This document shows, piece by piece, positions 1 to 64,000 of a stretch of 64,000 bases of DNA (within the stretch, counting starts at the first letter, position 1; each line of letters begins with the position of its first letter). The translations under genes were made by a program, and so were the position numbers. The stretch comes from a bacterium (lineage in GTDB: Bacteria > Electryoneota > Electryoneia > Electryoneales > Electryoneaceae): NCBI GenBank assembly GCA_963669175.1, contig OY769902.1, positions 2,144,001 through 2,208,000 on the forward strand. The letters run 5' to 3'. The notes under the pieces are model-generated. The model saw nothing but the letters and a program-made list of their open reading frames with translations. It was not told the origin of the DNA and ran no database searches.

Positions 1-35
1 AAAATTTCTCCGGTTTAAACACCCCGGCTAAAGCA

Positions 36-433
36 CTGTCTCTTGCTCACATCTTCGTGTTTCTGCCACCCCAGAGGGGGGGGGGTATATTTTAGCGTAG
101 GGTTGACGCTGTCTGTTTAGCGTCTACCCTACGAAAAAGATCAAACCTTATCTCAACCCTGGAAGGGTTGCATAACGTATAATTTACACCCAATTGGTTT
201 GTATAGAATATAAAATGCGTTATTTCCTGTATTTATTGAACGTACTAATATGAATCGCGTATTATGCAACCCTTCAAGGGTTGATTATTCGTTAGAATAC
301 CTGACATAGTGTACAGGCCAAACAGACGGCCTGTACACTATGCTAAAATAGGGAATCCCGCCGGGATTCTAAAAATGCTATGTCCACAACTCTTTTACTG
401 ATACAGCTTTCAGAAGATGTGGGTAAGAGACAG
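36..433. mobile_element. MITE-like element with Tn5/IS50-like 19-bp terminal inverted repeats enclosing REP-type hairpins (copy 1)
   Basis: Ends CTGTCTCTTGCTCACATCT (36-54) and reverse complement CTGTCTCTTACCCACATCT (415-433); internal palindromes; diverged inverted second copy at 61769-62164; no ORF. Confidence 0.75.
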
Positions 434-733
434 GGCTTTAGCCGGGTGCTAAAAAGAGCAGGCTAAAGCCTGCTAAAATAATAAGATAGCAAATCCTGAT
501 AAAGTGCAGTATAATAAAAGTGCAATACAATACCAGTACAATAACTCTTTTTGATATTTGTTATAGTGGGCATTATTTCTGTCACACGGGACTTTGAAAC
601 CGTAAAAGCTTTCAAGAATGGTTGTCATAGGAAATGGTTCTTTCTCCAACGACAAGAAAAGCGGGACAGCCCCTCAACTTCCGCTATGCTTTGGAACAAT
701 GCGGGGCAGTTCCTGCTTTTCGTTTCACCACAA

Positions 734-1918
734 TCATTCATAGTGCAAAGCCGCCGCCGGTTGAATGCGTGAAGCCATCCAGGCCGGGTACATGCCGCTG
801 AGTACCGCCAAGCCGACCATGATCAGCATGGATACAAGCAGCGAAGGAATGACATTGCCCCATGACAGGATCGGGAACATGCCGACCAACGGTATCTGGA
901 GAATTAGAAGTATGCCCAGCGCCATGCCGATAGTTGTCAGAAGGATGATTTCCGTGATAATCTGCTTGTATACACTGGTGCGTGGGCTGCCAAGCGCTCG
1001 ACGCAATCCGATTTCTTCAGTCCGCCTGGTCACAGATTGCCAGAATACACCGATCAGACCGAGAACCACCATAATCAGCAGGAATCCACCGATAAGCGCT
1101 GCAATCACAATCCCGACCAGGACAGATTTGAGACCGTTTTTGCGCACATTGTCCAGTGAGTTGATCGTCACGGTCACTTCAGCGCCCATGTGATGTTGCA
1201 CCACGCTTGTCAATGTCTGCTCCATGCTGGCCGGTGTGCCTGGGGCAACTCGTACTGCCAGTTGACGGATTGACTCATCTGTTTTCACTTCGAGAGGAGT
1301 AAAATAAATGACACTTGGGCTCGGTTTGCTGAACTGGCCACGGTGGCGGAATTCCCTGACGACACCGACAATACGTTTATCATCGTCACCGTCCAGACGT
1401 TTCCCGACGGGGGATTCGGTGCCAAACAACTCAACCGCTGCCGCCTGGTTAACGATTATCGGCTCCCATTCCAGCGTCAGATCGTCCTCGCTGAACCAGC
1501 GTCCATCAACCAGCTCAAGCTTATAGAGATCCTGGCCCTCAAGAGAAAGGCGTGTGGCATTGATCTCGATCTCTTTTTTGTTGTACTCAAGGCTGCTGGT
1601 CCACCACGCCATGCCAAAGGGAAGCGGCTGTGAAATAGATACCGCCTCCACTTCCGGGAGGGTGCGTAGTTCCCGGACCATGCTTACCAGGTTATTGTGC
1701 ATCTCCTGGTCCCATTCCTGGGTCCAGTTGGCTTCATTCATTCCCACGCAATAAATGTTCTGATAATCAAAACCCAGCGGTTGAAAGTAGCGCTGCCCGT
1801 ATATTACAGACATGGCAATAACGGTAAACAGCACCAGGAACGCGATAAAAATCTCGCCGATGAGCAACATGCTTCCACGTTTACGGCTCCAGACAAGTTT
1901 CAGTGCATGACGAATCAT
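734..1918 (-). CDS. ABC transporter permease, MacB/FtsX family
   Basis: MacB-like periplasmic domain and C-terminal 'RTEEIGLRRALG...PAAAL' FtsX motif; start reassigned to ATG 1918 (ATGA overlap with upstream stop). Confidence 0.9.
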   Translation of the reverse strand: MIRHALKLVWSRKRGSMLLIGEIFIAFLVLFTVIAMSVIYGQRYFQPLGFDYQNIYCVGMNEANWTQEWDQEMHNNLVSMVRELRTLPEVEAVSISQPLPFGMAWWTSSLEYNKKEIEINATRLSLEGQDLYKLELVDGRWFSEDDLTLEWEPIIVNQAAAVELFGTESPVGKRLDGDDDKRIVGVVREFRHRGQFSKPSPSVIYFTPLEVKTDESIRQLAVRVAPGTPASMEQTLTSVVQHHMGAEVTVTINSLDNVRKNGLKSVLVGIVIAALIGGFLLIMVVLGLIGVFWQSVTRRTEEIGLRRALGSPRTSVYKQIITEIILLTTIGMALGILLILQIPLVGMFPILSWGNVIPSLLVSMLIMVGLAVLSGMYPAWMASRIQPAAALHYE

Positions 1919-3180
1919 GATATACCTCCACGCAAGGCGTCCACAGGTTTCATCCGGCTCATTTTCCAGGCGGGATATACACCGGATACCAGGCCGAAGA
2001 AGAGCGTCATCAGGATCGCCAGCGAATAAATACGCCAGTTCAGGGTAAAGGTGGCATAGGGAATCCACCCGGTGAAGGAAATGAAACCCAGAATACCATA
2101 AGCAACCAGTATTCCCAGGATACCGCCCGCCAGTGTCAACAGCAGGTTTTCAACGATAAACTGGCCTACCAGGGTGGTCGAGGGAGCGCCAAAGGATTTG
2201 CGGATTCCGATCTCGCTGGCGCGTTCCATGATTCGGCTGACGTTCAGGTTTACCATGTTCATCGCCGGTAGGATCATGAACATCACCATCACAAAGACAA
2301 AGAAGCCAATCACCTTTTCCGTATGGAATTTCGTACCCTTGCCACCGCTGCCGAAAAACAGCCGGGATGCTTGCTCCAGCAGTGTTTCCGGAATCGCGGC
2401 GATGTGGTTGAAATTGCCGTATTCAGACAAATCAATCTGCTCGATCCGGTGTAGGAATTCTTCACGAATCATGGGGAATTTGGACTTGTTCTGCGCGACA
2501 ACGATCCCGGTACACATCCCCGCCAGACGTTTTGTTTTGTTGTACTCGGGATCAAGGGTTAACGGCATGTAGATATCTGAGAAGGATACCTGGCGGACGA
2601 AGGGGACATTCTCCACCACGCCAATCACACGGTATTTCACCCCATCGATCTCAATATCACGTCCCGCCGCCGGGCTATCTCCGAAATACTTCTCCCGGGT
2701 CGCATCATTGATCACACACACATGATCCGCGTTCGTTACTTCATCCATCGTATAGGGACGCCCCTCCAGGAACTCGAACCGGATGGCATCCCAGAAATAC
2801 TGATCCGTGTATTTCAAAAATGAAGAGATCTTCTTCGATCCGACATAGGACTGAACCCGCCAGGCCGATTTGGTAATGGCTGCCGTTTCAGCGCCCGGAA
2901 GATCGTACAGGGTTTCCTGCAACAGGTTCAGACCGGCAAGGCCGGAAGTGGATGAACTGACAGAGCCGTCCTCGTTTTCCAGCCAAAGGTTCACACGCAT
3001 GACCAGCAGTGTACGGTCATGGTTCACTTCCGGCGGAGTTGGCCCGAATACATGATCCAGCATGGCCACGCCAGCCATCAGGATTGCCAGGGTGAAGGTT
3101 ATCCCGAACAGGTTCACAAAGGTGAAAAACCGTCTTCGGTTGAACACCGCCCAGGCTATTTTCAAGTAGTTCAAGAACAT
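1915..3180 (-). CDS. ABC transporter permease, MacB/FtsX family
   Basis: 'RASEIGIRKSFGA...PVDAL' motif; AGGAGG RBS ahead of ATG 3180. Confidence 0.9.
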   Translation of the reverse strand: MFLNYLKIAWAVFNRRRFFTFVNLFGITFTLAILMAGVAMLDHVFGPTPPEVNHDRTLLVMRVNLWLENEDGSVSSSTSGLAGLNLLQETLYDLPGAETAAITKSAWRVQSYVGSKKISSFLKYTDQYFWDAIRFEFLEGRPYTMDEVTNADHVCVINDATREKYFGDSPAAGRDIEIDGVKYRVIGVVENVPFVRQVSFSDIYMPLTLDPEYNKTKRLAGMCTGIVVAQNKSKFPMIREEFLHRIEQIDLSEYGNFNHIAAIPETLLEQASRLFFGSGGKGTKFHTEKVIGFFVFVMVMFMILPAMNMVNLNVSRIMERASEIGIRKSFGAPSTTLVGQFIVENLLLTLAGGILGILVAYGILGFISFTGWIPYATFTLNWRIYSLAILMTLFFGLVSGVYPAWKMSRMKPVDALRGGIS

Positions 3181-3209
3181 AAAGCCTCCTAAACGCTTTT
3201 TCAATCAGT

Positions 3210-3336
3210 GCTGTCAGGTCACACGCGCGGAAAAGCATGCGCGCAAGACCTGACAGAACTTGAAGTCACACGCGCGAAACGTGCTGTTCTTCGTTGTGTC
3301 AGGTCTTGGCACGCGAAGCGGGTTGTGACCTGACAC
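3210..3336. repeat. REP-like palindrome cluster (TGTCAGGTC...GACCTGACA family)
   Basis: Two inverted pairs of tgtcaggtc/gacctgaca; related copies at 15587-15840. Confidence 0.6.
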
Positions 3337-3385
3337 TTGCAGATATAACAAGAAAGAATCCTTGCCTTTATAATAAGAACGCCTC

Positions 3386-4051
3386 CTAATTCACCTGGCG
3401 ACCATCGAACAGACGGACGGTGCGTGCGGTTTTCTCGGCCAGACGTGCATCGTGCGTGACCATGACAATCGTCGTCTTCTCTTCTTCATTCAACTTCAGC
3501 AGGATATCCATGATCTCGTTACCCATCTGGCTGTCCAGGTTTCCGGTGGGCTCATCGGCGAGCAGCATGGTTGGATTCCCCGCGATGGCGCGCGCCACAG
3601 CCACTCGCTGCTGCTGACCGCCGGAAAGCTGAGATGGCCGATGATGCACACGTCCTCCCAGGCCGACACGCTCCAGCGCGAGCAGGCATCGTTCACGTCG
3701 TTGTTTCCCCGGCATCTTCCGGTAGAGAAGAGGGATTTCGACATTATCCAGCACACTGATATCATTGATCAGGTGGAATTGCTGGAAGATGAAGCCGATG
3801 TGTTCGTTGCGGAACATGGCCAGTTTACGGTCGCCGCTGGTTTTTAGATCGTTGCCGTTAAATCGGATGGCGCCATCTGAAGGGATATCAAGCAGTCCCA
3901 TCAGGTTCAGCAGGGTGCTTTTCCCGCAGCCGGACGGGCCCATGATCGAGATAAACTCACCATCCCCGACCTGCATGTTGATCCCGGACAGGGCGAGGGT
4001 TTCAATCCTGTCCGTGCGGTATACCTTTTCTACATTTTCCAATTCAATCAT
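3386..4051 (-). CDS. ABC transporter ATP-binding protein (LolD/MacB-like)
   Basis: Walker A GPSGCGKS, signature LSGGQQQR, Walker B LLADEPT, H-loop VTHD. Confidence 0.95.
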   Translation of the reverse strand: MIELENVEKVYRTDRIETLALSGINMQVGDGEFISIMGPSGCGKSTLLNLMGLLDIPSDGAIRFNGNDLKTSGDRKLAMFRNEHIGFIFQQFHLINDISVLDNVEIPLLYRKMPGKQRRERCLLALERVGLGGRVHHRPSQLSGGQQQRVAVARAIAGNPTMLLADEPTGNLDSQMGNEIMDILLKLNEEEKTTIVMVTHDARLAEKTARTVRLFDGRQVN

Positions 4052-4090
4052 GGTTTACTCCACTATGTTTCGGCTCTTTTTGGCTGTGTC

Positions 4091-5335
4091 TCAATGCACC
4101 TTGATGGTAGCCAGGTGCTCATGGTCCCGCATGCTGGAAACGATGATGCGGTCGCCTTCCTGCAACCCGCTTGTGATTTCGTAGTAGTCCATTCCAAGCA
4201 GGCCTAGTTCTGCGTTCACACGATCCGCCCGGTCACCGTGGATCACGAATACCTTTTGCGGGCCGGAACCGTTGGCAAACGGTCCCTTGGCGACACGCAG
4301 TGCGTCTGGCTTGTTCTCGAGAATGACATACGCATCAACACGCATGTTCGATCTCAAGGCAGAATGATTCGGATTGTCCAAGGCGACAATCAGTGTCATA
4401 CGTCCCTCTTCAATCGCAGGCGGGATACTGGCTACGGTTCCGGATAACCTCGTGTCGCCGCACAGCACCCGCACCGCCTGTCCGACCGTGACTTTCCCTG
4501 TATGGATGTCGGAGAGTGTTGCTTCCACACGGAAACGGGTCAGGTCGGATATCCGCGCCAGAATTTCACCTTCACGTACACTCGTACCGGCTTCGGAAAC
4601 GATGGAGGTCAATACTCCCGCCTGGGCTGCCGTGACACTGGCGGCGGAACGATCCAGCTCGGCTTGCCTTAATTGCTGTTGCAGCAGGCGGATTTCAATT
4701 TCCAATCCTTCAATCTGCTTGTAGATGGTCTCGCGTTGCTGATCCAGTGATTCCCGTTTTTTCTTCAGGTCAATCCGTGAGATGTTTTCATCCAGCTCCG
4801 CCTGGCGGACATTCCAGACCGTAGCCGCGCTCATGTCAAACAGTTGCTTCTGTTGAGCGGTCTTGGCCGCCTGGTACTCGAGACGCAACTCCAACGCTTC
4901 GATATCGTTTTGTGCTTCTGTAATCTGGCGTGACAGTTCCAATTCAAGCTGCTCGGCATGGTTGCGTTTCAGCGCGATTTCATCGGTGAGACGCTGGATA
5001 GTCTCGTCGATCTCGCTGTCGTCCAGTTGCAGCAGAATCTGCCCCGCAATGAGGTTCGCGCCGGGTTGCTCGAGAACTTGCTGCACACGTGTGTCGAACG
5101 GGCATGAGATCACATGTTCGTATTCGGGCACCACGATTCCCGTTGCGACCAGCACGGCTTCGACCGGACCACGTTCCACAACAGCCGTCCGCACATTCGC
5201 CAGCTTGATCCCCGGGCTCAACAAGGCGCGTGTGATCACAACCGCAAGGATCATCCCCGCGATAATCGCCAGCGTAATGCCCGCCTGCTTCAGCCTGCGA
5301 GTCCTGATCGTTTTTTCGTTGAGTGGTCGGTCCAT
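4091..5335 (-). CDS. Efflux periplasmic adaptor (MacA/HlyD family)
   Basis: N-terminal TM segment, long coiled coil, lipoyl-like halves; first gene of the ABC operon; start probably MDRPL at 5335. Confidence 0.85.
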   Translation of the reverse strand: MDRPLNEKTIRTRRLKQAGITLAIIAGMILAVVITRALLSPGIKLANVRTAVVERGPVEAVLVATGIVVPEYEHVISCPFDTRVQQVLEQPGANLIAGQILLQLDDSEIDETIQRLTDEIALKRNHAEQLELELSRQITEAQNDIEALELRLEYQAAKTAQQKQLFDMSAATVWNVRQAELDENISRIDLKKKRESLDQQRETIYKQIEGLEIEIRLLQQQLRQAELDRSAASVTAAQAGVLTSIVSEAGTSVREGEILARISDLTRFRVEATLSDIHTGKVTVGQAVRVLCGDTRLSGTVASIPPAIEEGRMTLIVALDNPNHSALRSNMRVDAYVILENKPDALRVAKGPFANGSGPQKVFVIHGDRADRVNAELGLLGMDYYEITSGLQEGDRIIVSSMRDHEHLATIKVH

Positions 5336-5873
5336 GTGGGGTAGAATGGCAAAGCGCAGGCCAAACATTGTGGTTGATAAAACAAGAGGTTAGGTCCGTG
5401 GTCTATGGTGCGGTTGTTCGATATCGAACAATGGCGTGCGGATGCGGGCGAAGGGAGGTACCTCGAAATCGGTTTGCCCTGACGCGTGCACCGAGGCGTG
5501 CTGTTTGCTGTAGGATTTCGCTTTCAATGTTATCCTCGCCTTACGAAGGCTAATATCTACCTGAATATCGAGAATAATAGTCCAACGTGTTCTTTTCCAC
5601 AATCGCTTTTAAAGAATATATTTGCTGATTATTTCATTGTTTCAGTTGAACAGCTTGAAGTATGGTTTAATGATAAGTTAAAGGGTTAAATCTCCAAGAG
5701 TATCATTGTGTTTTTTTATGTTTCTGTTTTTTTGGACTTATATCATAAATGCTAAATAAAGCTTATTGTAGTACTTGATTATTAATCAGTATAAGACGTA
5801 GTTTAATATCATAAGTAAAATTTGATTCTCCATAACGAAAACAGATTTTTATTGATAATTCCAGGAGTGTTTT

Positions 5874-8114
5874 ATGCCGATCCCTACCTCCAAAACAATC
5901 AGGGTGTTTTTGTTCCTCCTTTTCTCATTCATTCTGATCTCCCATGCAACAATAGAACCGATATATGCTCAGGAAGATTCGGTAATTGTGCGTTCGATCC
6001 GTGAAGTCGGTCCTTTCGGAGCAGAAGCATCACCCTATATTGGAGGCGTAAGATTTATATTTGGGAACTATTTAGTACTCGACCAGTCAGTTCCAGTGCC
6101 TTTCATTTACGATTTGGGGATACCTTTATTCTTTAATCATAGAACGTCAGAATATGTTGATGCAGGTCTATTCTATGGTCATAACAGATTGTTTCCACCA
6201 GGCTCGATGTACGAGGTATTTGAACATAGGGTAGACTATTGGCTTGAACCGGGCGAACCTCCAACACCGATGGTAGGCTACTACTTTGCGGGAGTAAGAA
6301 ACGCATGTTTTGACGAGCGTTGGTACGGCAACCTTACTTGCAAACAAGGGATCAGTGAACTTCCAATCATGTACGATATACCAATTGTGATCGAGTGGGC
6401 ATTTCCATATCCAAGTTATTTACCACGTTCAACTGAATATCTTTGGAGTAACTTATATCAATCAGATTGGTTTTGGCTATATATTACAAAACCATCTTGG
6501 GTTGATTCTTTAGGTAGCTTCCCCGAAATGAACGCGCCATTGGAATTCCTGACGCAAAATGATTGGGAAGATTGGCTTCCAACAGCAGATTTAGGGCAGG
6601 ACAAACCTATCTATCAAACACTTCCTTTACGGTTTCGATTTCGATGCCCTGAAGGTACGGGATGGTCGTGGGATATGCGGGTGAGATTGTATGAAATCTC
6701 GGCTTATCCTGGATATGCAATAAATTATCGAGGTGCGACAGATTCTGACAATTTGGATAATGGCACCATTTGGGAGGATGCCAGTAAACCGTGCTCAGCT
6801 GATTCTGTGGCGGATATCAGGATAGTTATTGAAGACCAAATAACACCAAACCTATGGGATATAAGTTTTAATACTGAAGACGATGAAAACGGCGAGCTAA
6901 TTGGATACTATGAAGCATCATACACTAATATACTTCATCATAATGACACATTTACAATCGTTGTAACGCCCGATGATTTCTCGGCAAAATCGAATTTCTC
7001 TGTAGAAATAACACCGCATGGCCGTGAGAGTTGGTTTCCTATCTTAAAGCGAAACTTGAAAGATGAAGATGGAGATGATATTATTGTCCCCTTCATTACT
7101 GTTCCTCGAGATGAGGAGGTTTCTTATCAGGACGGCAAAAATGGTCAGCCAGAATTATCTTCTGTTGGTGATCGTTTGGCAGACGCTTGGGAAGAACATT
7201 TTCTGGAAAATACTACAAGCACAAGTGACTCCTTCTGTTATACCAAAATATATCAATGTAAACCATTCAATGATGATAGTGGTGAAGATCGAACATTCTA
7301 TCCTCAGTATACAAGTACCGAAATTAGAAAAGCGGGTGATGGGCTGCTCAATTTTGAAAAATATCGAGGTGTATTTGGTGTAATCGATGGTAATGGCGAT
7401 TTTGTTCATTGTCGATTGCCTACTGCATTGCGGAATGTATTTGTTATACCCTATGTGGCAGAAGAAGAGAACCCAATACCACCTGAATATTTAAGAGATG
7501 ACATGATAACAGATTTTAATATGTTGGAAGAATCATCATCAGTAATAGTACATGAGTTGAAAAGTAATGATTTAATTGATACAATATTGGTGTCAGAGCA
7601 AACAATTTATACAAAGCCAAGTTCATGGATGATTCGTGCTATACGAAGTGAATATAATACACAAAAACAACTAAACTATTTAATAAATGGGTATGATGAT
7701 TATAATCAAGTTTATTCAACTTATTGCGTGCAATATAATGAGATGCCAGAAGCTATAGCGGACGCATTTAGGGCACATAATCCTGATATTGATATCCTAG
7801 GAGGATTTACGGCTGAAGCAAATGGTGACGGTCCATTGAGTCCACAAACTGTTGATGTGTGTTATACATTTTTTGAAAATATATACGATTCAACAATGGT
7901 TGCAAGTTTGATTAAAGCAAGGCAACGTGTTGCTTTTGCACACGAGTTAGGGCATTTTGTTGGGATGCATCACACACCGTATTTAACATTGCATAGATCC
8001 ATTATGAACGAGGAATTACCTTGGAATTATACAACACTTTCTGAAGTATACTTAATGCGTGATTATCGCTCTTTTAGGTTGCTGCCAATTTATTGTGCTG
8101 AAGATGATAGGTAA
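5874..8114 (+). CDS. Secreted protein with C-terminal metzincin-type zinc protease motif
   Basis: Signal peptide; HELGHFVGMHH (HExxHxxGxxH) followed by Met-turn-like 'SIMN'; AT-rich. Confidence 0.75.
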   Translation: MPIPTSKTIRVFLFLLFSFILISHATIEPIYAQEDSVIVRSIREVGPFGAEASPYIGGVRFIFGNYLVLDQSVPVPFIYDLGIPLFFNHRTSEYVDAGLFYGHNRLFPPGSMYEVFEHRVDYWLEPGEPPTPMVGYYFAGVRNACFDERWYGNLTCKQGISELPIMYDIPIVIEWAFPYPSYLPRSTEYLWSNLYQSDWFWLYITKPSWVDSLGSFPEMNAPLEFLTQNDWEDWLPTADLGQDKPIYQTLPLRFRFRCPEGTGWSWDMRVRLYEISAYPGYAINYRGATDSDNLDNGTIWEDASKPCSADSVADIRIVIEDQITPNLWDISFNTEDDENGELIGYYEASYTNILHHNDTFTIVVTPDDFSAKSNFSVEITPHGRESWFPILKRNLKDEDGDDIIVPFITVPRDEEVSYQDGKNGQPELSSVGDRLADAWEEHFLENTTSTSDSFCYTKIYQCKPFNDDSGEDRTFYPQYTSTEIRKAGDGLLNFEKYRGVFGVIDGNGDFVHCRLPTALRNVFVIPYVAEEENPIPPEYLRDDMITDFNMLEESSSVIVHELKSNDLIDTILVSEQTIYTKPSSWMIRAIRSEYNTQKQLNYLINGYDDYNQVYSTYCVQYNEMPEAIADAFRAHNPDIDILGGFTAEANGDGPLSPQTVDVCYTFFENIYDSTMVASLIKARQRVAFAHELGHFVGMHHTPYLTLHRSIMNEELPWNYTTLSEVYLMRDYRSFRLLPIYCAEDDR

Positions 8115-8137
8115 GATTAAAAGATAAGGAGAATAGC

Positions 8138-9085
8138 ATGAATGTATTAATACGGGTACTACGCCCAGCTTTTGTTTTATTGCTTGGTCTTACTGTAGTG
8201 GTCTTTTTTGCTCAGCAGTTATCAGCTGAGCAACCATGGCCTAAGGAATGGGTGTGGACTAGTAGCGGTATTCTTCCACAATCTTATAAAATGCGGACAC
8301 CAGGATATGAAATTCCGAGGATGCGAGAATATATGATTGAACGGTATGGCGCATTTCCTGATGTTGTCTTCTGGGAACCGGATAGTGGTGGCGTAAATAT
8401 CGCTGTAAGCGGTGTTATGCTGAAATGTGGCAACAAGCGTATCTATCAGAGTGGCATGTGGCCATCACCTGATATAACCTATAAAACAATGAAAGATAAT
8501 TTTTTCTGGTGGATGAAGAACGTAGAAACCGGTGATACGCTGGTTTCGCCGATTGTCGGATTGCCGGATACGATGAGAATTGCACAGTACTTCAATCGGG
8601 ATTACATGATAAAATTCAGCCGGTCAGTTCCAGGGTATCTGTTTCCGCTTCCCAAAGATACTTCAGTTTATGAATGTAGGATTTTGATTTCCAGTGAACC
8701 AGAAAAGCCTGGCACAGCAGTTTATATTAGTAAAGAACCGCTATATTGCCTTTATAGTCCAATAGAAACAGCCTTTGATTCACTATTTTGGTATCAATAT
8801 GCCAATGAGTCTGATAATGTACCTTATACGAAAAGAATGATAGATATATTTCCTACTTATTCTGCTCTCTATTTTAAACGATATTCACAATTAGCTGATA
8901 CGGATTCTCTTAATGAACTTATAAATATATCAAGAGAAATATTATTCCTGGAACAAACTCATCTTAATAAAGAATGGGAGATAAATACGTTTAGTGAACG
9001 CTTTCATTATGAACTATGTACAAAAAGTTTCTATAATCTACGAATGGCTTTGGAAGCAAAAGCTGAAAGTTTACAGAACAAGTAG
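8138..9085 (+). CDS. Secreted hypothetical protein
   Basis: 315-aa ORF, AAGGAG RBS, signal peptide, 23 bp downstream of the protease gene. Confidence 0.75.
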   Translation: MNVLIRVLRPAFVLLLGLTVVVFFAQQLSAEQPWPKEWVWTSSGILPQSYKMRTPGYEIPRMREYMIERYGAFPDVVFWEPDSGGVNIAVSGVMLKCGNKRIYQSGMWPSPDITYKTMKDNFFWWMKNVETGDTLVSPIVGLPDTMRIAQYFNRDYMIKFSRSVPGYLFPLPKDTSVYECRILISSEPEKPGTAVYISKEPLYCLYSPIETAFDSLFWYQYANESDNVPYTKRMIDIFPTYSALYFKRYSQLADTDSLNELINISREILFLEQTHLNKEWEINTFSERFHYELCTKSFYNLRMALEAKAESLQNK

Positions 9086-9119
9086 GATTTGCCATAATTG
9101 GTTTGTTTTGGAGGATATC

Positions 9120-10307
9120 ATGCGTTATCGTTATTTCATGATGCTATTGCTTCTCCTGCTTTTAGCACCAGTTGCTTTTACCCAGACTTACTCGCTTCAA
9201 AAAGATACATGCGCCTATGGTTTATCAGGACTTGACCAGATCCCGTTTTACCAGACGGACAGCATGACGATTCACGGCATTGACGTACCGCCGTTGGTTA
9301 CTCCTGATTGGAGCCGTATTCTGGATGCCGCGAGCAATCGTCATGTAATTGTGATTTTTGACTATTACAATCGTTCGCTTGATGCTTGGTTTGTCCAGGA
9401 TTCCATTCCTGGAGTGGGGATTCTGCAAGGGGCAGACCGGATTCGCTTTACCGAGAACGACCTGCTGTTTGGGACAACACAATTGTTACCGCCTCTGCTT
9501 CCAGCACAAAATGACAGGACTGATACGTTGCGTTCTTCCATTGTCTGCCTGGACCGTTCGTTTAATTGCTTGAGGTATTACAGTTTCGAGTGGTCGTCTT
9601 TTTCTGTTGTAGAAGACAGTACAACAGAACTGGGCTGGTACGGCGGACAATATGGGCCTGCGGTGTATTGCGAAGGGGATACGGCAGGGAATGCGGAATG
9701 CTATTTATTCTTCAAGCCCACAGCCAATTCCTGGCGCTTTTTCGGAGAAGACAGTACCCTGATGTCTGAATACACGCTTTATAACCATACGGGATTTTAT
9801 CATTACGCTGCTGGAGCTGCAGTCCCTGTAGCTGATAGTGCAGGCACCCTTCAATTCATTATGCTGCATCCAAGAACTGCTTGGCTAAATCGATTCCATA
9901 TCGGGTACAACATGAAACTGTTCTACACAGATACCAATGAGCCTGACCGGCCAACCTTACTTGCCACGTATCCGATGGATGATTGGCCCACAGAAGTAAC
10001 AGATACGACTGATAGCAGAGATTATTATCGTTATCCTCAAATGATGTGGCCGCCTCTCGAGGTGGACCGTTTGGGACAACTCTGGTTTGCGCCACCTGCA
10101 CCGGAAACGATTTTCGTGATACCAGAGGCTCATTTTCCTGATCGGGATCGTGGTAATGCACCTGCTCCAACACATCAGGAATTGACTATTCCTACATCTT
10201 TTCCGAATGGCACAGCAAATGTGTTGTTCATCGACGGCACGCGTTCCGGGCAGGTTACGCTACTGATGAGTGGCGGAATTGAGACGTTTCAGGTAGTGGT
10301 GTATTAG
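9120..10307 (+). CDS. Secreted hypothetical protein (possibly beta-propeller)
   Basis: GGAGG RBS before ATG 9120; signal peptide MRYRYFMMLLLLLLLAPVAFT. Confidence 0.7.
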   Translation: MRYRYFMMLLLLLLLAPVAFTQTYSLQKDTCAYGLSGLDQIPFYQTDSMTIHGIDVPPLVTPDWSRILDAASNRHVIVIFDYYNRSLDAWFVQDSIPGVGILQGADRIRFTENDLLFGTTQLLPPLLPAQNDRTDTLRSSIVCLDRSFNCLRYYSFEWSSFSVVEDSTTELGWYGGQYGPAVYCEGDTAGNAECYLFFKPTANSWRFFGEDSTLMSEYTLYNHTGFYHYAAGAAVPVADSAGTLQFIMLHPRTAWLNRFHIGYNMKLFYTDTNEPDRPTLLATYPMDDWPTEVTDTTDSRDYYRYPQMMWPPLEVDRLGQLWFAPPAPETIFVIPEAHFPDRDRGNAPAPTHQELTIPTSFPNGTANVLFIDGTRSGQVTLLMSGGIETFQVVVY

Positions 10308-10391
10308 TCGGACAAAGCATATTGGATTGGACAAATATCTGAATATCGAGTACCTGCGCGAAAAACAGGTATACTAACTATTTGAATAATT

Positions 10392-10870
10392 TAGAATAAA
10401 CCCCGCCGGACAGCCGCCTTCGCAAGCTGCGGCGACTTCAAGCCGGCGGGGCCAAGTTGTCAATGGTCGTTTGGCCTGACTCCTCGCGCAGGCGGGGATC
10501 AACTGTCGGGAATTGATCATGAATTGTTATCTCTACCCTGAACTACATGTGGACTAATTCCTTGAACCATGTAGAATAAACCTCGCCGGACAGCCGTCTT
10601 CGCAAGCTACGGCGTCTTCAAGCCGACGGGGCCAAGTGGTTTGATTTTACTCCGAAGGAGTTGGATAAGCGAGCCCAGGGTTGGCATCGTCAGTTTGATG
10701 CCAACCCTGGGTTCGCGGTGAAAAGAAGTTCAACTCTGAAGGAGTTGGATAGAGGTTGGACAGAATGATGACTCAGGAAACTTCTATCCAACTCCTTCGG
10801 AGTAGGGATTTTTATTGGATTTTACCCCGGGTGCGTGCCAAACAGACGGCACGTACCCGGGGCTCGCTTA
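10392..10870. repeat. REP/BIME-like palindrome cluster
   Basis: Two ~53-bp CCCCGCCGG...CCGGCGGGGCC hairpins (10401-10453, 10581-10633) plus CTCCGAAGGAG/CTCCTTCGGAG and CCCAGGGTTGGCATC...GATGCCAACCCTGGG palindromes. Confidence 0.75.
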
Positions 10871-11014
10871 TTCTATCCCTGCATACTTGACATATGTCAA
10901 GTACTGCGGGATAGTCAGACACACGAAGATGTGAGCAAGAAACAGGGCTTGAATGGGGGTGGGGAGAATCTGCCCTTTAAGACCATACTGTTTGGTAGCC
11001 TGATGCTGCACTCG

Positions 11015-11480
11015 ATCGCTCGAGATCCCCGATAGCAGCAAACAGACGCTGCTTCGGGGATGACATATTCGGGGATGACATATATGATGACAAGTATGAA
11101 GCGAGAAGGCGCTTGGCCCGACTCCCCGCGCAGGCGGGATCAACTGTCGGGATTGCATCGCTCGAGATCCCCTATAGCAGCAAACAGACGCTGCTTCGGG
11201 GATGACATATATGATGACATATATGAAGCGAGAAGGCGCTTGGCCCGACTGCTCGCGCAGGCGGGGATCGCCTGTCGGGATTGCATCGCTCGAGATCCCC
11301 GATAGCAGCAAACAGACGCTGCTTCGGGGATGACATATTCGGGGATGACATATATGATGACATGTATGAAGCGAGAAGGCGTTTGGCCCGACTGCTTGCG
11401 CAGGCGGGGATCACCTGTCGGGATTGCATCGCTCGAGATCCCCGATAGCAGCAAACAGACGCTGCTTCGGGGATGACATG
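11015..11480 (+). repeat. Tandem array of ~130-142-bp REP-containing units (about 3.4 copies)
   Basis: ATCGCTCGAGATCCCC recurs at 11015, 11157, 11286, 11428 with near-identical intervening sequence. Confidence 0.9.
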
Positions 11481-11683
11481 CGGGGGCGGATCAAGCAGTC
11501 AATAGGAGACAACAAGTTTGTCGCTTATTCACTCAAAAGGATATCTCATTACACATTATCTACCATAACAACAACTGAATGACTGGCATCAAGTGGATTC
11601 ACGAGTGTACATTTACGCAGCTTTGAGTCAGCATACGACTCAAGCTGGTGAACCGCAAAGACACACCAACCATACGGGACAAC

Positions 11684-11773
11684 ATGCGTATCCATTGTTT
11701 CAGAAAAAGCTGACAGGTGCCTGCGAGAGCTGGATCGCTCTCTCCCTGTCGTAAAACTTTGGATTCCCGCTAA
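11684..11773 (+). CDS. Putative selenocysteine-containing small peptide MRIHCFRKS(U)QVPARAGSLSPCRKTLDSR (alternative GTG start 11648 gives 41 aa)
   Basis: In-frame TGA at 11711-11713 followed by a SECIS-like hairpin; frame continues with a second Cys to TAA 11771-11773; directly upstream of the double-cubane reductase gene. Confidence 0.55.
11711..11750 (+). promoter_or_regulatory. Bacterial SECIS-like hairpin
   Basis: GACAGG/CCTGTC lower stem, GAGAGC/GCTCTC upper stem, apical loop UGGAUC 17 nt after the UGA with G at loop position 2. Confidence 0.5.
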
Positions 11774-11833
11774 CCCGCCCGGCGTCCTCCGGTAGCGGTG
11801 GCAGGGAATCCTGCACCGTCAACAGGAGGAACC

Positions 11834-13126
11834 ATGGCCGAAGATTACCGGCAGATGTGGACTGACCTGGGGCTGGACCTTGAGATGCACGACGCATTGC
11901 TCGGCGCCCTGGGAACGATGTACCAGGAAACTTTCCTCACCCAGAAGGACCGTCCCGAAGGCATGGGCTACTTCGATTTCGTGATGAGCGAAGTCCACGG
12001 CCTGCGTATCAAGGAACTAGTGGATGCACAAGCGCAGGGCCGCAAAGTGGTCGGCTCGTTCTGCACCTTTGTGCCGGAAGAAATCGTAGTCGCCCTCGAT
12101 GGTATCAGTGTCGGTCTGTGCGCCGGGGCTGAATTTGCCACGGATGAAGCGGAGAAACTGCTGCCACGCAACACCTGTTCCCTGATCAAGGGGGCGTTCG
12201 GGTTCGCATTGGCGCGGGTTTGCCCGTACCTCGCTGCCAGTGATGTGATCGTGGGCGAGAACACCTGTGACGGGAAAAAGAAATCCTACGAAATTTTCAA
12301 GGATATCAACGGTGTCAAGCGTCTGTATGTGATGGATTTGCCGCAGATCAAGAACGGTAACGGCCGGGCGTTACTCCATGTTGAGTTCCGCAAATTCGCC
12401 GAAATGCTGGAAGAGCTGACCGGCAAAAAGCTGACGGTGGAGAACCTGAAACGTGGTATCGAGATCGTCAATGCCAAGCGCGCCGCCATGCACCGTCTAA
12501 ACAAGCTGCGTGCTGCTAATCCGTCGCCGATTTCCGGTCTTGACGCCCTGCTGGCCAACCAGGTCTATTTCTACGATGATCCGGTCCGTTTCACCGCTTC
12601 CGTGCACAAGATTTGTGATGAGCTGGAAGAACGCATTGCGGCGAAAAAGGGTGTGGCGAAAGAGAACGCGCCACGTATCCTGATATCCGGTTGCCCGATG
12701 GCAGTGCCGAACTGGAAACTGCCGATGATTGTTGAAAGTACCGGTGCGGTGATCGTAGGCGAGGAATCCTGTGTCGGCGAACGTGGCACCCAGAACCTGA
12801 CCGATGATACCGGCGAGACGCTGGAAGAGATGCTGGACGCCATCACCGACCGTTACATGAAGATTGATTGCGCCATTTTCACGCCAAACGATTCACGTCT
12901 GGATCATGTGCGCCAGATGGTGAAGGCGTACAACGCGGACGGCGTTATCCATTACGGCCTTCAGTTCTGCCACCCGTACCAGATCGAGGCGGGCCCGGTG
13001 GAACGTGCGCTCGAGGCGGATGGCATCCCGGCGCTACGTGTCGATACCGATTATTCGCAGGAAGATGTTGAGCAGATCCGTACACGGGTAGAAGCGTTTG
13101 TTGAAAGCCTGGCGGATCGAGCATGA
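11834..13126 (+). CDS. Double-cubane cluster reductase / 2-hydroxyacyl-CoA dehydratase-family protein (HGD-D)
   Basis: Motifs FCTFVPEE, NTCDGKKK, EESCVGER, IDCAIF, QFCHPY, RVDTDYS; AGGAGG RBS before ATG 11834. Confidence 0.85.
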   Translation: MAEDYRQMWTDLGLDLEMHDALLGALGTMYQETFLTQKDRPEGMGYFDFVMSEVHGLRIKELVDAQAQGRKVVGSFCTFVPEEIVVALDGISVGLCAGAEFATDEAEKLLPRNTCSLIKGAFGFALARVCPYLAASDVIVGENTCDGKKKSYEIFKDINGVKRLYVMDLPQIKNGNGRALLHVEFRKFAEMLEELTGKKLTVENLKRGIEIVNAKRAAMHRLNKLRAANPSPISGLDALLANQVYFYDDPVRFTASVHKICDELEERIAAKKGVAKENAPRILISGCPMAVPNWKLPMIVESTGAVIVGEESCVGERGTQNLTDDTGETLEEMLDAITDRYMKIDCAIFTPNDSRLDHVRQMVKAYNADGVIHYGLQFCHPYQIEAGPVERALEADGIPALRVDTDYSQEDVEQIRTRVEAFVESLADRA

Positions 13127-13857
13127 TAAGTGCAGGGATCGATATCGGGTCGAGGACGATCAAACTGGCGCTCCTGGAAGACGGTAAGATCGCCTCGACC
13201 CGTGTCGAGGATACCACGTTTGACCCGCTGGCAGTCTGCCGTAAGCTACTCAACGGCGCCAGCTATGATCGCCTGGTTTGCACCGGGTACGGACGTCGTT
13301 TGTTCGCTGACCACTGGACGGACGCGGAAACGATCACCGAGATCAAGGCGGTGGCGCGTGGGGTACATGAACAGTACCCGGGCGCTCGCGTAATCATCGA
13401 TATCGGTGGGCAGGACAGCAAGGCGGTATTGTTGGATGCCAACGGACGTGTGGTGAAATTCGCCATGAATGACCGTTGCGCTGCCGGGACCGGACGTTTT
13501 CTCGAGGTCATGGCGACGGCATTATCCTACGGCTATCCCGAGTTCATGCAAGCGGCGGAAAAGGCGGAACAGAGTGTGCAGCTTTCCAGCATGTGTACCG
13601 TTTTCGCCGAGTCGGAAGTGATCTCGCTGGTGGGACGTGGCGAACCACGTGACCGTATCGCGCTGGGCATTCATCATTCCATCGTGAAACGAACCAAGAC
13701 GTTACTGCGCTCGATTCCGTTGGATGGGGAAATCGTGTTTACAGGTGGGGGAGCGTGGAACACCTGCCTGCGTACCCTGTTGGAACAGGAGCTGAAGCAC
13801 CCGGTGGTTGTACCCGAGAATCCCCAGGTCGTCGCCGCGCTGGGGTGCGGGTTGTAG
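13123..13857 (+). CDS. ATP-dependent CoA-substrate enzyme activase (HgdC/BadF-BadG ASKHA family; DCCP-R-like)
   Basis: GIDIGS, TGYGR, IDIGGQDSK, MNDRCAAGTGRF, SSMCTVFAESE motifs; ATGA coupling. Confidence 0.92.
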   Translation: MISAGIDIGSRTIKLALLEDGKIASTRVEDTTFDPLAVCRKLLNGASYDRLVCTGYGRRLFADHWTDAETITEIKAVARGVHEQYPGARVIIDIGGQDSKAVLLDANGRVVKFAMNDRCAAGTGRFLEVMATALSYGYPEFMQAAEKAEQSVQLSSMCTVFAESEVISLVGRGEPRDRIALGIHHSIVKRTKTLLRSIPLDGEIVFTGGGAWNTCLRTLLEQELKHPVVVPENPQVVAALGCGL

Positions 13858-13861
13858 CAGA

Positions 13862-13970
13862 GTTTAAAAGTTTGAAAGTTGAAAGGTTCCAAAGTTACTG
13901 TACTCTTTTGGCCCCCGGCGGCTTGAAACACGCTGAAGCGCAGCGGAAGCGGTTGCCCGGCGGCGGTCTA
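13862..13970. repeat. 8-mer microsatellite plus CCGCCGG hairpin repeat module
   Basis: (GAAAGTTT)-like tandem units followed by a hairpin-family copy; same module at 54230-54322 in opposite orientation. Confidence 0.6.
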
Positions 13971-14060
13971 TTCTTATTCAAATAGCGAGTTAAGTCCTTC
14001 AGCAGTTGATCCGATTGCTTCTCGTATAGTGCAACTGTCAACTTTTATTGTTTATTCCAC

Positions 14061-14265
14061 GAGATCCCCGATAGCAGCAAAGAGACGCAGCTTCGGGGAT
14101 GACATATAAGGGGGGATGGGCTGAGTGGTGTGACATGCGTAAGGGAGGATGTTATGTCTGTGGGGATGAAATATGGAGGGGAATAACATGAGGGTGTGTT
14201 GATGACATGGGTGGGGATGACATGGGTGTCGGGAAATGTCATGGGTGTGTTGATGTCATGGGTGA
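14061..14265. repeat. REP copy plus degenerate GATGACATGGGTG tandem repeats
   Basis: GAGATCCCCGATAGCAGCAAA...CTTCGGGGATGAC matches the 11015-11480 unit. Confidence 0.65.
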
Positions 14266-14367
14266 ATCTACTCTTCATCTCCGATCTGCCTACGCTTTTT
14301 AAATCTTATTCTGAAACCTTTATATTGCCGAAAGGAAAAGGCAAAGGTACAAACGAGGGGATGTGGC

Positions 14368-15444
14368 ATGAACATGGCGAAAAAGTTATTCTGGATTACG
14401 TTAGTTGGAATGGCGATGCTGATAGTGTCTTGCGCGGATAACGGTACCGGTTCGGATGACAACACGTTCAGTGGTGATGAAGGTAAATACGGGTGGCTGG
14501 TCGGGCTGAGCACTAATCAATACGGCTCCATTTTTCATACCGAAGATGGGGGACAGACCTGGGAACGTCAGGGCGATACGCTCACCGTACCGAACACCGG
14601 CTTTACATCGGTCCAGGTGTACAACCCAGACGTGGCAATGATAGCAGGGAACATTGCGGATGGATACGGCACCCTGCTGAGGACCACGGATGGTGGCGAG
14701 AACTGGGAACGGATCGATTCCTCTGCCGGCATTCCCGCCGGTGATCTTTATTCAGTCAGCTTTGTCACATCCAACATCATCTGGGCTGCGGGGCAGAACA
14801 ATGCCATCCTGGTATCTCATGATGGCGGCGATAGCTGGGAATCCAAGTCCGATGAGGCTTATGCCGGATTGGATATCAGCGATATCGTGGCGGTATCGGA
14901 AAACAACATCTGGGCCTGCGGGGGCAACAATGACGGACTTATCCTGCATTCAACCGATGGCGGCACTACCTGGCGAAGTGAAGGTGATCCCGATTCGTTG
15001 CATGGACATACCCTGATCTCACTCAGTGTGGTCAATGAAAACCAGGCCTGGGTGGTTGGGCATGGTGGCATTGTCCTGAGAACAACAGACGGCGGCGACA
15101 CCTGGACCGGTCAGTCCCCAGTAGGAGACGTCATCCTGGATGTTAATGGCGTGGCCGCTCTTGACGATAACCGTGTCTGGCTGGTCATGGATTACGGGAA
15201 TATCTATTACAGCGAGGACAATGGGGAAAACTGGACGCAACAGGAATCCGCCTCTTCAGGTTTCTACCTGTTACGTGTCTGCGCAATGGAGAATGGCCGG
15301 GCCTGGATATCCGGAAGCACCCATATCCCACCCATGACAGGCCGTCTGCTGATGACAGATGATTTCGGCGACACCTGGACACCAGGCGACTACGGCGAAG
15401 ACGCGGGGTTGTGGGATGTGGATTTTTATGGCTCGGCGCATTGA
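14368..15444 (+). CDS. Lipoprotein with Asp-box/BNR repeats (YCF48-like beta-propeller)
   Basis: Lipobox IVSC; seven T/S-x-DGGxTW-like repeats. Confidence 0.85.
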   Translation: MNMAKKLFWITLVGMAMLIVSCADNGTGSDDNTFSGDEGKYGWLVGLSTNQYGSIFHTEDGGQTWERQGDTLTVPNTGFTSVQVYNPDVAMIAGNIADGYGTLLRTTDGGENWERIDSSAGIPAGDLYSVSFVTSNIIWAAGQNNAILVSHDGGDSWESKSDEAYAGLDISDIVAVSENNIWACGGNNDGLILHSTDGGTTWRSEGDPDSLHGHTLISLSVVNENQAWVVGHGGIVLRTTDGGDTWTGQSPVGDVILDVNGVAALDDNRVWLVMDYGNIYYSEDNGENWTQQESASSGFYLLRVCAMENGRAWISGSTHIPPMTGRLLMTDDFGDTWTPGDYGEDAGLWDVDFYGSAH

Positions 15445-15970
15445 GGTCGTAATAAGCTGAAAGTATTGCCCGACTCCCCCGCGTCAATGGGGAGGTCGTT
15501 TGGCCCGACTGCTTGCTGTCGGGAACTGATCACAGGTGCCCTAATTTTCAGGTTCTTCACAAGAATTTGTGCATCCGGGCAATGTTGTGGCAGGTCTTGA
15601 CGCGACTTTCCGTTTTCAGCTTTCGCTATGTTTTCCTGGATGCACGATGATACTGAAACCACCTCGCGTCCTGTTATTGTCGCGTTGTGACCTGCCACCG
15701 GTATCAGCACTCTCGCTGTCGTCAGGTCACAACGTGATGCCTGATGACCATCTATCATGCGAAATAGCAGCTGTGAAGTCGGACAGGTGTCTGAAATTGC
15801 GGAGAAGAACAAGAAAAAGGCATCACATCAAGACCTGACGAAACGTGTTCTTCGAAAGTATGCACAAATTCTTGTGAGCAACCAATTTTCATAAGACAAC
15901 ATGCGTATTAATTTTATGAAATGATTTAGTATAGACCACCGCTTGGCAAGCAAGCGGGGCCAAAAGAGTA

Positions 15971-16008
15971 AAAAAAGAAAACCGGATCAGACAATGTCTG
16001 ATCCGGTT
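15971..16008 (-). terminator. Intrinsic terminator originally downstream of tRNA-Pro
   Basis: AACCGGATCAGACA/TGTCTGATCCGGTT hairpin followed by a T-tract on the minus strand, next to the att duplicate. Confidence 0.7.
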
Positions 16009-16014
16009 CGTTGC

Positions 16015-16060
16015 GTCGGAGCGACTGGATTTGAACCAGCGACCCCCTGACCCCCAGTCA
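16015..16060 (-). repeat. att site: 46-bp duplicate of the tRNA-Pro 3' portion
   Basis: Identical to 23350-23395. Confidence 0.95.
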
Positions 16061-16315
16061 CGGAATAGGTGAAACTGACAACACATATCAACAGCTAACA
16101 GCATTCTTATCAGCAGCTTAACGAGGCAGTATTGCTGGCAATCGTTGACCTCTGTTGCCTCTTTTTTTTCGTGGATGTCCCACCAGTGTCCCACGGGACA
16201 CCGGGGGGTATGGGGCAATCGGGGGGGGGCTCCTGCCTGTCTTGGTATTATGCCTTGGCTCGCTAGAAATTAAAATAATTGAAAGGAAACAGCATACTAA
16301 TAGAAACTATTTACT

Positions 16316-18040
16316 TCATTTGACAAGTAAAGCTTTCTGAACCACTACTTGATCTTCGAAATGGGCTCGTATAATATATATTCCGTTTGCTACATCTCCT
16401 GCGTCCCATTGGACAATGTGATCACCTTCATTCATAACACTTTTATAAAGCCATGTGATGAGTTGTCCCTTAATATTAAACACTGATATATCGACTTCGC
16501 CTGTTCTGGAAGTGGAAACCTGTAAAGTCGTAGTGGTATTGAAAGGATTGGGGAAGACAGACGAAACACGGAAAGATATTGGTTGTTCATCTGGCGACTC
16601 AGGTGTAGCAGTGTTAGTGCCAAGTCCTTCCAAGTATACAATTCTGTGAGGCTCATCAGGATCGTTTGAATAGAGATATACTTGGTCAGTATAGGAGGTA
16701 TGCTCTGTCGGTATAAACTGGATCAGAATGGAATCCTGAGTATCGGGGGAAATGGCCATTGGTGAGGAGAACATGATCTCAAAACCGGGTGAATTCCATA
16801 CCACGGAATCGATGATAAGCTCTGCATTGCCTGTATTGCCGACTGGCAAAAACCAATTTTGAGATGAATCCACCAAACACCACCCAAAATCGTGATAGAT
16901 GACCGGTAAATATATGTCGGCAGAGGGAGGTTGCCCGAACTTCATTAGTGCGATAGTATCATCTCCGTGCATTTGGATGTTGCTTAGTACAGTGAATGTG
17001 TTGTCCGGGTGGGTCAAAACGACCCGGCCTTCTCCCTGAACGATATCCTCACCTGAGAAACTCCACAGTTCATTGCCCATGCCATCTATTTTACAGCAGT
17101 ATAGATTTCCCCAAGCTGTTCCTGTAGTAACGTACTCATTTTCTTGAATCAGTGAAACTGAGCGCAATTCTTCACCGTCATATTCATAGCCGAAATCGTC
17201 ATGCCATTGTTCATCGCCTGTTGAATCTACACCCAGTAGGTAGCAATTCTGTGAAAGATCGCCATAAGATTGTGTCTCACCGACAAGGATCAGGCTATTA
17301 TCGTCGGTCAAAACCATATCCCACGCTACATCATGGTAATCACCGCCATAATATTCTACCCACTCCACATCTCCTGTGGAGGTTATTTTTGCAGCCATAG
17401 GGCTGGTTTGTTCACCTTGCTGGCCGTGAGACTGGCCAACAATTATTAAGCCACTATCTTCCAGAATATCTATTCGTCGCCCATCACCTGGATTATCTTC
17501 AAGTGGAATCGTGAAGTCCACAACATCGCCAGCATAGGTCAAGTTCATCAAGAATACATGGGGAAGGTCGTTCATCCTTGTTTCACCCGTAACCACCAAC
17601 TGGTTACCATCCTGTACAATACAATTCGCCTCGTCATCGTTGGAGTAGGAATACAATGTGTCTAGAAGGATAACGCCATCAGTTGAGATCCGCGTGAAGA
17701 AAGTCTTGTCATACTCTGGCAAACCGGTATACGCGCCCATTCCAACGGCAACATACCCACTATCACCAACGGTCAGGATGTACCTGATGTAACATCGTTC
17801 GTAGTGGGGATAACTGACGTGCCACACTTCGTTGCACAGCGAATCCAAGGCGAAAATGTGGTGGTCGCCGCAGATGACAAAGCCGTTGTTGCTGGTAGTG
17901 TCCGCCCAGCTCACACTTGCTTCCGAGTTGTCCTGAAGCGGACCAACATACCGTGTCCAGAGAGTATCTATACCTTCAGGTTGGGCTATTGCTAATGACG
18001 TCATAACAAGCAAACAAAATATTACCTTTAACGTATTCAT
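16316..18040 (-). CDS. Secreted beta-propeller + Ig-like protein with T9SS-type/FlgD-like C-terminal sorting domain (island cargo)
   Basis: Signal peptide, repeated 'G...W...YGG' blades, C-terminal FPNPFN...WDA...GIY...LLVK; AAGGAG RBS before ATG 18040. Confidence 0.85.
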   Translation of the reverse strand: MNTLKVIFCLLVMTSLAIAQPEGIDTLWTRYVGPLQDNSEASVSWADTTSNNGFVICGDHHIFALDSLCNEVWHVSYPHYERCYIRYILTVGDSGYVAVGMGAYTGLPEYDKTFFTRISTDGVILLDTLYSYSNDDEANCIVQDGNQLVVTGETRMNDLPHVFLMNLTYAGDVVDFTIPLEDNPGDGRRIDILEDSGLIIVGQSHGQQGEQTSPMAAKITSTGDVEWVEYYGGDYHDVAWDMVLTDDNSLILVGETQSYGDLSQNCYLLGVDSTGDEQWHDDFGYEYDGEELRSVSLIQENEYVTTGTAWGNLYCCKIDGMGNELWSFSGEDIVQGEGRVVLTHPDNTFTVLSNIQMHGDDTIALMKFGQPPSADIYLPVIYHDFGWCLVDSSQNWFLPVGNTGNAELIIDSVVWNSPGFEIMFSSPMAISPDTQDSILIQFIPTEHTSYTDQVYLYSNDPDEPHRIVYLEGLGTNTATPESPDEQPISFRVSSVFPNPFNTTTTLQVSTSRTGEVDISVFNIKGQLITWLYKSVMNEGDHIVQWDAGDVANGIYIIRAHFEDQVVVQKALLVK

Positions 18041-18208
18041 GTTTTCGCTCCTTATAGTGAACAGGTAAATCAGTCTGCAAAGTCGCTTCCACAAGCAAGG
18101 TGAAAATTGCATTGGAACTTTTAGTGTTATTGAAAACTATAAAACATCAAAGAAATCTTAATCGGTAATCGTTAAGAAGTACATGGACGGAATGCGAACT
18201 CTGACAAT

Positions 18209-18856
18209 TCATATCCTGTAGTATCGCTTCAGTTCACGGTTGTACCGTGGTGCATCATCGAACCACCATTTAATCAACCCAATCTCCGGCGCGTACGCCT
18301 TGTAGTACCGACCCCGAGGATCAGTGTTGTCATATCTTCCATAACGTACAACGTAGCAATGCTCAAACGTACCAGCAGGGACGGTCATCGTACTATCCGT
18401 AGCCCATACACGCCAACAGAAGTTTCTTTCATCATCGTCTATCACAGCACCCTGTTGTGCCCAAGGGAAGCTATAAAAGTCAGGCATCGTTATATAATCG
18501 CCACGCTGTTCGTCCCACACATACATACGCACACTATCGTTCGTCACGGAGTAAGTATTACCGCCCCACATCCCAGAACTCACATGAAACGAACCCATTC
18601 GATACAAGACCTCACCGTCGTACCGCTCACCTGTATCGTAACTTCTTACCTCGATAGTGGTGTCATTATCACCAGGATATAAGTAGACCCAAGACAACCC
18701 GTCCCCAAGCGGAAACAGGTCCGCTACCTCTTCGGCAATCGGGGCTTCAGGTACGTTCCCGGCTCCATTATCATCGTCTTCGTCACATCCGAATGACAAC
18801 ATGAGCACTAGACCAAGGATCAGGCTTAGAAGTAGAGAAAGGAAGGTCTTGTTCAT
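18209..18856 (-). CDS. Lipoprotein of unknown function (island cargo)
   Basis: Lipobox SFGC; motif TVPAGTFEHC...YAPEIGLIK. Confidence 0.8.
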   Translation of the reverse strand: MNKTFLSLLLSLILGLVLMLSFGCDEDDDNGAGNVPEAPIAEEVADLFPLGDGLSWVYLYPGDNDTTIEVRSYDTGERYDGEVLYRMGSFHVSSGMWGGNTYSVTNDSVRMYVWDEQRGDYITMPDFYSFPWAQQGAVIDDDERNFCWRVWATDSTMTVPAGTFEHCYVVRYGRYDNTDPRGRYYKAYAPEIGLIKWWFDDAPRYNRELKRYYRI

Positions 18857-19548
18857 CGTGTCCCCCAAGGTTAAATAGATTCTATATGTCAATATGCAAG
18901 CTAGAGGCGAGCTTGATGGAAGTCAACAGGCTTCGGGCCTATCTAACAGAATCCCAAGAACAATCGAGGAGGGTGCGAGATAGAGAATATTCCAGAGGTC
19001 TGGAAAGTTTGGGCGCTACTGATGGACTGCGATAGAGAGGTACTGATAGCGCAAACAACTATACACAAGGAAGCGATGCCTCTAGAGAGGGAATTGACTA
19101 ACCACGAGACATATTAAATCTTCCGATAAAATGACGTGAATCAGGTACAAACTCTGCGTAAACAACCATTTCCGTGGTGTGCAAATATGTCGGTTCTGAA
19201 TGTTCAATTCGCTCTCGGCAGAGAGAATTTTTTCCCGTGGTCATAAGTGTTGAGGAATCATAAGCATAGCTGGTTTCTCGGTGGTCAAAACTTGTTTTTG
19301 ACCTCTTTCCGAAGTGTAGTCACTGAAGGGGAAGCACGAAGTGCTGACCCGGAAGTGACGAAACGAAGGAAAGGTCACGTTTATATCATACTCTATATAT
19401 CCTGGACTCTATATTCCTGTATCTATATTATGAGGCATCTCTGACTCACCCGTTGAGGAAAGATTTTCTCAGCCATTGAGGAAATTCTTCACCTGCTTCG
19501 GAAAAATACTCCCCACCCTCAATTGTGATTTTCAGAGGTAGAATCACT

Positions 19549-19932
19549 TCAAGACCTTGCTTTCTTTCCCGCTTTTCTCTTTGCTTCATCTTCTTTTTTA
19601 CCAACAATGTATGTAATCGAGGAGGTTCCATCTCTATGTTCCCTGGTGATAATCCCTTTTTCCTTGAGTGCTGCAATGGCCGAGACTATTGTTTTCCTGT
19701 CAACCCCAAGCGCTGCTGCTATAGTACTGTCCGCAACCCAAGTATAATCTTTACCGCTTCCGCATTTGATCCATAGTACCACCAACACCTGAAATTGTCG
19801 AGGGTTCAGATCGTTATCCAACCAATATTTCATCTTCATGTTGCAGAATGCATTACGGAGTTCTTTGCGCAACTGTTTTCCGGCTTCTTCAATAGTGCGC
19901 TTTTGAGGAATCTGTGCAGTGTCTCCGTTCAT
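19549..19932 (-). CDS. Helix-turn-helix protein, replication-initiator N-terminal type (possibly truncated)
   Basis: W-x-A-x-x-TIAAALGVDRKTIVSAIAALKEKGII winged HTH; an overlapping frame continues to 19446. Confidence 0.65.
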   Translation of the reverse strand: MNGDTAQIPQKRTIEEAGKQLRKELRNAFCNMKMKYWLDNDLNPRQFQVLVVLWIKCGSGKDYTWVADSTIAAALGVDRKTIVSAIAALKEKGIITREHRDGTSSITYIVGKKEDEAKRKAGKKARS

Positions 19933-20243
19933 TTTCCAGACCTCCGGAAAGTTTGTACTGTTGCGCCGTTACCTGACTCCAAGTGCTCAAGCCGAGGCCA
20001 GAACAGCTCACGCCAGTCCACCTCTGGAGGGAAGTATTCAGCCTCCCCCCAGAAGGTGACGGTTGCCAAGTAGTCAGCGATTCCTTGACGCTCAATTGCG
20101 AGCCTGATCTCCCGGTGAAGTTGTAGGCGTGTCCTATCAGCTTCACCGAGATCCTCTGCCAGCACCACATCACTCGCCAGACAATACAGGTCGTGGAACC
20201 AGTCAGGCATTTGCAACTCATCTGAGTAAGTTTGCGGTTGCAT
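19929..20243 (-). CDS. Hypothetical island protein
   Basis: GGAGG RBS before ATG 20243; ATGA overlap with the HTH gene. Confidence 0.6.
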   Translation of the reverse strand: MQPQTYSDELQMPDWFHDLYCLASDVVLAEDLGEADRTRLQLHREIRLAIERQGIADYLATVTFWGEAEYFPPEVDWRELFWPRLEHLESGNGATVQTFRRSGK

Positions 20244-20245
20244 TA

Positions 20246-20512
20246 TTACTCCTCCCTCTGCATGTATCCAGCCCATTGATCGTAACCGATAACGTCTCCA
20301 CGGCTGTTGAACCGAGGGACTCGTATATCTTCCGGCTTCGGGTTGCGCCCAAAGCGATAGGGCCAAAGCGGGCAATGCATGACCGTACACAGCTTGACTT
20401 CTTTCCGTGATCCACCCATACAACACAAGCAATCATCTCGTACGGCTTTCATCAGGTTGGGAATCCCGTATTGACGGCGAATCGCTGCACTTTCTTTCGA
20501 GACCCTACTCAT
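20246..20512 (-). CDS. Small Cys-rich phage/island protein (CxxC...C...CPL zinc-finger-like)
   Basis: CLCCMGGSRKEVKLCTVMHCPLWPYRFG; AGGAG RBS. Confidence 0.65.
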   Translation of the reverse strand: MSRVSKESAAIRRQYGIPNLMKAVRDDCLCCMGGSRKEVKLCTVMHCPLWPYRFGRNPKPEDIRVPRFNSRGDVIGYDQWAGYMQREE

Positions 20513-20628
20513 AGGTCCAATCTCCTCTTTTCGTTGCGGAATCGGCTTGTATAAGCCGTTTTGTTGCGAAGAACGGCAAACCTGCACTCGCAGGCAGAGC
20601 GGTTCTCCACCTCAGCTTGCTGGTTGAA

Positions 20629-20844
20629 TCAGTTAGCCTGGGAGTTCTGTTCTTCGACCCACTCGAAGAATGACGGCTCATCCAATAGGATTCGCCTTCC
20701 CACTCTTCGAATGACCTTATCGAAGCCGTTGGACTTGGCATGAAAAACGAGGTAGCGCAACCCTCCAAGGGGCGGCCATGAGTGGTACTGGTTCCACTCT
20801 GTCAGGGGAATGAGTCTTTGCTGGACTGTTGTGCTGTTCTGCAT
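20629..20844 (-). CDS. Excisionase/AlpA-like DNA-binding protein
   Basis: 71 aa, 'IRRVGRRILLDEPSFFEWVE' wing motif, AAGGAG RBS, typical island position. Confidence 0.75.
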   Translation of the reverse strand: MQNSTTVQQRLIPLTEWNQYHSWPPLGGLRYLVFHAKSNGFDKVIRRVGRRILLDEPSFFEWVEEQNSQAN

Positions 20845-20962
20845 GATGTTCTCCTTAGCTTGAGGTTTTTGTCACTCGCACTAAGAAGCTAATTGCTTAT
20901 TTTACAAATGTCTATAAGTTCTGCTTGTACAGTATATAGCTTGCAAGCACAGGATAAAACTT

Positions 20963-21994
20963 TCAGAGTAGTTTCTTTTGTTTTTTGCGGATTCCCGGTG
21001 GAATAAAAACCTTGCCTTTATCGTTAGCCTTTCTCAGCCAACCATATATTGTCGACTTTACAGGTATATCCCAATCCTCCTCTTTACTTTTTATTTTAAT
21101 TTTCTCTCTTAAATGTTCGCTCATTTCCGTTATATTATATAATAATAGTCCATTTTCATACTGTTTACGCCATATTTCTTCAGCAAGTTGCAATACATAC
21201 TGCTTTTGTTTGCCGTAAAGAGCTTCATTTTTTGCAATGCCACCCATACTTTGAATAGATGTGTCCTCATTCAGCTTTTCTGTCCCAACTATACCATTAT
21301 TATCGTTTTTATCTTCATCTAATGCACTTATACTAATATCTGAACTATTAGGTTTTATAATATCCATCAACAGATTAAAATACTCATTACTAATCCATTG
21401 CTTAGTTCTACAATATCTAATAAACATGTATGGTTCTATAAATGAATCTGATTGATTATTATTATTATATTCAAAAAAACTTATAGTACTGGCAATATGT
21501 GATCTAGCAATCATGTCTAGTTTACTATTAAAAATATCATGAATATCTGAATAGTCAAAATTATGAATATCGAGAATTCTTTTAGGATTCTCTAAAATAA
21601 TTATAAATAATCCTTCATATAGTTGCCAACTATCAGAATTAAGCCAATAATCTATATCATTTATAAACCAGTCATAATATAATTTCGTTACTATATCGCT
21701 ATTATCTCTATTCCATATTTCAGCATCTTTTTTAAGTTCATAGTCAACCGGATAATTTTTAAGAAATGCTTTAATATCATCTTCTTTAACTATTATAGTT
21801 GGAACATTAAATAAAATAACCTTTGAAGGATTAACTTTGAAGTCCTTATGTATATCAAAATTAACACCATCATATAAATAACGATAGTAGAAGTGTTCGA
21901 AATGTTCCAATGCAGAAGGGCCATGATCTTCTTCCGGAATACTCTCAAGCAAATGTACAATATCTTGGTAGCGAACCCAGCTAATAGTTTTCAT
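20963..21994 (-). CDS. AT-rich hypothetical protein between integrase and AlpA/Xis gene
   Basis: 343-aa ORF starting 1 bp after the integrase stop; C-terminal HTH-like 'KSTIYGWLRK'. Confidence 0.75.
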   Translation of the reverse strand: MKTISWVRYQDIVHLLESIPEEDHGPSALEHFEHFYYRYLYDGVNFDIHKDFKVNPSKVILFNVPTIIVKEDDIKAFLKNYPVDYELKKDAEIWNRDNSDIVTKLYYDWFINDIDYWLNSDSWQLYEGLFIIILENPKRILDIHNFDYSDIHDIFNSKLDMIARSHIASTISFFEYNNNNQSDSFIEPYMFIRYCRTKQWISNEYFNLLMDIIKPNSSDISISALDEDKNDNNGIVGTEKLNEDTSIQSMGGIAKNEALYGKQKQYVLQLAEEIWRKQYENGLLLYNITEMSEHLREKIKIKSKEEDWDIPVKSTIYGWLRKANDKGKVFIPPGIRKKQKKLL

Positions 21995-21995
21995 G

Positions 21996-23036
21996 CTATC
22001 CTCCGAATACTTTTTTGTTCATCTTCTCCACGATAGAGGCCGTATGTGCTTCGCTGAGGTGCGAGTAGCGTTTTACCATCTGAAGTGTTTTATGTCCGAG
22101 AATCTCGGCAATCTCTGCCAGTGTCGCCCCGTTCATGGCGAGATAGCTTGCAGCACTGTGACGGAGATCGTGGTAACGAAAGTCCTTTATCTTGGCTTTC
22201 TTGACAGCCCAACGCCATGCAGAGCGGAAGTCCATAGGCTTCTGAGGGTTCTGACCCGGAAAAACAAGGTCAGTGTCCAGACGTCTCGCCAGCATTTTCT
22301 CCTGCATGAGTTCAAGTGCTTTCCCCTTCAATGGTAAAACACGAGTCTCGCCGTTCTTAGTATCGTACAATACGATAACCTCACGTCCCAAGTCTACCTG
22401 ATCCCACTTCATTCCCCAAATTTCCATCTTCCGGGCACCTGTTGACAGTGCCAGCATGACAACCGCGTACAAGTCTGGATTGGTACTTTCCTGACAGGCT
22501 TTCAATAGATTCGCCCGTTCTGTATCGCTGAGGAACCGTATACGTCCCCGAGGTTCAGTCAACTTGGATACTTTACGGAAAGGATTTTCGTCAACCCACT
22601 CCCACTCCTTCATGGCAACCGTGAAAGCGTGGGACAATACGGCAAGGTAACGGTTCACTGTTGCGGGAGAACGTCCCCCGTCCTTCATCTTGTCTCGGTG
22701 TTCTACTATCAATGCAGGGGTCACATCGGCAAGCCTGTAACTGCCTATCTGTTCATCCCACCAAGTAAGCTGTTGTTTCTGATCCTGACCTCGTTTCTTC
22801 TGAGGGATGATCTCCTTGTTGTACCGCTTGATAAGTTCGCTGAGGGTATGTTTCTTCGCTTCAGACTGCTTGAAGTAACGTCCCTCCTTGATTGCGGCCT
22901 CGGTACGTGTTGCCCAATCCCTTGCATCGGTCAACCGCTCAAAGGTTGCGGTCTCCGTGGGATAACCGCGAAGCCTTACTTTAACCCGAACACGTTTTTT
23001 CCCGTCCTGGGTAACTCGTTCTTCAAATGTCGCCAT
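21996..23036 (-). CDS. int: Tyrosine recombinase/integrase
   Basis: TGARKME, TKNG, RYHDLRH, LGHK, RYSH catalytic R-K-H-R-H-Y set; GGAGG RBS before ATG 23036. Confidence 0.95.
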   Translation of the reverse strand: MATFEERVTQDGKKRVRVKVRLRGYPTETATFERLTDARDWATRTEAAIKEGRYFKQSEAKKHTLSELIKRYNKEIIPQKKRGQDQKQQLTWWDEQIGSYRLADVTPALIVEHRDKMKDGGRSPATVNRYLAVLSHAFTVAMKEWEWVDENPFRKVSKLTEPRGRIRFLSDTERANLLKACQESTNPDLYAVVMLALSTGARKMEIWGMKWDQVDLGREVIVLYDTKNGETRVLPLKGKALELMQEKMLARRLDTDLVFPGQNPQKPMDFRSAWRWAVKKAKIKDFRYHDLRHSAASYLAMNGATLAEIAEILGHKTLQMVKRYSHLSEAHTASIVEKMNKKVFGG

Positions 23037-23350
23037 GATAACCTCCCGTGAATTGGTAGCAACAAGGTACAACAGGAGGCGAAAACAGGCAACACCTGAC
23101 TAATAATCAGTGAGAGTTGTGCCGTAACAGTATGTAATATCAATTAATTAAAACCAACAGGAGAGCCATATGGGACACTACAGGGGCAATCGTGGGGCAA
23201 AAATGGGACAATTCAAAGGGGATAGAGGGGAGGTCGTGGGGCAATGCTGGTGGAGAAGTGTTGTGAATTGCTTTTTTTAGATGTCCCACCAGTGTCCCAT
23301 TTACAGAGAAAGGGGTTAGGCTTCTAACCTAACCCCTTAGAAAAACAATG

Positions 23351-23424
23351 TCGGAGCGACTGGATTTGAACCAGCGACCCCCTGACCCCCAGTCAGGTGC
23401 GCTACCGGGCTGCGCCACGCTCCG
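23351..23424 (-). tRNA. tRNA-Pro (GGG)
   Basis: Acceptor stem CGGAGCG/CGCTCCG, anticodon arm CCTGA-CTGGGGG-TCAGG, T-loop GGTTCAAATCC; CCA not encoded. Confidence 0.95.
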
Positions 23425-23610
23425 TACCGCTTGTAAAGACAGAAAACGCGCCAGTCCCGCAACGCGTCCAGCAGCAAATATAGCCTTTTGATCAGGATGA
23501 AGCAACCTGACAAGCACGCGTTCTCCCGCAGAGTCCCTCATCACAAAATTGTCCTGAAACGGAACAACAAAGGGGTGGTACAACCATGAAGCCGGAAAGC
23601 TTCAAAAAGA

Positions 23611-24015
23611 TTATCCCAGTAAGTCCAGGATCTCGCGCAGAGCCTGGCGGATCTCATGAACAGGTAGATCCGTTGTTCGGGATGCATTCGCTGTGACGGC
23701 TGCCACCGGTTCAGTGGGTGAGACCTGTGGAACCGAATGCGCCTGGGTTTCGGAGGAAGTATCGGATTCTTCACCTTCAACAGCTAAGCGTATTTCCAGC
23801 TCACGGCGTGCGCCTTCGATCGTATAGCGTTCTGCGTGCAGCAAGGTCTGGATATGCTGCACGATATCGATATCCTGCTGGCGATAGGAACGGCTGCCCG
23901 CACGGTTTTTCCGTGGACGCAACTGCTTGAATTCCGTCTCCCAGTAGCGCAATACGTGGGGCGCGAGACCGGTCATTTTGGCGACCTCGCTGATGCTGTA
24001 GTACATCTTCTGCAT
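23611..24015 (-). CDS. MerR-family transcriptional regulator
   Basis: YYSISEVA...PHVLRYWETEF...P.KNR...R.Y...TIEGA motif; upstream of tRNA-Pro; start uncertain. Confidence 0.9.
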   Translation of the reverse strand: MQKMYYSISEVAKMTGLAPHVLRYWETEFKQLRPRKNRAGSRSYRQQDIDIVQHIQTLLHAERYTIEGARRELEIRLAVEGEESDTSSETQAHSVPQVSPTEPVAAVTANASRTTDLPVHEIRQALREILDLLG

Positions 24016-24244
24016 GTAGAACCCTGTCAATCGCAACTCATAAGCGGTGTTAAGGTAGCTCTCCTCATGCGGCGCGTCAAGGGTAGACAACTGAATATGA
24101 GCACTCGGTTAGAAAGCAGACTATCGTCTTAACATGTATTTGATTTTTAATGGAGTTATGGTGATCGGCAAATAGAAAATCCGGCTTCTCATCGTGAGGA
24201 TGATGGCCGGATTCCAGGAAAAATCAGGGGTATGTCAAGTAAGA

Positions 24245-25471
24245 TTATTCATACCTGAGTGCGACAATGGGGTCCATACGGCTGGCTTTCCATGCCGGCC
24301 AGGTTCCGAAGATCAGCCCGACTGCGCTGCAGAATACGATGCCGGTGACAATAGTCCAGACCGGAATGGCAATCGGCAGATCTACCGAGTTGCCAAGCAG
24401 GTAGGCCGCGCCGATACCGATGCCAACGCCAACCATCGCGCCCAGTTCAGTCAGGATGACAGCTTCCAGCAGGAACTGGCCCATAATACTGGCGCGTCGT
24501 GCGCCCAGCGCTTTTCGCACTCCGATCTCACGGGTACGTTCCGTAACCGCGACCAGCATGATGTTCATGATCCCCACGCCTGCGACCAGCAATGAAATAG
24601 ACGCGATTCCAAACGCGGCGAACTGTATCCAACGTGTCATATCGTTAAAGGTCTCAATGAGCTGGTTGGAATAGAAGATGCCGAAATTATTCTCTTCTCC
24701 GGGTTTCAGACCACGCGCCACACGCATGGCAGCGATAGCCTGCTCGATCGCTTCGTCTATCCGTTCGGGATTCTGCACACGGACAGTAATATTCCAGCTT
24801 CGTTCGCTGCCCCACCAGTTGATAAAGGTTTTGATCGGTACGAGGACAAAATTGGAATAATGATCAGCGCCCATCATGGAACCCTTTTCCTCAAGGATGC
24901 CCACGACCAGCGCACGTTGACCATTGAGGAAAACATAGTCGCCAATCGGGTCGCGGTAGGGGAAAAGCTTGCTCGCGACTGCGCTGCCGAGAACACATAC
25001 CGGGCGGCCAAACTGTACATCCTGTTCGGTCAGGTCGCGTCCGCGTTCAATATTCTGGCCATTGTTAAATACAAATCCCGGAACTCCTCCAGCGATCTGG
25101 ATGTTTGCATTGGTAGCCTGGTTTTCGAATTTGACGGTGGCGCCCCATTTCCAGATCTCTTCAGCGACCACCGAAGCAAGGGATACATTCTCTTCAATCG
25201 CCCGGACTTCCTTCTGTCCAATCTTGGGTCGGAATTCGCGGCGCCGATGCCCGCCATCGCCAATCTGCACGTCATAGAGCTGAACTTGGAAAACGCCGGT
25301 GGAAAGCCCCTGCATCTCCGAATTGATCATATTCTGCAACCCCTTGATAATAGACATGGTGGCGATGATTGTCATCACGCCAATGACCACGCCCAACAGG
25401 GTTAAACTGCTGCGCAGAATATTCGAGCGTATGCTGGCGACCGAGACCGCTAATGCTTCTCCCATGTGCAT
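24245..25471 (-). CDS. ABC transporter permease, MacB/FtsX family
   Basis: 'GVGIMNIMLVAVTERTREIGVRKALGA...DPIVALRYE'. Confidence 0.92.
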   Translation of the reverse strand: MHMGEALAVSVASIRSNILRSSLTLLGVVIGVMTIIATMSIIKGLQNMINSEMQGLSTGVFQVQLYDVQIGDGGHRRREFRPKIGQKEVRAIEENVSLASVVAEEIWKWGATVKFENQATNANIQIAGGVPGFVFNNGQNIERGRDLTEQDVQFGRPVCVLGSAVASKLFPYRDPIGDYVFLNGQRALVVGILEEKGSMMGADHYSNFVLVPIKTFINWWGSERSWNITVRVQNPERIDEAIEQAIAAMRVARGLKPGEENNFGIFYSNQLIETFNDMTRWIQFAAFGIASISLLVAGVGIMNIMLVAVTERTREIGVRKALGARRASIMGQFLLEAVILTELGAMVGVGIGIGAAYLLGNSVDLPIAIPVWTIVTGIVFCSAVGLIFGTWPAWKASRMDPIVALRYE

Positions 25472-25474
25472 GGC

Positions 25475-26698
25475 TTACTCCTGTCGCAAGGCGGTTATCG
25501 GGTCCATACGTGAGGCCCGGAATGCTGGGAATAAACCGAAAATCAATCCAACCACCGCAGAGAAAAGCATGGCGGATAACGCGAGCCAGATTGGCAATGA
25601 AGTCGGGAGGGAGCTTTTCATCGCCTGCCCTCCGGCAGCAGCCAGGAGAATGCCGATCACACCTCCAGACGCACAAATGGTCATGGCTTCGACCAGGAAT
25701 TGCCACAGGATGTGGTAGTTCTTCGCGCCAACAGCCTTGCGCATGCCGATCTCCCAGGTCCGTTCGGTCACGGAAACCAGCATGATATTCATGATACCAA
25801 TGCCGCCGACCAGCAGGCTGATCCCACCGATGACAACACCTGCGCCATACACTCCGGCTGTTATCCTCTTATAAAAGTCCATCAACATGCTTTGCTCGTT
25901 GATGGCGAAATTGTCTTCTTCGGAAGGTGTCAGGTTGCGTGAGCGTCGCATAATTCCGGTAAGCTCATCTTTCAACGCTTCAACATCTCCGCCTTCGTAT
26001 CCCATGACACAAATGGTGACCCCACGACGGAATCCATAATTATCCATCATGGTCGATAGCGGGATCAGGATGTTGTTGTCATTGGATTCGCCAAAAGAGG
26101 TACCTTTCTCTTCCAACACACCGACTACTTTGAAGTTGAAAGCGCCGATACGAATATCTCTGCCCACCGGGTCAAAGGGTTCGAAGAACTGTTCGGCTAT
26201 TTCAGACCCGATCACGCAAACTTTTCGTGAAGTGCGTATGTCGGTTTGGGTGATGAAGCGTCCTGTCTCGGGAATAAAGTCGCTGGTAATAGCAAATTCC
26301 GGCGTGCATCCCACGATGCCGACACCGTCCGAGGTCTTGTCCCGGAACGCGATCGGACGAACGGTCCAGGAATAGGCAGCAACAGACTCGGCCAGATCGG
26401 CCTGCTCTTTCACTGCTTCGAAATTTTCCATGGTCAGGCGGGGACGGTTGCGATAACGCCACCAATCATCCATGATGATCCAGGGAAATTGCTCAATGTA
26501 GACGGTCCGGCTGCCGATAAAGGCAATCTGTTGAGCAAAGGATTTGTTCAATCCCTGTATGATCATCAGCATCAATGTCACAGTGACGACACCGATGACG
26601 ATACCAAGCGTGGTGAGGATGGTTCGGGTTTTGTTCGCTTTCAATGCTCGAAACGCAATGCGTAACCCTTCGAGCAAAGTGCTGAAGAACAGTTTCAT
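25475..26698 (-). CDS. ABC transporter permease, MacB/FtsX family
   Basis: 'GGIGIMNIMLVSVTERTWEIGMRKAVGA...DPITALRQE'; start uncertain (26698 or 26755). Confidence 0.9.
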   Translation of the reverse strand: MKLFFSTLLEGLRIAFRALKANKTRTILTTLGIVIGVVTVTLMLMIIQGLNKSFAQQIAFIGSRTVYIEQFPWIIMDDWWRYRNRPRLTMENFEAVKEQADLAESVAAYSWTVRPIAFRDKTSDGVGIVGCTPEFAITSDFIPETGRFITQTDIRTSRKVCVIGSEIAEQFFEPFDPVGRDIRIGAFNFKVVGVLEEKGTSFGESNDNNILIPLSTMMDNYGFRRGVTICVMGYEGGDVEALKDELTGIMRRSRNLTPSEEDNFAINEQSMLMDFYKRITAGVYGAGVVIGGISLLVGGIGIMNIMLVSVTERTWEIGMRKAVGAKNYHILWQFLVEAMTICASGGVIGILLAAAGGQAMKSSLPTSLPIWLALSAMLFSAVVGLIFGLFPAFRASRMDPITALRQE

Positions 26699-27089
26699 CA
26701 AATAACCCCGGCTCTCTCTGGTCGACTCTTGCCACCCTTTTCGGATGTAATTCACTCTCTTTAGACGTAGCGTTGTGGGGCAAAGTTACATCAGGTGTTG
26801 TAAACTGCCACACTATACAACTGCGTCATGGTGTTGAAATTTCAAAGGTTGAAAAAAAGTGAAATATCTTCAAAAACATTTCGATTTTATTCTGCAAATT
26901 ACATACCTTTCAAAGAATTGGTGAGGTGGAATGGGCCACATGAATATGGGTTTTCATGGATAAAACCCCGCGCAACAGGTGTAAAGATATCATCAGAGTA
27001 ATCAGTATGGTAAGTCTAACTCTTGCGCGACAGAGCTTTCTTCATCTATACTTGAGCAATTGTGAATTTATCAGGAGAGGAGGTGCTAC

Positions 27090-27998
27090 TTGAGTAATAA
27101 TCGCCTGAATATTGATTTGCACGGAGTAACATTCGCTGTTGATAAAGGCGCTTCCCTGATGGAACGTCAAATTCGATGGGACAAGAGCATCCAGCCCTTT
27201 TACAAGAAGAACATTGACGATGTGGATGTTCAAATTACCCTGGGAGAGCGGGAAAGCGGCGACCTCCGGATTGATGGTGAATTGCAGGAAGAATCGGATG
27301 GGTGGCAGTTTTATCACTCTGATCAAACGGGCTGGGATTGCATTAAAAAACGGAGCAAGCCGTTGGAAGAGCTTGAAGGTGAGCAGGATCATTCTCCGTA
27401 TTCATCACGTTTAAAAATCACCAATGACATGAAAAATGTAGAAGCCTATTTCCATGTTCATGACAGGCATAAACACACTGCATGCGGGTGGAGAAATATG
27501 GATTTGTTATTTCTTTCGCTCTATTTCCCTTTCCGTAAGCGCCTGCTGTTTCATTCCAGCGCAGTATCGCTTGATGGGAACGGCTACCTTTTTATCGGGG
27601 AATCCGGATCAGGAAAGTCGACCATCGCGCGTCAGTTTCAAGATGCCGGAGCGATTGTGTTAAGCGATGAACGTAATGTTACTTACGTCGAAAATGGTCA
27701 GCCGTTTGTTCATGGCACGTGGTTGCACAGTGATTTTCTGGCAAACTCTGACCTGCTGGTTCCCTTGAAAGGCATCTTTCTCCTGAATCAGGCGGAAGAG
27801 AACCAGGTCGTCAGGATAGCATCGTTGCAAGAGAAGTATTTTCACCTGCTTCGTTTTGTGACTCGTCAATTGACGCCGCCATATTGGTGGGAAAACACGC
27901 TCGCACAGATTGAACGACTAAACCTGTTTGCTTCCATGTACAACCTGTCATTTGATTTGAGCGGCGCCATTGTGACAGAGGTCAGAAAGCTGACGTAA
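27090..27998 (+). CDS. HprK-related P-loop kinase-like RiPP-cluster protein (ScmC-like)
   Basis: FHSSAV...G.LFIGESGSGKST...LSDE motif; AGGAGG RBS, TTG start. Confidence 0.8.
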   Translation: MSNNRLNIDLHGVTFAVDKGASLMERQIRWDKSIQPFYKKNIDDVDVQITLGERESGDLRIDGELQEESDGWQFYHSDQTGWDCIKKRSKPLEELEGEQDHSPYSSRLKITNDMKNVEAYFHVHDRHKHTACGWRNMDLLFLSLYFPFRKRLLFHSSAVSLDGNGYLFIGESGSGKSTIARQFQDAGAIVLSDERNVTYVENGQPFVHGTWLHSDFLANSDLLVPLKGIFLLNQAEENQVVRIASLQEKYFHLLRFVTRQLTPPYWWENTLAQIERLNLFASMYNLSFDLSGAIVTEVRKLT

Positions 27999-29248
27999 TG
28001 ACAGTCATAAAAAGCAAGTATGTGCAGGAAGCTTCTGCAGTGGAGTTTCTCAATAACCTGATGAATAAGGGAAAACTAGGCCGGTTGTCGTTTGAACTTA
28101 CACGCAGGTGCAACTTTAATTGTAGACACTGTTATACAAACCAGCCGGCTGGAAGCCGGGAAGAACGTACACAGGAATTATCAACTTCAAAGATTCTAAG
28201 CCTGTTGGAGGAAGCGGAAGCAATAGGCTGCCAGACGATTCAGATGACAGGCGGCGAACCGCTGTTACGTCAGGATTTTGCCACTATCTATAAACGTACC
28301 AGACAGTTGGGAATGAATGTCTCGCTTTCAACAAATGCAGCCTTGATAACGAAAGAACTGGCAGATCTTTTTGCGCAATACCCGCCGGGTGATGGTATAC
28401 TGGTATCTATCTATGGTCTTAGTGATGAGGAATATGAAAAGACGACCGGGCAAAAGGGGGGATTGGACAAGGTAAAACGTGGTCTCAAGTTGCTTAAGGA
28501 AAGAAACATTCAGGTTTCTATAAGGGCAAACCTGCTGGATCCACAGCCTGGTTTGGAGCAGGAGTTTCAGGCATTTGTACGTGAATTCACCCATGATGAA
28601 GAGACGCCCGTCAACTGGCCGATGAAATTATCACTGAGACAATACCATGATTCAGACGAGGCGAATGATCGAATCAAAAATCTCAGGTTTTCCGGGAAAG
28701 AATGGGTTCAACGTGCGATCCAGGAAAACCCTGACTACTTTTTTGTAGAGATGGGCGCCGCACTTTGCAGGCTGAGCGGGATCAGCGGGAATAAACCATT
28801 TGTATGTCAGGCTGGAATCAAGTTAGGGGCTGTTTCGTATGATGGCATGTACAAACCTTGCATGGTGTTTGGCAAATCTGATTTTGACATTGATCTGCGT
28901 GAACATACCCTGGCAGAAGCCGTTGCGATGACCAGGGAAAGGATGCTGACACTTACCAGTCAACATCCGAACTTTGAAAAGCAATGCGCACGATGTTTCC
29001 TGCGGGCAAACTGTAAATCCTGTCCGGGGCGCAGTGATGCAGAACATGGAAAGTTTGATCAGCCTGTTGACTATTTTTGTGAACTTGCACATGAAGAGGC
29101 TAGGTACTTTAATCTGTTGGGGCCGGATGAAAAAGCCTGGGAAATTGCAGATTGGCGCACACGTATAGAAGCCCTGCGAAACAGGTTGGTCGAGAAAGGT
29201 GTTGATTACCGGAGTACCATTCCTAGAGGAGAAAAAGGCGATGAGTGA
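27998..29248 (+). CDS. Radical SAM/SPASM peptide maturase 1
   Basis: CNFNCRHC, TGGEPL, SPASM Cys CQAG...PC...CARC.....CKSCPG...FC. Confidence 0.93.
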   Translation: MTVIKSKYVQEASAVEFLNNLMNKGKLGRLSFELTRRCNFNCRHCYTNQPAGSREERTQELSTSKILSLLEEAEAIGCQTIQMTGGEPLLRQDFATIYKRTRQLGMNVSLSTNAALITKELADLFAQYPPGDGILVSIYGLSDEEYEKTTGQKGGLDKVKRGLKLLKERNIQVSIRANLLDPQPGLEQEFQAFVREFTHDEETPVNWPMKLSLRQYHDSDEANDRIKNLRFSGKEWVQRAIQENPDYFFVEMGAALCRLSGISGNKPFVCQAGIKLGAVSYDGMYKPCMVFGKSDFDIDLREHTLAEAVAMTRERMLTLTSQHPNFEKQCARCFLRANCKSCPGRSDAEHGKFDQPVDYFCELAHEEARYFNLLGPDEKAWEIADWRTRIEALRNRLVEKGVDYRSTIPRGEKGDE

Positions 29249-29543
29249 TAGCATGTTGAACAAAACATATGGTCCTAATGGGGAAATAGTGGCGCGTGAA
29301 GTTGAAGGCGAATTTCTGCTGGTGCCAATCAAGGCGGGAGTGGGTGAGATTGAAGAAGCCTTATACGCGTTAAACGAAACCGGAAAAAGTATCTGGCAGA
29401 AACTGGATGGATCACGTTCTGTGGAGCAGGCAATTCAGGAACTTGCGCAGGAATATGGCGCTGAGCCGGACCTGATCGAAGAAGATGTTCTCGGACTTCT
29501 GGAAGCGCTTCTTGAAAAACACCTTCTGGTTGAGAAAGCCTGA
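29241..29543 (+). CDS. PqqD-family RiPP recognition element (RRE)
   Basis: REVEGEFLLVP...LNETG..IW..LDG...LAQEY...DV..LL..L; AGGAG RBS. Confidence 0.92.
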   Translation: MSDSMLNKTYGPNGEIVAREVEGEFLLVPIKAGVGEIEEALYALNETGKSIWQKLDGSRSVEQAIQELAQEYGAEPDLIEEDVLGLLEALLEKHLLVEKA

Positions 29544-29548
29544 TCCAC

Positions 29549-30043
29549 ATGTCGCATCGCCATGTCCGGAATCAAACGGGTCGGATAATCACTTTTACTG
29601 CTGCGGTTGGGGTGATACGTGCTGTTCTCGAGAAAGACAGGGAATTTCACTTGACTGCACGTGGCAACAGCATGTCACCTTTCATCAAACCTGCTGATAT
29701 CATAACCCTGAGTAGTTATAACGGAACCTCTCCTGAAGTCGGTGATATCGTTGCAGTTTATCTTCCCCGAAAGAAGATGTTGATTGTACACCGGTTGATA
29801 GCCAGGCATCCGAATGGTTTCGTGATGGCTGGCGACAATTCATTCAGGATGGATGGGCTGGTACGGAATCAGGAGATCGTTGGGAAAGTAACTGAGGTGC
29901 AACGCAACGGACACAGGAAAAAGACAGGTGTTGAAACCTATACCAGGACAATTGCCTGGGCGCGTAGACAATCCCTGCGTGGAAAGGGGGGCCAAATCGT
30001 GTGGCGAGGGATGCTTCAAGTTGCAAAGAAGGTTTTAGCATGA
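29549..30043 (+). CDS. S24/S26-family peptidase
   Basis: GNSMSPFI (catalytic Ser), GDIV, IVHRL, GDN motifs. Confidence 0.85.
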   Translation: MSHRHVRNQTGRIITFTAAVGVIRAVLEKDREFHLTARGNSMSPFIKPADIITLSSYNGTSPEVGDIVAVYLPRKKMLIVHRLIARHPNGFVMAGDNSFRMDGLVRNQEIVGKVTEVQRNGHRKKTGVETYTRTIAWARRQSLRGKGGQIVWRGMLQVAKKVLA

Positions 30044-31161
30044 GTGAAAGCAAATACCTGAGCATCCCAAGTCAGGACGACAAGGAAAACGAGCTCCTGC
30101 TCAAGCTTGGAAAGGCTGGCAGGTTGAAGGACGTGGACATAGAGATTACCTCACGCTGTAATCTCCGTTGCAGACACTGTTATATCAAGGAGGCCGGCAA
30201 CAATCAACAGGCAAAAGATCGTGAGCTATCAGTAGAACAATGGCATGATATTATGCGCCAGGTTGCTGCAATGGGCGCTCTGAATTGCACAATTACCGGG
30301 GGCGATCCCCTGTTGCGAAAGGATTTCAAAGAGCTGTACCTGATGCTGAAACGGGAAGGGTTCCTGATAACAGTGTATTCGAATCTTACGTTGCTATCAG
30401 ATAAGCTATTCAAGCTGTTCGAAGAGTATCCGCCCATGTTACTGGAATCAACTGTTTATGGTGTGTCGGACGCTACTTATTCTCGTGTCACAGGAATCGC
30501 AGGCGCTTTCACCAGGTTCAAACAGAATGTCGAACGTATCAGGCAAGCCGGGATTCCCCTGGGATTAAAAGCAATGTTGCTCCACTCCAACCTTTGTGAA
30601 GCAGAAGCAATTGTTGACTATTGTATTGCGAACAGCGATGAACCACCGCGCTTTGACGCTGCGTTGGTGCTTCGACATGATGGTGATGCAGGGCTGAATG
30701 CTGTAATTCGGGATGAGCGGCTAACCGGCGAAGAAATTGTTAGCATCTTCGAACAAAGTCCTACGATAGCTTCGAATCTGGATTCTTTTTTCGAGACAGG
30801 TCGAAAAGCGAAAGACTACTTGGGCAAAGAGGTCCTTTTTACCTGTAGTGCTGGTATCGCCAGCGCGACAATCGGAGCTGATGGGATAATGCGTCCATGC
30901 AGCCTGCTGGTTCATCCTGACTACCTGTTCGATTTGAAAAAAATGCCGGTTCATGAAGCATTCAGACAATTACAGCAAAAAGTCAGGAACAGCAAAGTGG
31001 CTTCGCCGGAGCTTTATCCTTGTTCAACGTGCGAGTTGCGTGGGGCGTGTATGACCTGTCCAGCAATAAACTACCTGGAAACCGGGAGTCTTGAAAAAAT
31101 AGCGCCTTCTCTTTGCGACCTAAGTCACAAAGTCGTTTCTTTCAATAAAAGTAAGGCTTGA
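30040..31161 (+). CDS. Radical SAM/SPASM peptide maturase 2
   Basis: CNLRCRHC, TGGDPL, SPASM CSAG...PC...CSTC.....CMTCPA...LC; ATGA overlap start 30040. Confidence 0.93.
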   Translation: MSESKYLSIPSQDDKENELLLKLGKAGRLKDVDIEITSRCNLRCRHCYIKEAGNNQQAKDRELSVEQWHDIMRQVAAMGALNCTITGGDPLLRKDFKELYLMLKREGFLITVYSNLTLLSDKLFKLFEEYPPMLLESTVYGVSDATYSRVTGIAGAFTRFKQNVERIRQAGIPLGLKAMLLHSNLCEAEAIVDYCIANSDEPPRFDAALVLRHDGDAGLNAVIRDERLTGEEIVSIFEQSPTIASNLDSFFETGRKAKDYLGKEVLFTCSAGIASATIGADGIMRPCSLLVHPDYLFDLKKMPVHEAFRQLQQKVRNSKVASPELYPCSTCELRGACMTCPAINYLETGSLEKIAPSLCDLSHKVVSFNKSKA

Positions 31162-31233
31162 CCGGAATCATCTTCTTAGTTACCTTATTAAACCCAGTAA
31201 GGTGGCTTAAATGATTGTTTTAGTTGTTAATAG

Positions 31234-31249
31234 AGTGACGTAGATCACA
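31234..31249. promoter_or_regulatory. CRP/FNR-family-like operator upstream of the precursor gene
   Basis: AGTGA-CGTAGA-TCACA, 9/10 match to TGTGA-N6-TCACA. Confidence 0.4.
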
Positions 31250-31300
31250 AATTCAAAGTGATCATAAAGTGCAATTGCATACTGCTAAAGGAGATAGATC

Positions 31301-31450
31301 ATGAAGAAAGAGTGGAAAACCCCAGTTCTGACAGTTTTGCTGAAAGGGAAACTGGAGGGCGGATTCCTGGCTTGCCATTCCGGCGGCGCAAGTTCAGATC
31401 CGTATCATGAAGTACTCAAGTGTGCCACCCAGTTGGCATGTTCACAGTAA
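31301..31450 (+). CDS. RiPP precursor peptide MKKEWKTPVLTVLLKGKLEGGFLACHSGGASSDPYHEVLKCATQLACSQ (49 aa; absent from ORF track)
   Basis: AAGGAG RBS 7 nt before ATG; WxxPxL RRE-binding leader motif; three Cys; lies between rSAM2 and the ABC exporter. Confidence 0.85.
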   Translation: MKKEWKTPVLTVLLKGKLEGGFLACHSGGASSDPYHEVLKCATQLACSQ

Positions 31451-33231
31451 AACTGAAGCATTTTCGTTTTACATCCAGATTACTTCGTTCTACTGATCCA
31501 AAGGGTTTTTTTACCAGTTCAATCTTGTCTGTTCTACAGGGGCTCATGCCCCTTTTGTTACTCTATCTGGTGAAATTGCTGATTGATCGTCTGTCACAGG
31601 TCTTGTCAGGCAACACAGTAGATATTAATGAGATACAGGTAGTCTGGGTCGTTATCGCATTGGGAGGGGTGTCGCTTTTCCAAAGCGCACTAGCGCATAT
31701 TGCCAATTATTACAACCAGGTATTCAGCGAAAGAATGGTTGACCAGGTCCAGGACATCATTCATTCAAAATCCATAACCTTGGATGTGGAATACTATGAG
31801 AATTCTTCTTACTACAACATTCTGCATCTTGTCCAGCAGGAAGGACGCCATCGTGTAGCGCACCTTACCAGGATATACAGTAACCTGGTACTCAATACAG
31901 TTACTCTTCTGTCGATGTCGGTAGCGTTGCTTGTTGTCAGCAAGCATGTTGGCTGGATTCTTCTACTTGCCAGTTTTCCTGCTCTTTGGGTCCGATTCAA
32001 ATTTGCCGGTATTAATCATAAATGGAAGAATGACGTTGCTGAAACAGAACGGCAAGGGGAGTACCTGAATTGGTTGCTGATAAGTCCCTGGTATGCGGCT
32101 GATATCAGGATGCTGGGACTAGGCAACTATTTCAAAACAGCGTACCAGGATGTCAGAAAAAAAATCAGAACAGCGAGATTGTATATAGCATGGAAACGTT
32201 CCTGGTTCGAGTTCTTTGCAGAGGGCAGCGCTACACTGGTTGTTTTTGGATCACTTCTTGTTGTGGCTTTACGCGCAGTGAAGGGGTTGATAACACTCGG
32301 TGATACAGTTGCATTCTACCAGGCATTGCTACGTGGTGTGCAGGCTGTGCGCAATATCGTGACAGAACTTGCACAATTACATGAATCAAATCTGTTCTTG
32401 TCACATCTGGAAGAATTCCTGGAGATAGAACCGAAGTCTCCACCATGTGCGCAAACAAGAAGCGTTCTTCCAAAAATGATACATTCTATCACTCTGAAAG
32501 ATGTATCATTTGCCTATCCCAGGAGTAACCGTCTTGTTTTGGAACAGATTTCGTTCAGCATTGAACCGGGTGAATTAATCGTTGTCGTGGGGGAAAATGG
32601 TGCCGGGAAAACGACTATGGCCAAATTATTAGGCAGGTTATATGAACCGGGGGATGGTTCAGTCTGTATTAATGGGATTGACTACCGTGATTTTGATCCG
32701 GAAGAAGTGAAGAAAATGATAGCATATTTACCACAAGATTTGGCAAAATATGAAGTTAGCATTACAGAGAATGTCTGGTATGGTGATATTGATCGTCCCC
32801 GCAGGGAGGATGAGATCGACAGGGCTTTGGAGTTCGCCGGGTTGCTTGAAAGCGTGAATGCTCTCCCACAAAAAAAAGAGACCATCCTTGGCTCGTTGTT
32901 TGCAAACGGAATAAATCTGAGTGAAGGCCAATGGCGAAGGTTGGCGCTGGCACGGGCCAATTTCAGAAAGGCAGAATTTGTCATCATGGATGAACCACTG
33001 GCTGCAATTGACGCGTTGACTGAAGCTAGCCTGATTGAACAAGTGAAAGCTATGGCCAATGAAAAAGCTGTTTTATTGATAAGCCACAGGTTCTCTTTGG
33101 CGCGTCAGGCGAATAAAATTCTGGTGCTGAAGGAAGGAAAGCTCGTTGAAACAGGAACACATCAGCAGTTGATGGAACTTGGCGGGTACTATTCGCTTAT
33201 GTACAACAGGCAGGCGGGATTCTATAACTAA
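31438..33231 (+). CDS. ABC exporter, fused permease/ATPase (no C39 domain)
   Basis: N-terminal TM domain, GENGAGKTT, LSEGQWRR, IMDEP, ISHR; start overlaps the precursor stop. Confidence 0.9.
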   Translation: MFTVKLKHFRFTSRLLRSTDPKGFFTSSILSVLQGLMPLLLLYLVKLLIDRLSQVLSGNTVDINEIQVVWVVIALGGVSLFQSALAHIANYYNQVFSERMVDQVQDIIHSKSITLDVEYYENSSYYNILHLVQQEGRHRVAHLTRIYSNLVLNTVTLLSMSVALLVVSKHVGWILLLASFPALWVRFKFAGINHKWKNDVAETERQGEYLNWLLISPWYAADIRMLGLGNYFKTAYQDVRKKIRTARLYIAWKRSWFEFFAEGSATLVVFGSLLVVALRAVKGLITLGDTVAFYQALLRGVQAVRNIVTELAQLHESNLFLSHLEEFLEIEPKSPPCAQTRSVLPKMIHSITLKDVSFAYPRSNRLVLEQISFSIEPGELIVVVGENGAGKTTMAKLLGRLYEPGDGSVCINGIDYRDFDPEEVKKMIAYLPQDLAKYEVSITENVWYGDIDRPRREDEIDRALEFAGLLESVNALPQKKETILGSLFANGINLSEGQWRRLALARANFRKAEFVIMDEPLAAIDALTEASLIEQVKAMANEKAVLLISHRFSLARQANKILVLKEGKLVETGTHQQLMELGGYYSLMYNRQAGFYN

Positions 33232-33649
33232 TATAGACGGCTGATGCTGGATCGTAAGATGTTCGTCCGATGGACATGAAGTCTCGATCATTTACCCCAT
33301 GCTGAAGAGTTGAGCGCGCCTTTCACCTGTTTCATTTCAGACCAAAGCGGAAGTCCAGCACGATCTCCGATAAAAGAGGTCGGGGTGAGTTGCATAGTAG
33401 TGAAATATGTTGTATCCTTAAAAAGAGATGTAAATAATTGTAATTTATGATTTTCGGTTTATTTGGTGAGTGACTCTTTTTTCATGATTTTATTGTTTGA
33501 ATCTCTTGGTGTTGATCTAGTGCACAGAGATTTGACAGATCCTACCGTACATTCAGTATGGATGGAATGTAGGATTTTACAGTGAACATAATCCGCAATT
33601 TGCGGTTTAAGTGGTTTTGGAACAGCAACATGCTGTGAAGGAGGTTGTC

Positions 33650-36600
33650 ATGAAACGGACAATCCTGACGATAAGCTTTTTATCCTTGTTTATTGGGGTT
33701 GCATTTGCACAAAAGCCATCATTGGAAAAAGTGCAGGCAGAACTGGCCAGTTTCGAAAACTCATCGTCGCACCTGTTAGTCTATGGCGCCGGGTATTCGG
33801 GGCAGGTTGAGAACTGGTTCAGCGAACTGGATGAGTTGGATGAAGTTCTGCTGTCAGAAGATTTCTCTACCGGTATTCCCGAAACATGGACCATCACGAA
33901 CCATGCAGATGTGGGCGATCCCACCTGGGAAGCGATTTCGGATCCGGCGCTTGGCGAATTAATGTTACCATATGCCGCTATGTATCCGGAGCTATACGGT
34001 GGTGGTAATTATGCAAGCTCGTTGCTGACGCCGTCCATTAACTGTTCGGAAGTATCCTCTGTTGTTTTGACTTTCAATACAGAGTTTGCGACCATTGCGC
34101 CAGGTGTGGGCTATGAAACGGTAAAGGTAATGGTGTCGCGTGATGGTGGGGTTACATGGCCTGATACTGTTTACTCTGTTCTCAATAATTTGAGTCAATA
34201 TCCAGTTGAAGTTGACTTGTCCGAATCAGTGAGCGGATTCGCTGATGTCATTGTACGTTTTTATTATGCGGACAATGGCTTGCAGGGGCGTTACTGGGCT
34301 ATTGATGATGTCGCTATCATCGCGGATCCACCTCCTTCAGTAAGTGTTATTTCAAGCCCAATGGCAGCTTTCGACGATCAGGATGTCGAAATTGTACTTG
34401 AATCAACAGATAATTCCGGGCTTGGGTTGGATACGGATGCCATGTTTGTTTATTACGGTGAAATCGTTGGAAATTCGGTTCCCAATCCCAGCAGCGTAGC
34501 CCTTGCCGCAACGGGTGAGGAGAATGAATTCAGTGCAACGATTCCGCAAGCGGATCTGACAGCGAATGCAGATATCGGCTGGTGGATTTCCATCAGTGAT
34601 AATGCAGGCGCAGAGGCTCGACGGCCAATTACAGAGGGCGCGTATTACAGTTTCCATGTTTATCCCGGTTCATACGACTATATGACCTCACAGGTGGACT
34701 ATTTCTTTACCGATATCAGTGAGACCGGTACCGCATTAAATCTTGAAGATGATGATGTTGCCGTAATAAGTTGGGCTGGTCAAGCTGATCCATTCCCGTG
34801 GTACAGTGGTACTTTCCAGCAGTGTCGTGTATCCTCAAACGGCTGGATTTCTTTCGGTACACCAACAGATTCTTATCCATTACTTCCTCCTTTCCCGAGC
34901 TCACAGGGACCGCACAATACCATCGCTGTGGCCGGAACAGACTTGAATCCCGAAACGGGCGGGGCCATTTACTGGCAGGTACTGAATGATCGTATCATTA
35001 TCCAATATGATGCTGTTCGATTTTATAATTCCGTACAAACATTTACCGGGCAGATCGTACTGGTACCCAGCACACAGTCGGTGTTTCTGAACTATCCCAC
35101 AGCCAATACCGCGGCTTGGGCGTTCAACCACTCTGTCGGTTTTGAGAACAATGCCGGATTGATTGGGCACTCCTTTGAATATGGAACTGTCTGGAATCTC
35201 TTTAACGGTGTTGTGGATGGTACTTCATTGCTGGTCGGTGTGAATCCGGCGCACATCGAGGGGACGATAACGGATAATGAAGAGCCCCCCAGTCCACTGG
35301 AAGGGGTAGAAGTTTCTTTGACGGTCAGTGGCGATGTATTGCAGACCTGGACAGATGAAGAAGGATTCTACGGCTTTTACGATATCGTACCTGGAAACCA
35401 TACAATCCAGGCAGCTTTTGTGGATTATCTGCCGCATGGACCTCAAGCGGTAGCCCTGACAGGAGGCGATACGACCACCTACAATATTCAACTGGCGCTT
35501 GATCCTTCGGCTGATGTTGATGTTGATGGGTACATCTGGGTGCGTGATGAGGTGAATGTTACACCTGTTTCAAATGTTACTGTTTATATCCAGCTTCTTG
35601 ACCTGACGGTAACAACCAACGAGAGCGGATATTTCAATCTCGGGACGCAACCACAGGGCGTTTATACGTTCCGTCTGACCCATAATACAACCGGCTCCAA
35701 TGCTTTTCACAATGTCCGCTACCAGGGGGTGTCCGTCTCCAGTGATACGACCTTCGCCTTTGAGATGGATGAAATAATGGCGCCATCCGAAGTTGCCGCC
35801 ATCCCGGGGGAAAGGTCAGTAACTCTTTATTGGGATTTGCCAACCAACGAGCAGGACGAAGTTCTTCTGACCCGTATTCTGGACAATCGTCGTGAGGCGC
35901 TGGCTTCAGCGCAAAACGCTTCCATTTCACCCGAAAAGCTTGCCAGGTTGGAAGATGAAGTGCTTCGTTATTCAAAGGCTTTGGCAAGAGTACAGGAAAG
36001 AGCTGGCCTGAACGAGCTGGATGAGCTCGGGGTTATTGAAGGGTACATGGTAAAAATGGATGGCAGTGTTGTGAATAGCGCTGTTGTCGATACCTTCCTT
36101 GTGATTGATACACTTACCAATTTTGTCCAATATGATTTTGAAGTTGCAGTGGATTACGGATATGACAGCAATGAGTACCTTGTCTGGTCAGATCCTATTA
36201 CGGTTCAGCCGGTTTCAGGGCCACGTTACGAGCGTGATTTGCTCGATGAATTTGTCTGGTATGAATTGAACCCTGATAGTGTACAGCGTCAAGGTGTACA
36301 TGCCACGGGGCTTATTGATGACGGTTTAACCCCATGGGTCAGCATCACGCCAAACGTGTTCTCATTCTACGAAGTTGAGTATAATCGCTTCGTCATCAGT
36401 TCCAACGGATACATCAGCTTTACCAGCCTTGTGTCTTCCGTTGGTGGTTCAATCCCTGATCCAGCGCAACCGAATGCGATTATTGCTCCCTATTGGACTG
36501 ATCTTGATCCGGGATCACCGACAGAAGAAGTCTGGCACTGGTTTAACCAGACGGACAGCATTGTTGTCGTTCAATGGACAACAGGGAACAACCCCGGTCC

Positions 36601-39136
36601 GGAAATAAACCTGAAGGAATTCCAGATTATTCTGGATCTGACCGATAACAGTTTCATCATGAGTTACAAGCATGCGGAAGATGGCTGGGATATTGATCAG
36701 GGTGTTACCATCGGTGTGGAAGGGCAGGGTGGTGTTCGAGGGACAGTATGTCCGCACAGTAGCATAACGGACTACCTTTCGGTCAAGTATGAATTCTTTG
36801 ACCGGGATTTCGGGAACATTACCGGTCGCGTTACCGATGGTGAAAGTGGCGTTGCAGGCGCGTTGGTGTTTGCTTCTTATGACAGGTATGACGTGCGTGA
36901 CACGACAGATGTCGATGGTTACTACACGCTGCTTGGTGTTGATACTGCTTTCACGTATGATGTTGTTGCATGGGCTGAAAACTACGCTCCTGTCTATCAG
37001 CAGGTTTCGCCTGATGATTGGGGAGCATTCACGTTGACACTTGATGACCTGGAATTTGGTGGCGCCGGCAGCAGCCCTGGCGGTTTCAACCTGGTATCGC
37101 CTGGAAATACTTCTGCGCTTTACGATGATCACACCATTCTTGAGTGGACGGAGTCCGTTGACACTGATACGTTTGACCTGGTCCACTACTTCGTGGAATG
37201 GAGTTCAGACGTCAGCTTCGCAGAGGATGTCTATTCTGCTACGACGAATAATACTGAATACACGATCCGTGATTTGCTGGATGCATTCAACTTGAATGAC
37301 TTCATTTACTGGCGGGTGAAGGCGATTGACCTTGCTGGCAACGAAACGTGGTCGACCAATGGCGGGCAGGCAGGCTTTGTTTTCATGCTGGCGCCTTCCA
37401 CGCCACCGGATCCATTTGATCTGGTTTCACCGGCCAACGGTGCTACGACAGGCAATACGGTAAACTTCTCCTGGAATCATGCACTGGAAGATGATTACGG
37501 AGATTCGGTTGTTTACCATTTGGAGATTTCGACTTCCAACGATCCTTTCGCGGCAACCTATACGTACAACACCGGCAGTAGTGTCAGCTATACTACGGAT
37601 CAGTTGCCGGACAATACCCAATTGTGGTGGCGTGTCCTTGCACAGGATTTGAACACATCCGGAACGTATTCCAACCAGACCTGGAGTTTCAATCATCCGC
37701 CTTATTCGAGCAGCGGTAATTTCTCTGATGGTTGGAATGGATGGTACCTGTTCAGCATTCCTGCGATACCACAGGTTGGTCAGAACGATACAGCGTCAAT
37801 TATCGGTGATGACGTTACCGGTGACTACGCGGTCTATTCGGGAAATTCACCGCATCAACCGGTTGGTACATTATCCAATGGGCCGGGATACTGGCTGTGG
37901 TTGGAAAACGATGCGACGATTGATATGGCCGGTAGCCGTCGATTTGACGATTATTCCATGACGTTGGATGATGGTTGGAACACCGTCGGCGCGGCAATGT
38001 CTTACGAATACGATGTGGCTGATCTGAAGCTCACGGACGGCTCTGATACACTGACCTGGCAACAGGCAGCCAGTGAATTCTGGATCGTTCCGAGTTCAAT
38101 TGGTTACAACCCGTTCAGCGGTTCTTATGAGATTGTCTCAGAACTTGTGCCATGGAACGGTTACAGCCTGTTTGTGGTGCCAGATCCTTCCAATCCCGGG
38201 CGCGAGTTGTCATTAATAACAGAGCCAGTATTCCCGGATCTTGTAATGGCCCCGGTTACAGAGATAACAGGGATCAAGCTGGAACCCTCCGCTGAAAAGG
38301 CGAAGGGGAAGACCAGGACGACTACTGCATCAACCAAGCCAAAGAAGGAAACAGATAGCCAGAATGATGAGCTGGATACCGTAAACAACTGGTTCCTCCC
38401 GGTTGTTATCACCCAGGGTGACATGTCTGACGAGCTGGCCGGGATTGGTGTGAATCCGTTTGCTACCGATTCCATCGAAAGCAGCTATGACCTCCCGGTG
38501 CCACCGGCTCCTGCAAGCGGCAGCTATATCCGGATCATGTTCCTGCCGGATGAAATCTCAGAGACTTGGCGCGCAAGTGGTGATACCATGATGGCCAGGG
38601 ATATTCGTGAGCCCTTCGACAATACCATGCAGAAAATCTGGTATGGTTTCATTGACGGAACTGAAACGGGCATGGTTGAGCTGGACTTCAGCGCTGCTAC
38701 GGACTCACTTCCGGAACACTTTGCGGCCTATCTGAACCTGAACGGTCAATACTACAATGTCAGCAATGATCCGTTTATTCAGTTCAACAAGACGGATACG
38801 CGACATGATTTCCTGTTGACTGTTGCAGATGAAGATGCTGTCCCGATGCATGAAGAAGAAGCGTTGCCGACTGAATACGCGGTTGAATCGATTTATCCGA
38901 ACCCGTTCAACCCGATGACAACGATACAGGTGGGCCTGCCACAGGCGAGCAGCCTGCGTATCAATGTCTTCAACGTGCTTGGACAAGAGGTTGCGCAGGT
39001 GGTCAATGGACAATATGCAGCCGGACGTCACCGCTTCCTGTTCAAAGCGGAAAACCTGTCCAGCGGTGTGTATTTCGTGCATGTTTCCGCGCCCGGCAAG
39101 CTGGATACTGTCAGGAAACTGGTGCTGACGAGGTAA
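33650..39136 (+). CDS. Large secreted multidomain protein (carboxypeptidase-regulatory-like, FN3-like, nidogen-like repeats) with T9SS-type C-terminal domain
   Basis: AAGGAGG RBS, signal peptide, two 'ISSNG(W/Y)ISF...PN..IA....DL.P' domains, C-terminal YPNPFNP...SSGVYF...KLVLTR. Confidence 0.88.
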   Translation: MKRTILTISFLSLFIGVAFAQKPSLEKVQAELASFENSSSHLLVYGAGYSGQVENWFSELDELDEVLLSEDFSTGIPETWTITNHADVGDPTWEAISDPALGELMLPYAAMYPELYGGGNYASSLLTPSINCSEVSSVVLTFNTEFATIAPGVGYETVKVMVSRDGGVTWPDTVYSVLNNLSQYPVEVDLSESVSGFADVIVRFYYADNGLQGRYWAIDDVAIIADPPPSVSVISSPMAAFDDQDVEIVLESTDNSGLGLDTDAMFVYYGEIVGNSVPNPSSVALAATGEENEFSATIPQADLTANADIGWWISISDNAGAEARRPITEGAYYSFHVYPGSYDYMTSQVDYFFTDISETGTALNLEDDDVAVISWAGQADPFPWYSGTFQQCRVSSNGWISFGTPTDSYPLLPPFPSSQGPHNTIAVAGTDLNPETGGAIYWQVLNDRIIIQYDAVRFYNSVQTFTGQIVLVPSTQSVFLNYPTANTAAWAFNHSVGFENNAGLIGHSFEYGTVWNLFNGVVDGTSLLVGVNPAHIEGTITDNEEPPSPLEGVEVSLTVSGDVLQTWTDEEGFYGFYDIVPGNHTIQAAFVDYLPHGPQAVALTGGDTTTYNIQLALDPSADVDVDGYIWVRDEVNVTPVSNVTVYIQLLDLTVTTNESGYFNLGTQPQGVYTFRLTHNTTGSNAFHNVRYQGVSVSSDTTFAFEMDEIMAPSEVAAIPGERSVTLYWDLPTNEQDEVLLTRILDNRREALASAQNASISPEKLARLEDEVLRYSKALARVQERAGLNELDELGVIEGYMVKMDGSVVNSAVVDTFLVIDTLTNFVQYDFEVAVDYGYDSNEYLVWSDPITVQPVSGPRYERDLLDEFVWYELNPDSVQRQGVHATGLIDDGLTPWVSITPNVFSFYEVEYNRFVISSNGYISFTSLVSSVGGSIPDPAQPNAIIAPYWTDLDPGSPTEEVWHWFNQTDSIVVVQWTTGNNPGPEINLKEFQIILDLTDNSFIMSYKHAEDGWDIDQGVTIGVEGQGGVRGTVCPHSSITDYLSVKYEFFDRDFGNITGRVTDGESGVAGALVFASYDRYDVRDTTDVDGYYTLLGVDTAFTYDVVAWAENYAPVYQQVSPDDWGAFTLTLDDLEFGGAGSSPGGFNLVSPGNTSALYDDHTILEWTESVDTDTFDLVHYFVEWSSDVSFAEDVYSATTNNTEYTIRDLLDAFNLNDFIYWRVKAIDLAGNETWSTNGGQAGFVFMLAPSTPPDPFDLVSPANGATTGNTVNFSWNHALEDDYGDSVVYHLEISTSNDPFAATYTYNTGSSVSYTTDQLPDNTQLWWRVLAQDLNTSGTYSNQTWSFNHPPYSSSGNFSDGWNGWYLFSIPAIPQVGQNDTASIIGDDVTGDYAVYSGNSPHQPVGTLSNGPGYWLWLENDATIDMAGSRRFDDYSMTLDDGWNTVGAAMSYEYDVADLKLTDGSDTLTWQQAASEFWIVPSSIGYNPFSGSYEIVSELVPWNGYSLFVVPDPSNPGRELSLITEPVFPDLVMAPVTEITGIKLEPSAEKAKGKTRTTTASTKPKKETDSQNDELDTVNNWFLPVVITQGDMSDELAGIGVNPFATDSIESSYDLPVPPAPASGSYIRIMFLPDEISETWRASGDTMMARDIREPFDNTMQKIWYGFIDGTETGMVELDFSAATDSLPEHFAAYLNLNGQYYNVSNDPFIQFNKTDTRHDFLLTVADEDAVPMHEEEALPTEYAVESIYPNPFNPMTTIQVGLPQASSLRINVFNVLGQEVAQVVNGQYAAGRHRFLFKAENLSSGVYFVHVSAPGKLDTVRKLVLTR

Positions 39137-39167
39137 TTCTCGATTTCTGTCGATTCCCTTGATAGAT

Positions 39168-39199
39168 AACCGTCTCCCCGCAAAGGAGGCGGTTTTTTC
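39168..39199 (+). terminator. Intrinsic terminator
   Basis: AACCGTCTCC/GGAGGCGGTT hairpin followed by a T-tract. Confidence 0.75.
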
Positions 39200-39400
39200 T
39201 TCGATGCTCACGATAACCACGAGATCCCCAGTTGATCCCCGACTACAACATTCGGTGAGGGGATGACATGGTGTAAATCTTCTGAATACTGCGACAGGAT
39301 TCCGCGAGATTCATGAATATCGCTTGCTGATTTTCTTGATCTCACAGCCTGCGGGTGGTTACCTTCACAAGATTACGTTTACTACAGGACAGGAGAAGCC

Positions 39401-40783
39401 ATGCGGAAAGCCGGACTGTTTATTTGGCCGGTTGCAGCATTATTGCTGCTATCATGCGGAGAGGGTACGGTCTACGGACCGGTAGGCAATTTCTCTGAGG
39501 GACTTGCACTGGTTCCCGTTGATGGATTGTGGGGATATATCGATACGACCGGGACGATGGTTATTCAACCTCAGTACTCGATGGCTGAAGCATTTTCACA
39601 TGGCATAGCTGTCGTTAAGAAAGAGAATAAATTCGGTGTTATCAACGCGGCAGGGCAAGCTGTTGTTCCTGTCGAGTATGATGAAATTACCGGCTTTGAA
39701 AACGGCTTTGCTCGTGTCCGAAAAGGAGGAGAGTGGGGATATATCAATCAGGATGGGCAGCTTTGTATCAGCCTGCAATATGATAAGGCCAATCCTTTTG
39801 CTGAGGGAATGGCCGCTGTCCACAGCGGTTCCGGTTGGGGTTATATCTTCGAAGATGGGGCAAAGGCAATTGACTTCAAGTTTGATGAAGCGCAACCGTT
39901 TTCCAATGGCCTGGCCTGGGTGAAAGTTGCTGGTGATGCAGACGAGAACTGGGGACTGGTTGATACTGTGGGTGAAGTATTATCGACATTCCCTGGAGCA
40001 TTGGAAGTTCGACCCTTTGAAGATGGCATGGCCGCGTTCAGCAAACGTGTTCGTGTCCTGATCGAAGGCAAGGAGATGGACAAGGTTCGCTGGGGATTCA
40101 TCGGGTTGGATGGCAAGGTAGCCGTAGAGCCCACATATGTTGACGTCCATGACTTTTCCGAGGGTATGGCCGCTGTAATGGGTATTGTCGAAGGGCTTCC
40201 TAAGGACATCGAGGGCATGTGGGGCTATATCGATACGTCCGGCGATGAGATTATTCCGCTTGAGTACTATAGTGCGGCGGACTTCCATGAAGGAACGGCT
40301 GTTGTTGAAGTCTCCGTTGATGTGGACCGATTACCGGCCGACTTGAAGAGCGCCACGGAACCCCTGCAACATAATGGATTGATCCGTATGCAGCTTCTCC
40401 TGAACAAGGCGGGTATGGAAGTTGTACCGCCGCGCTATAATTATATCGGTCCCTTCAAGAATGGTCTGGCCGTGGTCAGGCAGGGAATCTTCCCGATGCA
40501 AAAGTGGGGATATATTGATCGCAGTGGACAGGAAGTTGTGCAGCTAAAATACAACCGTGCCCTGGATTTTCACGCTGGTCTGGCGGGGGTTGCAATAGCT
40601 GCTGGTGATGACCCGGAAAAATCGGACGCTGTCTTCGGCTACATTGATACCATGGGCAAAGAGGTCATCGATTTCAAGTTTGATCTCGTGGGGCCATTTA
40701 TTGATGGTCGCGCTCGCGTGATGAAAGATGACAAGTGGGCTTTCATTGATCATTCCGGAAGTATTGTCTGGACACAGGAGTAA
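39401..40783 (+). CDS. WG-repeat (KWG) lipoprotein
   Basis: Lipobox LLSC; repeated 'FSEG.A.V...WGYID..G'. Confidence 0.9.
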   Translation: MRKAGLFIWPVAALLLLSCGEGTVYGPVGNFSEGLALVPVDGLWGYIDTTGTMVIQPQYSMAEAFSHGIAVVKKENKFGVINAAGQAVVPVEYDEITGFENGFARVRKGGEWGYINQDGQLCISLQYDKANPFAEGMAAVHSGSGWGYIFEDGAKAIDFKFDEAQPFSNGLAWVKVAGDADENWGLVDTVGEVLSTFPGALEVRPFEDGMAAFSKRVRVLIEGKEMDKVRWGFIGLDGKVAVEPTYVDVHDFSEGMAAVMGIVEGLPKDIEGMWGYIDTSGDEIIPLEYYSAADFHEGTAVVEVSVDVDRLPADLKSATEPLQHNGLIRMQLLLNKAGMEVVPPRYNYIGPFKNGLAVVRQGIFPMQKWGYIDRSGQEVVQLKYNRALDFHAGLAGVAIAAGDDPEKSDAVFGYIDTMGKEVIDFKFDLVGPFIDGRARVMKDDKWAFIDHSGSIVWTQE

Positions 40784-40814
40784 GCCCTTCCTGTTCGTGG
40801 TTTTACAATGAGGG

Positions 40815-41453
40815 TTGCGCTTGAGTATTCGTGTGCGAAAACACAATAGTTTGAACAGATGCCGGGGAGGGGCCAGGCATCTGTTTTCTTTTCGCAACAT
40901 CGTGCTTACCACGATAGTACCAATGCTCTTTTTTATTTCTGCATGCGGGATTTTTTCAACACGTGATCCCGGTGATCCTGCCGGTCCCAATTCCAATGAT
41001 ATCGCCATATTTTATGATGAAGTGCCGGAATTGCTGGTCACGTCAATTGAGACTCGTGATTCACAACAGTATATGGCCCTGATTGATTCTGCGTTTACAT
41101 ATATCCCGCCCAACGGTATCGAAAACCCGGCGTTTTTTCTGAGCTGGGATTACGATGCGGAGGATGTTTTTATCAGGCGTATGTTATCTCTCGATGTGTT
41201 GCCGATAGATTCAGCGGCTACAATCTCGTTCAGTAGCGCTGAAATTACTGAAAATGCTGCGGATACAGTCATTTATCAGCAAAACTACTCCCTTTCTTAT
41301 CACAGTGTTCAAGAGGGATTGCCGCAAGTTTATGAGGGCGTGCTGCAATGGTACCTGGTGCGTGGGAGTGATGGTGGTTGGCGAATCAGGATCTGGCAGG
41401 ACGATACGGCAGGCGATGAGGCTACCATGAGTACATTACGGCTCACCTTATAG
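40815..41453 (+). CDS. Lipoprotein of unknown function (NTF2/SnoaL-like)
   Basis: Lipobox ISAC followed by GIFSTRDP; C-terminal WRIRIWQD; start uncertain. Confidence 0.7.
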   Translation: MRLSIRVRKHNSLNRCRGGARHLFSFRNIVLTTIVPMLFFISACGIFSTRDPGDPAGPNSNDIAIFYDEVPELLVTSIETRDSQQYMALIDSAFTYIPPNGIENPAFFLSWDYDAEDVFIRRMLSLDVLPIDSAATISFSSAEITENAADTVIYQQNYSLSYHSVQEGLPQVYEGVLQWYLVRGSDGGWRIRIWQDDTAGDEATMSTLRLTL

Positions 41454-41474
41454 GACCACATAGGACCATAGGTC

Positions 41475-42011
41475 ATGACCATGACCGGACAGAGAGCAAA
41501 GAAGTCTTCCAAAGACCTGCGCAACCTGGTAATGGTAGCGGGCCTCATGGTCTTTCTGTTGTCCGGCTGTCTGAATCCTTTTGCACCTGAAGAGGGTGAC
41601 TTGAGTAGTGATATCTGGGATCCGCAGGTCACCGTGGGCGGACTTCTGGACAATTTCCGTACATCGTATGCGCTGCAGGACAGCTTACGTTATGCCGACC
41701 TGATCGCTGAAGAATTTGTCTTCCAGTATTTCGATTTTGAGGTGAACCGGTATGAACAGTGGTATCGTGAAACAGAACTGACGGCGACCGGCGGTTTGAT
41801 GTCCAGCGTGGACCGTCTCGATCTGAGATGGGGAACCCTCACACCGGCATCGATGGATACATTCAGTATCCCGGACACGACGGTGGAGTTTACGGTACGC
41901 TATATGCTCACGGCCGGGCAGTTTGCTTCCTTAAACGGGTTTGCACGCTTCCAGGTGCGGACGGGTGACGACGGACGATTTCGTATTGTGATGTGGAAAG
42001 ATGATTTCTAA
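41475..42011 (+). CDS. Lipoprotein of unknown function, similar to the preceding gene
   Basis: Lipobox LSGC-LNPFAP; C-terminal FRIVMWKD. Confidence 0.75.
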   Translation: MTMTGQRAKKSSKDLRNLVMVAGLMVFLLSGCLNPFAPEEGDLSSDIWDPQVTVGGLLDNFRTSYALQDSLRYADLIAEEFVFQYFDFEVNRYEQWYRETELTATGGLMSSVDRLDLRWGTLTPASMDTFSIPDTTVEFTVRYMLTAGQFASLNGFARFQVRTGDDGRFRIVMWKDDF

Positions 42012-42936
42012 ACGAGAGCAGAAACAACATAAACGTCTGGCTGCGAGACTGAATATCCTGCTGATCGTTGTATTTGTCGCCGTATTACTGGAAGGAATAC
42101 TGGCAGGATTGACTGCGTGGCAAAAGTATTCTGGCGACAGGAACAATGAAGAACAGGTGTACAACTCGGAATCCTATTTCTACCTGGAAAACCCTCATGA
42201 GCAGATAGATTCATTCGCGACTTCTGATGAGCTGGTGAATGGTGAAGCGGCACAACTGGCGCAACTGGTTATTGTTATTGATGATTTCGGCTATTTCCTG
42301 ACAGAACCCGCAATTGATTTTATTGAGTTTCCCTGGCCGCTTACACTTGCTGTCATGCCGGGGCTACGGTTATCGGAAAAGATCGCGTCATTAGGGATCG
42401 AAAATGACAAAGAAGTGATCATCCATCTCCCCATGGAAGCGGTCACGCCGCGTCTGCACCAGGAACCGCTCATGATTACTTCGGACATGTCCCGGGAAAA
42501 GGTTGCGGAGATCATGGAAACCGCAATTCGAACCGTACCGGGAGCGCGCGGTTTGAACAATCACATCGGATCGCTTGCCACGCAAAACAGCGAGATCATG
42601 GATGAAGTCGTACGTCAATGTATCTTGCATCGTTTGCATATCCTTGATAGCATTACTCATCCGAAAACCGTATTTTACCGTGAGGCTGTCCGTGCGGGCG
42701 CACCGGCGGCACGAAGGGATGTCTTCCTTGATCATTATTCCGACCCGGAACGGATCAAGGAGGAATTGTACCGTGCGGTCAGGTTGTCGAGAAAACGGGG
42801 ACGGCCGGTGATAGCGATCGGGCATGTACGCGCCAACACGTTTGAGGTGCTGGATCGTGAAGCCCCGCTCCTTGTAGAACAGGGGGTATCCTTTTTACCC
42901 CTGTCAGCAGTGATGGAAGAAACGGAAACGCGATAA
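42001..42936 (+). CDS. Divergent polysaccharide deacetylase family protein (YibQ-like)
   Basis: VIDDFG, IHLPME, GLNNHIGS, LDS.T, RDVFLD, AIGH motifs. Confidence 0.9.
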   Translation: MISKREQKQHKRLAARLNILLIVVFVAVLLEGILAGLTAWQKYSGDRNNEEQVYNSESYFYLENPHEQIDSFATSDELVNGEAAQLAQLVIVIDDFGYFLTEPAIDFIEFPWPLTLAVMPGLRLSEKIASLGIENDKEVIIHLPMEAVTPRLHQEPLMITSDMSREKVAEIMETAIRTVPGARGLNNHIGSLATQNSEIMDEVVRQCILHRLHILDSITHPKTVFYREAVRAGAPAARRDVFLDHYSDPERIKEELYRAVRLSRKRGRPVIAIGHVRANTFEVLDREAPLLVEQGVSFLPLSAVMEETETR

Positions 42937-42948
42937 AGGGAGGTAACG

Positions 42949-43671
42949 ATGAGACTCGCGGTGCATACCTTGACGTTGAGTCGGTTACGTGAGTTGGGTG
43001 GTGGTTCTGCCCCGGATGTGGTGACTGGCGCTGCCGTACTGGATCTTGCCGGCGCTGACGGGATTGTAGCCCGACTGAGTAACCAGAAGCTCTCGACAGA
43101 TGAACGTGATATCAAGCTGCTCAGGGCGATGGTCAAAAGTTATCTCAGCGTGGAAGTGGAACCTCGTGAGGCGCCTCTTCGCCGGGCAATGGACCTGCAT
43201 CCGGACCAGGTAACCCTGATTCCGCCGGAAGACGCCATGCGTGAAGAAGGTGTGGATGTCGTCGGTACAGGCAGCGAACTGGAAGTTGTCGTCAACTCCC
43301 TGAAGGCTGCGGGCATGGATGTCAGCATCCTGGTCGCGCCGGACATCACCCAGATCAAGGAAGCCCGGAAGATCGGGGCGGACTTCATTACGTTGAACGC
43401 CGCCACCTATACCGGCGCTCAGACGGCCAACGAAGCCATGATGAATCTTGAAGAGATTGAGACGGTTGCCCTTGGCGCGACACGGCTCGGCTTGCGTGTG
43501 CTGGTAACTCGCGGGATCAACCATCGCAACATCGCCCCATTGGCGGCTATCGAGAGTATAGAAGAAGCCATCCTGGGCCACAGTTTTTACGCAAGAGCCG
43601 TACTGATTGGCATGGATCGCGCATTCCGTGAAGTGGTTGATGCACTGCATCGCGCTGGGATGCTCGGGTAA
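42949..43671 (+). CDS. PdxJ (pyridoxine 5'-phosphate synthase)-like protein with degenerate active site
   Basis: Colinear with PdxJ (AGADGI, RD+.+LR, GL.V..G, E..+GH...RA+..G+) but lacks the NIDH, HLREDRRH and AGHG motifs. Confidence 0.75.
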   Translation: MRLAVHTLTLSRLRELGGGSAPDVVTGAAVLDLAGADGIVARLSNQKLSTDERDIKLLRAMVKSYLSVEVEPREAPLRRAMDLHPDQVTLIPPEDAMREEGVDVVGTGSELEVVVNSLKAAGMDVSILVAPDITQIKEARKIGADFITLNAATYTGAQTANEAMMNLEEIETVALGATRLGLRVLVTRGINHRNIAPLAAIESIEEAILGHSFYARAVLIGMDRAFREVVDALHRAGMLG

Positions 43672-43793
43672 GCTGGGAACTGAGCAGCAGCGAATCGAGT
43701 GAATGTTGGAGGGAGTCGGCCGTACGTGAAGTAATTACGGGGGATCGGTGCGACGACCTCCGGCACTCTGATGATACGGGAGAGTACACGGGT

Positions 43794-44951
43794 ATGCGTT
43801 TCGGTTGGATGGTATCGCTCATTCTCTTGGTTATTTTTTTATTCGGATGCCAGGGCGAACAGGGACCGGCCGGGGTTTCCGGTGAATATGTGGATCATGT
43901 CTCCCCTGAAATAGAAATCTCCTCGCCTACGCCGGACAGTATCCTGGTTACAGATGAGATCACGTTTAACCTCGATGTCACGGATTCTCTCGGTGAAATT
44001 GAATACATCACCATGTATGTCAACGGTTCCAACCGCATCGGAGATGACAGCCTGGTAAGCTACTTCCCGCCCTACCAGATTTTCGTCGATTTTGTTGCCC
44101 TGGACATGCCCTATGGAATGTTTAATGTCACTGCTAAAGCTGTCGATACTTCCGGTAATTCCCAGACTACACCTCTGATGTTTTATACACGAAAGAACCT
44201 GGTTGGATTGGATACTCTTTCCTATTTCAATTTTGCATCCATATACGCTGCTGGTTTTCAATTGCCTTATTGCGAAATCGATTCTGCAAGCGGGGATACG
44301 ATGCTTGCTGCCAACTACACAGGTGTTCGCTTCCAGGTTCCATACCGGTGTGAACTGGTCGCTGTGGAGTTGTTCTTCTCTGATCCCGGTAGTTTCCCTG
44401 ACATGTCCGGATCGACAATTACCGGTCCTTCAAATTTCCAGGTTTCCATGTTCCATCCGGATGATCAGGGTCTGCCCGGTGTCGGGATTGATTCAATGGT
44501 ATATGCAGCCAGTAATGTGATGATTGAGGATTGGACATATGCCGACCTGTCTTCATTTGATGATGGCAATCCTTACCAGGCAGATGAACTGGAAGAGGTG
44601 ATCCTGCTGGTGAGATCCACCGAAGTCTGGCAGGAGGACATGACCAGGGCGCTCATTTTTACCACGAAAGTCGATTCAAATTATACCGGGGCTATTGATG
44701 AATACACACACCGATCACTGGACAATGAAACGGGAATAGAAGGTCGTGGATGGGGAACAATGTTGAACCACGCACCGGAATATTTCGAGATTGTAGGTGA
44801 AGTTGACAAGCAGGATTGGATGATTCGGCTGATCATTGATTACGGTGATGGTGAAGAAGTCGCGCTGTATCCTGATGGTCTGCAGGAGGTTGTCAAGCGG
44901 GGACAGAATAGAGCAGTATCAAACACGATGAAGAAAAAACTGATGCGATAG
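43794..44951 (+). CDS. Lipoprotein paralog 1 (Gly-X-Y linker, Ig-like domain, C-terminal beta domain)
   Basis: LFGC-QGEQGPAG; GWGT; IRLIIDYGDGE. Confidence 0.8.
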   Translation: MRFGWMVSLILLVIFLFGCQGEQGPAGVSGEYVDHVSPEIEISSPTPDSILVTDEITFNLDVTDSLGEIEYITMYVNGSNRIGDDSLVSYFPPYQIFVDFVALDMPYGMFNVTAKAVDTSGNSQTTPLMFYTRKNLVGLDTLSYFNFASIYAAGFQLPYCEIDSASGDTMLAANYTGVRFQVPYRCELVAVELFFSDPGSFPDMSGSTITGPSNFQVSMFHPDDQGLPGVGIDSMVYAASNVMIEDWTYADLSSFDDGNPYQADELEEVILLVRSTEVWQEDMTRALIFTTKVDSNYTGAIDEYTHRSLDNETGIEGRGWGTMLNHAPEYFEIVGEVDKQDWMIRLIIDYGDGEEVALYPDGLQEVVKRGQNRAVSNTMKKKLMR

Positions 44952-44977
44952 ATCTGAAAGCTTCTTTGGGGGAAAAC

Positions 44978-46120
44978 ATGAAGTCAAGGATGGCTATAGT
45001 CAGCCTTGTTGTTTTGGTGTTGTTCCTGCTGACTGCGTGTGAAGAGGATTCTATTGAAGTTGAGCCAACATGGGTATCGCCGGTAAGGCTGACCTGGCCG
45101 CCTGCGGACACAACGCTTACGTCTGATGCGCTGTATTTCATGGCAGAGGCGAACGATACCATGGCTGTGGTGGTTTATACGGATCTCCATATTGAAGCGA
45201 CAGGATCAGATTGGGAGTATTCTGTTGCCGACAGTTCGACGCCCTATTACTGGGTTTTCAATTTCCGGGAACAGGGGAACGGCTACGATACATATCGTGT
45301 CTATGCAACATCATTGAATGAATATGGCAACCAGGGCATCTCGGATACAATCCTGGTTTGCTTCCAGCAGCCGACTGGCGCAGATTCGTTAAATGATCAT
45401 GGGCATGCCGGTGTTGTTCAAGAGTACGGGCATGTATTTCCTCAATTAGTGGATGGGGTTTCCTATAAAGCTTGTGCGCAGCAGTTTGTCGCGCATGAGG
45501 CCTGTACGATTCAGGCGATAGAGCTCTGGTTCGATGACCCGCAAGGATATAGTGCGGAATATTTCCAATTGATTGAAAATCCGGCATCTTTCCAGTTGTC
45601 CTATTATACGATTGATTCGGAAGGCTATCCTGATACGGGGTTGGATTCTGTCTACGTTCATCAGGACAGCATCGTGGTGGAGCAGTGGAATCGGATTACA
45701 GCAGGTCAGTGGTTCTCGAGCCCCGAACTTGCCCACATGGATGCCGACGAAGAGTTTGTCGCTGTTGTCCATGCTGAAGGCGCGTGTGTGGAACAGCCTC
45801 AGGAAGCTCTGATTGTCAGTATAACTGAACTGCTTGGCGCAGATGCGGATAAGACCGAATATGCGCCCCGATCCCTTGATAATGCCGAGTCATCCACGGG
45901 AGTAAATGGCTGGGCCACCTTGCAGGAACGGTATCAGGTTCAGGCTTTTTATAAAATTCGCCTGATGGTGGAATACGAAGATGGATCGCTGGCGTATGTG
46001 TACCCTGGCGGGAAAGCGCAGGAGGATGTGATCAACCGGGCTGCTGTAACCGCGCAGACGGGTGAGACGTCAGTACGCAAAAGCATACGTCAACACATGA
46101 GTTCGAACAGAACAGAGTAA
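44978..46120 (+). CDS. Lipoprotein paralog 2
   Basis: LTAC lipobox; GWAT; IRLMVEYEDGS. Confidence 0.8.
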   Translation: MKSRMAIVSLVVLVLFLLTACEEDSIEVEPTWVSPVRLTWPPADTTLTSDALYFMAEANDTMAVVVYTDLHIEATGSDWEYSVADSSTPYYWVFNFREQGNGYDTYRVYATSLNEYGNQGISDTILVCFQQPTGADSLNDHGHAGVVQEYGHVFPQLVDGVSYKACAQQFVAHEACTIQAIELWFDDPQGYSAEYFQLIENPASFQLSYYTIDSEGYPDTGLDSVYVHQDSIVVEQWNRITAGQWFSSPELAHMDADEEFVAVVHAEGACVEQPQEALIVSITELLGADADKTEYAPRSLDNAESSTGVNGWATLQERYQVQAFYKIRLMVEYEDGSLAYVYPGGKAQEDVINRAAVTAQTGETSVRKSIRQHMSSNRTE

Positions 46121-46130
46121 GAAGCTATCT

Positions 46131-47204
46131 ATGGTAAGGACAATTTTCTACAGCCTGGTGTTTCTGCTGGCGCCGGTTCTTCTGCTGGTCGGTTGCGAGG
46201 GGCCACAGGGACCGCGTGGTGTCGGGGCGGATGATATCGACCTCGAACCGCCCAGCATTACTCTGATTCGTCCGACGGCCAACGAGACGGTTGTCGGCGA
46301 CACCTTCACCGTCGAGGCGCGTGCCACGGACAATCACTCGATCCGCCGTGTTGAGTTTTATGTGGACGGCACTATGAATCTTGGCGGAGACAGCATCGCC
46401 GTGGATAGTTTCGGGAGCAGTTCCTATCGTTACTCGGTAAAATTCTCCCTTCCCGGCGCCGGGTTATCGCATGGCAATCATTACCTGGTAGCGCGTGCGG
46501 TTGATTTTGGTCTGAATTATACCGATACGCCGGTAATACCGTTTGCCTCGGAAGTATTCCAATACCAGCAGGAACTGAAACAGGATTATGATAATGGCCT
46601 GGCGGATGGGATCATGTTCCTGCCGGATTCTTATGGTGACAAGTATTATAATGTCAGGTTTGATCCGGTTCTGCCATGCCAGCTTCTAGAAGTAAAAATG
46701 GCTTTCATGGATCCCACTACGGTTTCAGCTACTGAAAACGGTGGGTGTGATATAGACCTGTTTGTCTGGAATACAACCAGCCCGTTTACGGGTAAATATG
46801 TTCCGGGCGACAGCGTTCTTCAGAAAACAATATCTTTTGGAGATATCATTCTTGAAGGCTGGTCAACATTTGATCTGCGGGATGAAGCTGTCCATCTGGA
46901 TTCAACTTTCCATGTTGGCTGGAGTCCACCGGATGATCAATACCAGGCGATTAGAGCTGCTGGCCGGGGAATGGTAATAATGACATCTGCTGATTCCGTG
47001 TCAACCACCAATCCTTATCTCAACCGGTCCGGTGAATGGGAGCCTGAAAGAGGGTGGGGCACGATGGCCGAGCATTATGGCCAATGGCGTGTGCTCAGAA
47101 TCCGTGCGGTTGTGCTCTATGACGGTGGTTCTACTGCGACGCTTGAACCCGCGCCGATACTACTTCACGAAGGTATTGTTTCGGAAGCGAAAACAAATGA
47201 ATGA
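46131..47204 (+). CDS. Lipoprotein paralog 3
   Basis: LVGC-EGPQGPRG; ATDN...VEFYVDG Ig-like domain; YYNVRF.P; GWGT; IRAVVLYDGG. Confidence 0.82.
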   Translation: MVRTIFYSLVFLLAPVLLLVGCEGPQGPRGVGADDIDLEPPSITLIRPTANETVVGDTFTVEARATDNHSIRRVEFYVDGTMNLGGDSIAVDSFGSSSYRYSVKFSLPGAGLSHGNHYLVARAVDFGLNYTDTPVIPFASEVFQYQQELKQDYDNGLADGIMFLPDSYGDKYYNVRFDPVLPCQLLEVKMAFMDPTTVSATENGGCDIDLFVWNTTSPFTGKYVPGDSVLQKTISFGDIILEGWSTFDLRDEAVHLDSTFHVGWSPPDDQYQAIRAAGRGMVIMTSADSVSTTNPYLNRSGEWEPERGWGTMAEHYGQWRVLRIRAVVLYDGGSTATLEPAPILLHEGIVSEAKTNE

Positions 47205-47241
47205 TCAGGAATACACTTCATTCAGCAAGGCTGAGGTAAAA

Positions 47242-48294
47242 GTGAGAACGACTATTCTGCTGACAGGATTGATTGTTATTCTGCTGATCGTTGCCGGTTG
47301 TGAAGGACCAGAAGGGCCGGAGGGGATTGGCCTGGACCAGGATTTGATTCCCCCGGAAATCACTCTGATCACCCCTGCGCCCGGTGATACAATAAAAACG
47401 CCAACGGTCTGGTTTGAGGCGATTGCCACGGATAATGACAGTGTAAAATCTGTGGAGTTTTTCCTGGATGGTTCCAGTGATCTGGGGCAGGATTCATCAG
47501 CGATTGTTAAAGTACCGGAAGCGGATTCCATAACTTTCCGTTTCCCCTGGATTATGGATCCCGATACCTGGGCGGTTGGGCAACATGTATTGTGTGCGGA
47601 AGCGGTTGACCTCAATGAAAACTATAAAATGACGCCGCCCATGCCGGTGTACTACCTTCCGCTGTACGGGGAAAGGGTACTGGCGTATCATCTTGATGGC
47701 GAGTACTCGGAACCGTTGGCGGTTGCACTACCTGATGGATATGGCGACAGGTACTACAACGTACGATTTTCGCCGCATCGTGAGTGTGAACTGAAAGAAG
47801 TTCAGTTCCGATTCGAGCAATACGATGAGGTTGGAATTGATATTTTTGTGTATACCTGGGAATCGGATGACCGGTTGCCGGGAACCTGTATTGACAGTTT
47901 CCTGGTGCAGCAAGACAACCTGAATTATACTGGATGGACCGTACTCGACATGTCGGACAGGGGCTTGCCGCTGTTCTCGGATGATTTCCATGTTGGCTGG
48001 AGCCCGGATCCTTCCCAGTATGACCAGTACCTGGCGGATGAACGTGGTCTTTCCATTTATGCGGCAGTGTGTGATACAGCGTTATATCGTGATCCCCTGG
48101 ATAATCATTCCAGCGAGTATGAAGCATCGGACCGGGGATGGGGTACACTGCAGGACCATTGGCTGAGAAAACTGGATCTGTATATACAGGCTGTGGTCGA
48201 TTATGGCGATGGCGAAGAAACCCTGCTTATACCAGGGCCTGAAATGATTATATCCGAAAAGTCCGCATTGCCAAAGGAGCTACATAAACGATAG
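47242..48294 (+). CDS. Lipoprotein paralog 4
   Basis: GAGG RBS + GTG 47242; VAGC-EGPEGPEG; YYNVRF.P; GWGT; IQAVVDYGDGE. Confidence 0.8.
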   Translation: MRTTILLTGLIVILLIVAGCEGPEGPEGIGLDQDLIPPEITLITPAPGDTIKTPTVWFEAIATDNDSVKSVEFFLDGSSDLGQDSSAIVKVPEADSITFRFPWIMDPDTWAVGQHVLCAEAVDLNENYKMTPPMPVYYLPLYGERVLAYHLDGEYSEPLAVALPDGYGDRYYNVRFSPHRECELKEVQFRFEQYDEVGIDIFVYTWESDDRLPGTCIDSFLVQQDNLNYTGWTVLDMSDRGLPLFSDDFHVGWSPDPSQYDQYLADERGLSIYAAVCDTALYRDPLDNHSSEYEASDRGWGTLQDHWLRKLDLYIQAVVDYGDGEETLLIPGPEMIISEKSALPKELHKR

Positions 48295-48341
48295 CCTTGT
48301 TCAATGAGTACACGTAACAAAAGAAACGCTTCGAGGTCGTT

Positions 48342-49421
48342 TTGAAGAGATCACTTGTCCCTGTTATGCTTATGCTTTCCCTGGCAATCGCCCTGCTGGT
48401 TGGGTGTACCGGGAAAGACGGGCCTGCCGGTAAGGACGCGGTCGGGGTTGATGCGCAGAGCCCACATTTGTCGATTACATATCCCACGGCGGGAGATACG
48501 CTGACCGATACGTTGCTGGTTCGAGTGGATGCCATTGATAATGTCGGGATCGCACGGATTGCCTTTTTCCTGGACGGTAGCGATGTGTTGCACGATACCG
48601 TGATGACCTGGGTTGAAGAGCCGCCGTATCAGTATGAATACATGCTGCCGGAAATCGGTATCCGGTCCGGGGCGCATACCCTTGCAGCGCGTGCTTATGA
48701 TCTTGCCGGAAATACCGAGACAACGCCTTCCATGGTGCTCTATTACCTGCCTGCTGATACCGGGACTGTTTACATGCGCAACTTTGATCCCCGTACGACA
48801 GACCTGGGGCAGCATGCGATGGTGCATCATACCGTACAGGGTGATACGCTGACGATCACAACGGTTGATTCTTTTGCTGTTCGGTTTGAGCCGTCGGCTT
48901 CCTGTTTCTTGACCGGGATTCGTGTGTATACGGATTCGATTCCAAGTGATACGAATTATATCGGCAACGAAAACTGGGGCAGTGGGCTGGTATGCAGGGT
49001 GGCTTATTCGGATGGGGCGTATCCGCTGGGAATCGCTGCCAATGGCCCCTTTACCGCGCTGCAACCGGATACGTCGGCCGATTATTACGGTTGGCAGAGC
49101 GCTAGCTTCGGTGGGAGTTCGGTAGACCTGGATACGGTAACTGTATTCCACATTGTATTTGCTGTCTATAATTCGAATGAAAACACGTATATGGCGATCC
49201 GAACCGAGGAAAAGGAAGCATACGACGGATTGCCCTATTTGCTCCCACTGCACAACTATACGCACGTATATAACCGTGAAGAAGGGCAATGGGAGCCGTA
49301 TCAGACATACTATGGAACGGGATCTTATGAATTCTGGGTGGAAGCCATTGTAGATTACGGCGATGGCCAGACTGCCGTCCTGAGTTCACATGTCGGATCG
49401 CAGAAAAACGTAAGGGAATAA
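48342..49421 (+). CDS. Lipoprotein paralog 5
   Basis: LVGC-TGKDGPAGKD; AIDN...FFLDG; VEAIVDYGDGQ. Confidence 0.8.
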   Translation: MKRSLVPVMLMLSLAIALLVGCTGKDGPAGKDAVGVDAQSPHLSITYPTAGDTLTDTLLVRVDAIDNVGIARIAFFLDGSDVLHDTVMTWVEEPPYQYEYMLPEIGIRSGAHTLAARAYDLAGNTETTPSMVLYYLPADTGTVYMRNFDPRTTDLGQHAMVHHTVQGDTLTITTVDSFAVRFEPSASCFLTGIRVYTDSIPSDTNYIGNENWGSGLVCRVAYSDGAYPLGIAANGPFTALQPDTSADYYGWQSASFGGSSVDLDTVTVFHIVFAVYNSNENTYMAIRTEEKEAYDGLPYLLPLHNYTHVYNREEGQWEPYQTYYGTGSYEFWVEAIVDYGDGQTAVLSSHVGSQKNVRE

Positions 49422-49454
49422 CAGAAGTCCGCTCATTTTACCTGGAGACTGGGT

Positions 49455-50051
49455 ATGCCCGTACCGGACGATCCCCTGTTGGAACGTAAGCTGGGAGCGA
49501 TTGAAGCCCTGTTGTTCGCTTCTGATGAACCGTTGAACGCCGATATCCTGGCGCGTTCCATAGAGGCTGTGCTTGAAGTTGAAGTCGATGGGTTGATCGA
49601 AATCCTCCGGCAGAAATACGAGGATCACGGGCATGGTATTACCATTCAACGGGTGGCCGGTGGCTGGCGATTGGCGACCTCGTCCGATTACGCTGATATT
49701 GTGAAAATGCACTTTCGCGGACGTCTGAAGAGCCGCTTGAGCAAAGCCTCGCTTGAAGCTGTTTCCATTATTGCCTACCGTCAACCGATCAGCCGTGCGG
49801 AAATTGAGCTGATCCGTGGTGTCGATTCCGCACCCGTGTTGCGTAACCTGCTGGAACGTAATTTGATCAAAGTAGCGGGACGAGCTGAAGCGCCAGGACG
49901 TCCCCTGCTGTACGCTACCACTGATGATTTCCTGACCTATTTCGGGCTCGATTCCATCCGCTCACTCCCGAAGCCGGAAGAGATTCTGGGGGACTTGGAA
50001 GAGAACCAGCCACCTGATCGAGAAGGGCCGTTCCAGAGGGTCTCGGATTGA
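49455..50051 (+). CDS. scpB: SMC-Scp complex subunit ScpB
   Basis: IEALLFAS.EP, VAGGW, LSKASLE...IAYRQP+SR.EIE.IRGV, GRP+LY.TT..FL..FGL. Confidence 0.95.
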   Translation: MPVPDDPLLERKLGAIEALLFASDEPLNADILARSIEAVLEVEVDGLIEILRQKYEDHGHGITIQRVAGGWRLATSSDYADIVKMHFRGRLKSRLSKASLEAVSIIAYRQPISRAEIELIRGVDSAPVLRNLLERNLIKVAGRAEAPGRPLLYATTDDFLTYFGLDSIRSLPKPEEILGDLEENQPPDREGPFQRVSD

Positions 50052-50094
50052 TATAGCCGTTCTCGATTCTATTCCGTCAAAATGGAGATCGCCG

Positions 50095-50285
50095 GGAAAA
50101 GGGGACGGGATCCTTTTCCTCGCGCTTATGCAGAATATTTCTGAAGTATTCCTGGAAAAGGAAACTGTCCCCTTTTCCGTGTGATTCCTGCCTGCTCGCA
50201 AGAAAAAGGGTACAGCCACCTTTCCCGAGCCATTTGCACAGCGGGACGACTTGATCCCTGGAAAAGGAAACTGTCCCCTTTTTCC
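50095..50285. repeat. GGAAAAGG...CCTTTTCC palindromic repeats (3 copies)
   Basis: CCTGGAAAAGGAAACTGTCCCCTTTT near 50151 and 50257 plus a related copy at 50095. Confidence 0.65.
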
Positions 50286-50700
50286 ATATGCTTCTTCCAA
50301 TCACCCATGAATCGTACGTCGGATACTATCATGACGACGTATTTTCAAGAGCAGCTATATCACGATTCCTTCCCGACAGCGCGAAGTTGTGCCATTCCAG
50401 AGTTGTTAAGAACATAAACAAAACCCAACTACCATGTCATCCCGGAAACGCTGCTGTATAGCGTTGTCCGGGATCTACTCCCCCGGAACCCTCGCTACTG
50501 TCAACGTAATGAACCGAGTCGGGTGGCCCGATGTCGCGAGTGATTAATTCGGACTTTCTGATGTGGCCAGCTATATAAACCATACTTCACCCTTACGACG
50601 CAATTTCGAAGCGACTCGGGATTTCTATCATGTTGCCACTCCTGCTCAGGCCAGCCAAAGGAAGAAAGCAGAAGGACTTTTTTCTCTGAAGTAGAATAGA

Positions 50701-50755
50701 CCACCGCCGGGCAGCCGCCTTCGCAAGCTACGGCGTGCTTCAAGCCGGCGGGGCC
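50701..50755 (+). repeat. CCGCCGG...CCGGCGGGGCC hairpin repeat
   Basis: Same family as 10401, 10581, 13910 and 54026. Confidence 0.75.
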
Positions 50756-51074
50756 AAGGCAATTCCACTTGTTTCAAGCCGGCGGGTCACAAACACGATA
50801 CCCGACAGCAAGCAGTCGGGCCAAGCCAGTAGATGTAGTAAATAAGTTAAGGGATTCCCTGAGGCAGGTCATGTGATTCCAATACGGCGGGCATTCTTGA
50901 AACCTGCTTATCTGCGCTGAGTTTTCGTCTTGTCGTCCTTTTCGTGAAACCCTTCACAAGGTAGAAACTCCTGAGATTGAAAATCACTTGCTTCTGTCGT
51001 ACCTTGCCTTTCTTGGACCGGAATACCGGTTCCCGTACGCAAACAAAACGAACAGCATAGAGTAAGGGGGCGTA

Positions 51075-52823
51075 ATGGACTTACAGGGGAAGAAAGTTCT
51101 TGTTTTCGGGGGCTTTGGGCTGGTAGGCATGGCTGTTTGCCGAAAGCTGGCAGAAGCAGGTGTGAAAGCGATTGTGCTGACCTCGCTGAAAGAGGAAGAG
51201 GCACGGTTGGCTATCGACATGCTGAAAATGGAGTACCCCGCAATCGATTTCACTCCCGCGTGGGGTGACCTGTTTGTGCGCAACGACTTCAAAGATACAC
51301 CACGACATCAGCTCCTCGAAGACGCCGGGAATCGCCGTGCGTTTATCCGTGATATCCTTGATCCGTTTACCGCAGAAGTATACCAGCGCATGACGTTGTA
51401 TCGCCAGGTGGTCGAGAACAAGCCGGATGTGGTCATTGACTGTGTCAATACCGCAACTGGTTTGGCTTACCAGGATGTCTACATGCAGTCCGAAAAAGTG
51501 CTGGCGACATTGGATAACTGCAATGACAGCAATGCCGATGAGGTCAAGCGTAACGTGGAAGACCTGATCGCCAGCCTGACCGCTCCGCAGTTGGTGCGTC
51601 ATGTTCAGATCCTGCATCAGTCATTGATTGATGGCGGCTGTCGTGGTTACCTGAAGGTCGGCACCACCGGCACCGGCGGCATGGGCCTGAATATTCCGTA
51701 TACCCACTCGGAAGACCGTCCCAGCCGTGTCCTGCTGACCAAGAACGCCATGGGCGGCGCACAGAGCCTGATGATGTTCCTGATGGGACGCAGCCCGATA
51801 CAAGGCGATGATGGCCGCATTCGTGACATCTTCGTCAAGGAAATCAAACCCGCCGCAGCCATTGCCTGGAAGGGCGTGATTGCCGGCGAGATCAAAAAAC
51901 GTGGTCAGAATTTCCCGCGTTACGACATGGCGATGGACAAAGCCCAGACCATCGGCGCATCGGTGAATGTGGCCGAGGCGGATGGTGCATGGGAAGCCAA
52001 GGGCGACACCCTTCGTTCTGTCTACATTGACACCGGCGAAAACGGCATCTTCTCCGAGGGCGAATTTACCGCCATCACCGAAGTCGGCCAGATGGAATTT
52101 GTCACCCCGGAAGAGATCGCGCAGTATATCGTGTGGGAGCTTCAGGGCGGCAATACCGGTCATGACATCATTGGCGCATTAGACGGCGCTGTGATGGAGC
52201 CGACCTATCGCGCCGGTGTGCTTCGCCAGGTCGCGTTGGACAAGCTGCGTCAGAAGATGGCCCAGAACCCGGACCTCGATGAATCGGTGGCGTTTGAGCT
52301 GCTCGGACCGCCACGTCTGACCAAGCTGCTCCACGAAGCGAACCTGATTCGTCGCACACTCAAGACTATGCGCGCCGCCGTTGAACTGACCCCGGAAGCG
52401 CTGGCGGAGAAGCTGCTGGAAGAGCTGAAGAACAATGATCGTCTGCGTAGCGCCATCCTGAGCGTCGGTGTCCCGGTGCTGCTTCCCGATGGCAAGCAGT
52501 ATGTCCGCGGCCCGAAACTCCTTATCCCGACCCATCCGGTTAACAAGGAGTTCGAGGTTACCGGCGAGAAGCTGGAAGAGTGGTGCGAAAAGGGGTGGGT
52601 TGACCTGCGTCCGGAGAACCTGGCACGCTGGCAGGGCTGGTTCACCCAGTTAATCAACCAGAAAGACGCTCGCATGACCTCCGGCCCCGACGGTCAACCG
52701 GATACCTCAAGCCGTTTCGATTTCGATGAGAATTACTTCGATCCCGATAGCGAAATCAACCCCGGCAAGATGGTCGGCTGGATCTTTATCAATGTCGATA
52801 AAGGCAAGAGGACGAAGCGGTAG
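51075..52823 (+). CDS. Rossmann-fold (short-chain dehydrogenase-like) protein of unknown function
   Basis: N-terminal GGFGLVG; GTTGTGGMGLNIPYTHSE motif; strongly biased codon usage. Confidence 0.75.
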   Translation: MDLQGKKVLVFGGFGLVGMAVCRKLAEAGVKAIVLTSLKEEEARLAIDMLKMEYPAIDFTPAWGDLFVRNDFKDTPRHQLLEDAGNRRAFIRDILDPFTAEVYQRMTLYRQVVENKPDVVIDCVNTATGLAYQDVYMQSEKVLATLDNCNDSNADEVKRNVEDLIASLTAPQLVRHVQILHQSLIDGGCRGYLKVGTTGTGGMGLNIPYTHSEDRPSRVLLTKNAMGGAQSLMMFLMGRSPIQGDDGRIRDIFVKEIKPAAAIAWKGVIAGEIKKRGQNFPRYDMAMDKAQTIGASVNVAEADGAWEAKGDTLRSVYIDTGENGIFSEGEFTAITEVGQMEFVTPEEIAQYIVWELQGGNTGHDIIGALDGAVMEPTYRAGVLRQVALDKLRQKMAQNPDLDESVAFELLGPPRLTKLLHEANLIRRTLKTMRAAVELTPEALAEKLLEELKNNDRLRSAILSVGVPVLLPDGKQYVRGPKLLIPTHPVNKEFEVTGEKLEEWCEKGWVDLRPENLARWQGWFTQLINQKDARMTSGPDGQPDTSSRFDFDENYFDPDSEINPGKMVGWIFINVDKGKRTKR

Positions 52824-52854
52824 GCGCTTGCAGTTTATCTTGATAGATACTTCG

Positions 52855-52879
52855 AAGCCCGGCTGATGCCGGGCTTTTT
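52855..52879 (+). terminator. Intrinsic terminator
   Basis: AAGCCCGGC-TGAT-GCCGGGCTT followed by TTT. Confidence 0.8.
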
Positions 52880-52958
52880 GTACGTATGAAAGTCAGCGAA
52901 AGCAGGGACTGACCCAATGTGGTCTGTCCCGTTTTCGCGGGTGCTTTCTAAACGAGTT

Positions 52959-53363
52959 TTACTTCTTCACCAGCGAAGCAATTGTCACTTCCGCCAGGAA
53001 TTCCACCACACCGCGCTGGTATGGCGCCCAAACCTGGCCGATGGTCGAGATAATATCCGCAGGGGCGTCCTCGAAGCCGGGCAAGTTGACTTCGTTGGGG
53101 TCGAAATCATCGATCGCTCGCGCCACATCCAGCAGGGTGATCTCTTCGGGCGCACGTGCCAGACGGACACCGCCGCCACGTCCACGCACGCTGTCCACCA
53201 GTCCTGCTCCGGTCAGAGCCTGCATCACTTTTCCGAGGAAAGAAGCGGGCATCCCGGCCTCTTCCGCCAGCTCGGTGACCTGCCTGCGTACCTTGGGATC
53301 GTCATGGGTGACGGCAAGGCGTACCAGTGAACGGACCGCGTAACCCCAACTCTTGCTGAACAT
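52959..53363 (-). CDS. Rrf2-family transcriptional regulator (no Cys ligands)
   Basis: YA+R.L...ELAE...FL.K+...L..AGLV.S.RG.GGG..LAR.PEEITLLD. Confidence 0.9.
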   Translation of the reverse strand: MFSKSWGYAVRSLVRLAVTHDDPKVRRQVTELAEEAGMPASFLGKVMQALTGAGLVDSVRGRGGGVRLARAPEEITLLDVARAIDDFDPNEVNLPGFEDAPADIISTIGQVWAPYQRGVVEFLAEVTIASLVKK

Positions 53364-53632
53364 GATGCTCTCCCCGTGTGACACTGTGGTTCATTGGGAA
53401 TGTAAGAATACGGAATGAGTTGGGAAAGCGGTTGAGTAGGAAAAAACGGGATGGGATCGGTTGGGAGAATCGCCATTGATCGTATGGCCCGACTTGCCTG
53501 AAGTGTTGTCAAAACGTCTGGAAGATGTTGGCTATGTATACAGGGCTTTCCGCAATGATGCGCATAATGAGCAAGTCGGGAGAAGGATACATACTTACAC
53601 AGAACAGGGTACAGCTTCATTACCCGACTTGC

Positions 53633-53989
53633 CTGGATCCCAGCCTTCCAGACTGTATCAGAATAGAAAACACACTCATCCCAGCCTTCCAGACTGTATC
53701 AGAATAGCGAAGACTCTCATCCCAGCGAAGGCTGGGATCCAGGTAAGTATCTACAAAATAACAATTTGGACACTTGAACGGCTCTCAATATACCGCGTTT
53801 CTTGACAACACTTAACCTCTTGTAATATCGCAATATGACTGGATTCCTTCCTTCGAAGGAATGAGAGTATGGGACATTCTGATACAGTCTGCTTCGCTGG
53901 GATGAGAGTATGCCTATTTTGCGACAGCCTGCTTCGCTGGGATGAGAGCATCAGTGATTCTGATACCACCTGCTTCGCTGGGATGAGAG
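53633..53989. mobile_element. Nested MITE stack inserted in GGATCCCAGCCTTCGCTGGGATGAG REP palindromes
   Basis: Left ends CAGACTGTATCAGAAT at 53649 and 53690; right ends at 53876, 53916, 53957; every end is flanked by CTTC. Confidence 0.65.
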
Positions 53990-54025
53990 CCGAAGGACTA
54001 ACTTCTTTAAATTATTTAAAATAAA

Positions 54026-54322
54026 CCCCGCCGGGCAGCCACCTTCGCAAGCTACGGTGTGCTTCAAGCCGGCGGGGCCAATAGACACTTTCGCATGTTT
54101 CAAGCAAGCGGGGCTAAAAACATGATACCTGACTGACGCGCAGTACGCCTCAGCGCACAAGTCGGGCCAAGAGACATCATGCCGCCATCCCTCGAGATCC
54201 CCGGTCGGTGCCGGGGATGACATAGTGTTTGGGCAGTCGCTTCAGCGTACTTCAAACCGGTGGGGCCAAACAGGATCAATAACTTTCCAACCTTTAAACT
54301 TTGAAACTTTCAAACTTCAAAG
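54026..54322. repeat. REP cluster: hairpin family, GATCCCC...GGGGATGAC copy and 8-mer microsatellite
   Basis: Matches the repeat families at 10401, 11015 and 13862. Confidence 0.7.
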
Positions 54323-54325
54323 AGA

Positions 54326-55072
54326 CTAATACGCAGATCGGTCTGAGGCGCGTCGTGCCAGCATGGAGGGGGGCGCCGCGATACGGCCGTCGGTCATCCA
54401 CAACCGTTGCTGCATCTCCGGCCAGGTGACATACTGGAAGCCGTTCAGGTCCGTATCCAGCACACCTTTCACATGACGACGGGCGTAGATCATGTCATCT
54501 TCGTTGGGGGCGTTCAGCACAAATTCACGGGAAGCGTCGGTATCGTCCAGAATCAGGTGCGAGTTTGCCTGCGCCATGGCCACACCGGCGGCGTCGAGGG
54601 TCACTCCGAACGGTCCGGCCAATGTCTGCAAACGTGCGGCGCAGTTCATCGGGTAGCCGACATAATCCGTGTCCAGACGCTCGCCGGGCAGATCCGCACG
54701 CACCTTGGTCACCTCGCCGCAGGCGATGCCTACGCCGAAACCGGGCGGGGTGCGGAAACTGACCGTTTTTCGGAAATAGTGGTATTCCTTGTGCAGGTTG
54801 AACGCGGTCACCAGGGCGGCTTTGAGGGCGTTGGGCATGCTGCCGTGACGGTCCGGCTCCCACACCGCGAGGAAACCATCGCCCAGCGGTTTGTAGAAGT
54901 CGATGAAATAGGCCTGTTTCAGCTTGAGCAAGCGTTCGTAGGTCATCTTGACCACAGTCGCCACCTGCTCCGACGTGGCCTCCAGCGACCAGTGGGAGAA
55001 GTCACGCAAATCCGCAAACAGGGCGACACATTCGACCTTCTGGCCGGTGGATTTTTTCTGTGCAGGTGTCAT
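54326..55072 (-). CDS. Class III nucleotidyl cyclase, probably adenylate cyclase (stand-alone catalytic domain)
   Basis: FADLRDF, K.LGDG, G+G+..G.V, DY+G..+N.AARLQ; Lys/Asp specificity pair indicates ATP. Confidence 0.85.
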   Translation of the reverse strand: MTPAQKKSTGQKVECVALFADLRDFSHWSLEATSEQVATVVKMTYERLLKLKQAYFIDFYKPLGDGFLAVWEPDRHGSMPNALKAALVTAFNLHKEYHYFRKTVSFRTPPGFGVGIACGEVTKVRADLPGERLDTDYVGYPMNCAARLQTLAGPFGVTLDAAGVAMAQANSHLILDDTDASREFVLNAPNEDDMIYARRHVKGVLDTDLNGFQYVTWPEMQQRLWMTDGRIAAPPSMLARRASDRSAY

Positions 55073-55201
55073 GGGTTCCGGTTGCCTCTCTCGCGTTCGT
55101 GCCTAAAGCTACGGTAGAATGGGGGCACAGGAAAGAGATGAAGATCACAAGGCAGGAAAGGATTGAATACGAATAAATGGAACAAGGATGAGTGAAGTAT
55201 A

Positions 55202-56200
55202 TTAACTTGCCAGATTCCTCAACCAGAAAGCAGTCAGTAGGCGTTCGATGAGGAGCAGGATCAGGGCGGTTAGGGCATAGGGCATGAAGCGTTCTTCCCA
55301 GCGACGCATATGCTCGATGTCCAGCTCAGTCTTTTCCAGGCGGTCGATCTGGCTGTAGATATCACGCAGGGATTCGGTGGAGGTGGCACGGAAGTACATC
55401 CCGCCGGTCATCTCGGCGATCTGTTTCAGCAGCGCTTCATCAATCTCGACCTGCATGTTCCGGAACTGGATACCGCCGCCGGGGCTCTGGATCGGTGCGG
55501 GTGCGGTGCCACGTGAACCCACGCCGATGGTATAAATCTTCACCCCGAGCGCCTGGGCGGCACGGGTGGCGGTTAGTGGGTCGGGCTGATCCACGTTGTT
55601 TACACCGTCGGTCAGCAGGATCAGCACTTTACTCTTGGCGTTACTTTCACGGAGACGGTTGGTGCCGGTCGCAATCGCTTTCCCGATACCGGTGCCGTCC
55701 TGGATTTGTCCCGTACCCGCTTCGACACGACTCAGCAGTTCTTCCAGCACATCGTAGTCCATGGTCAACGGGCACCAGGTATAGGATTCCCCTGCGAACA
55801 TGACCAGACCGATACGGTCGTTCTGACGTCCACGCACAAACTCGCCCGCCACATTCTTCGCGGCAGTGATACGGTCCGGTTTGAGGTCACGAGCCAACAT
55901 GGAGGACGAGATATCCAGGGTAAGGACGATATCGATGCCCTCGGTGGTGATCTTTTCCTCTTCCAGCGCCAGTTGCGGACGTGCCAGCGCGATAATCAGG
56001 AAGCTCAACCCGGCCAGACGCAACACAACCGGGAGATGACGCAGCCAGCGTTTGACCGGATGAACCAACGCGCCGATTTCTGACGCGCCGGGGAAGACCA
56101 CAGTCGGCGCCGGGTGCCGTGTCTCACGCCACCAGTAGAGCACCCCCAGCAGGGGCACCAGGATCAGGCCAAACAGCATCCAGGGGGCTTGCCAGGTCAT
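55202..56200 (-). CDS. batA: VWA domain protein BatA
   Basis: ALARPQ, DISSSM MIDAS, PLT.DY, LLTDG.NN, DE..L..IA..TGG.YFRA. Confidence 0.88.
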   Translation of the reverse strand: MTWQAPWMLFGLILVPLLGVLYWWRETRHPAPTVVFPGASEIGALVHPVKRWLRHLPVVLRLAGLSFLIIALARPQLALEEEKITTEGIDIVLTLDISSSMLARDLKPDRITAAKNVAGEFVRGRQNDRIGLVMFAGESYTWCPLTMDYDVLEELLSRVEAGTGQIQDGTGIGKAIATGTNRLRESNAKSKVLILLTDGVNNVDQPDPLTATRAAQALGVKIYTIGVGSRGTAPAPIQSPGGGIQFRNMQVEIDEALLKQIAEMTGGMYFRATSTESLRDIYSQIDRLEKTELDIEHMRRWEERFMPYALTALILLLIERLLTAFWLRNLAS

Positions 56201-57366
56201 GCCTTGTCCTCCCCCTTGGGCTGGAAGCGTGACAAATCATCCCTGTCCACCGGTTCAGCCTTTTTCATAACCGGAGCGTCAGCCTCTTCACCCTTTTCAG
56301 ACGTTTTTACTTCCGGTAATGCAGCTTCACCAGTCTGTGCCGAAGGTTCTGCGCTATCTTCTGTCTGTCCGTTGCCGTTAAGCGTCTCGACCGGACGCGG
56401 TTTATAGGTCAGCACGAAGCTGTCCGCTGTACGCAGCATGCTGTCGGCTTTAGCGGAATCGATGCTGCCCTTGGCGAACTTGATCATGTCTGCATCGTTC
56501 AGGATGCTGAGGAGGTCTTCCTTGCTGCCGAATATAGTCGCGTGAATCAGCCAGCGTTTGACCTCATAGGTGGTCATGTCCATGACCGGGTCGCTGTGGA
56601 CACGTTCCAGCAGGCGTTTCAGAATCTCCGTCAAACGGCTGACGAACAGCTTGTACTCACCACGTTCATGCGGCTTGTCACGTTGCAGGTCACGCAAGGC
56701 GGCCACTGCTTCATCATACGGCGGCGGTGGTGGTTTGACGTAGATACCGCCTTCGCCATCCACGCCCAGCTTGCGTTTTTGCCACCAGCGAATGAAGAAG
56801 AAGATACCAGCCAGCACGGCCACGCCGAGCAGATAAGGCCAGAGCAGACGCGCCCAGTCCGCCAGGGTCATTTTTAACGGAACCTGGGCTTTCAGTGGTC
56901 TGAAAGAGGGGCCGGTGGTGTCTTGCGGGATACTGTCAAGCACGGAATAAATATAGACATTCGCCGGTTCGAAGCGGTGAATCTGCTTGTTTACCCAAAC
57001 CTCGAGCGTATCGGTGGAATGGGCGCCGGTGTCATAGGCTGCTACGGTCAACAGGAGCGTCGGTCCCGGATAGGCCTTGGCTTCCTTGCCCTTCAGCGTA
57101 TCGGCATGCAGGACACGGAAATCGCCAATCTTTTCCGCCGTCGAGGGCCACTGGATGTCGCCGGGATCGGCATTGGGGACAGTTAACGTCAAGGTAATCG
57201 GATCACCGACACGGGCGCGTTTGGGCGAAAACTCAAGCGGTAACACCGCCGCTTGCAGCATCATTGCGCTGGTGATCAACAGGAGCGACAGGATAGCCGC
57301 CGCGCTTCCACGCTTGCGCCAGCCTGCTGATATACCGTTATGTAGGTTCCTGTTTTGCCGATCCAT
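56197..57366 (-). CDS. Bat-operon membrane protein (BatD-like/hypothetical)
   Basis: Signal peptide, TM segment, PPP.EA, TT.E, D.+KFA motifs; between DUF58 and batA. Confidence 0.75.
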   Translation of the reverse strand: MDRQNRNLHNGISAGWRKRGSAAAILSLLLITSAMMLQAAVLPLEFSPKRARVGDPITLTLTVPNADPGDIQWPSTAEKIGDFRVLHADTLKGKEAKAYPGPTLLLTVAAYDTGAHSTDTLEVWVNKQIHRFEPANVYIYSVLDSIPQDTTGPSFRPLKAQVPLKMTLADWARLLWPYLLGVAVLAGIFFFIRWWQKRKLGVDGEGGIYVKPPPPPYDEAVAALRDLQRDKPHERGEYKLFVSRLTEILKRLLERVHSDPVMDMTTYEVKRWLIHATIFGSKEDLLSILNDADMIKFAKGSIDSAKADSMLRTADSFVLTYKPRPVETLNGNGQTEDSAEPSAQTGEAALPEVKTSEKGEEADAPVMKKAEPVDRDDLSRFQPKGEDKA

Positions 57367-57394
57367 GGTTCAGACTCTGATCAATGCCGTAGGG

Positions 57395-58282
57395 TTACCG
57401 CCTGCCTTCACGTTTCCTGAAGAAACGTACCAGTGGTAGCAGGTAAGGTTGATCCGGTTCACTTAAATCGACCTCAATGCGGTCGAGATTGTTCTGGTTT
57501 GCAAACATGGTCAGGTTGTTGATCTGCTGCATGCGTTGACGACGATAGGCTTCACGCAGCCCCTTGTCATTGCTGTCCAGCCATACGACAGCCCCGGTCT
57601 CCGGGTCCTGGGCCGGAATCCAGCCGACTCCGGGCAGCTCTTTCTCGCGCGGGTCCACCACGTGCAGCAAAACCAGGTCGTGCTTACGTCCGCAAATCTT
57701 GGCCGCATCCTGCCACGCGCCGCCGTCCTGGAAATCGCTGACCAGGAATACGATAGAGCGTTTGGTCTGTAATCGCAGCAGGTATTCCAGCCCGGTCTGG
57801 ATGGAGGTGCCCTTGCTCTCGGGTTGAAAGGCCAGCAGGTCGCGGACCATACGCAGGGCGTGGGAGGTGCCTTTTTTCGGGGGAATATAACTCTCAACCT
57901 GATCGCTGAAGAGAATCATTCCGACCTTGTCCTGGTTGCGCATGGCGGAGAAGGTGAGTACCGCAGCGATTTCCGCTGCCATCTCACGTTTTAACGAGAC
58001 CACACTCCCGAATTCTCCCGACGCGGACACGTCCACCAACAACATGACAATCAGTTCACGTTCTTCTTCAAAGAGCTTGATGAAGGGGGCGCCGGAACGT
58101 GCGGTCACGTTCCAGTCAATCGCGCGTACGTCATCACCGGGGACATATTCACGGACCTCCGCGAACTCGATCCCGCGCCCCTTGAACGCGGAATGATATT
58201 CCCCGCTGAACAGCTCGTTCACCGAACCACGGGTCCGGATCTCGATGTTGCGCACCTTCTTGATCAGCTCTTTGGTTGTCAC
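57395..58282 (-). CDS. DUF58 domain protein
   Basis: FKGRG+EFAEVREY.PGDD+R.IDWNVTAR, DVSAS, SDF. Confidence 0.92.
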   Translation of the reverse strand: MTTKELIKKVRNIEIRTRGSVNELFSGEYHSAFKGRGIEFAEVREYVPGDDVRAIDWNVTARSGAPFIKLFEEERELIVMLLVDVSASGEFGSVVSLKREMAAEIAAVLTFSAMRNQDKVGMILFSDQVESYIPPKKGTSHALRMVRDLLAFQPESKGTSIQTGLEYLLRLQTKRSIVFLVSDFQDGGAWQDAAKICGRKHDLVLLHVVDPREKELPGVGWIPAQDPETGAVVWLDSNDKGLREAYRRQRMQQINNLTMFANQNNLDRIEVDLSEPDQPYLLPLVRFFRKREGRR

Positions 58283-58431
58283 TGCATCGCTTTCGCTAAG
58301 TGAAAAAAGTAAACAAAGTGAAAAAAGTAAAGAATGTTTCCATCTATTGAATATTGGATACTAAAAATAAATCTTGAAGCTCACAATAATTCCTGATTGA
58401 CTGAAACCAATTTCTAATTCCTAATTGGTTC

Positions 58432-59421
58432 TTACGGAACTTCAATCCCGTGCAGCAGTTCGGTGACCAGGTCATCGCTGGTCATTTCCTGCGCTTCAGC
58501 CTCGAAGGACGGGATAATCCGGTGCCGAAGAACGTCACGTCCGATGGCGCGGATATCTTCCGGGATTACAAACGCGCGTCCCTGCAGGAATGCCCAGGCG
58601 CGGGCCGCTTTCACCAGGAACAGGGTAGCGCGTGGGCTGCCACCATAAGCGATCAGGTCTTTCAGGTTATCGAACCCGAACTCTTCCGGGTGACGTGTCG
58701 CAAACACGATGTCCAGGATATAGTTCTCGATCTTTTCATCAACGTAGATCTGGTCCACTACTTCACGCGCTTCCAGGATCGCTTCCGGCTTGAGGACGGG
58801 AACCAGGGACGGGGCTTTTCCGGCGCCATGCAAGCGCAGGATACGGCGTTCCTCTTCACGGTTCGGGTAGCTGACCTTCAGCTTGAGCATGAAACGGTCA
58901 ACCTGCGCTTCGGGAAGCGGGTAGGTTCCCTGCTGTTCAATCGGGTTCTGAGTCGCGAGAACCAGGAACGGCTGCGGCAGGATATGAGTCTCGCCACCGA
59001 GCGACACCTGACGTTCCTGCATGGATTCCAGCAATGCGCTCTGCACCTTGGCAGGGGCGCGGTTAATTTCATCTGCGAGGATGATGTTTGCGAAGATCGG
59101 GCCGAGCCGTGTTTCGAACGACCCCTTCTGCTGGTTGTAAATCAGGGTGCCAAGCAGGTCGGCAGGCAGGAGGTCGGGCGTGAACTGAATCCGCCGGAAT
59201 GTGGCGTCAACCGAAGCCGCAAGACTGGAAACGGTAAGTGTTTTCGCCAGACCCGGCACACCTTCCAGCAACACATGGCCATCTGCCAGCAATCCAACCA
59301 GCAGGCGTTCCACCATGTAACTCTGGCCGACAAGAACCTTGCCTACCTCTTCGGTAAGCTTTCGTATGGGTGCGCTGACACGTTGCACACGTTCGGCGAC
59401 CACATTAATATCCTGACTCAT
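58432..59421 (-). CDS. moxR: MoxR-family AAA+ ATPase
   Basis: GHVLLEGVPGLAKT, RIQFTPDLLP.D, DEINRAPAKVQSALLE, ATQNPIE. Confidence 0.95.
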   Translation of the reverse strand: MSQDINVVAERVQRVSAPIRKLTEEVGKVLVGQSYMVERLLVGLLADGHVLLEGVPGLAKTLTVSSLAASVDATFRRIQFTPDLLPADLLGTLIYNQQKGSFETRLGPIFANIILADEINRAPAKVQSALLESMQERQVSLGGETHILPQPFLVLATQNPIEQQGTYPLPEAQVDRFMLKLKVSYPNREEERRILRLHGAGKAPSLVPVLKPEAILEAREVVDQIYVDEKIENYILDIVFATRHPEEFGFDNLKDLIAYGGSPRATLFLVKAARAWAFLQGRAFVIPEDIRAIGRDVLRHRIIPSFEAEAQEMTSDDLVTELLHGIEVP

Positions 59422-59545
59422 CTTCGGTACTCCTCGCTGACGTTCATCCCAAAAGCAATTGCGAAGTCATGCTTTCACACTCACGAGATTTTTACAAAGT
59501 TCCAAGGAGAGACGATAGGAAAGAGAAAGGGGGGATCACAAGGGC

Positions 59546-60580
59546 TCATTCAGGTTTTAGCACGACATAATGGGGATAGTGATCGCTGAAGCCGAATTCA
59601 ACCGGGGAGGCGTATTCGGTTGTAAAGCCCTGTTGATAAATATGGTCAATCCTGAAAAGCCTGCTTACTGGGCGTCTGCGATTCCATGTCGCCCCCAGCC
59701 CGGTTCCTGCCTCCAGCCAGGTGTCCTGCAACCGGCTGCGAATGGGGCGCAGGGTGCGGTGGGTGGGAGTAGCGTTCATATCGCCGCATACGATAACAGG
59801 CTGATCACCCAGTGAATCGAGTACAGCCGCTACATTTTTCGCCTGTTGCCAACGTGGGCCGGTACGTTGAAAAAGGTTGTCACCAGGATGAAGTACGGGT
59901 TCGAGATGAAGATTCAGCACATGGAAGGTGTCTGCATGCACGACAACCTTCGCCAGGAATGAGTTTCGCACATCATGCTGACCCTGAGTGTGAATAACTC
60001 GGGTCTCGAGAATTTCACCCTGCACCAGGATCCAGAGACGGTAGAACTCGTCATGTGAAGATTCCCAACACCAGGCATGGTCATAGCCTGCATTGAACAG
60101 GTGCTTATGAATCCAGGAGTTTTCCAGATTCTGCACTCCGACTTCCTGGCTGCAGATTATATCAATGGGTGAAATTGCTGCATGATCGCCGAGAAGCTTG
60201 ATATTCCAATTCCATCCCGTGTTAAAAGTCATTACCCCGATGCTCTCTGTTGATAGCTGTTCAATCTTCCGGTGAACAGGAAACAGGTAAACTAACTCCA
60301 GCAACAGAATCAGTGTTGCCAGGCCGGTTACCAGAGCTGGTAGCCTGTGTTTTCGGGATAGAAAAACGAGCAGAAGCAGCAAACCGAAACAAAGCAGGAG
60401 AATACGTACAACCTGGTTTCCCGCTAATGGTTCAAGGATAAACAGCAATGGCGGCGGCTGGTAATGAACCAGCGTTAGCAAGACCAACGGTGCGAGAGCA
60501 ATCCAATCCCACACGCTGCCGAACCGGGAGAGATGTCGCCCTGTTTTCGCTGGTTCTTTTGTTGTAAACTGATCGGTCAC
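59546..60580 (-). CDS. Endonuclease/exonuclease/phosphatase family membrane protein
   Basis: N-terminal TMs; MTFN, SQE, NLHL, GDMN, RIDH, SDH motifs. Confidence 0.88.
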   Translation of the reverse strand: MTDQFTTKEPAKTGRHLSRFGSVWDWIALAPLVLLTLVHYQPPPLLFILEPLAGNQVVRILLLCFGLLLLLVFLSRKHRLPALVTGLATLILLLELVYLFPVHRKIEQLSTESIGVMTFNTGWNWNIKLLGDHAAISPIDIICSQEVGVQNLENSWIHKHLFNAGYDHAWCWESSHDEFYRLWILVQGEILETRVIHTQGQHDVRNSFLAKVVVHADTFHVLNLHLEPVLHPGDNLFQRTGPRWQQAKNVAAVLDSLGDQPVIVCGDMNATPTHRTLRPIRSRLQDTWLEAGTGLGATWNRRRPVSRLFRIDHIYQQGFTTEYASPVEFGFSDHYPHYVVLKPE

Positions 60581-60671
60581 AGGTCGCGTCTTGCTGGTCG
60601 TCGTTGAGTTATTCCATGACGACTAACATACAACGCAAACCAGAGCAAAGCCGAACGGTAAAGAGATTTCC

Positions 60672-61688
60672 ATGATTCAGCCGGTTCCTCGTTATCCGAC
60701 CGTAAAACAACTGACAAATGCTGCCCTATCAGGCGTCGGTATTGGATTGTCACGTTTGCTGAAGCGCCCGATGCCACTGGGAATGCCCGTGTTGCTGATG
60801 GTGGAGCCGGGGACCGCATGCCAGCTAAAATGCCCGCATTGTCCTACGGGACGTGGCGAGCTGACACGTGCGACCGGACGCCTTACACTCGAAAAATTCT
60901 GCTCGTTCTGGGATACAATTCAGCCTGCCCCGATCATTCTGCAGCTCTGGAACCAGGGCGAACCTTTTACCAATCGTGAAACCCCCGATATCATCCGTCA
61001 TGCCGCCTCTACTGGAACAAAAGTCAAACTTTCCACCAATGTCGAGTTGCTGGCAAATCCACTCCTGGCGGAACGTGTCGTACACTCGGGATTGTATGAG
61101 CTTATCCTGTCCCTGGATGGCACTACCCAGGAAACGCATGTCGCCTATCGTGCCGGGGGCAAGTTCGAGAAGGTGCGTCAAGGTGTTCAGAATGTGGTTG
61201 AGGCGAAAAAACGGCTTGGTGTGCAATATCCCATAATTACCTGGCAATTTATCCTTTTTCGGCATAACCTTCGTGAAATCAAGCGGGCAAAACAGCTCGC
61301 CGCGGAATGGGGATGCGAGCGTATCGTTTTCAAGACCGCCCAGTTGGAGGATTTGCGCCGAGAGGAGGGATTCCGCTGGCTGCCACGGCCTCGCCGGATG
61401 CGTCGCTATGACTATAAAAACGGGCGTTGGGTGCTGCGTCGCCATAAAAACTACTTCTGCAGCCGTATCTTTTCGAGTGCTGTAGTGCAGTGGGATGGGG
61501 AAGTGGTGCCCTGTTGTTTCGACAAGGACGCCGAGTTTGTATTGGGCAATGTGATTGAGGAAGGTTTCCCGGCGGTGTGGAAGAATGCCGCCTGGCAGCA
61601 GTTCCGGAAGGATTGGATTGCAGGCAAACGTCCCCCCATGTGTGACAATTGTACGGAAGGATTAACGGGACTGTATACCAGGTTTTAG
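60672..61688 (+). CDS. Radical SAM protein with SPASM/twitch domain
   Basis: CQLKCPHC, NQGEP, SLDG, FC...WDG.VVPCC.D, CDNC. Confidence 0.9.
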   Translation: MIQPVPRYPTVKQLTNAALSGVGIGLSRLLKRPMPLGMPVLLMVEPGTACQLKCPHCPTGRGELTRATGRLTLEKFCSFWDTIQPAPIILQLWNQGEPFTNRETPDIIRHAASTGTKVKLSTNVELLANPLLAERVVHSGLYELILSLDGTTQETHVAYRAGGKFEKVRQGVQNVVEAKKRLGVQYPIITWQFILFRHNLREIKRAKQLAAEWGCERIVFKTAQLEDLRREEGFRWLPRPRRMRRYDYKNGRWVLRRHKNYFCSRIFSSAVVQWDGEVVPCCFDKDAEFVLGNVIEEGFPAVWKNAAWQQFRKDWIAGKRPPMCDNCTEGLTGLYTRF

Positions 61689-61768
61689 TGGATCAATACT
61701 GACCTGTGGAGTAAATGATTTAAGACAAGATGTCTTGCTCGCTATCGTGTGGCCCGGCGTGCTTGCTG

Positions 61769-62164
61769 CTGCCTCTTACCCAGTTCTTTTGAAAGCTTTA
61801 TCAGCAAAAGGATTGTGGACATCGCATTTTTAGAATCCCGGCGGGATTCCCTATTTTAGCATAGTGTACAGGCCGTCTGTTTGGCCTGTACACTATGTCA
61901 GGATTTCTAACGAACAATCAACCCTGGAAGGGTTGCATAATGAGCAGTCAATATTGGTTCATTCAATAATTACAGGCAATAACGTAATTTATATTCTTTA
62001 TAAATTAATTGGGTATGCATTATACTTTATGCAACCCTTTCAGGGTTGAGATGAGGTTTGATCTTTTTCGTAGGGTAGGCGCTAAACAGACAGCGCCTAC
62101 CCTACGCTAAAATATTCCACCCCCTCGGGGGTGGCAGAAACACGAAGATTTGAGTAAGAGACAG
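61769..62164. mobile_element. MITE-like element with Tn5/IS50-like ends (copy 2, inverted relative to copy 1)
   Basis: Reverse complement of 36-433; ends CTGCCTCTTACCCAGTTCT and reverse complement CTGTCTCTTACTCAAATCT; interrupts a REP whose intact inverted partner is at 62322-62350. Confidence 0.75.
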
Positions 62165-62849
62165 GTGCTGGCACCCGGGCGGTAGTGCTCCATCAACACA
62201 TAAGTAACTTGCCCTTGCGATTAGTCCAGAGTTCCAATCAGGAGAAAGATATTTTAGAGCCACACAAAGTCAATAACGATTTGGATGGATCTCAGCTGCT
62301 CACATTTCTTGCATTCGCAATGCCCGGGTGCAAGCACGCCGGGCCACACGGTTTCGTTTTTCAGGGAAGTAAATGGATACCCTTCAGTGAAATGGTGTTT
62401 CTTCAAGTAGAACATACTGCTGATTTGAAGAGTGTCAGTTTGGAGATAATCCACAGGTTTGCATTACATCGTGAGCGCAAGCTTGGTCCTCAAATGAAAC
62501 AATCATGCCGGATTTACTCTCAACAAGAAGCAGCCCTCCTGTCAAACTGTTGATTCCTCGTGCCTGACAGGTTTTCACTGGCTCCTGTGCTCTCCTGCTA
62601 ATACGTGGAAAAACAAGCACGAACCTTCATCACGAGAGCTTTTCAGAGCGGTATGATAAACTTCTTGGTTTTTTCTTCTACTCTTGCGCGTGAGCTTTCA
62701 ACCTCTTAACTTTCTATCGGTTGATAAGGGAGTGTCACGTAGTACACTGCGAAGTTGGGTAAGAAACGCCAGTTGCGGCAACTTGGGGAGGACGCGCAAA
62801 GGAGGAAGGGTAAAAACAGCGCGTCGAACCCGCAACCTGTGAAGTGAGG

Positions 62850-64000
62850 ATGACCACAACAACCCTGCATCATGTTGCAAACGACATGTGGGATCGGCTG
62901 GAACTGAACCAGGTACAACGCTTGGCGCTGGTCCTTGCCGCGGGGGTCGGTGTCCTCCTTATTCTCTTCCCGCCATTCTGCAAACCCAGCGGTCCGGACC
63001 TCATTTTTACCGGCTTTTATCCCATTTTTGAGTGGATGGGACGTACCTCACCGGACGGTGTCATCCATTTCCGTCTGCTCTCCTTCATGATTGTCGAAAC
63101 GATCATGGTGACTGCTGCGCTGGTGATGGCGACAGGCAACAACGCGCTGGCCGCCCATCGTGTGTTTATCAATAAGGGCAAACGTGCTGCGACTAAATGC
63201 CCGGCTTGTGGGCTGGATCGTCACGGGCTGGAGAAATATTGCGCTTGCGGATATGAGTTTGAAGTAACCACCGATGATGATGAGACCCCGACGTGGGTGT
63301 CAAAGAAGATGCACGAGCCGGAATTGCCGACCTTGCCCGGAACAGTATCGCTGGACATTAATGAACCGGTCAAGAAAGCCAAACGGCCCAGGGTGAACAG
63401 GCGTCGGGTTGAAGAAATGCCGGTTGTGGCGGAAAAATCCGATGCAGTTGCGGCTGATCCGTCAGGTACAACGGAAGAACAGCCCCTGCTGGTAGCCCCG
63501 GAACTGGCGGAATACCTGCGCAAGTTCGAGGAAATCGACTTGCAGGATGTGCTGCCTTATCACTTGAAGCGTGAATACGACGATATCCTGCCTGATCCGG
63601 CACAGCTCAGTTTTGCGGTTTCGATGCCGTCCGAATCCGATCCGAACCAGCTCGAGCTGGAGATCGAAGCGGAACGTCGTCAGCGTCCCAGGATCGAACA
63701 GCCGCTGGAAACCCCGCCGCAGAGTACCTTCAAACTGGCCGATGAAGACCGTAAGATTCTCTTGCGCGTTGCACGGCTAAGGGCAGACAAGCACAACCGT
63801 ACCGCTGAAGAGCTGCTGCGTAACACGCTGGAAATCCGCATCCGTGAACAGGGACGCAAGCATCCGGTGATAGCGACGTACCTGACCCACTGGGCGGATA
63901 TTGTGCAGGAACGTGGTGATATCGCCATGGCGGAAGATATGTACCAGCGCGCGCTGGATATTCTGCAGAACTATCTCGATGAACGTGATCCCCAGGCGCT
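62850..64000 (+). CDS. Membrane protein with zinc ribbon, acidic linker and TPR repeats (runs off the window end)
   Basis: Open frame from ATG 62850 (or 62886): two TM segments, CPAC...CAC, kinesin-light-chain-like TPR 'HPVIATYL...AEDMYQRALDI'. Confidence 0.75.
   Translation, partial: MTTTTLHHVANDMWDRLELNQVQRLALVLAAGVGVLLILFPPFCKPSGPDLIFTGFYPIFEWMGRTSPDGVIHFRLLSFMIVETIMVTAALVMATGNNALAAHRVFINKGKRAATKCPACGLDRHGLEKYCACGYEFEVTTDDDETPTWVSKKMHEPELPTLPGTVSLDINEPVKKAKRPRVNRRRVEEMPVVAEKSDAVAADPSGTTEEQPLLVAPELAEYLRKFEEIDLQDVLPYHLKREYDDILPDPAQLSFAVSMPSESDPNQLELEIEAERRQRPRIEQPLETPPQSTFKLADEDRKILLRVARLRADKHNRTAEELLRNTLEIRIREQGRKHPVIATYLTHWADIVQERGDIAMAEDMYQRALDILQNYLDERDPQA

Follow-up and report, generated by a model that had tools for sequence, protein, structure and literature searches.

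The locus and its genes

Within the window (the whole stretch of 64,000 nucleotides that was analysed; assembly GCA_963669175.1, contig OY769902.1, positions 2,144,001 to 2,208,000), a short open reading frame (ORF) with an in-frame UGA stands ahead of a reductase and its activase (Table 1). The identification of the two genes as a double-cubane reductase and an ASKHA ATPase activator, proposed in the original prediction, is borne out by family models. The reductase reaches 472.5 bits on model NF040772, whose cut-off is 350, is the sole NF040772 match in the genome, and aligns over its full length with the double-cubane cluster protein (DCCP) of PDB IDs 6ENO and 7YYL (E=2e-136), while the adjoining activase, as in DCCP/DCCP-R, scores 210 bits on TIGR00241 (cut-off 125) and matches chain E of 7YYL (E=2.8e-52). 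Cysteines 77, 96, 115, 145, 313, 346 and 379 of the reductase align with the seven cluster cysteines of 7YYL. By score the reductase is a DCCP, putatively holding an Fe8S9 cluster and taking electrons from the ATPase.

A link between DCCP and SelD was noted by Haft and Gwadz, the two co-occurring in 955 of 970 cases (bioRxiv 10.1101/2022.07.06.499078). The word 'leader' is absent from this preprint, and its literal cysteine motif failed to match because the first spacing is 18 here and 19 as printed. The genome has selA, selB, selC and selD, as decoding of the UGA as selenocysteine (Sec) presupposes: it carries a tRNA-Sec, and selB, selA and selD are all above cut-offs. These three genes and a Sec-lyase-like gene lie elsewhere than in the window, and no such leader was seen there. 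The leader in the window heads only the DCCP and the activase, and the selenium link of this pair is correlative.

Table 1. Features of the leader and the genes behind it (positions are those of the window).
Feature	Position	Strand	Basis
Weak ribosome-binding site (RBS; GGGA) of the leader ORF	11676..11679	+	Sequence
Leader ORF: 9 codons, UGA, 19 codons, UAA	11684..11773	+	Peptide without conservation
Predicted Sec codon UGA, sensor	11711..11713	+	Invariant in alignments A1 and A3 (both selected on UGA); intact in 8/8 new RNA-model matches
SECIS-type hairpin	11712..11750	+	Fold and covariation
Predicted ON hairpin (A:C), spanning the leader stop, anti-SD in its top, SD free	11761..11811	+	Fold and relatives
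Anti-Shine-Dalgarno (anti-SD) UCCUCC	11785..11790	+	OFF-fold partner of 11825-11830
Predicted OFF hairpin (C:D and anti-SD:SD), when the A arm is unavailable	11785..11830	+	Fold and relatives
Shine-Dalgarno (SD) AGGAGG of the reductase	11824..11829	+	Sequence
DCCP, 430 aa	11834..13126	+	NF040772 and PDB 6ENO/7YYL
ASKHA ATPase activase (DCCP-R type), 244 aa, overlapping the reductase stop	13123..13857	+	TIGR00241 and 7YYL

The leader ORF, its in-frame TGA and the hairpin directly behind it are as first described, as is the distance of 60 bp between the TAA stop (11771-11773) and the reductase ATG at 11834. Two samples of a single study yielded contigs that span the TGA without any letter differing. 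Of the two possible starts, the ATG at 11684 (29-codon form) is likelier than the GTG at 11648 (41-aa form), because the weak GGGA precedes the former and no RBS precedes the latter.

A bacterial SECIS element is a hairpin directly after an in-frame UGA, its loop 16-37 nt off and with a G within the first two bases. Here the upper stem pairs 11725-11730 with 11737-11742, and the 6-nt loop (11731-11736) starts 17 nt after the UGA with G at position 2; in the relatives the distance is 17-19 nt. The fold has an energy of -18 kcal/mol, with z = -3.15 and 0 of 200 shuffles as good for the span 11711-11760, and z of only -1.3 and -1.1 for two other spans with the same hairpin. We predict that this putative SECIS directs Sec insertion via SelB.

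A scan for the whole layout on both strands of the 5.45-Mb genome gave three matches, among which the copy in the window has the strongest hairpin. The other two, with weak hairpins and unrelated genes behind them, were taken as chance. By our own reading, the gene behind one of these chance matches resembles a CHASE2/adenylate-cyclase protein. An Rfam search returned two chance-level matches and none for the leader, and a promoter scan returned 2 sites against 1.9 expected. No terminator-like site, such as a trpL-type transcription attenuator has, was found between 11300 and the reductase start.

The leader in other genomes

Conserved across the examples are a start, the UGA, a SECIS, an in-frame stop that follows 19-24 codons later and a pair of RNA folds that exclude each other. 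The layout was seen at 27 of the 82 loci from genomes, counting that of the window, and at 13 of the 67 usable loci from metagenomes, which were added at a later stage. In two sets of sites selected on UGA and hairpin only, a start with an SD precedes the UGA in 26/29 and 14/14 sites, and an open stretch of 17-26 codons follows it in 27/29 and 13/14. The loci contain 35,847 TGAs in all; such a hairpin follows 1,494 of them, and both the start with SD and the open stretch are present at 67, true leaders included. The first stop falls at -50 to -75 in the UGA frame in 34/34 examples and in the other frames in 3/34 and 2/34, a difference partly built into the selection.

RNA models of this class-I leader family, R1 and R2, were built in this analysis; in the alignment behind R2 (A4), 3 of 39 rows are spurious reverse-strand matches. 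An RNA-model search of 151 genomes, not selected on the neighbouring gene, found eight further copies, all with the UGA intact, which head yedF (four), DCCP (two), selD (one) and a Sec-lyase-like gene (one). One weak match of R1 (L200) is a second leader copy before a DCCP paralogue; its other weak extra matches (L198, L201, L202 and L178) proved on reading not to be leaders. No such leader was found in the 200 nt upstream of yjiM in E. coli K-12.

By gene neighbourhoods tabulated with tblastn, 11 of 27 leader loci have selenium-supply genes following the activase. In 7 of 8 leader operons selD encodes the Cys form, as would suit expression in the absence of Sec. The presence of selA does not discriminate (24/26 leader genomes, 20/24 others). 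In a quick tree search, which omitted the short L023, L041 and L052, 24 of 26 leader rows fall within one weakly supported branch of 28, which also holds the gene of the window; because the examples are thus kin, the leader counts are not independent.

Two alternative RNA folds

Behind the SECIS, segment C can pair either with arm A or with segment D. All three helices, SECIS, A:C and C:D, are conserved and carry compensated changes. In A1, 84% of the cells of the SECIS helix are paired, with 15 cells changed on both sides and 0/500 shuffles as high; the corresponding values in relatives are 84% for A:C (1/500 shuffles as high) and 83% for C:D (0/500). In a cross-pairing test, cognate arms out-paired non-cognate arms in 33, 28, 24 and 25 of 34 examples, as compared with 13-15 of 34 for control segments, and the window's own arms were not outliers.

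The fold test was used in its third formulation, a clear result of which needs the ribosome to be released and arm A not to re-pair. So computed, the folds are mutually exclusive and one hides the downstream SD, with a mean energy for opening the SD of 4.0 kcal/mol (ON) versus 11.9 kcal/mol (OFF). The OFF value is the higher in 34/34 examples, and by at least 3 kcal in 31/34 (0/34 for the shuffle means). The SD in the window opens at 6.2 (ON) versus 12.6 kcal/mol (OFF), which 0 of 40 shuffles reach. OFF is also the higher in 8/8 of the further RNA-model copies, in one of which (L205) A:C is not formed in the nascent fold. On average, ON is the lower-energy state (-38.4 vs -34.3 kcal/mol). In a plain equilibrium comparison only 11 of 27 loci went in the predicted direction, and when the ribosome was placed on the stop, burial of the SD exceeded that in shuffles at only 10 of 27.

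A proposed selenocysteine sensor

The original prediction had offered a selenium-sensing leader as its alternative option, and the conserved layout together with the two modelled folds lends this option support. The leader is best read as a translational attenuation device that would sense Sec decoding and be on when Sec is scarce. It is likely, in our judgement, that the short ORF serves as a ribosome-operated Sec sensor in which read-through is predicted to switch off reductase translation. When Sec-tRNA is scarce, the ribosome would stop at the UGA, ~50 nt upstream of the switch, so that the A:C hairpin, the first to fold during transcription, would stay intact, holding the anti-SD inside and leaving the reductase SD free for the genes to be translated. 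When SelB and Sec-tRNA decode the UGA via the SECIS, the ribosome would continue for 19-24 codons and unwind arm A; segment C could then pair with D and, after the ribosome has left, the anti-SD would zip onto the SD and turn translation off. That the position of the ribosome chooses the fold is a prediction which the geometry fits, the stop lying on arm A.

Because the element elsewhere heads selD, yedF, yedE and Sec-lyase-like genes, the circuit would amount to negative feedback on selenium supply, with the reductase/activase pair as a selenium-supply enzyme made under selenium shortage. We lean, with some reserve, towards a wider reading: a mobile UGA-SECIS leader would serve the 21st amino acid as a naturally occurring attenuator, tallying successful Sec insertions and closing down a selD/yedF/yedE/Sec-lyase regulon through the flip of an anti-SD hairpin, and its place before the double-cubane reductases, which are ATP-driven low-potential enzymes, would mark these as selenium scavengers providing selenide to SelD.

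Models of how bacteria gauge Sec supply include a LysR-type regulator, the selAB hairpin of E. coli and polarity within a single selenoprotein gene. If our reading is true, attenuation would gain a new kind of sensing input, in which stopping or recoding at a single UGA acts as the on/off switch, and the leader would be a ready-made selenium biosensor. It would also give a regulatory clue to the natural job of the double-cubane enzymes, which would be expected to take part in selenium supply if they are produced during Sec shortage and under joint control with SelD, YedF and Sec lyase.

Relation to known systems

Translational attenuation by leader peptides (the ermC and cat/cmlA type) and amino-acid attenuators (trpL, hisL) are among the closest known systems. 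In these systems, too, a short upstream ORF chooses between alternative RNA folds and the controlled genes supply the sensed molecule. The leader family likewise has its own start and SD, and in relatives the genes behind it are related to the molecule that would be sensed (selD, yedF, yedE, Sec-lyase-like). The known leaders stall at sense codons or on a drug, whereas the window leader would choose between termination and SelB-dependent read-through at one UGA, and the U-tailed terminator of the trpL type is replaced by a predicted occlusion of the SD. PMC3892789 describes the trp attenuator, and its authors state that an attenuator for a rare amino acid has not been reported in nature; in our incomplete coverage of the literature, we found no published natural example of such a Sec-sensing leader.

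Two further systems involve a SECIS. In E. coli selAB, as described in PMC13449736, a SECIS-type hairpin also reads Sec-tRNA/SelB status and represses when Sec is plentiful, as predicted here, although that hairpin, only 3 nt away from the SD, is itself the block and works without a leader ORF, whereas the window hairpin follows an in-frame UGA and would act from ~75 nt away via a second switch. In Treponema primitia fdhF(Sec), according to PMC3892789, UGA/SECIS decoding similarly feeds back on expression, but from inside a selenoprotein gene with no dedicated leader, and with the opposite polarity, selenium scarcity lowering the transcript.

Alternative readings

The T. primitia case, in which transcripts are truncated at the SECIS under selenium limitation (PMC3892789), raises the question of sign. 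The same sensor might turn the operon on upon read-through, via a cleared structure or translation kept coupled to transcription, so that the enzyme would be made only with plentiful selenium, for example to handle excess selenium or to carry a Se-bridged cluster. A Se-bridged cofactor is a formal possibility according to Haft and Gwadz (bioRxiv 10.1101/2022.07.06.499078), YedE was considered a possible exporter by Lin et al. (PMC5322559), and the equilibrium fold test favoured neither direction. We nevertheless regard this sign as unlikely: the SD is buried in 34/34 once arm A is freed, the leader has no terminator-like site, and in 5/5 genomes checked no selD turned up besides the one behind the leader; a cell that required Sec for making SelD would hardly get started.

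Repression by read-through could also be replaced by selenium regulation other than through this SD switch, the effector being SelB/Sec-tRNA bound to the hairpin, ribosome stalling, or Rho-dependent termination or mRNA decay following a stop at the UGA. In E. coli, selAB is repressed by SelB-GTP-Sec-tRNA on a SECIS-like 5' UTR element (PMC13449736), and other DCCP loci have UGA-hairpin leaders with a stop after only 1-9 codons, so long read-through is not the sole design. The spacing from SECIS to SD in the window (~75 nt, as against 3 nt in selAB), the conserved in-frame start and stop on arm A, and the covariation of both alternative helices make an effector of this kind quite unlikely for the present leader.

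The family may be real and the copy in this genome a decayed or chance look-alike that no longer works. R1 missed the copy in the window and found no credible copy in this genome; the leader is the top match of R2 within the window, with every part in register, but at a weak E=0.19. The leader SD is weak, and a DCCP was found in only 1 of 60 relatives, that one without this leader. Decay or chance resemblance is nonetheless very unlikely given this register, a hairpin at z = -3.15, a switch that beats 40/40 shuffles, a layout met three times in 5.45 Mb and the place of the gene within the leader-bearing branch.

The encoded peptide

The first option of the original prediction, that the 29-aa product works as a CxxxxU selenopeptide and is the reductase's redox partner or substrate, is the least probable reading. 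In this genome a Cys does stand at -5 relative to the UGA, the frame continues open beyond that codon and DCCPs are orphan enzymes as to natural substrate, but Cys at -5 is seen in only 2/34 non-redundant examples and the same RNA element stands before yedF, selD and a Sec-lyase-like gene where no reductase follows directly. Amino-acid identity among the leader peptides is 0.13-0.27 with no third-position excess, and nucleotide identity by codon position is flat in the SECIS stretch (0.49/0.49/0.51) compared with the reductase gene (0.91/0.95/0.69). The expected interchange of U and Cys did not appear, as no RNA-model match that was read has a Cys codon in place of the UGA. A database search limited to lengths of 22-72 gave no candidate homologue of the 41-aa form, and the peptide, with C for U, had no match at E<=1 in either NCBIfam or Pfam.

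For a new selenoprotein family, Haft and Gwadz look for at least 10 examples, all with TGA, strong protein similarity that extends through U with conservative substitutions, and alignment of U with a conserved Cys in homologues. All 34 non-redundant examples (selected on TGA) and 8/8 model matches have the TGA, and the leader peptide shows neither the similarity nor the alignment. The lack of peptide conservation beyond the TGA, named in advance as a ground for refutation, thus tells against the peptide and does not count against the leader. The peptide itself is probably not functional; layout and RNA folds are what is conserved.

The suggested resemblance to TsoY was rejected. Its model NF047643 (cut-off 250 bits) has 366 positions and no match in this genome at E<=10, the leader peptide has 29-41 aa, and its third residue after U is Pro, where the TsoY motif is UxxV (PMC13188914); the presence of a UGA is the only shared feature. 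Fusion of leader and reductase was likewise discarded, the stop-to-start distance being a multiple of three in 13/34 examples (about chance) and the leader in the window ending in TAA.

A selenocysteine-type leader precedes the double-cubane reductase gene

The short leader ORF contains an in-frame TGA followed by a hairpin with a 6-base loop, which begins 17 nt beyond the codon and has G as its second base; the original prediction of a SECIS-type hairpin ahead of a double-cubane reductase/activase pair is thereby borne out. Over 11711–11760 the hairpin folds at −18 kcal/mol (z = −3.15, 0/200 shuffles as stable), with two other spans giving z of only −1.3 and −1.1. The genome carries tRNA-Sec, selB, selA and a Sec-type selD, as the proposed check on Sec machinery called for. 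The leader is identical in contigs from two samples, both of one study. Feature coordinates are reported in the table.

Features of the leader locus (window positions)
Feature	Position	Strand	Details
Leader ORF	11684–11773	+	ATG 11684, 9 codons, TGA at 11711, 19 further codons, TAA 11771–11773
Double-cubane cluster protein (DCCP) gene	11834–13126	+	starts 60 bases past leader stop; 430 aa; NF040772, 472.5 bits; PDB 6ENO/7YYL match; seven cluster cysteines
ASKHA activase gene	13123–13857	+	overlaps DCCP gene; profile and PDB match
A:C helix (predicted)	11761–11811	+	segment C pairs back with leader end
Anti-SD:SD helix (predicted)	11785–11790 with 11825–11830	+	extension of C:D forward pairing

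Upstream of the leader, about three tandem copies of a 143-bp unit lie at 11017–11479, each with a palindromic REP-like core. One more copy of the core is found just 3′ of the activase gene (14057–14105), and the genome holds 13 core matches.

The leader layout recurs in related loci

The comparison covered 82 loci: the 80 top-ranked of 414 DCCP relatives in GTDB genomes, the single one found in 60 kin of the window's genome, and the window. In 27 of these (window counted) the leader layout stands ahead of the DCCP gene. A metagenome set fetched later (best 80 of 436 relatives, 67 loci with enough upstream DNA) added 13; the resulting 40 leaders were reduced to 34 by redundancy removal, several metagenome examples being near-identical to genome-set ones. 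In these 34, the UGA lies 119–148 nt ahead of the downstream start, and the first in-frame stop follows 19–24 codons past the UGA, 50–74 nt ahead of that start. The leader frame shows no bias relative to the downstream gene (13/34 in frame).

In the genome set, 29 of 79 TGAs at −150 to −110 have a qualifying hairpin versus 15 of 246 elsewhere in −250 to −30, the former interval having been chosen from the same set; for the 67 metagenome loci the counts are 14 of 55 versus 15 of 220. Qualifying sites in the two sets have an in-frame start with an SD (26/29 and 14/14) and a 17–26-codon open stretch (27/29 and 13/14). The loci contain 35,847 TGAs altogether; a hairpin of this kind follows 1,494 of them, and 67 of these, true leaders included, have the start, SD and open stretch as well. 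The upper SECIS stem covaries: 84% of its cells are paired, both sides have changed in 15, and 0/500 shuffles are as high. Judged by these sequence comparisons, the layout is not due to chance, and the leader is a real feature.

An open branch of 28 rows in a quick tree, the window's gene among them, takes in 24 of 26 leader rows, so the examples are related; its labels are Myxococcota, Binatota, Acidobacteriota, Eiseniibacteriota and Pseudomonadota, with one Zixiibacteriota and one Spirochaetota leader row just outside. The window's copy is divergent. Of two covariance models of this leader class (class I), R1 missed it; R2, built without it, returned it as the top match in the window, weakly (E = 0.19), with the UGA, leader stop, SD and start all lining up in that weak alignment. 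One genome carries a second leader copy ahead of a second DCCP paralogue (L200, G066:C4:101989-102134).

The codon preceding the UGA is most often Thr (13), Asn (8) or Ser (5) in the 34 leaders, mostly ACC, AAC or AGC, with basic residues at −2 to −4; Thr precedes the UGA in other leader types too, and this codon may tune termination or pausing. The final stop is itself UGA in 26/34, and in six loci (L009, L051, L066, L098, L111 and L143) the predicted OFF hairpin lies behind it with SECIS-like spacing.

The leader product is not conserved as a peptide

The original prediction had proposed a CxxxxU selenopeptide or a selenium-sensing leader, and had suggested aligning the regions upstream of homologous double-cubane genes to look for a conserved peptide; the comparison gave none. 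Cys occurs at −5 in 2 of 34 non-redundant leaders, and nucleotide identity varies little between codon positions: 0.38/0.30/0.31 ahead of the UGA, 0.49/0.49/0.51 over the hairpin and 0.44/0.46/0.45 ahead of the stop, compared with 0.91/0.95/0.69 in the reductase gene. The residues that recur after U are those encoded by the hairpin sequence. By this measure the product is not a conserved peptide, and it has no match in NCBIfam, Pfam or the protein collection. A suggested resemblance to TsoY was rejected: TsoY is described as NF047643 with a UxxV motif in the available text of PMC13188914, and this 366-position model has no match in the window's genome.

Leaders accompany selenium-supply genes

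In 11 of 27 genome-set leader loci the activase is followed by same-strand selenium-supply genes: seven have selD, a Sec-lyase-like gene (above the cut-off for TIGR01977, below it for SclA) and yedF, and one each has yedE, yedF-selD, lyase-yedF or yedF. Genes of this kind are also found close to 15 of 55 leaderless loci. Searching 151 genomes from the phylum of genome G063 with a covariance model gave eight new matches, all with TGA intact, heading yedF (four), DCCP (two), selD (one) and a lyase-like gene (one); the element thus tracks selenium supply rather than the reductase. From the available text, DCCPs occur in SelD genomes in 955 of 970 cases, with substrate not known (Haft and Gwadz, bioRxiv 10.1101/2022.07.06.499078), and Lin et al. 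link YedE, YedF, Sec lyase and a selenium LysR, with an activase among STRING partners (PMC5322559).

In the window's genome the DCCP/activase pair stands alone, and no class-I leader was found ahead of its selD, selA, selB or lyase-like gene. Its selD (L004, G000:C1:4678417-4679343) lies far from the pair and is a Sec form with its own hairpin, in contrast with the Cys form within relatives' leader operons.

The selenium LysR regulator occurs in 5/55 leaderless versus 0/27 leader loci, and selB in 8 versus 1. An NF040786-type LysR gene lies just upstream of DCCP in L014, L015, L034, L042, L082 and six metagenome loci, all without a class-I leader, and in 0/40 class-I loci, a small and related sample; in these loci it may be another means of controlling the same genes.

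A predicted translational switch

Segment C, 3′ of the SECIS, would pair either with the leader end (A:C, predicted ON) or with a downstream segment (C:D), which would run on into anti-SD:SD pairing (predicted OFF). In a 17-sequence alignment, 84% of A:C cells (1/500 shuffles as high) and 83% of C:D cells (0/500) are paired; the registers were taken from one alignment member, a choice that biases the comparison with slid controls in favour of both helices. Without alignment, cognate arms pair better than non-cognate ones in 33/34 (SECIS), 28/34 (A:C), 24/34 (anti-SD:SD) and 25/34 (C:D), whereas control segments reach 13, 13 and 15 of 34; the arms of the window's copy are not outliers.

The energetic test had three successive formulations. 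With the ribosome placed at the UGA or the stop, equilibrium folding gave the predicted direction in 11/27 leaders. Fixing the first-folding A:C helix gave a longer helix than in shuffles in 25/27 leaders and a lower cost of SD opening, also in 25/27; as long as nine bases beyond the stop stayed under the ribosome, SD burial exceeded that of shuffles in only 10/27. With these bases freed, as after ribosome release, SD opening costs 4.0 (ON) versus 11.9 kcal/mol (OFF), with shuffles at 5.6 and 6.6. In this formulation OFF exceeds ON in 34/34 leaders, individually at p ≤ 0.05 in 26/34; the window's leader gives 6.2 versus 12.6 kcal/mol (0/40 shuffles as large). The unchanged measure was higher for OFF in 8/8 later model matches, one without A:C formation. 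No terminator-like site was found within the leader, and the predicted output is therefore translational.

On these computed grounds, the leader is probably a Sec-sensing switch that turns on when Sec is scarce. This polarity would follow from selD, which is of the Cys form in 7/8 leader operons and the sole selD detected in 5/5 draft genomes checked, since Sec cannot be required for making the enzyme that makes Sec. The opposite polarity, in which selenium scarcity lowers expression downstream of the UGA/SECIS, has a precedent in T. primitia fdhF, for which selenium-dependent truncation is described (available text of PMC3892789); that effect, however, lies within the selenoprotein gene.

The ermC and cat systems are leader-peptide translational attenuators. 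A Sec-sensing leader would share their working principle, its sensor being termination versus SelB-dependent read-through. E. coli selAB, as described in the available text of PMC13449736, instead lacks a leader ORF, and its SECIS-like hairpin sits 3 nt from the SD, whereas the leader here is an ORF with an in-frame UGA. The mostly open-access full-text literature searched, including the available text of PMC13188914, PMC8124441, PMC5389517, PMC10418091, PMC11955535 and PMC7609411, showed no natural Sec leader attenuator; prior mention elsewhere is possible.

Other leader types precede DCCP genes

A second type, with Zixiibacteriota/FCB labels (L013:1600, L057:1402, L055:3829, L102:4851 and L019:3849), has Tyr-Thr-UGA, a hairpin loop 17–19 nt off and an in-frame stop just 1–3 codons past the UGA; in 4/5, a segment further downstream is complementary to the loop. 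A third, with Thermodesulfobacteriota labels (L074:3788, L173:256, L011:3806, L135, and L082 upstream of 964), has Gly-Phe-Thr-UGA with an SD and start 7–8 codons upstream. A variant at L056 (~3880–4000), within the leader-bearing DCCP branch and outside the layout filters, has a strong SD, ten codons ending Thr-UGA, a hairpin, and a stop 14 codons on.

Follow-up and report, generated by a model that had tools for sequence, protein, structure and literature searches.

Seven ORFs lie on the + strand between positions 27090 and 33231 of the window (the whole 64,000-nucleotide stretch of DNA that was analysed), each where it had originally been predicted (Table 1), and the sequence of the 49-aa ORF is exactly as first given. 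For the gene encoding the PqqD protein, the longest ORF begins at GTG 29199 and the later ATG was picked by alignment with homologues; the longest ORF for the B-type radical-SAM (rSAM_B) gene begins at GTG 30001. Given the ATG starts in Table 1 for these two genes, the rSAM_A and PqqD genes overlap by 8 nt and the peptidase and rSAM_B genes by 4 nt; the HprK-like and rSAM_A genes overlap by 1 nt. The operon genes otherwise overlap or abut, the sole gap being 139 nt ahead of the 49-aa ORF. The AAGGAG ribosome-binding site predicted for this ORF was found, and its stop codon is inside the ABC exporter gene with either candidate exporter start, in agreement with the overlap that had been described.

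Table 1. Features of the operon, with positions in the window
Feature	Position	Strand	Remarks
HprK-like/PEPCK-fold P-loop protein	27090..27998	+	302 aa; ScmC-like, stand-alone
Radical-SAM/SPASM enzyme, A type (rSAM_A)	27998..29248	+	416 aa
Stand-alone PqqD-family protein (RRE), putative leader binder	29241..29543	+	100 aa from ATG 29241
S24/S26-type serine peptidase	29549..30043	+	Ser/His pair; presumed leader peptidase
Radical-SAM/SPASM enzyme, B type (rSAM_B)	30040..31161	+	373 aa from ATG 30040
Shine-Dalgarno AAGGAG	31288..31293	+	7 nt upstream of precursor ATG
Predicted precursor peptide	31301..31450	+	49 aa; syntenic homologues, peptide family
ABC exporter	31438..33231	+	Fused permease and ATPase; start ATG 31438 or GTG 31420

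The protein families assigned in the original prediction are borne out by Pfam, with matches to Radical_SAM (93.1 bits for rSAM_A and 85.8 bits for rSAM_B), PqqD (63.6 bits), and, above the cut-offs, Peptidase_S24 (28.4 bits) and Peptidase_S26 (23.3 bits). It is likely that the region forms a single operon whose product is a ribosomally synthesised peptide that is modified and exported, with the 49-aa ORF encoding the precursor. The prediction of a RiPP-type operon with a precursor stands; its likeness to the SynChlorMet (SCM) cassette is architectural only, and the case for Ser/Thr phosphorylation is better for the family than for this peptide.

The 49-aa peptide and its family

The protein collection includes a predicted protein with exactly this 49-aa sequence, and a single-sequence search with it returned no match beyond the peptide itself. 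Counting the window's own genome, seven of 41 related genomes have rSAM_B homologues (E≤1e-20). S26/rSAM_B-type clusters are present in four related genomes (five contigs), and on four of the five contigs rSAM_B is followed by a small ORF that shares the leader. A profile built from five syntenic peptides recovered 36 peptides among 44 candidates. Across 36 database peptides and some 100 syntenic loci the leader is conserved, and on this sequence conservation the 49-aa ORF is a genuine precursor, more than a chance open frame. Similar small ORFs next to homologous enzymes elsewhere had been regarded as decisive for precursor status, and they are present.

The peptide has a leader of approximately residues 1–24, containing W5xxP8xL10, and a core with Cys25, Cys41, and Cys47, ending CATQLACSQ. 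Comparison with a same-genus genome shows identity beginning exactly at the ribosome-binding site and start codon, the stretch between them being identical, whereas conservation is lost in the intergenic DNA further upstream; by eye, 18 of 25 leader residues are identical to the same-genus homologue. The conservation expected of the WxxPxL motif and Cys residues is seen for W5-x-x-P8-x-L10 and Cys25, both nearly invariant in the 36 database peptides, and for Cys41, which with Cys25 is invariant in the five syntenic precursors; Cys47 occupies the place of the family's usual Ser/Thr.

Peptides with the same leader (KKxWxxPxL…) were found at 17 loci in a genome scan, in about nine phyla, with titles naming Actinomycetes, Chloroflexota, Omnitrophota, Anaeromyxobacter, Planctomycetes, Calditrichaeota, Patescibacteria, Desulfobacterales, and Acidobacteria. 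In a metagenome scan 252 stretches matched, 91 of which encode a relative of the precursor; the best 80 of these 91 were retained. Among precursor-bearing loci of at least 6 kb (n=42), PqqD is present in 30, a B-type rSAM in 23, an HprK-like domain in 23, an A-type rSAM in 19, S26 in 19, and ABC in 10. In 19 of the 42 the HprK-like domain carries a fused third rSAM domain, which is the usual arrangement of the HprK-like domain in the family. The family leader region reads KKxW(E/x)KPxLxVLVRGKPEExVLxxCK, the cores are variable with 3–4 Cys, and 120 of 135 family peptides have a C-x5-(S/T)-COOH end. Based on sequence, the operon appears to be a divergent member of a large, unnamed family spanning many phyla; a literature search found no published description of this family or its product.

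The window's cluster is atypical in that the HprK-like protein is stand-alone and the third rSAM enzyme is absent. Its peptide departs from the family in lacking the C-x5-(S/T)-COOH end, with Cys47 replacing the usual Ser/Thr, in having His, not Lys, after Cys25, and in having KGKLEGGFL where the family has RGKPEExVL. It is unlikely, in view of the evidence on both sides, that this copy is a decaying or re-purposed remnant, in which the third rSAM domain was lost and the C-terminal motif of the precursor then drifted, leaving a silent cluster or a simpler unphosphorylated product. Several features common to the window and same-genus copies would suit such a history. Their peptides belong to the six of 135 with a terminal residue other than Ser/Thr, lack the C-x5-S/T motif, and have shorter cores with 3 Cys; in each cluster the HprK-like protein is stand-alone and a K-type rSAM is absent. 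However, none of the window's seven ORFs is disrupted, nor are the six that fit on the relative's 5.3-kb contig, despite a mere 32–42 % enzyme identity between the two. In addition, catalytic motifs (Cys, Walker A, and Ser/His) are retained, the ribosome-binding site and leader are conserved, and the PqqD protein is 70 % identical to the same-genus copy.

Enzymes of the operon and known systems

Both rSAM enzymes contain the full pattern of CX3CX2C, C-x13-G-x4-C, C-x2-C-x5-C-x2-C, and one later Cys; in rSAM_A, CX3CX2C is at residue 38, followed by the 7-Cys SPASM pattern. The predicted rSAM/SPASM pair is supported by the Radical_SAM matches and Cys pattern, although the Pfam SPASM model matched neither enzyme at E≤0.01. 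The closest solved relatives are PqqE and SkfB for rSAM_A (about 2e-9) and SkfB for rSAM_B (8.3e-17). In NCBIfam, rSAM_A has full-length, sub-threshold matches to the ScmF, PapB, and QhpD models, and the top match of rSAM_B is ScmE. Since no curated family-model cut-off was reached by any of the operon's enzymes, the rSAM chemistry is read solely from distant relatives (SkfB, PqqE, PapB, StsB, and QhpD).

The sactipeptide and ranthipeptide maturases (SkfB, StsB, PapB, and QhpD) resemble these enzymes in being 7-Cys SPASM rSAMs acting on Cys-containing peptides, and the models of PapB, StsB, and QhpD align to the window's rSAMs over their full length below threshold. They differ in that no maturase cut-off is reached here. 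Maturases of this type usually carry their own N-terminal leader-binding domain, whereas such a domain is absent from rSAM_A and leader binding in this cluster is assigned to the separate PqqD protein.

The HprK-like protein has a Walker A motif (GESGSGKST) and LSDER at the position of the family's (I)LCDDR, the second Asp of the DD motif being replaced by Glu; D138, H155, G170, G175, and K176 are invariant in 60 sequences. By sequence its matches are weak, at 40.1 bits for ScmC (cut-off 125) and E 1.8e-5 to 3.7e-4 for HprK_rel_B, HprK_rel_A, and HPrK (3.7e-4 for HPrK; NCBIfam). The AF2 model (pLDDT 91.2) matches PEPCK at 2.6e-8 and HPrK/P at 4.4e-6 in Foldseek.

The SCM cassette is defined by the NCBIfam models ScmC (TIGR04249), ScmD (TIGR04248), ScmE (TIGR04250), ScmF (TIGR04251), and ScmA. 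Common to both systems are two PqqE-like rSAM/SPASM enzymes, a stand-alone PqqD, a P-loop protein related to HprK, and a small peptide with Cys, and ScmC and ScmE are the top NCBIfam matches for the HprK-like protein and rSAM_B. The resemblance originally noted is therefore real at the level of architecture. Membership is not upheld: every Scm model scored far under its cut-off, 3- to 6-fold overall (ScmC as above; ScmD 26.5 bits, cut-off 100; ScmE 88.4 and ScmF 71.2, cut-off 400 each). Likewise, 10 homologous rSAMs from other loci score far below the cut-offs, as do HprK-like relatives at other loci (ScmC 31–53 bits), and the ScmA precursor model matched none of the 36 family peptides at E≤10. 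The window's family has its own leader and C-x5-S/T end. An S26-like peptidase is a further difference, and its HprK-like domain usually carries a fused third rSAM. SynChlorMet membership was rejected on the Scm scores and the unmatched ScmA model, making it quite improbable that the cluster is a true SCM cassette with the 49-aa ORF as a divergent ScmA precursor. The literature searched describes no characterised product of either SCM or the window's family.

Paeninodin-type lasso clusters encode an HPr-kinase homologue and an ABC exporter along with a PqqD-like B1 protein. They share with this family a PqqD-type leader binder that is stand-alone, a kinase related to HprK, an exporter, leaders with (Y/W)xxPxL, and precursors that end in Ser, although the window's own peptide does not. 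A weak match to the paeninodin leader model is seen for 9 of the 36 family peptides (best E 0.03). The window's cluster, however, has no lasso cyclase and no B2 cysteine protease, rSAM/SPASM enzymes and the S26-like peptidase standing in their place, and its HprK-like protein is nearer to ScmC than to the HprK_rel_A or HprK_rel_B models.

A combination of stand-alone PqqD-family chaperone, PqqE-like rSAM/SPASM, and short peptide is also the module of PQQ and mycofactocin (PqqA/D/E and MftA/B/C). The mycofactocin and PqqE models score 46–73 bits on the window's enzymes, the PqqD protein reaches 44.2 bits on the PqqD equivalog model (cut-off 46), and the WxKPxL leader may resemble that of PqqA. 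It is nevertheless very improbable that the peptide is a precursor of an intracellular redox cofactor or signal, not of a secreted product. In the window, the operon encodes two rSAMs together with a kinase-like protein and a peptidase, and its ABC exporter is translationally coupled; cofactor-finishing enzymes and any gene for a cofactor-dependent enzyme are absent from the operon. The cores of the family are hypervariable and Cys-rich, with up to four different precursors in some loci, which is typical of secreted RiPPs, not cofactors. Distribution is also patchy, at three of 15 genomes of the same taxonomic family.

Proposed maturation pathway

From the gene identities, synteny, precursor conservation, Cys/SPASM patterns, and kinase-like fold with its catalytic motifs, we infer a pathway for the chemical steps of maturation as a secreted RiPP. 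The stand-alone PqqD protein would probably bind the WxxPxL leader and present the peptide. When the two were modelled as a complex, as had been proposed, ipSAE was 0.47 (runs 0.46, 0.50, and 0.47) against 0.01 for the best control, with a partner pLDDT of 47–50 and contact agreement of at least 82 %, which lends weak support to binding. The ipSAE mark was passed by 116 of 157 solved complexes and two of 215 mismatched pairs in the benchmark, where scores up to 0.60 account for only 18 of the 157 solved complexes, yet for both passing mismatches. Leader/RRE complexes have been solved, and the model's pass may reflect likeness to them.

It is likely that the 49-aa peptide is the substrate of both rSAM/SPASM enzymes, and the A and B types would each install cross-links from Cys25, Cys41, and Cys47. 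The favoured type is a thioether of the sactionine or ranthionine kind, an assignment that is about as likely as not.

The HprK/PEPCK-fold protein might, tentatively, be an ATP-dependent kinase for a hydroxyl close to the C-terminus, which in this peptide would be Ser48. This follows the action of HPr-kinase homologues on the C-terminal Ser of lasso precursors; as described for paeninodin in PMC8498205, such a homologue phosphorylates the linear precursor at this residue. The Ser/Thr modification originally suggested is consistent with the Ser/Thr at the C-terminus of 129 of 135 family peptides, but it is weakest for the window's peptide because this ends in Gln and has Cys47 at the usual Ser/Thr place. 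The role of the lone HprK-like protein is least clear in the window, since the third rSAM domain is absent.

Leader removal by the S26-like Ser/His peptidase would be a plausible and reasonably probable step. The motifs GNSMSP, VHRL, and GDN are present, with the Ser, His, and GDN kept in 10 of 10 aligned homologues, and NCBIfam models for the Ni-SOD protease and archaeal signal peptidase I match at about 1e-10, under their cut-offs. By eye, no signal-peptidase-like small-residue site before the conserved Cys was evident in the family peptide lists, and the residues directly preceding this Cys are highly variable.

Finally, there are good grounds to expect that the product would be exported by the translationally coupled ABC transporter. 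This is an MsbA/HepA-like protein without a peptidase domain (Pfam ABC_tran 93.9 bits and ABC_membrane 36 bits; NCBIfam MsbA/HepA-type matches all under cut-offs), and homologous exporters adjoin precursors in other loci.

The operon and its precursor gene

The cluster is a radical-SAM RiPP cluster dependent on a separate leader-binding protein. The seven open reading frames of the original prediction, which had proposed such a cluster with two radical-SAM enzymes and a 49-aa Cys-containing precursor, were all found where described, on the forward strand between 27090 and 33231, in a complete, single-contig genome assembly of 5.4 Mb. Adjacent genes overlap or abut, the exception being a 139-nt spacer 5′ of the small ORF. 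For the PqqD gene, the shorter reading frame is favoured by alignment with homologues, and if the B-type radical-SAM gene starts at its alternative ATG, it and the peptidase gene overlap by 4 nt.

Features of the cluster and its surroundings, by position in the window
Feature	Position	Strand	Evidence or remark
Phage-type integrase	21996-23072	-	Pfam, 114.5 bits
tRNA gene	23351-23424	-	Rfam, 61.7 bits
Tandem MacB/FtsX-type permease genes	24245-26755	-	
HprK-like protein, 302 aa	27090-27998	+	ORF; weak ScmC/HprK matches
rSAM_A (A-type radical-SAM/SPASM enzyme), 416 aa	27998-29248	+	Pfam Radical_SAM, 93 bits
PqqD protein	29199-29543 (longest ORF, 114 aa); ATG 29241 gives 100 aa	+	Pfam PqqD, 63.6 bits
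S26-like peptidase, 164 aa	29549-30043	+	Pfam Peptidase_S24 and S26
rSAM_B (B-type radical-SAM/SPASM enzyme)	30001-31161 (longest ORF, 386 aa); alternative ATG 30040	+	Pfam Radical_SAM, 86 bits
Shine-Dalgarno AAGGAG	31288-31293	+	7 nt upstream of small-ORF ATG
Small ORF, 49 aa	31301-31450	+	ORF; precursor peptide
ABC exporter, MsbA/HepA-like	31420-33231 (longest ORF, 603 aa); ATG 31438 likelier start	+	Pfam/NCBIfam
1841-aa protein	33611-39136	+	CarboxypepD_reg domains; Por secretion-system C-terminal sorting domain

As a single query, the 49-aa peptide found only itself in the protein collection, and there is no second copy in its own genome (next match E 0.57). Of 41 related genomes, 7, among them the window's own, have homologues of rSAM_B (E <= 1e-20), as do 3 of the 15 other genomes of the same family. 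Clusters of the S26/rSAM_B type were located on five contigs of four related genomes. On four of the five contigs a small ORF with the same leader lies 3′ of rSAM_B. Its absence from homologous clusters had been set beforehand as grounds for rejecting the precursor; similar ORFs being present, the precursor stands. Seven residues (M1, K2, K3, P8, K17, C25 and C41) are invariant in the window's peptide and its four syntenic counterparts. When the window is compared with the same-genus genome, in which the cluster is on a 5.3-kb contig, the upstream spacer cannot be aligned, and identity starts exactly at the ribosome-binding site and continues through its spacer, the ATG, and the leader. A profile built from these five peptides gives the window's own, which is among them, 88 bits. 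Across an alignment of 36 peptides P8 never varies and W5, L10, and C25 hardly do, in keeping with the WxxPxL motif and the Cys25 of the original prediction.

The 139-nt spacer folds somewhat better than shuffled sequences (z -2.4); because the same-genus genome shows no conservation of this stretch, no RNA element is claimed for it. The Rfam scan of the window found nothing but one tRNA. Between 26600 and 33700 there were fewer promoter-like sites than in shuffled sequences, and no convincing terminator was seen at the end of the operon.

The precursor family and the atypical copy in the window

Searching with the profile of five peptides returned 36 peptides of 49-68 aa, out of 44 candidates. 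A scan of species-representative genomes with a 13-peptide alignment identified 17 loci, with record titles from Actinomycetes, Chloroflexota, Omnitrophota, Anaeromyxobacter, Planctomycetes, Calditrichaeota, Patescibacteria, Desulfobacterales, and Acidobacteria. In metagenomes, 252 stretches matched, 91 of them encoding a relative, of which the best 80 were kept. Together these scans brought in about 100 loci spread over many phyla, and protein-atlas clusters with 70-97 members resemble the family.

The genes of these loci were mapped by local BLAST with the proteins of the window and two other loci, together with the peptide profile, taking each ORF as the longest open frame and using score thresholds of our own. 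Among the 42 precursor-bearing loci of at least 6 kb, PqqD was present in 30, a B-type radical-SAM enzyme and an HprK-like domain in 23 each, an A-type enzyme and an S26-like peptidase in 19 each, and an ABC exporter in 10, all of which are lower bounds because many contigs end within the cluster. A third radical-SAM/SPASM protein of about 650 aa, here called K-type, occurs in 19 of the 42, and there the HprK-like domain forms its C-terminal portion. Likewise, a radical-SAM part followed by an HprK-like part was seen in 6 of 16 scanned database relatives of the window's HprK-like protein, these fusions being 570-680 aa.

The family precursors share the pattern KKxW(E)KPxLxVLVRGKPEExVLxxCK, followed by a variable core that usually contains a GP pair and three to four Cys. 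In a first set of 56 unique peptides the last residue is Ser in 43, Thr in nine, Gln in two, Pro in one, and Leu in one, the last from an ORF cut by the contig end, and in 48 of the 56 exactly six residues lie past the last Cys. In a larger set of 135 unique peptides, limited to 45-90 aa with shorter and longer ORFs left out as truncated or run-on, 120 have the end C-x5-(S/T)-COOH and 129 end in Ser or Thr. None of the NCBIfam models covers the 36 peptides; a scan at E <= 10 listed seven families, with only weak, leader-level matches, among them those to the models for rhodolasso (19 of 36), SSH RaS-RiPP (13 of 36), and paeninodin (9 of 36).

The window cluster is an atypical member of this large, uncharacterised radical-SAM peptide family. 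Its peptide has the family leader, KKxWxxPxLxVL with the conserved Cys after it at about residue 25, and beside it are the family's A-type and B-type radical-SAM/SPASM enzymes, stand-alone PqqD, and S26-like Ser/His peptidase. However, the leader reads KGKLEGGFL in place of RGKPEExVL, and Cys25 is followed by His rather than the family's Lys. The core has three Cys and ends C41-ATQLA-C47-SQ, so that C-x5-(S/T)-COOH is absent; Cys47 occupies the usual place of the terminal Ser or Thr, and beyond it lie the penultimate Ser48 and a C-terminal Gln. The 302-aa HprK-like protein stands alone and the operon is without a K-type enzyme. The same-genus relative likewise has the altered leader, lacks the C-x5-(S/T) motif (its peptide ends GGGVCP), and has a stand-alone HprK-like protein. 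Both clusters are intact yet well diverged, with enzymes that are 32-42% identical, PqqD proteins that are 70% identical, and leaders identical at 18 of 25 positions by a count made by eye; leader and binder are thus kept together as cores and enzymes diversify. Without two of the family hallmarks, the window's copy serves better for comparison with canonical members than as the one to study first.

In one Omnitrophota MAG, a PqqD domain and a precursor are encoded in a single open frame with a long Lys/Glu-rich linker (L025:8500-9168 and L036:186-848, also L031:70-444, L032:14-412, and L035:74-385; longest-ORF calls, with starts as called). As read from these frames, the fusion would be a leader-binding protein joined to its own substrate. 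Several such copies each have a contig of their own, on which up to 9 kb of sequence holds no radical-SAM gene.

Enzymes and a proposed pathway

Neither radical-SAM enzyme of the window matches the Pfam SPASM model at E <= 0.01. Both, with their homologues, have CX3CX2C and in addition the seven-Cys SPASM pattern of C-x13-G-x4-C, C-x2-C-x5-C-x2-C, and one further Cys. Their assignment to the A and B types follows the best local BLAST matches, at 36-41% identity to proteins of other loci, and their closest solved relatives are SkfB and PqqE. With the radical-SAM motif beginning as early as residue 38 or 53, counted on the longest ORFs, there is no room in either for an N-terminal leader-binding domain. 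Some clusters have only a B-type enzyme beside the precursor, which has three Cys in L016 (G004:C12) and L018 (G010:C509) and four in L041; how many radical-SAM genes a cluster has may therefore be only a rough guide to how many cross-links are made.

Binding of the leader by the PqqD protein, part of the original prediction, was modelled by co-folding. The PqqD-precursor pair gave an ipSAE of 0.47 (runs 0.46, 0.50, and 0.47) and the best control 0.01, with a partner pLDDT of 47-50 and contact agreement of at least 82%. The mark used is reached by 116 of 157 solved complexes and two of 215 mismatched pairs, and scores of 0.60 or less include only 18 of the 157 solved complexes and both mismatches that passed. 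The model lends binding weak support; its score may have been helped by likeness to solved leader/RRE complexes.

In the peptidase, the motifs GxSMxP, (V/I)HR, and GDN…DG are kept in all ten aligned homologues, the Ser/His arrangement of archaeal and ER-type S26 signal peptidases. The best NCBIfam models, Ni-SOD maturation protease and archaeal signal peptidase I, were both under cut-off. On inspection of the peptide lists by eye, no signal-peptidase-like site before the conserved Cys was called, because the -1 residue is too variable. In two loci (L026:5699-6700 and L034:7779-8810) the peptidase ORF runs, on alignment, into a C-terminal part with a GNAT-acetyltransferase-like motif, which hints at acetylation of the new N-terminus once the leader is removed; L026 is GC-rich and its long ORF may therefore be spurious.

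Relatives of the HprK-like protein are numerous, with 3949 at E <= 1e-3 and 240 at E <= 1e-10 among 1.84 billion representative proteins. Its own matches to models are all weak (ScmC, 40 bits; HprK-related kinases and HPrK, E 1.8e-5 to 3.7e-4). An alignment of 60 sequences has D138, H155, G170, G175, and K176 invariant, and the family has the motifs H-S-x-G, G(H)SGAGKST, and (I)LCDDR, for which GESGSGKST and LSDER are found in the window. The AlphaFold2 model (pLDDT 91.2, pTM 0.89) matched ATP-dependent PEP carboxykinases over both domains (best E 2.6e-8, query TM 0.46-0.50) and HPr kinase/phosphorylase over the P-loop domain (E 4.4e-6 to 9e-5); these two enzymes have a fold in common. Based on the fold matches of the model and the conserved motifs, the protein looks like an active ATP-dependent phosphotransferase.

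In lasso-peptide clusters, HPr-kinase homologues add a phosphate to the Ser at the C-terminus of the linear precursor (PMC8498205). Because a Ser or Thr end is near-universal in the present family, the simplest guess by analogy is that its HprK-like proteins phosphorylate this terminal residue. The frequent fusion of HprK-like and radical-SAM parts suggests that the two activities act jointly on the C-terminal motif.

From the gene identities, motifs, synteny, and conservation observed, we infer all of the chemistry of the cluster. PqqD would bind the WxxPxL leader, and the A-type and B-type enzymes would form cross-links, probably thioethers, from Cys25, Cys41, and Cys47. Ser48 or another hydroxyl may be phosphorylated by the kinase-like protein, the S26-like peptidase would remove the leader, and the product would be exported by the coupled ABC transporter. 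With the precursor pinned down, the system is directly testable by co-expression and mass spectrometry.

A bolder reading, which we consider unlikely, is that a family distinct from the SynChlorMet cassette makes an undescribed class of RiPP, in which an enzyme of the PEPCK/HPr-kinase fold and radical-SAM chemistry act on the C-x5-(S/T)-COOH end, and that the window's lineage, from which the fused radical-SAM domain has been lost and in which a Cys has replaced the Ser or Thr, is a natural variant closing the same ring otherwise. One possibility within it would be ATP-dependent activation of the terminal Ser or Thr and its radical cross-linking to the Cys six residues upstream. If this were so, the window's copy and the canonical members would be a ready-made pair for working out the chemistry. 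Radical-SAM-modified peptides have proved rich in new cross-link chemistry and in bioactive molecules, and this family is large, with a sharply defined precursor signature and a kinase-fold enzyme paired with radical-SAM proteins, often in one polypeptide.

Catalogued systems and genomic surroundings

The resemblance to SynChlorMet that was originally predicted holds in that this cassette, as defined by the NCBIfam Scm models, is the nearest catalogued system, but every Scm cut-off was missed. Against ScmC (TIGR04249, cut-off 125) the HprK-like protein scored 40.1 bits and its relatives 31-53 bits. Against ScmE (TIGR04250, cut-off 400) rSAM_B scored 88.4 and rSAM_A 67.7 bits, and against ScmF (TIGR04251, cut-off 400) rSAM_A scored 71.2 and rSAM_B 62.6 bits, with ten radical-SAM homologues from other loci at 60-93 bits on these two models. 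The PqqD protein scored 26.5 bits against ScmD (TIGR04248, cut-off 100). The ScmA model matched none of the 36 family peptides at E <= 10, and the window's peptide matched no NCBIfam family at E <= 0.01. Judged by these scores, the cluster resembles the SynChlorMet cassette without belonging to it. The original observation is thus confirmed as a whole, and the interpretation put on it is borne out in part. Literature searches for SynChlorMet, and for ScmA with radical SAM, found no papers, and the Scm gene names as whole words found unrelated acronyms only.

Paeninodin-type lasso clusters are alike in leader type, PqqD, kinase, exporter, and the Ser end of the family, but their core enzymes differ. 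There is no lasso cyclase (asparagine-synthetase-like C protein) or B2 cysteine protease in 27090-33231; each of the seven ORFs there falls into some other family. Of the paeninodin trait of an HPr-kinase homologue with a Ser-ending precursor, the window has the kinase-like fold and motifs, whereas its peptide ends in Gln after Ser48. The radical-SAM/SPASM enzymes of sactipeptide and ranthipeptide systems, with three [4Fe-4S] motifs, are matched by both window enzymes at the level of Cys motifs. In such systems a Cys sulfur is joined to C-alpha (sactipeptides) or to C-beta/gamma (ranthipeptides) of an acceptor residue. Scores were below cut-off for PapB (NF047865, cut-off 340; rSAM_A 64.9, rSAM_B 50.3 bits) and StsB (NF045574, cut-off 625; rSAM_A 90.8, rSAM_B 66 bits). 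CrpC is a different SPASM enzyme from those of the window (PMC13692751). Searches for a peptide system with HPr kinase and radical SAM/SPASM found nothing on the precursor family in the literature covered, subscription journals lying outside that search.

By gene content, neither flank belongs to the cluster. Upstream, on the opposite strand, are a MerR regulator and two MacB/FtsX permeases. The tandem permease genes, which might serve in self-protection or peptide efflux, are divergent from the cluster across a 334-bp intergenic region, and there is no ATPase gene beside them on their strand. Downstream, the gene for the 1841-aa protein starts 380 nt past the ABC exporter and probably stands apart from the operon. 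GC content does not mark the cluster out as a clear island (0.44-0.49, with 0.45-0.53 in the surroundings). Further upstream, the tRNA gene is followed by the phage-type integrase, past which a stretch of 29% GC encodes a 343-aa ORF that Pfam does not match; about 4 kb from the cluster, this region (20963-23424, reverse strand) has the look of one end of an integrated mobile element.
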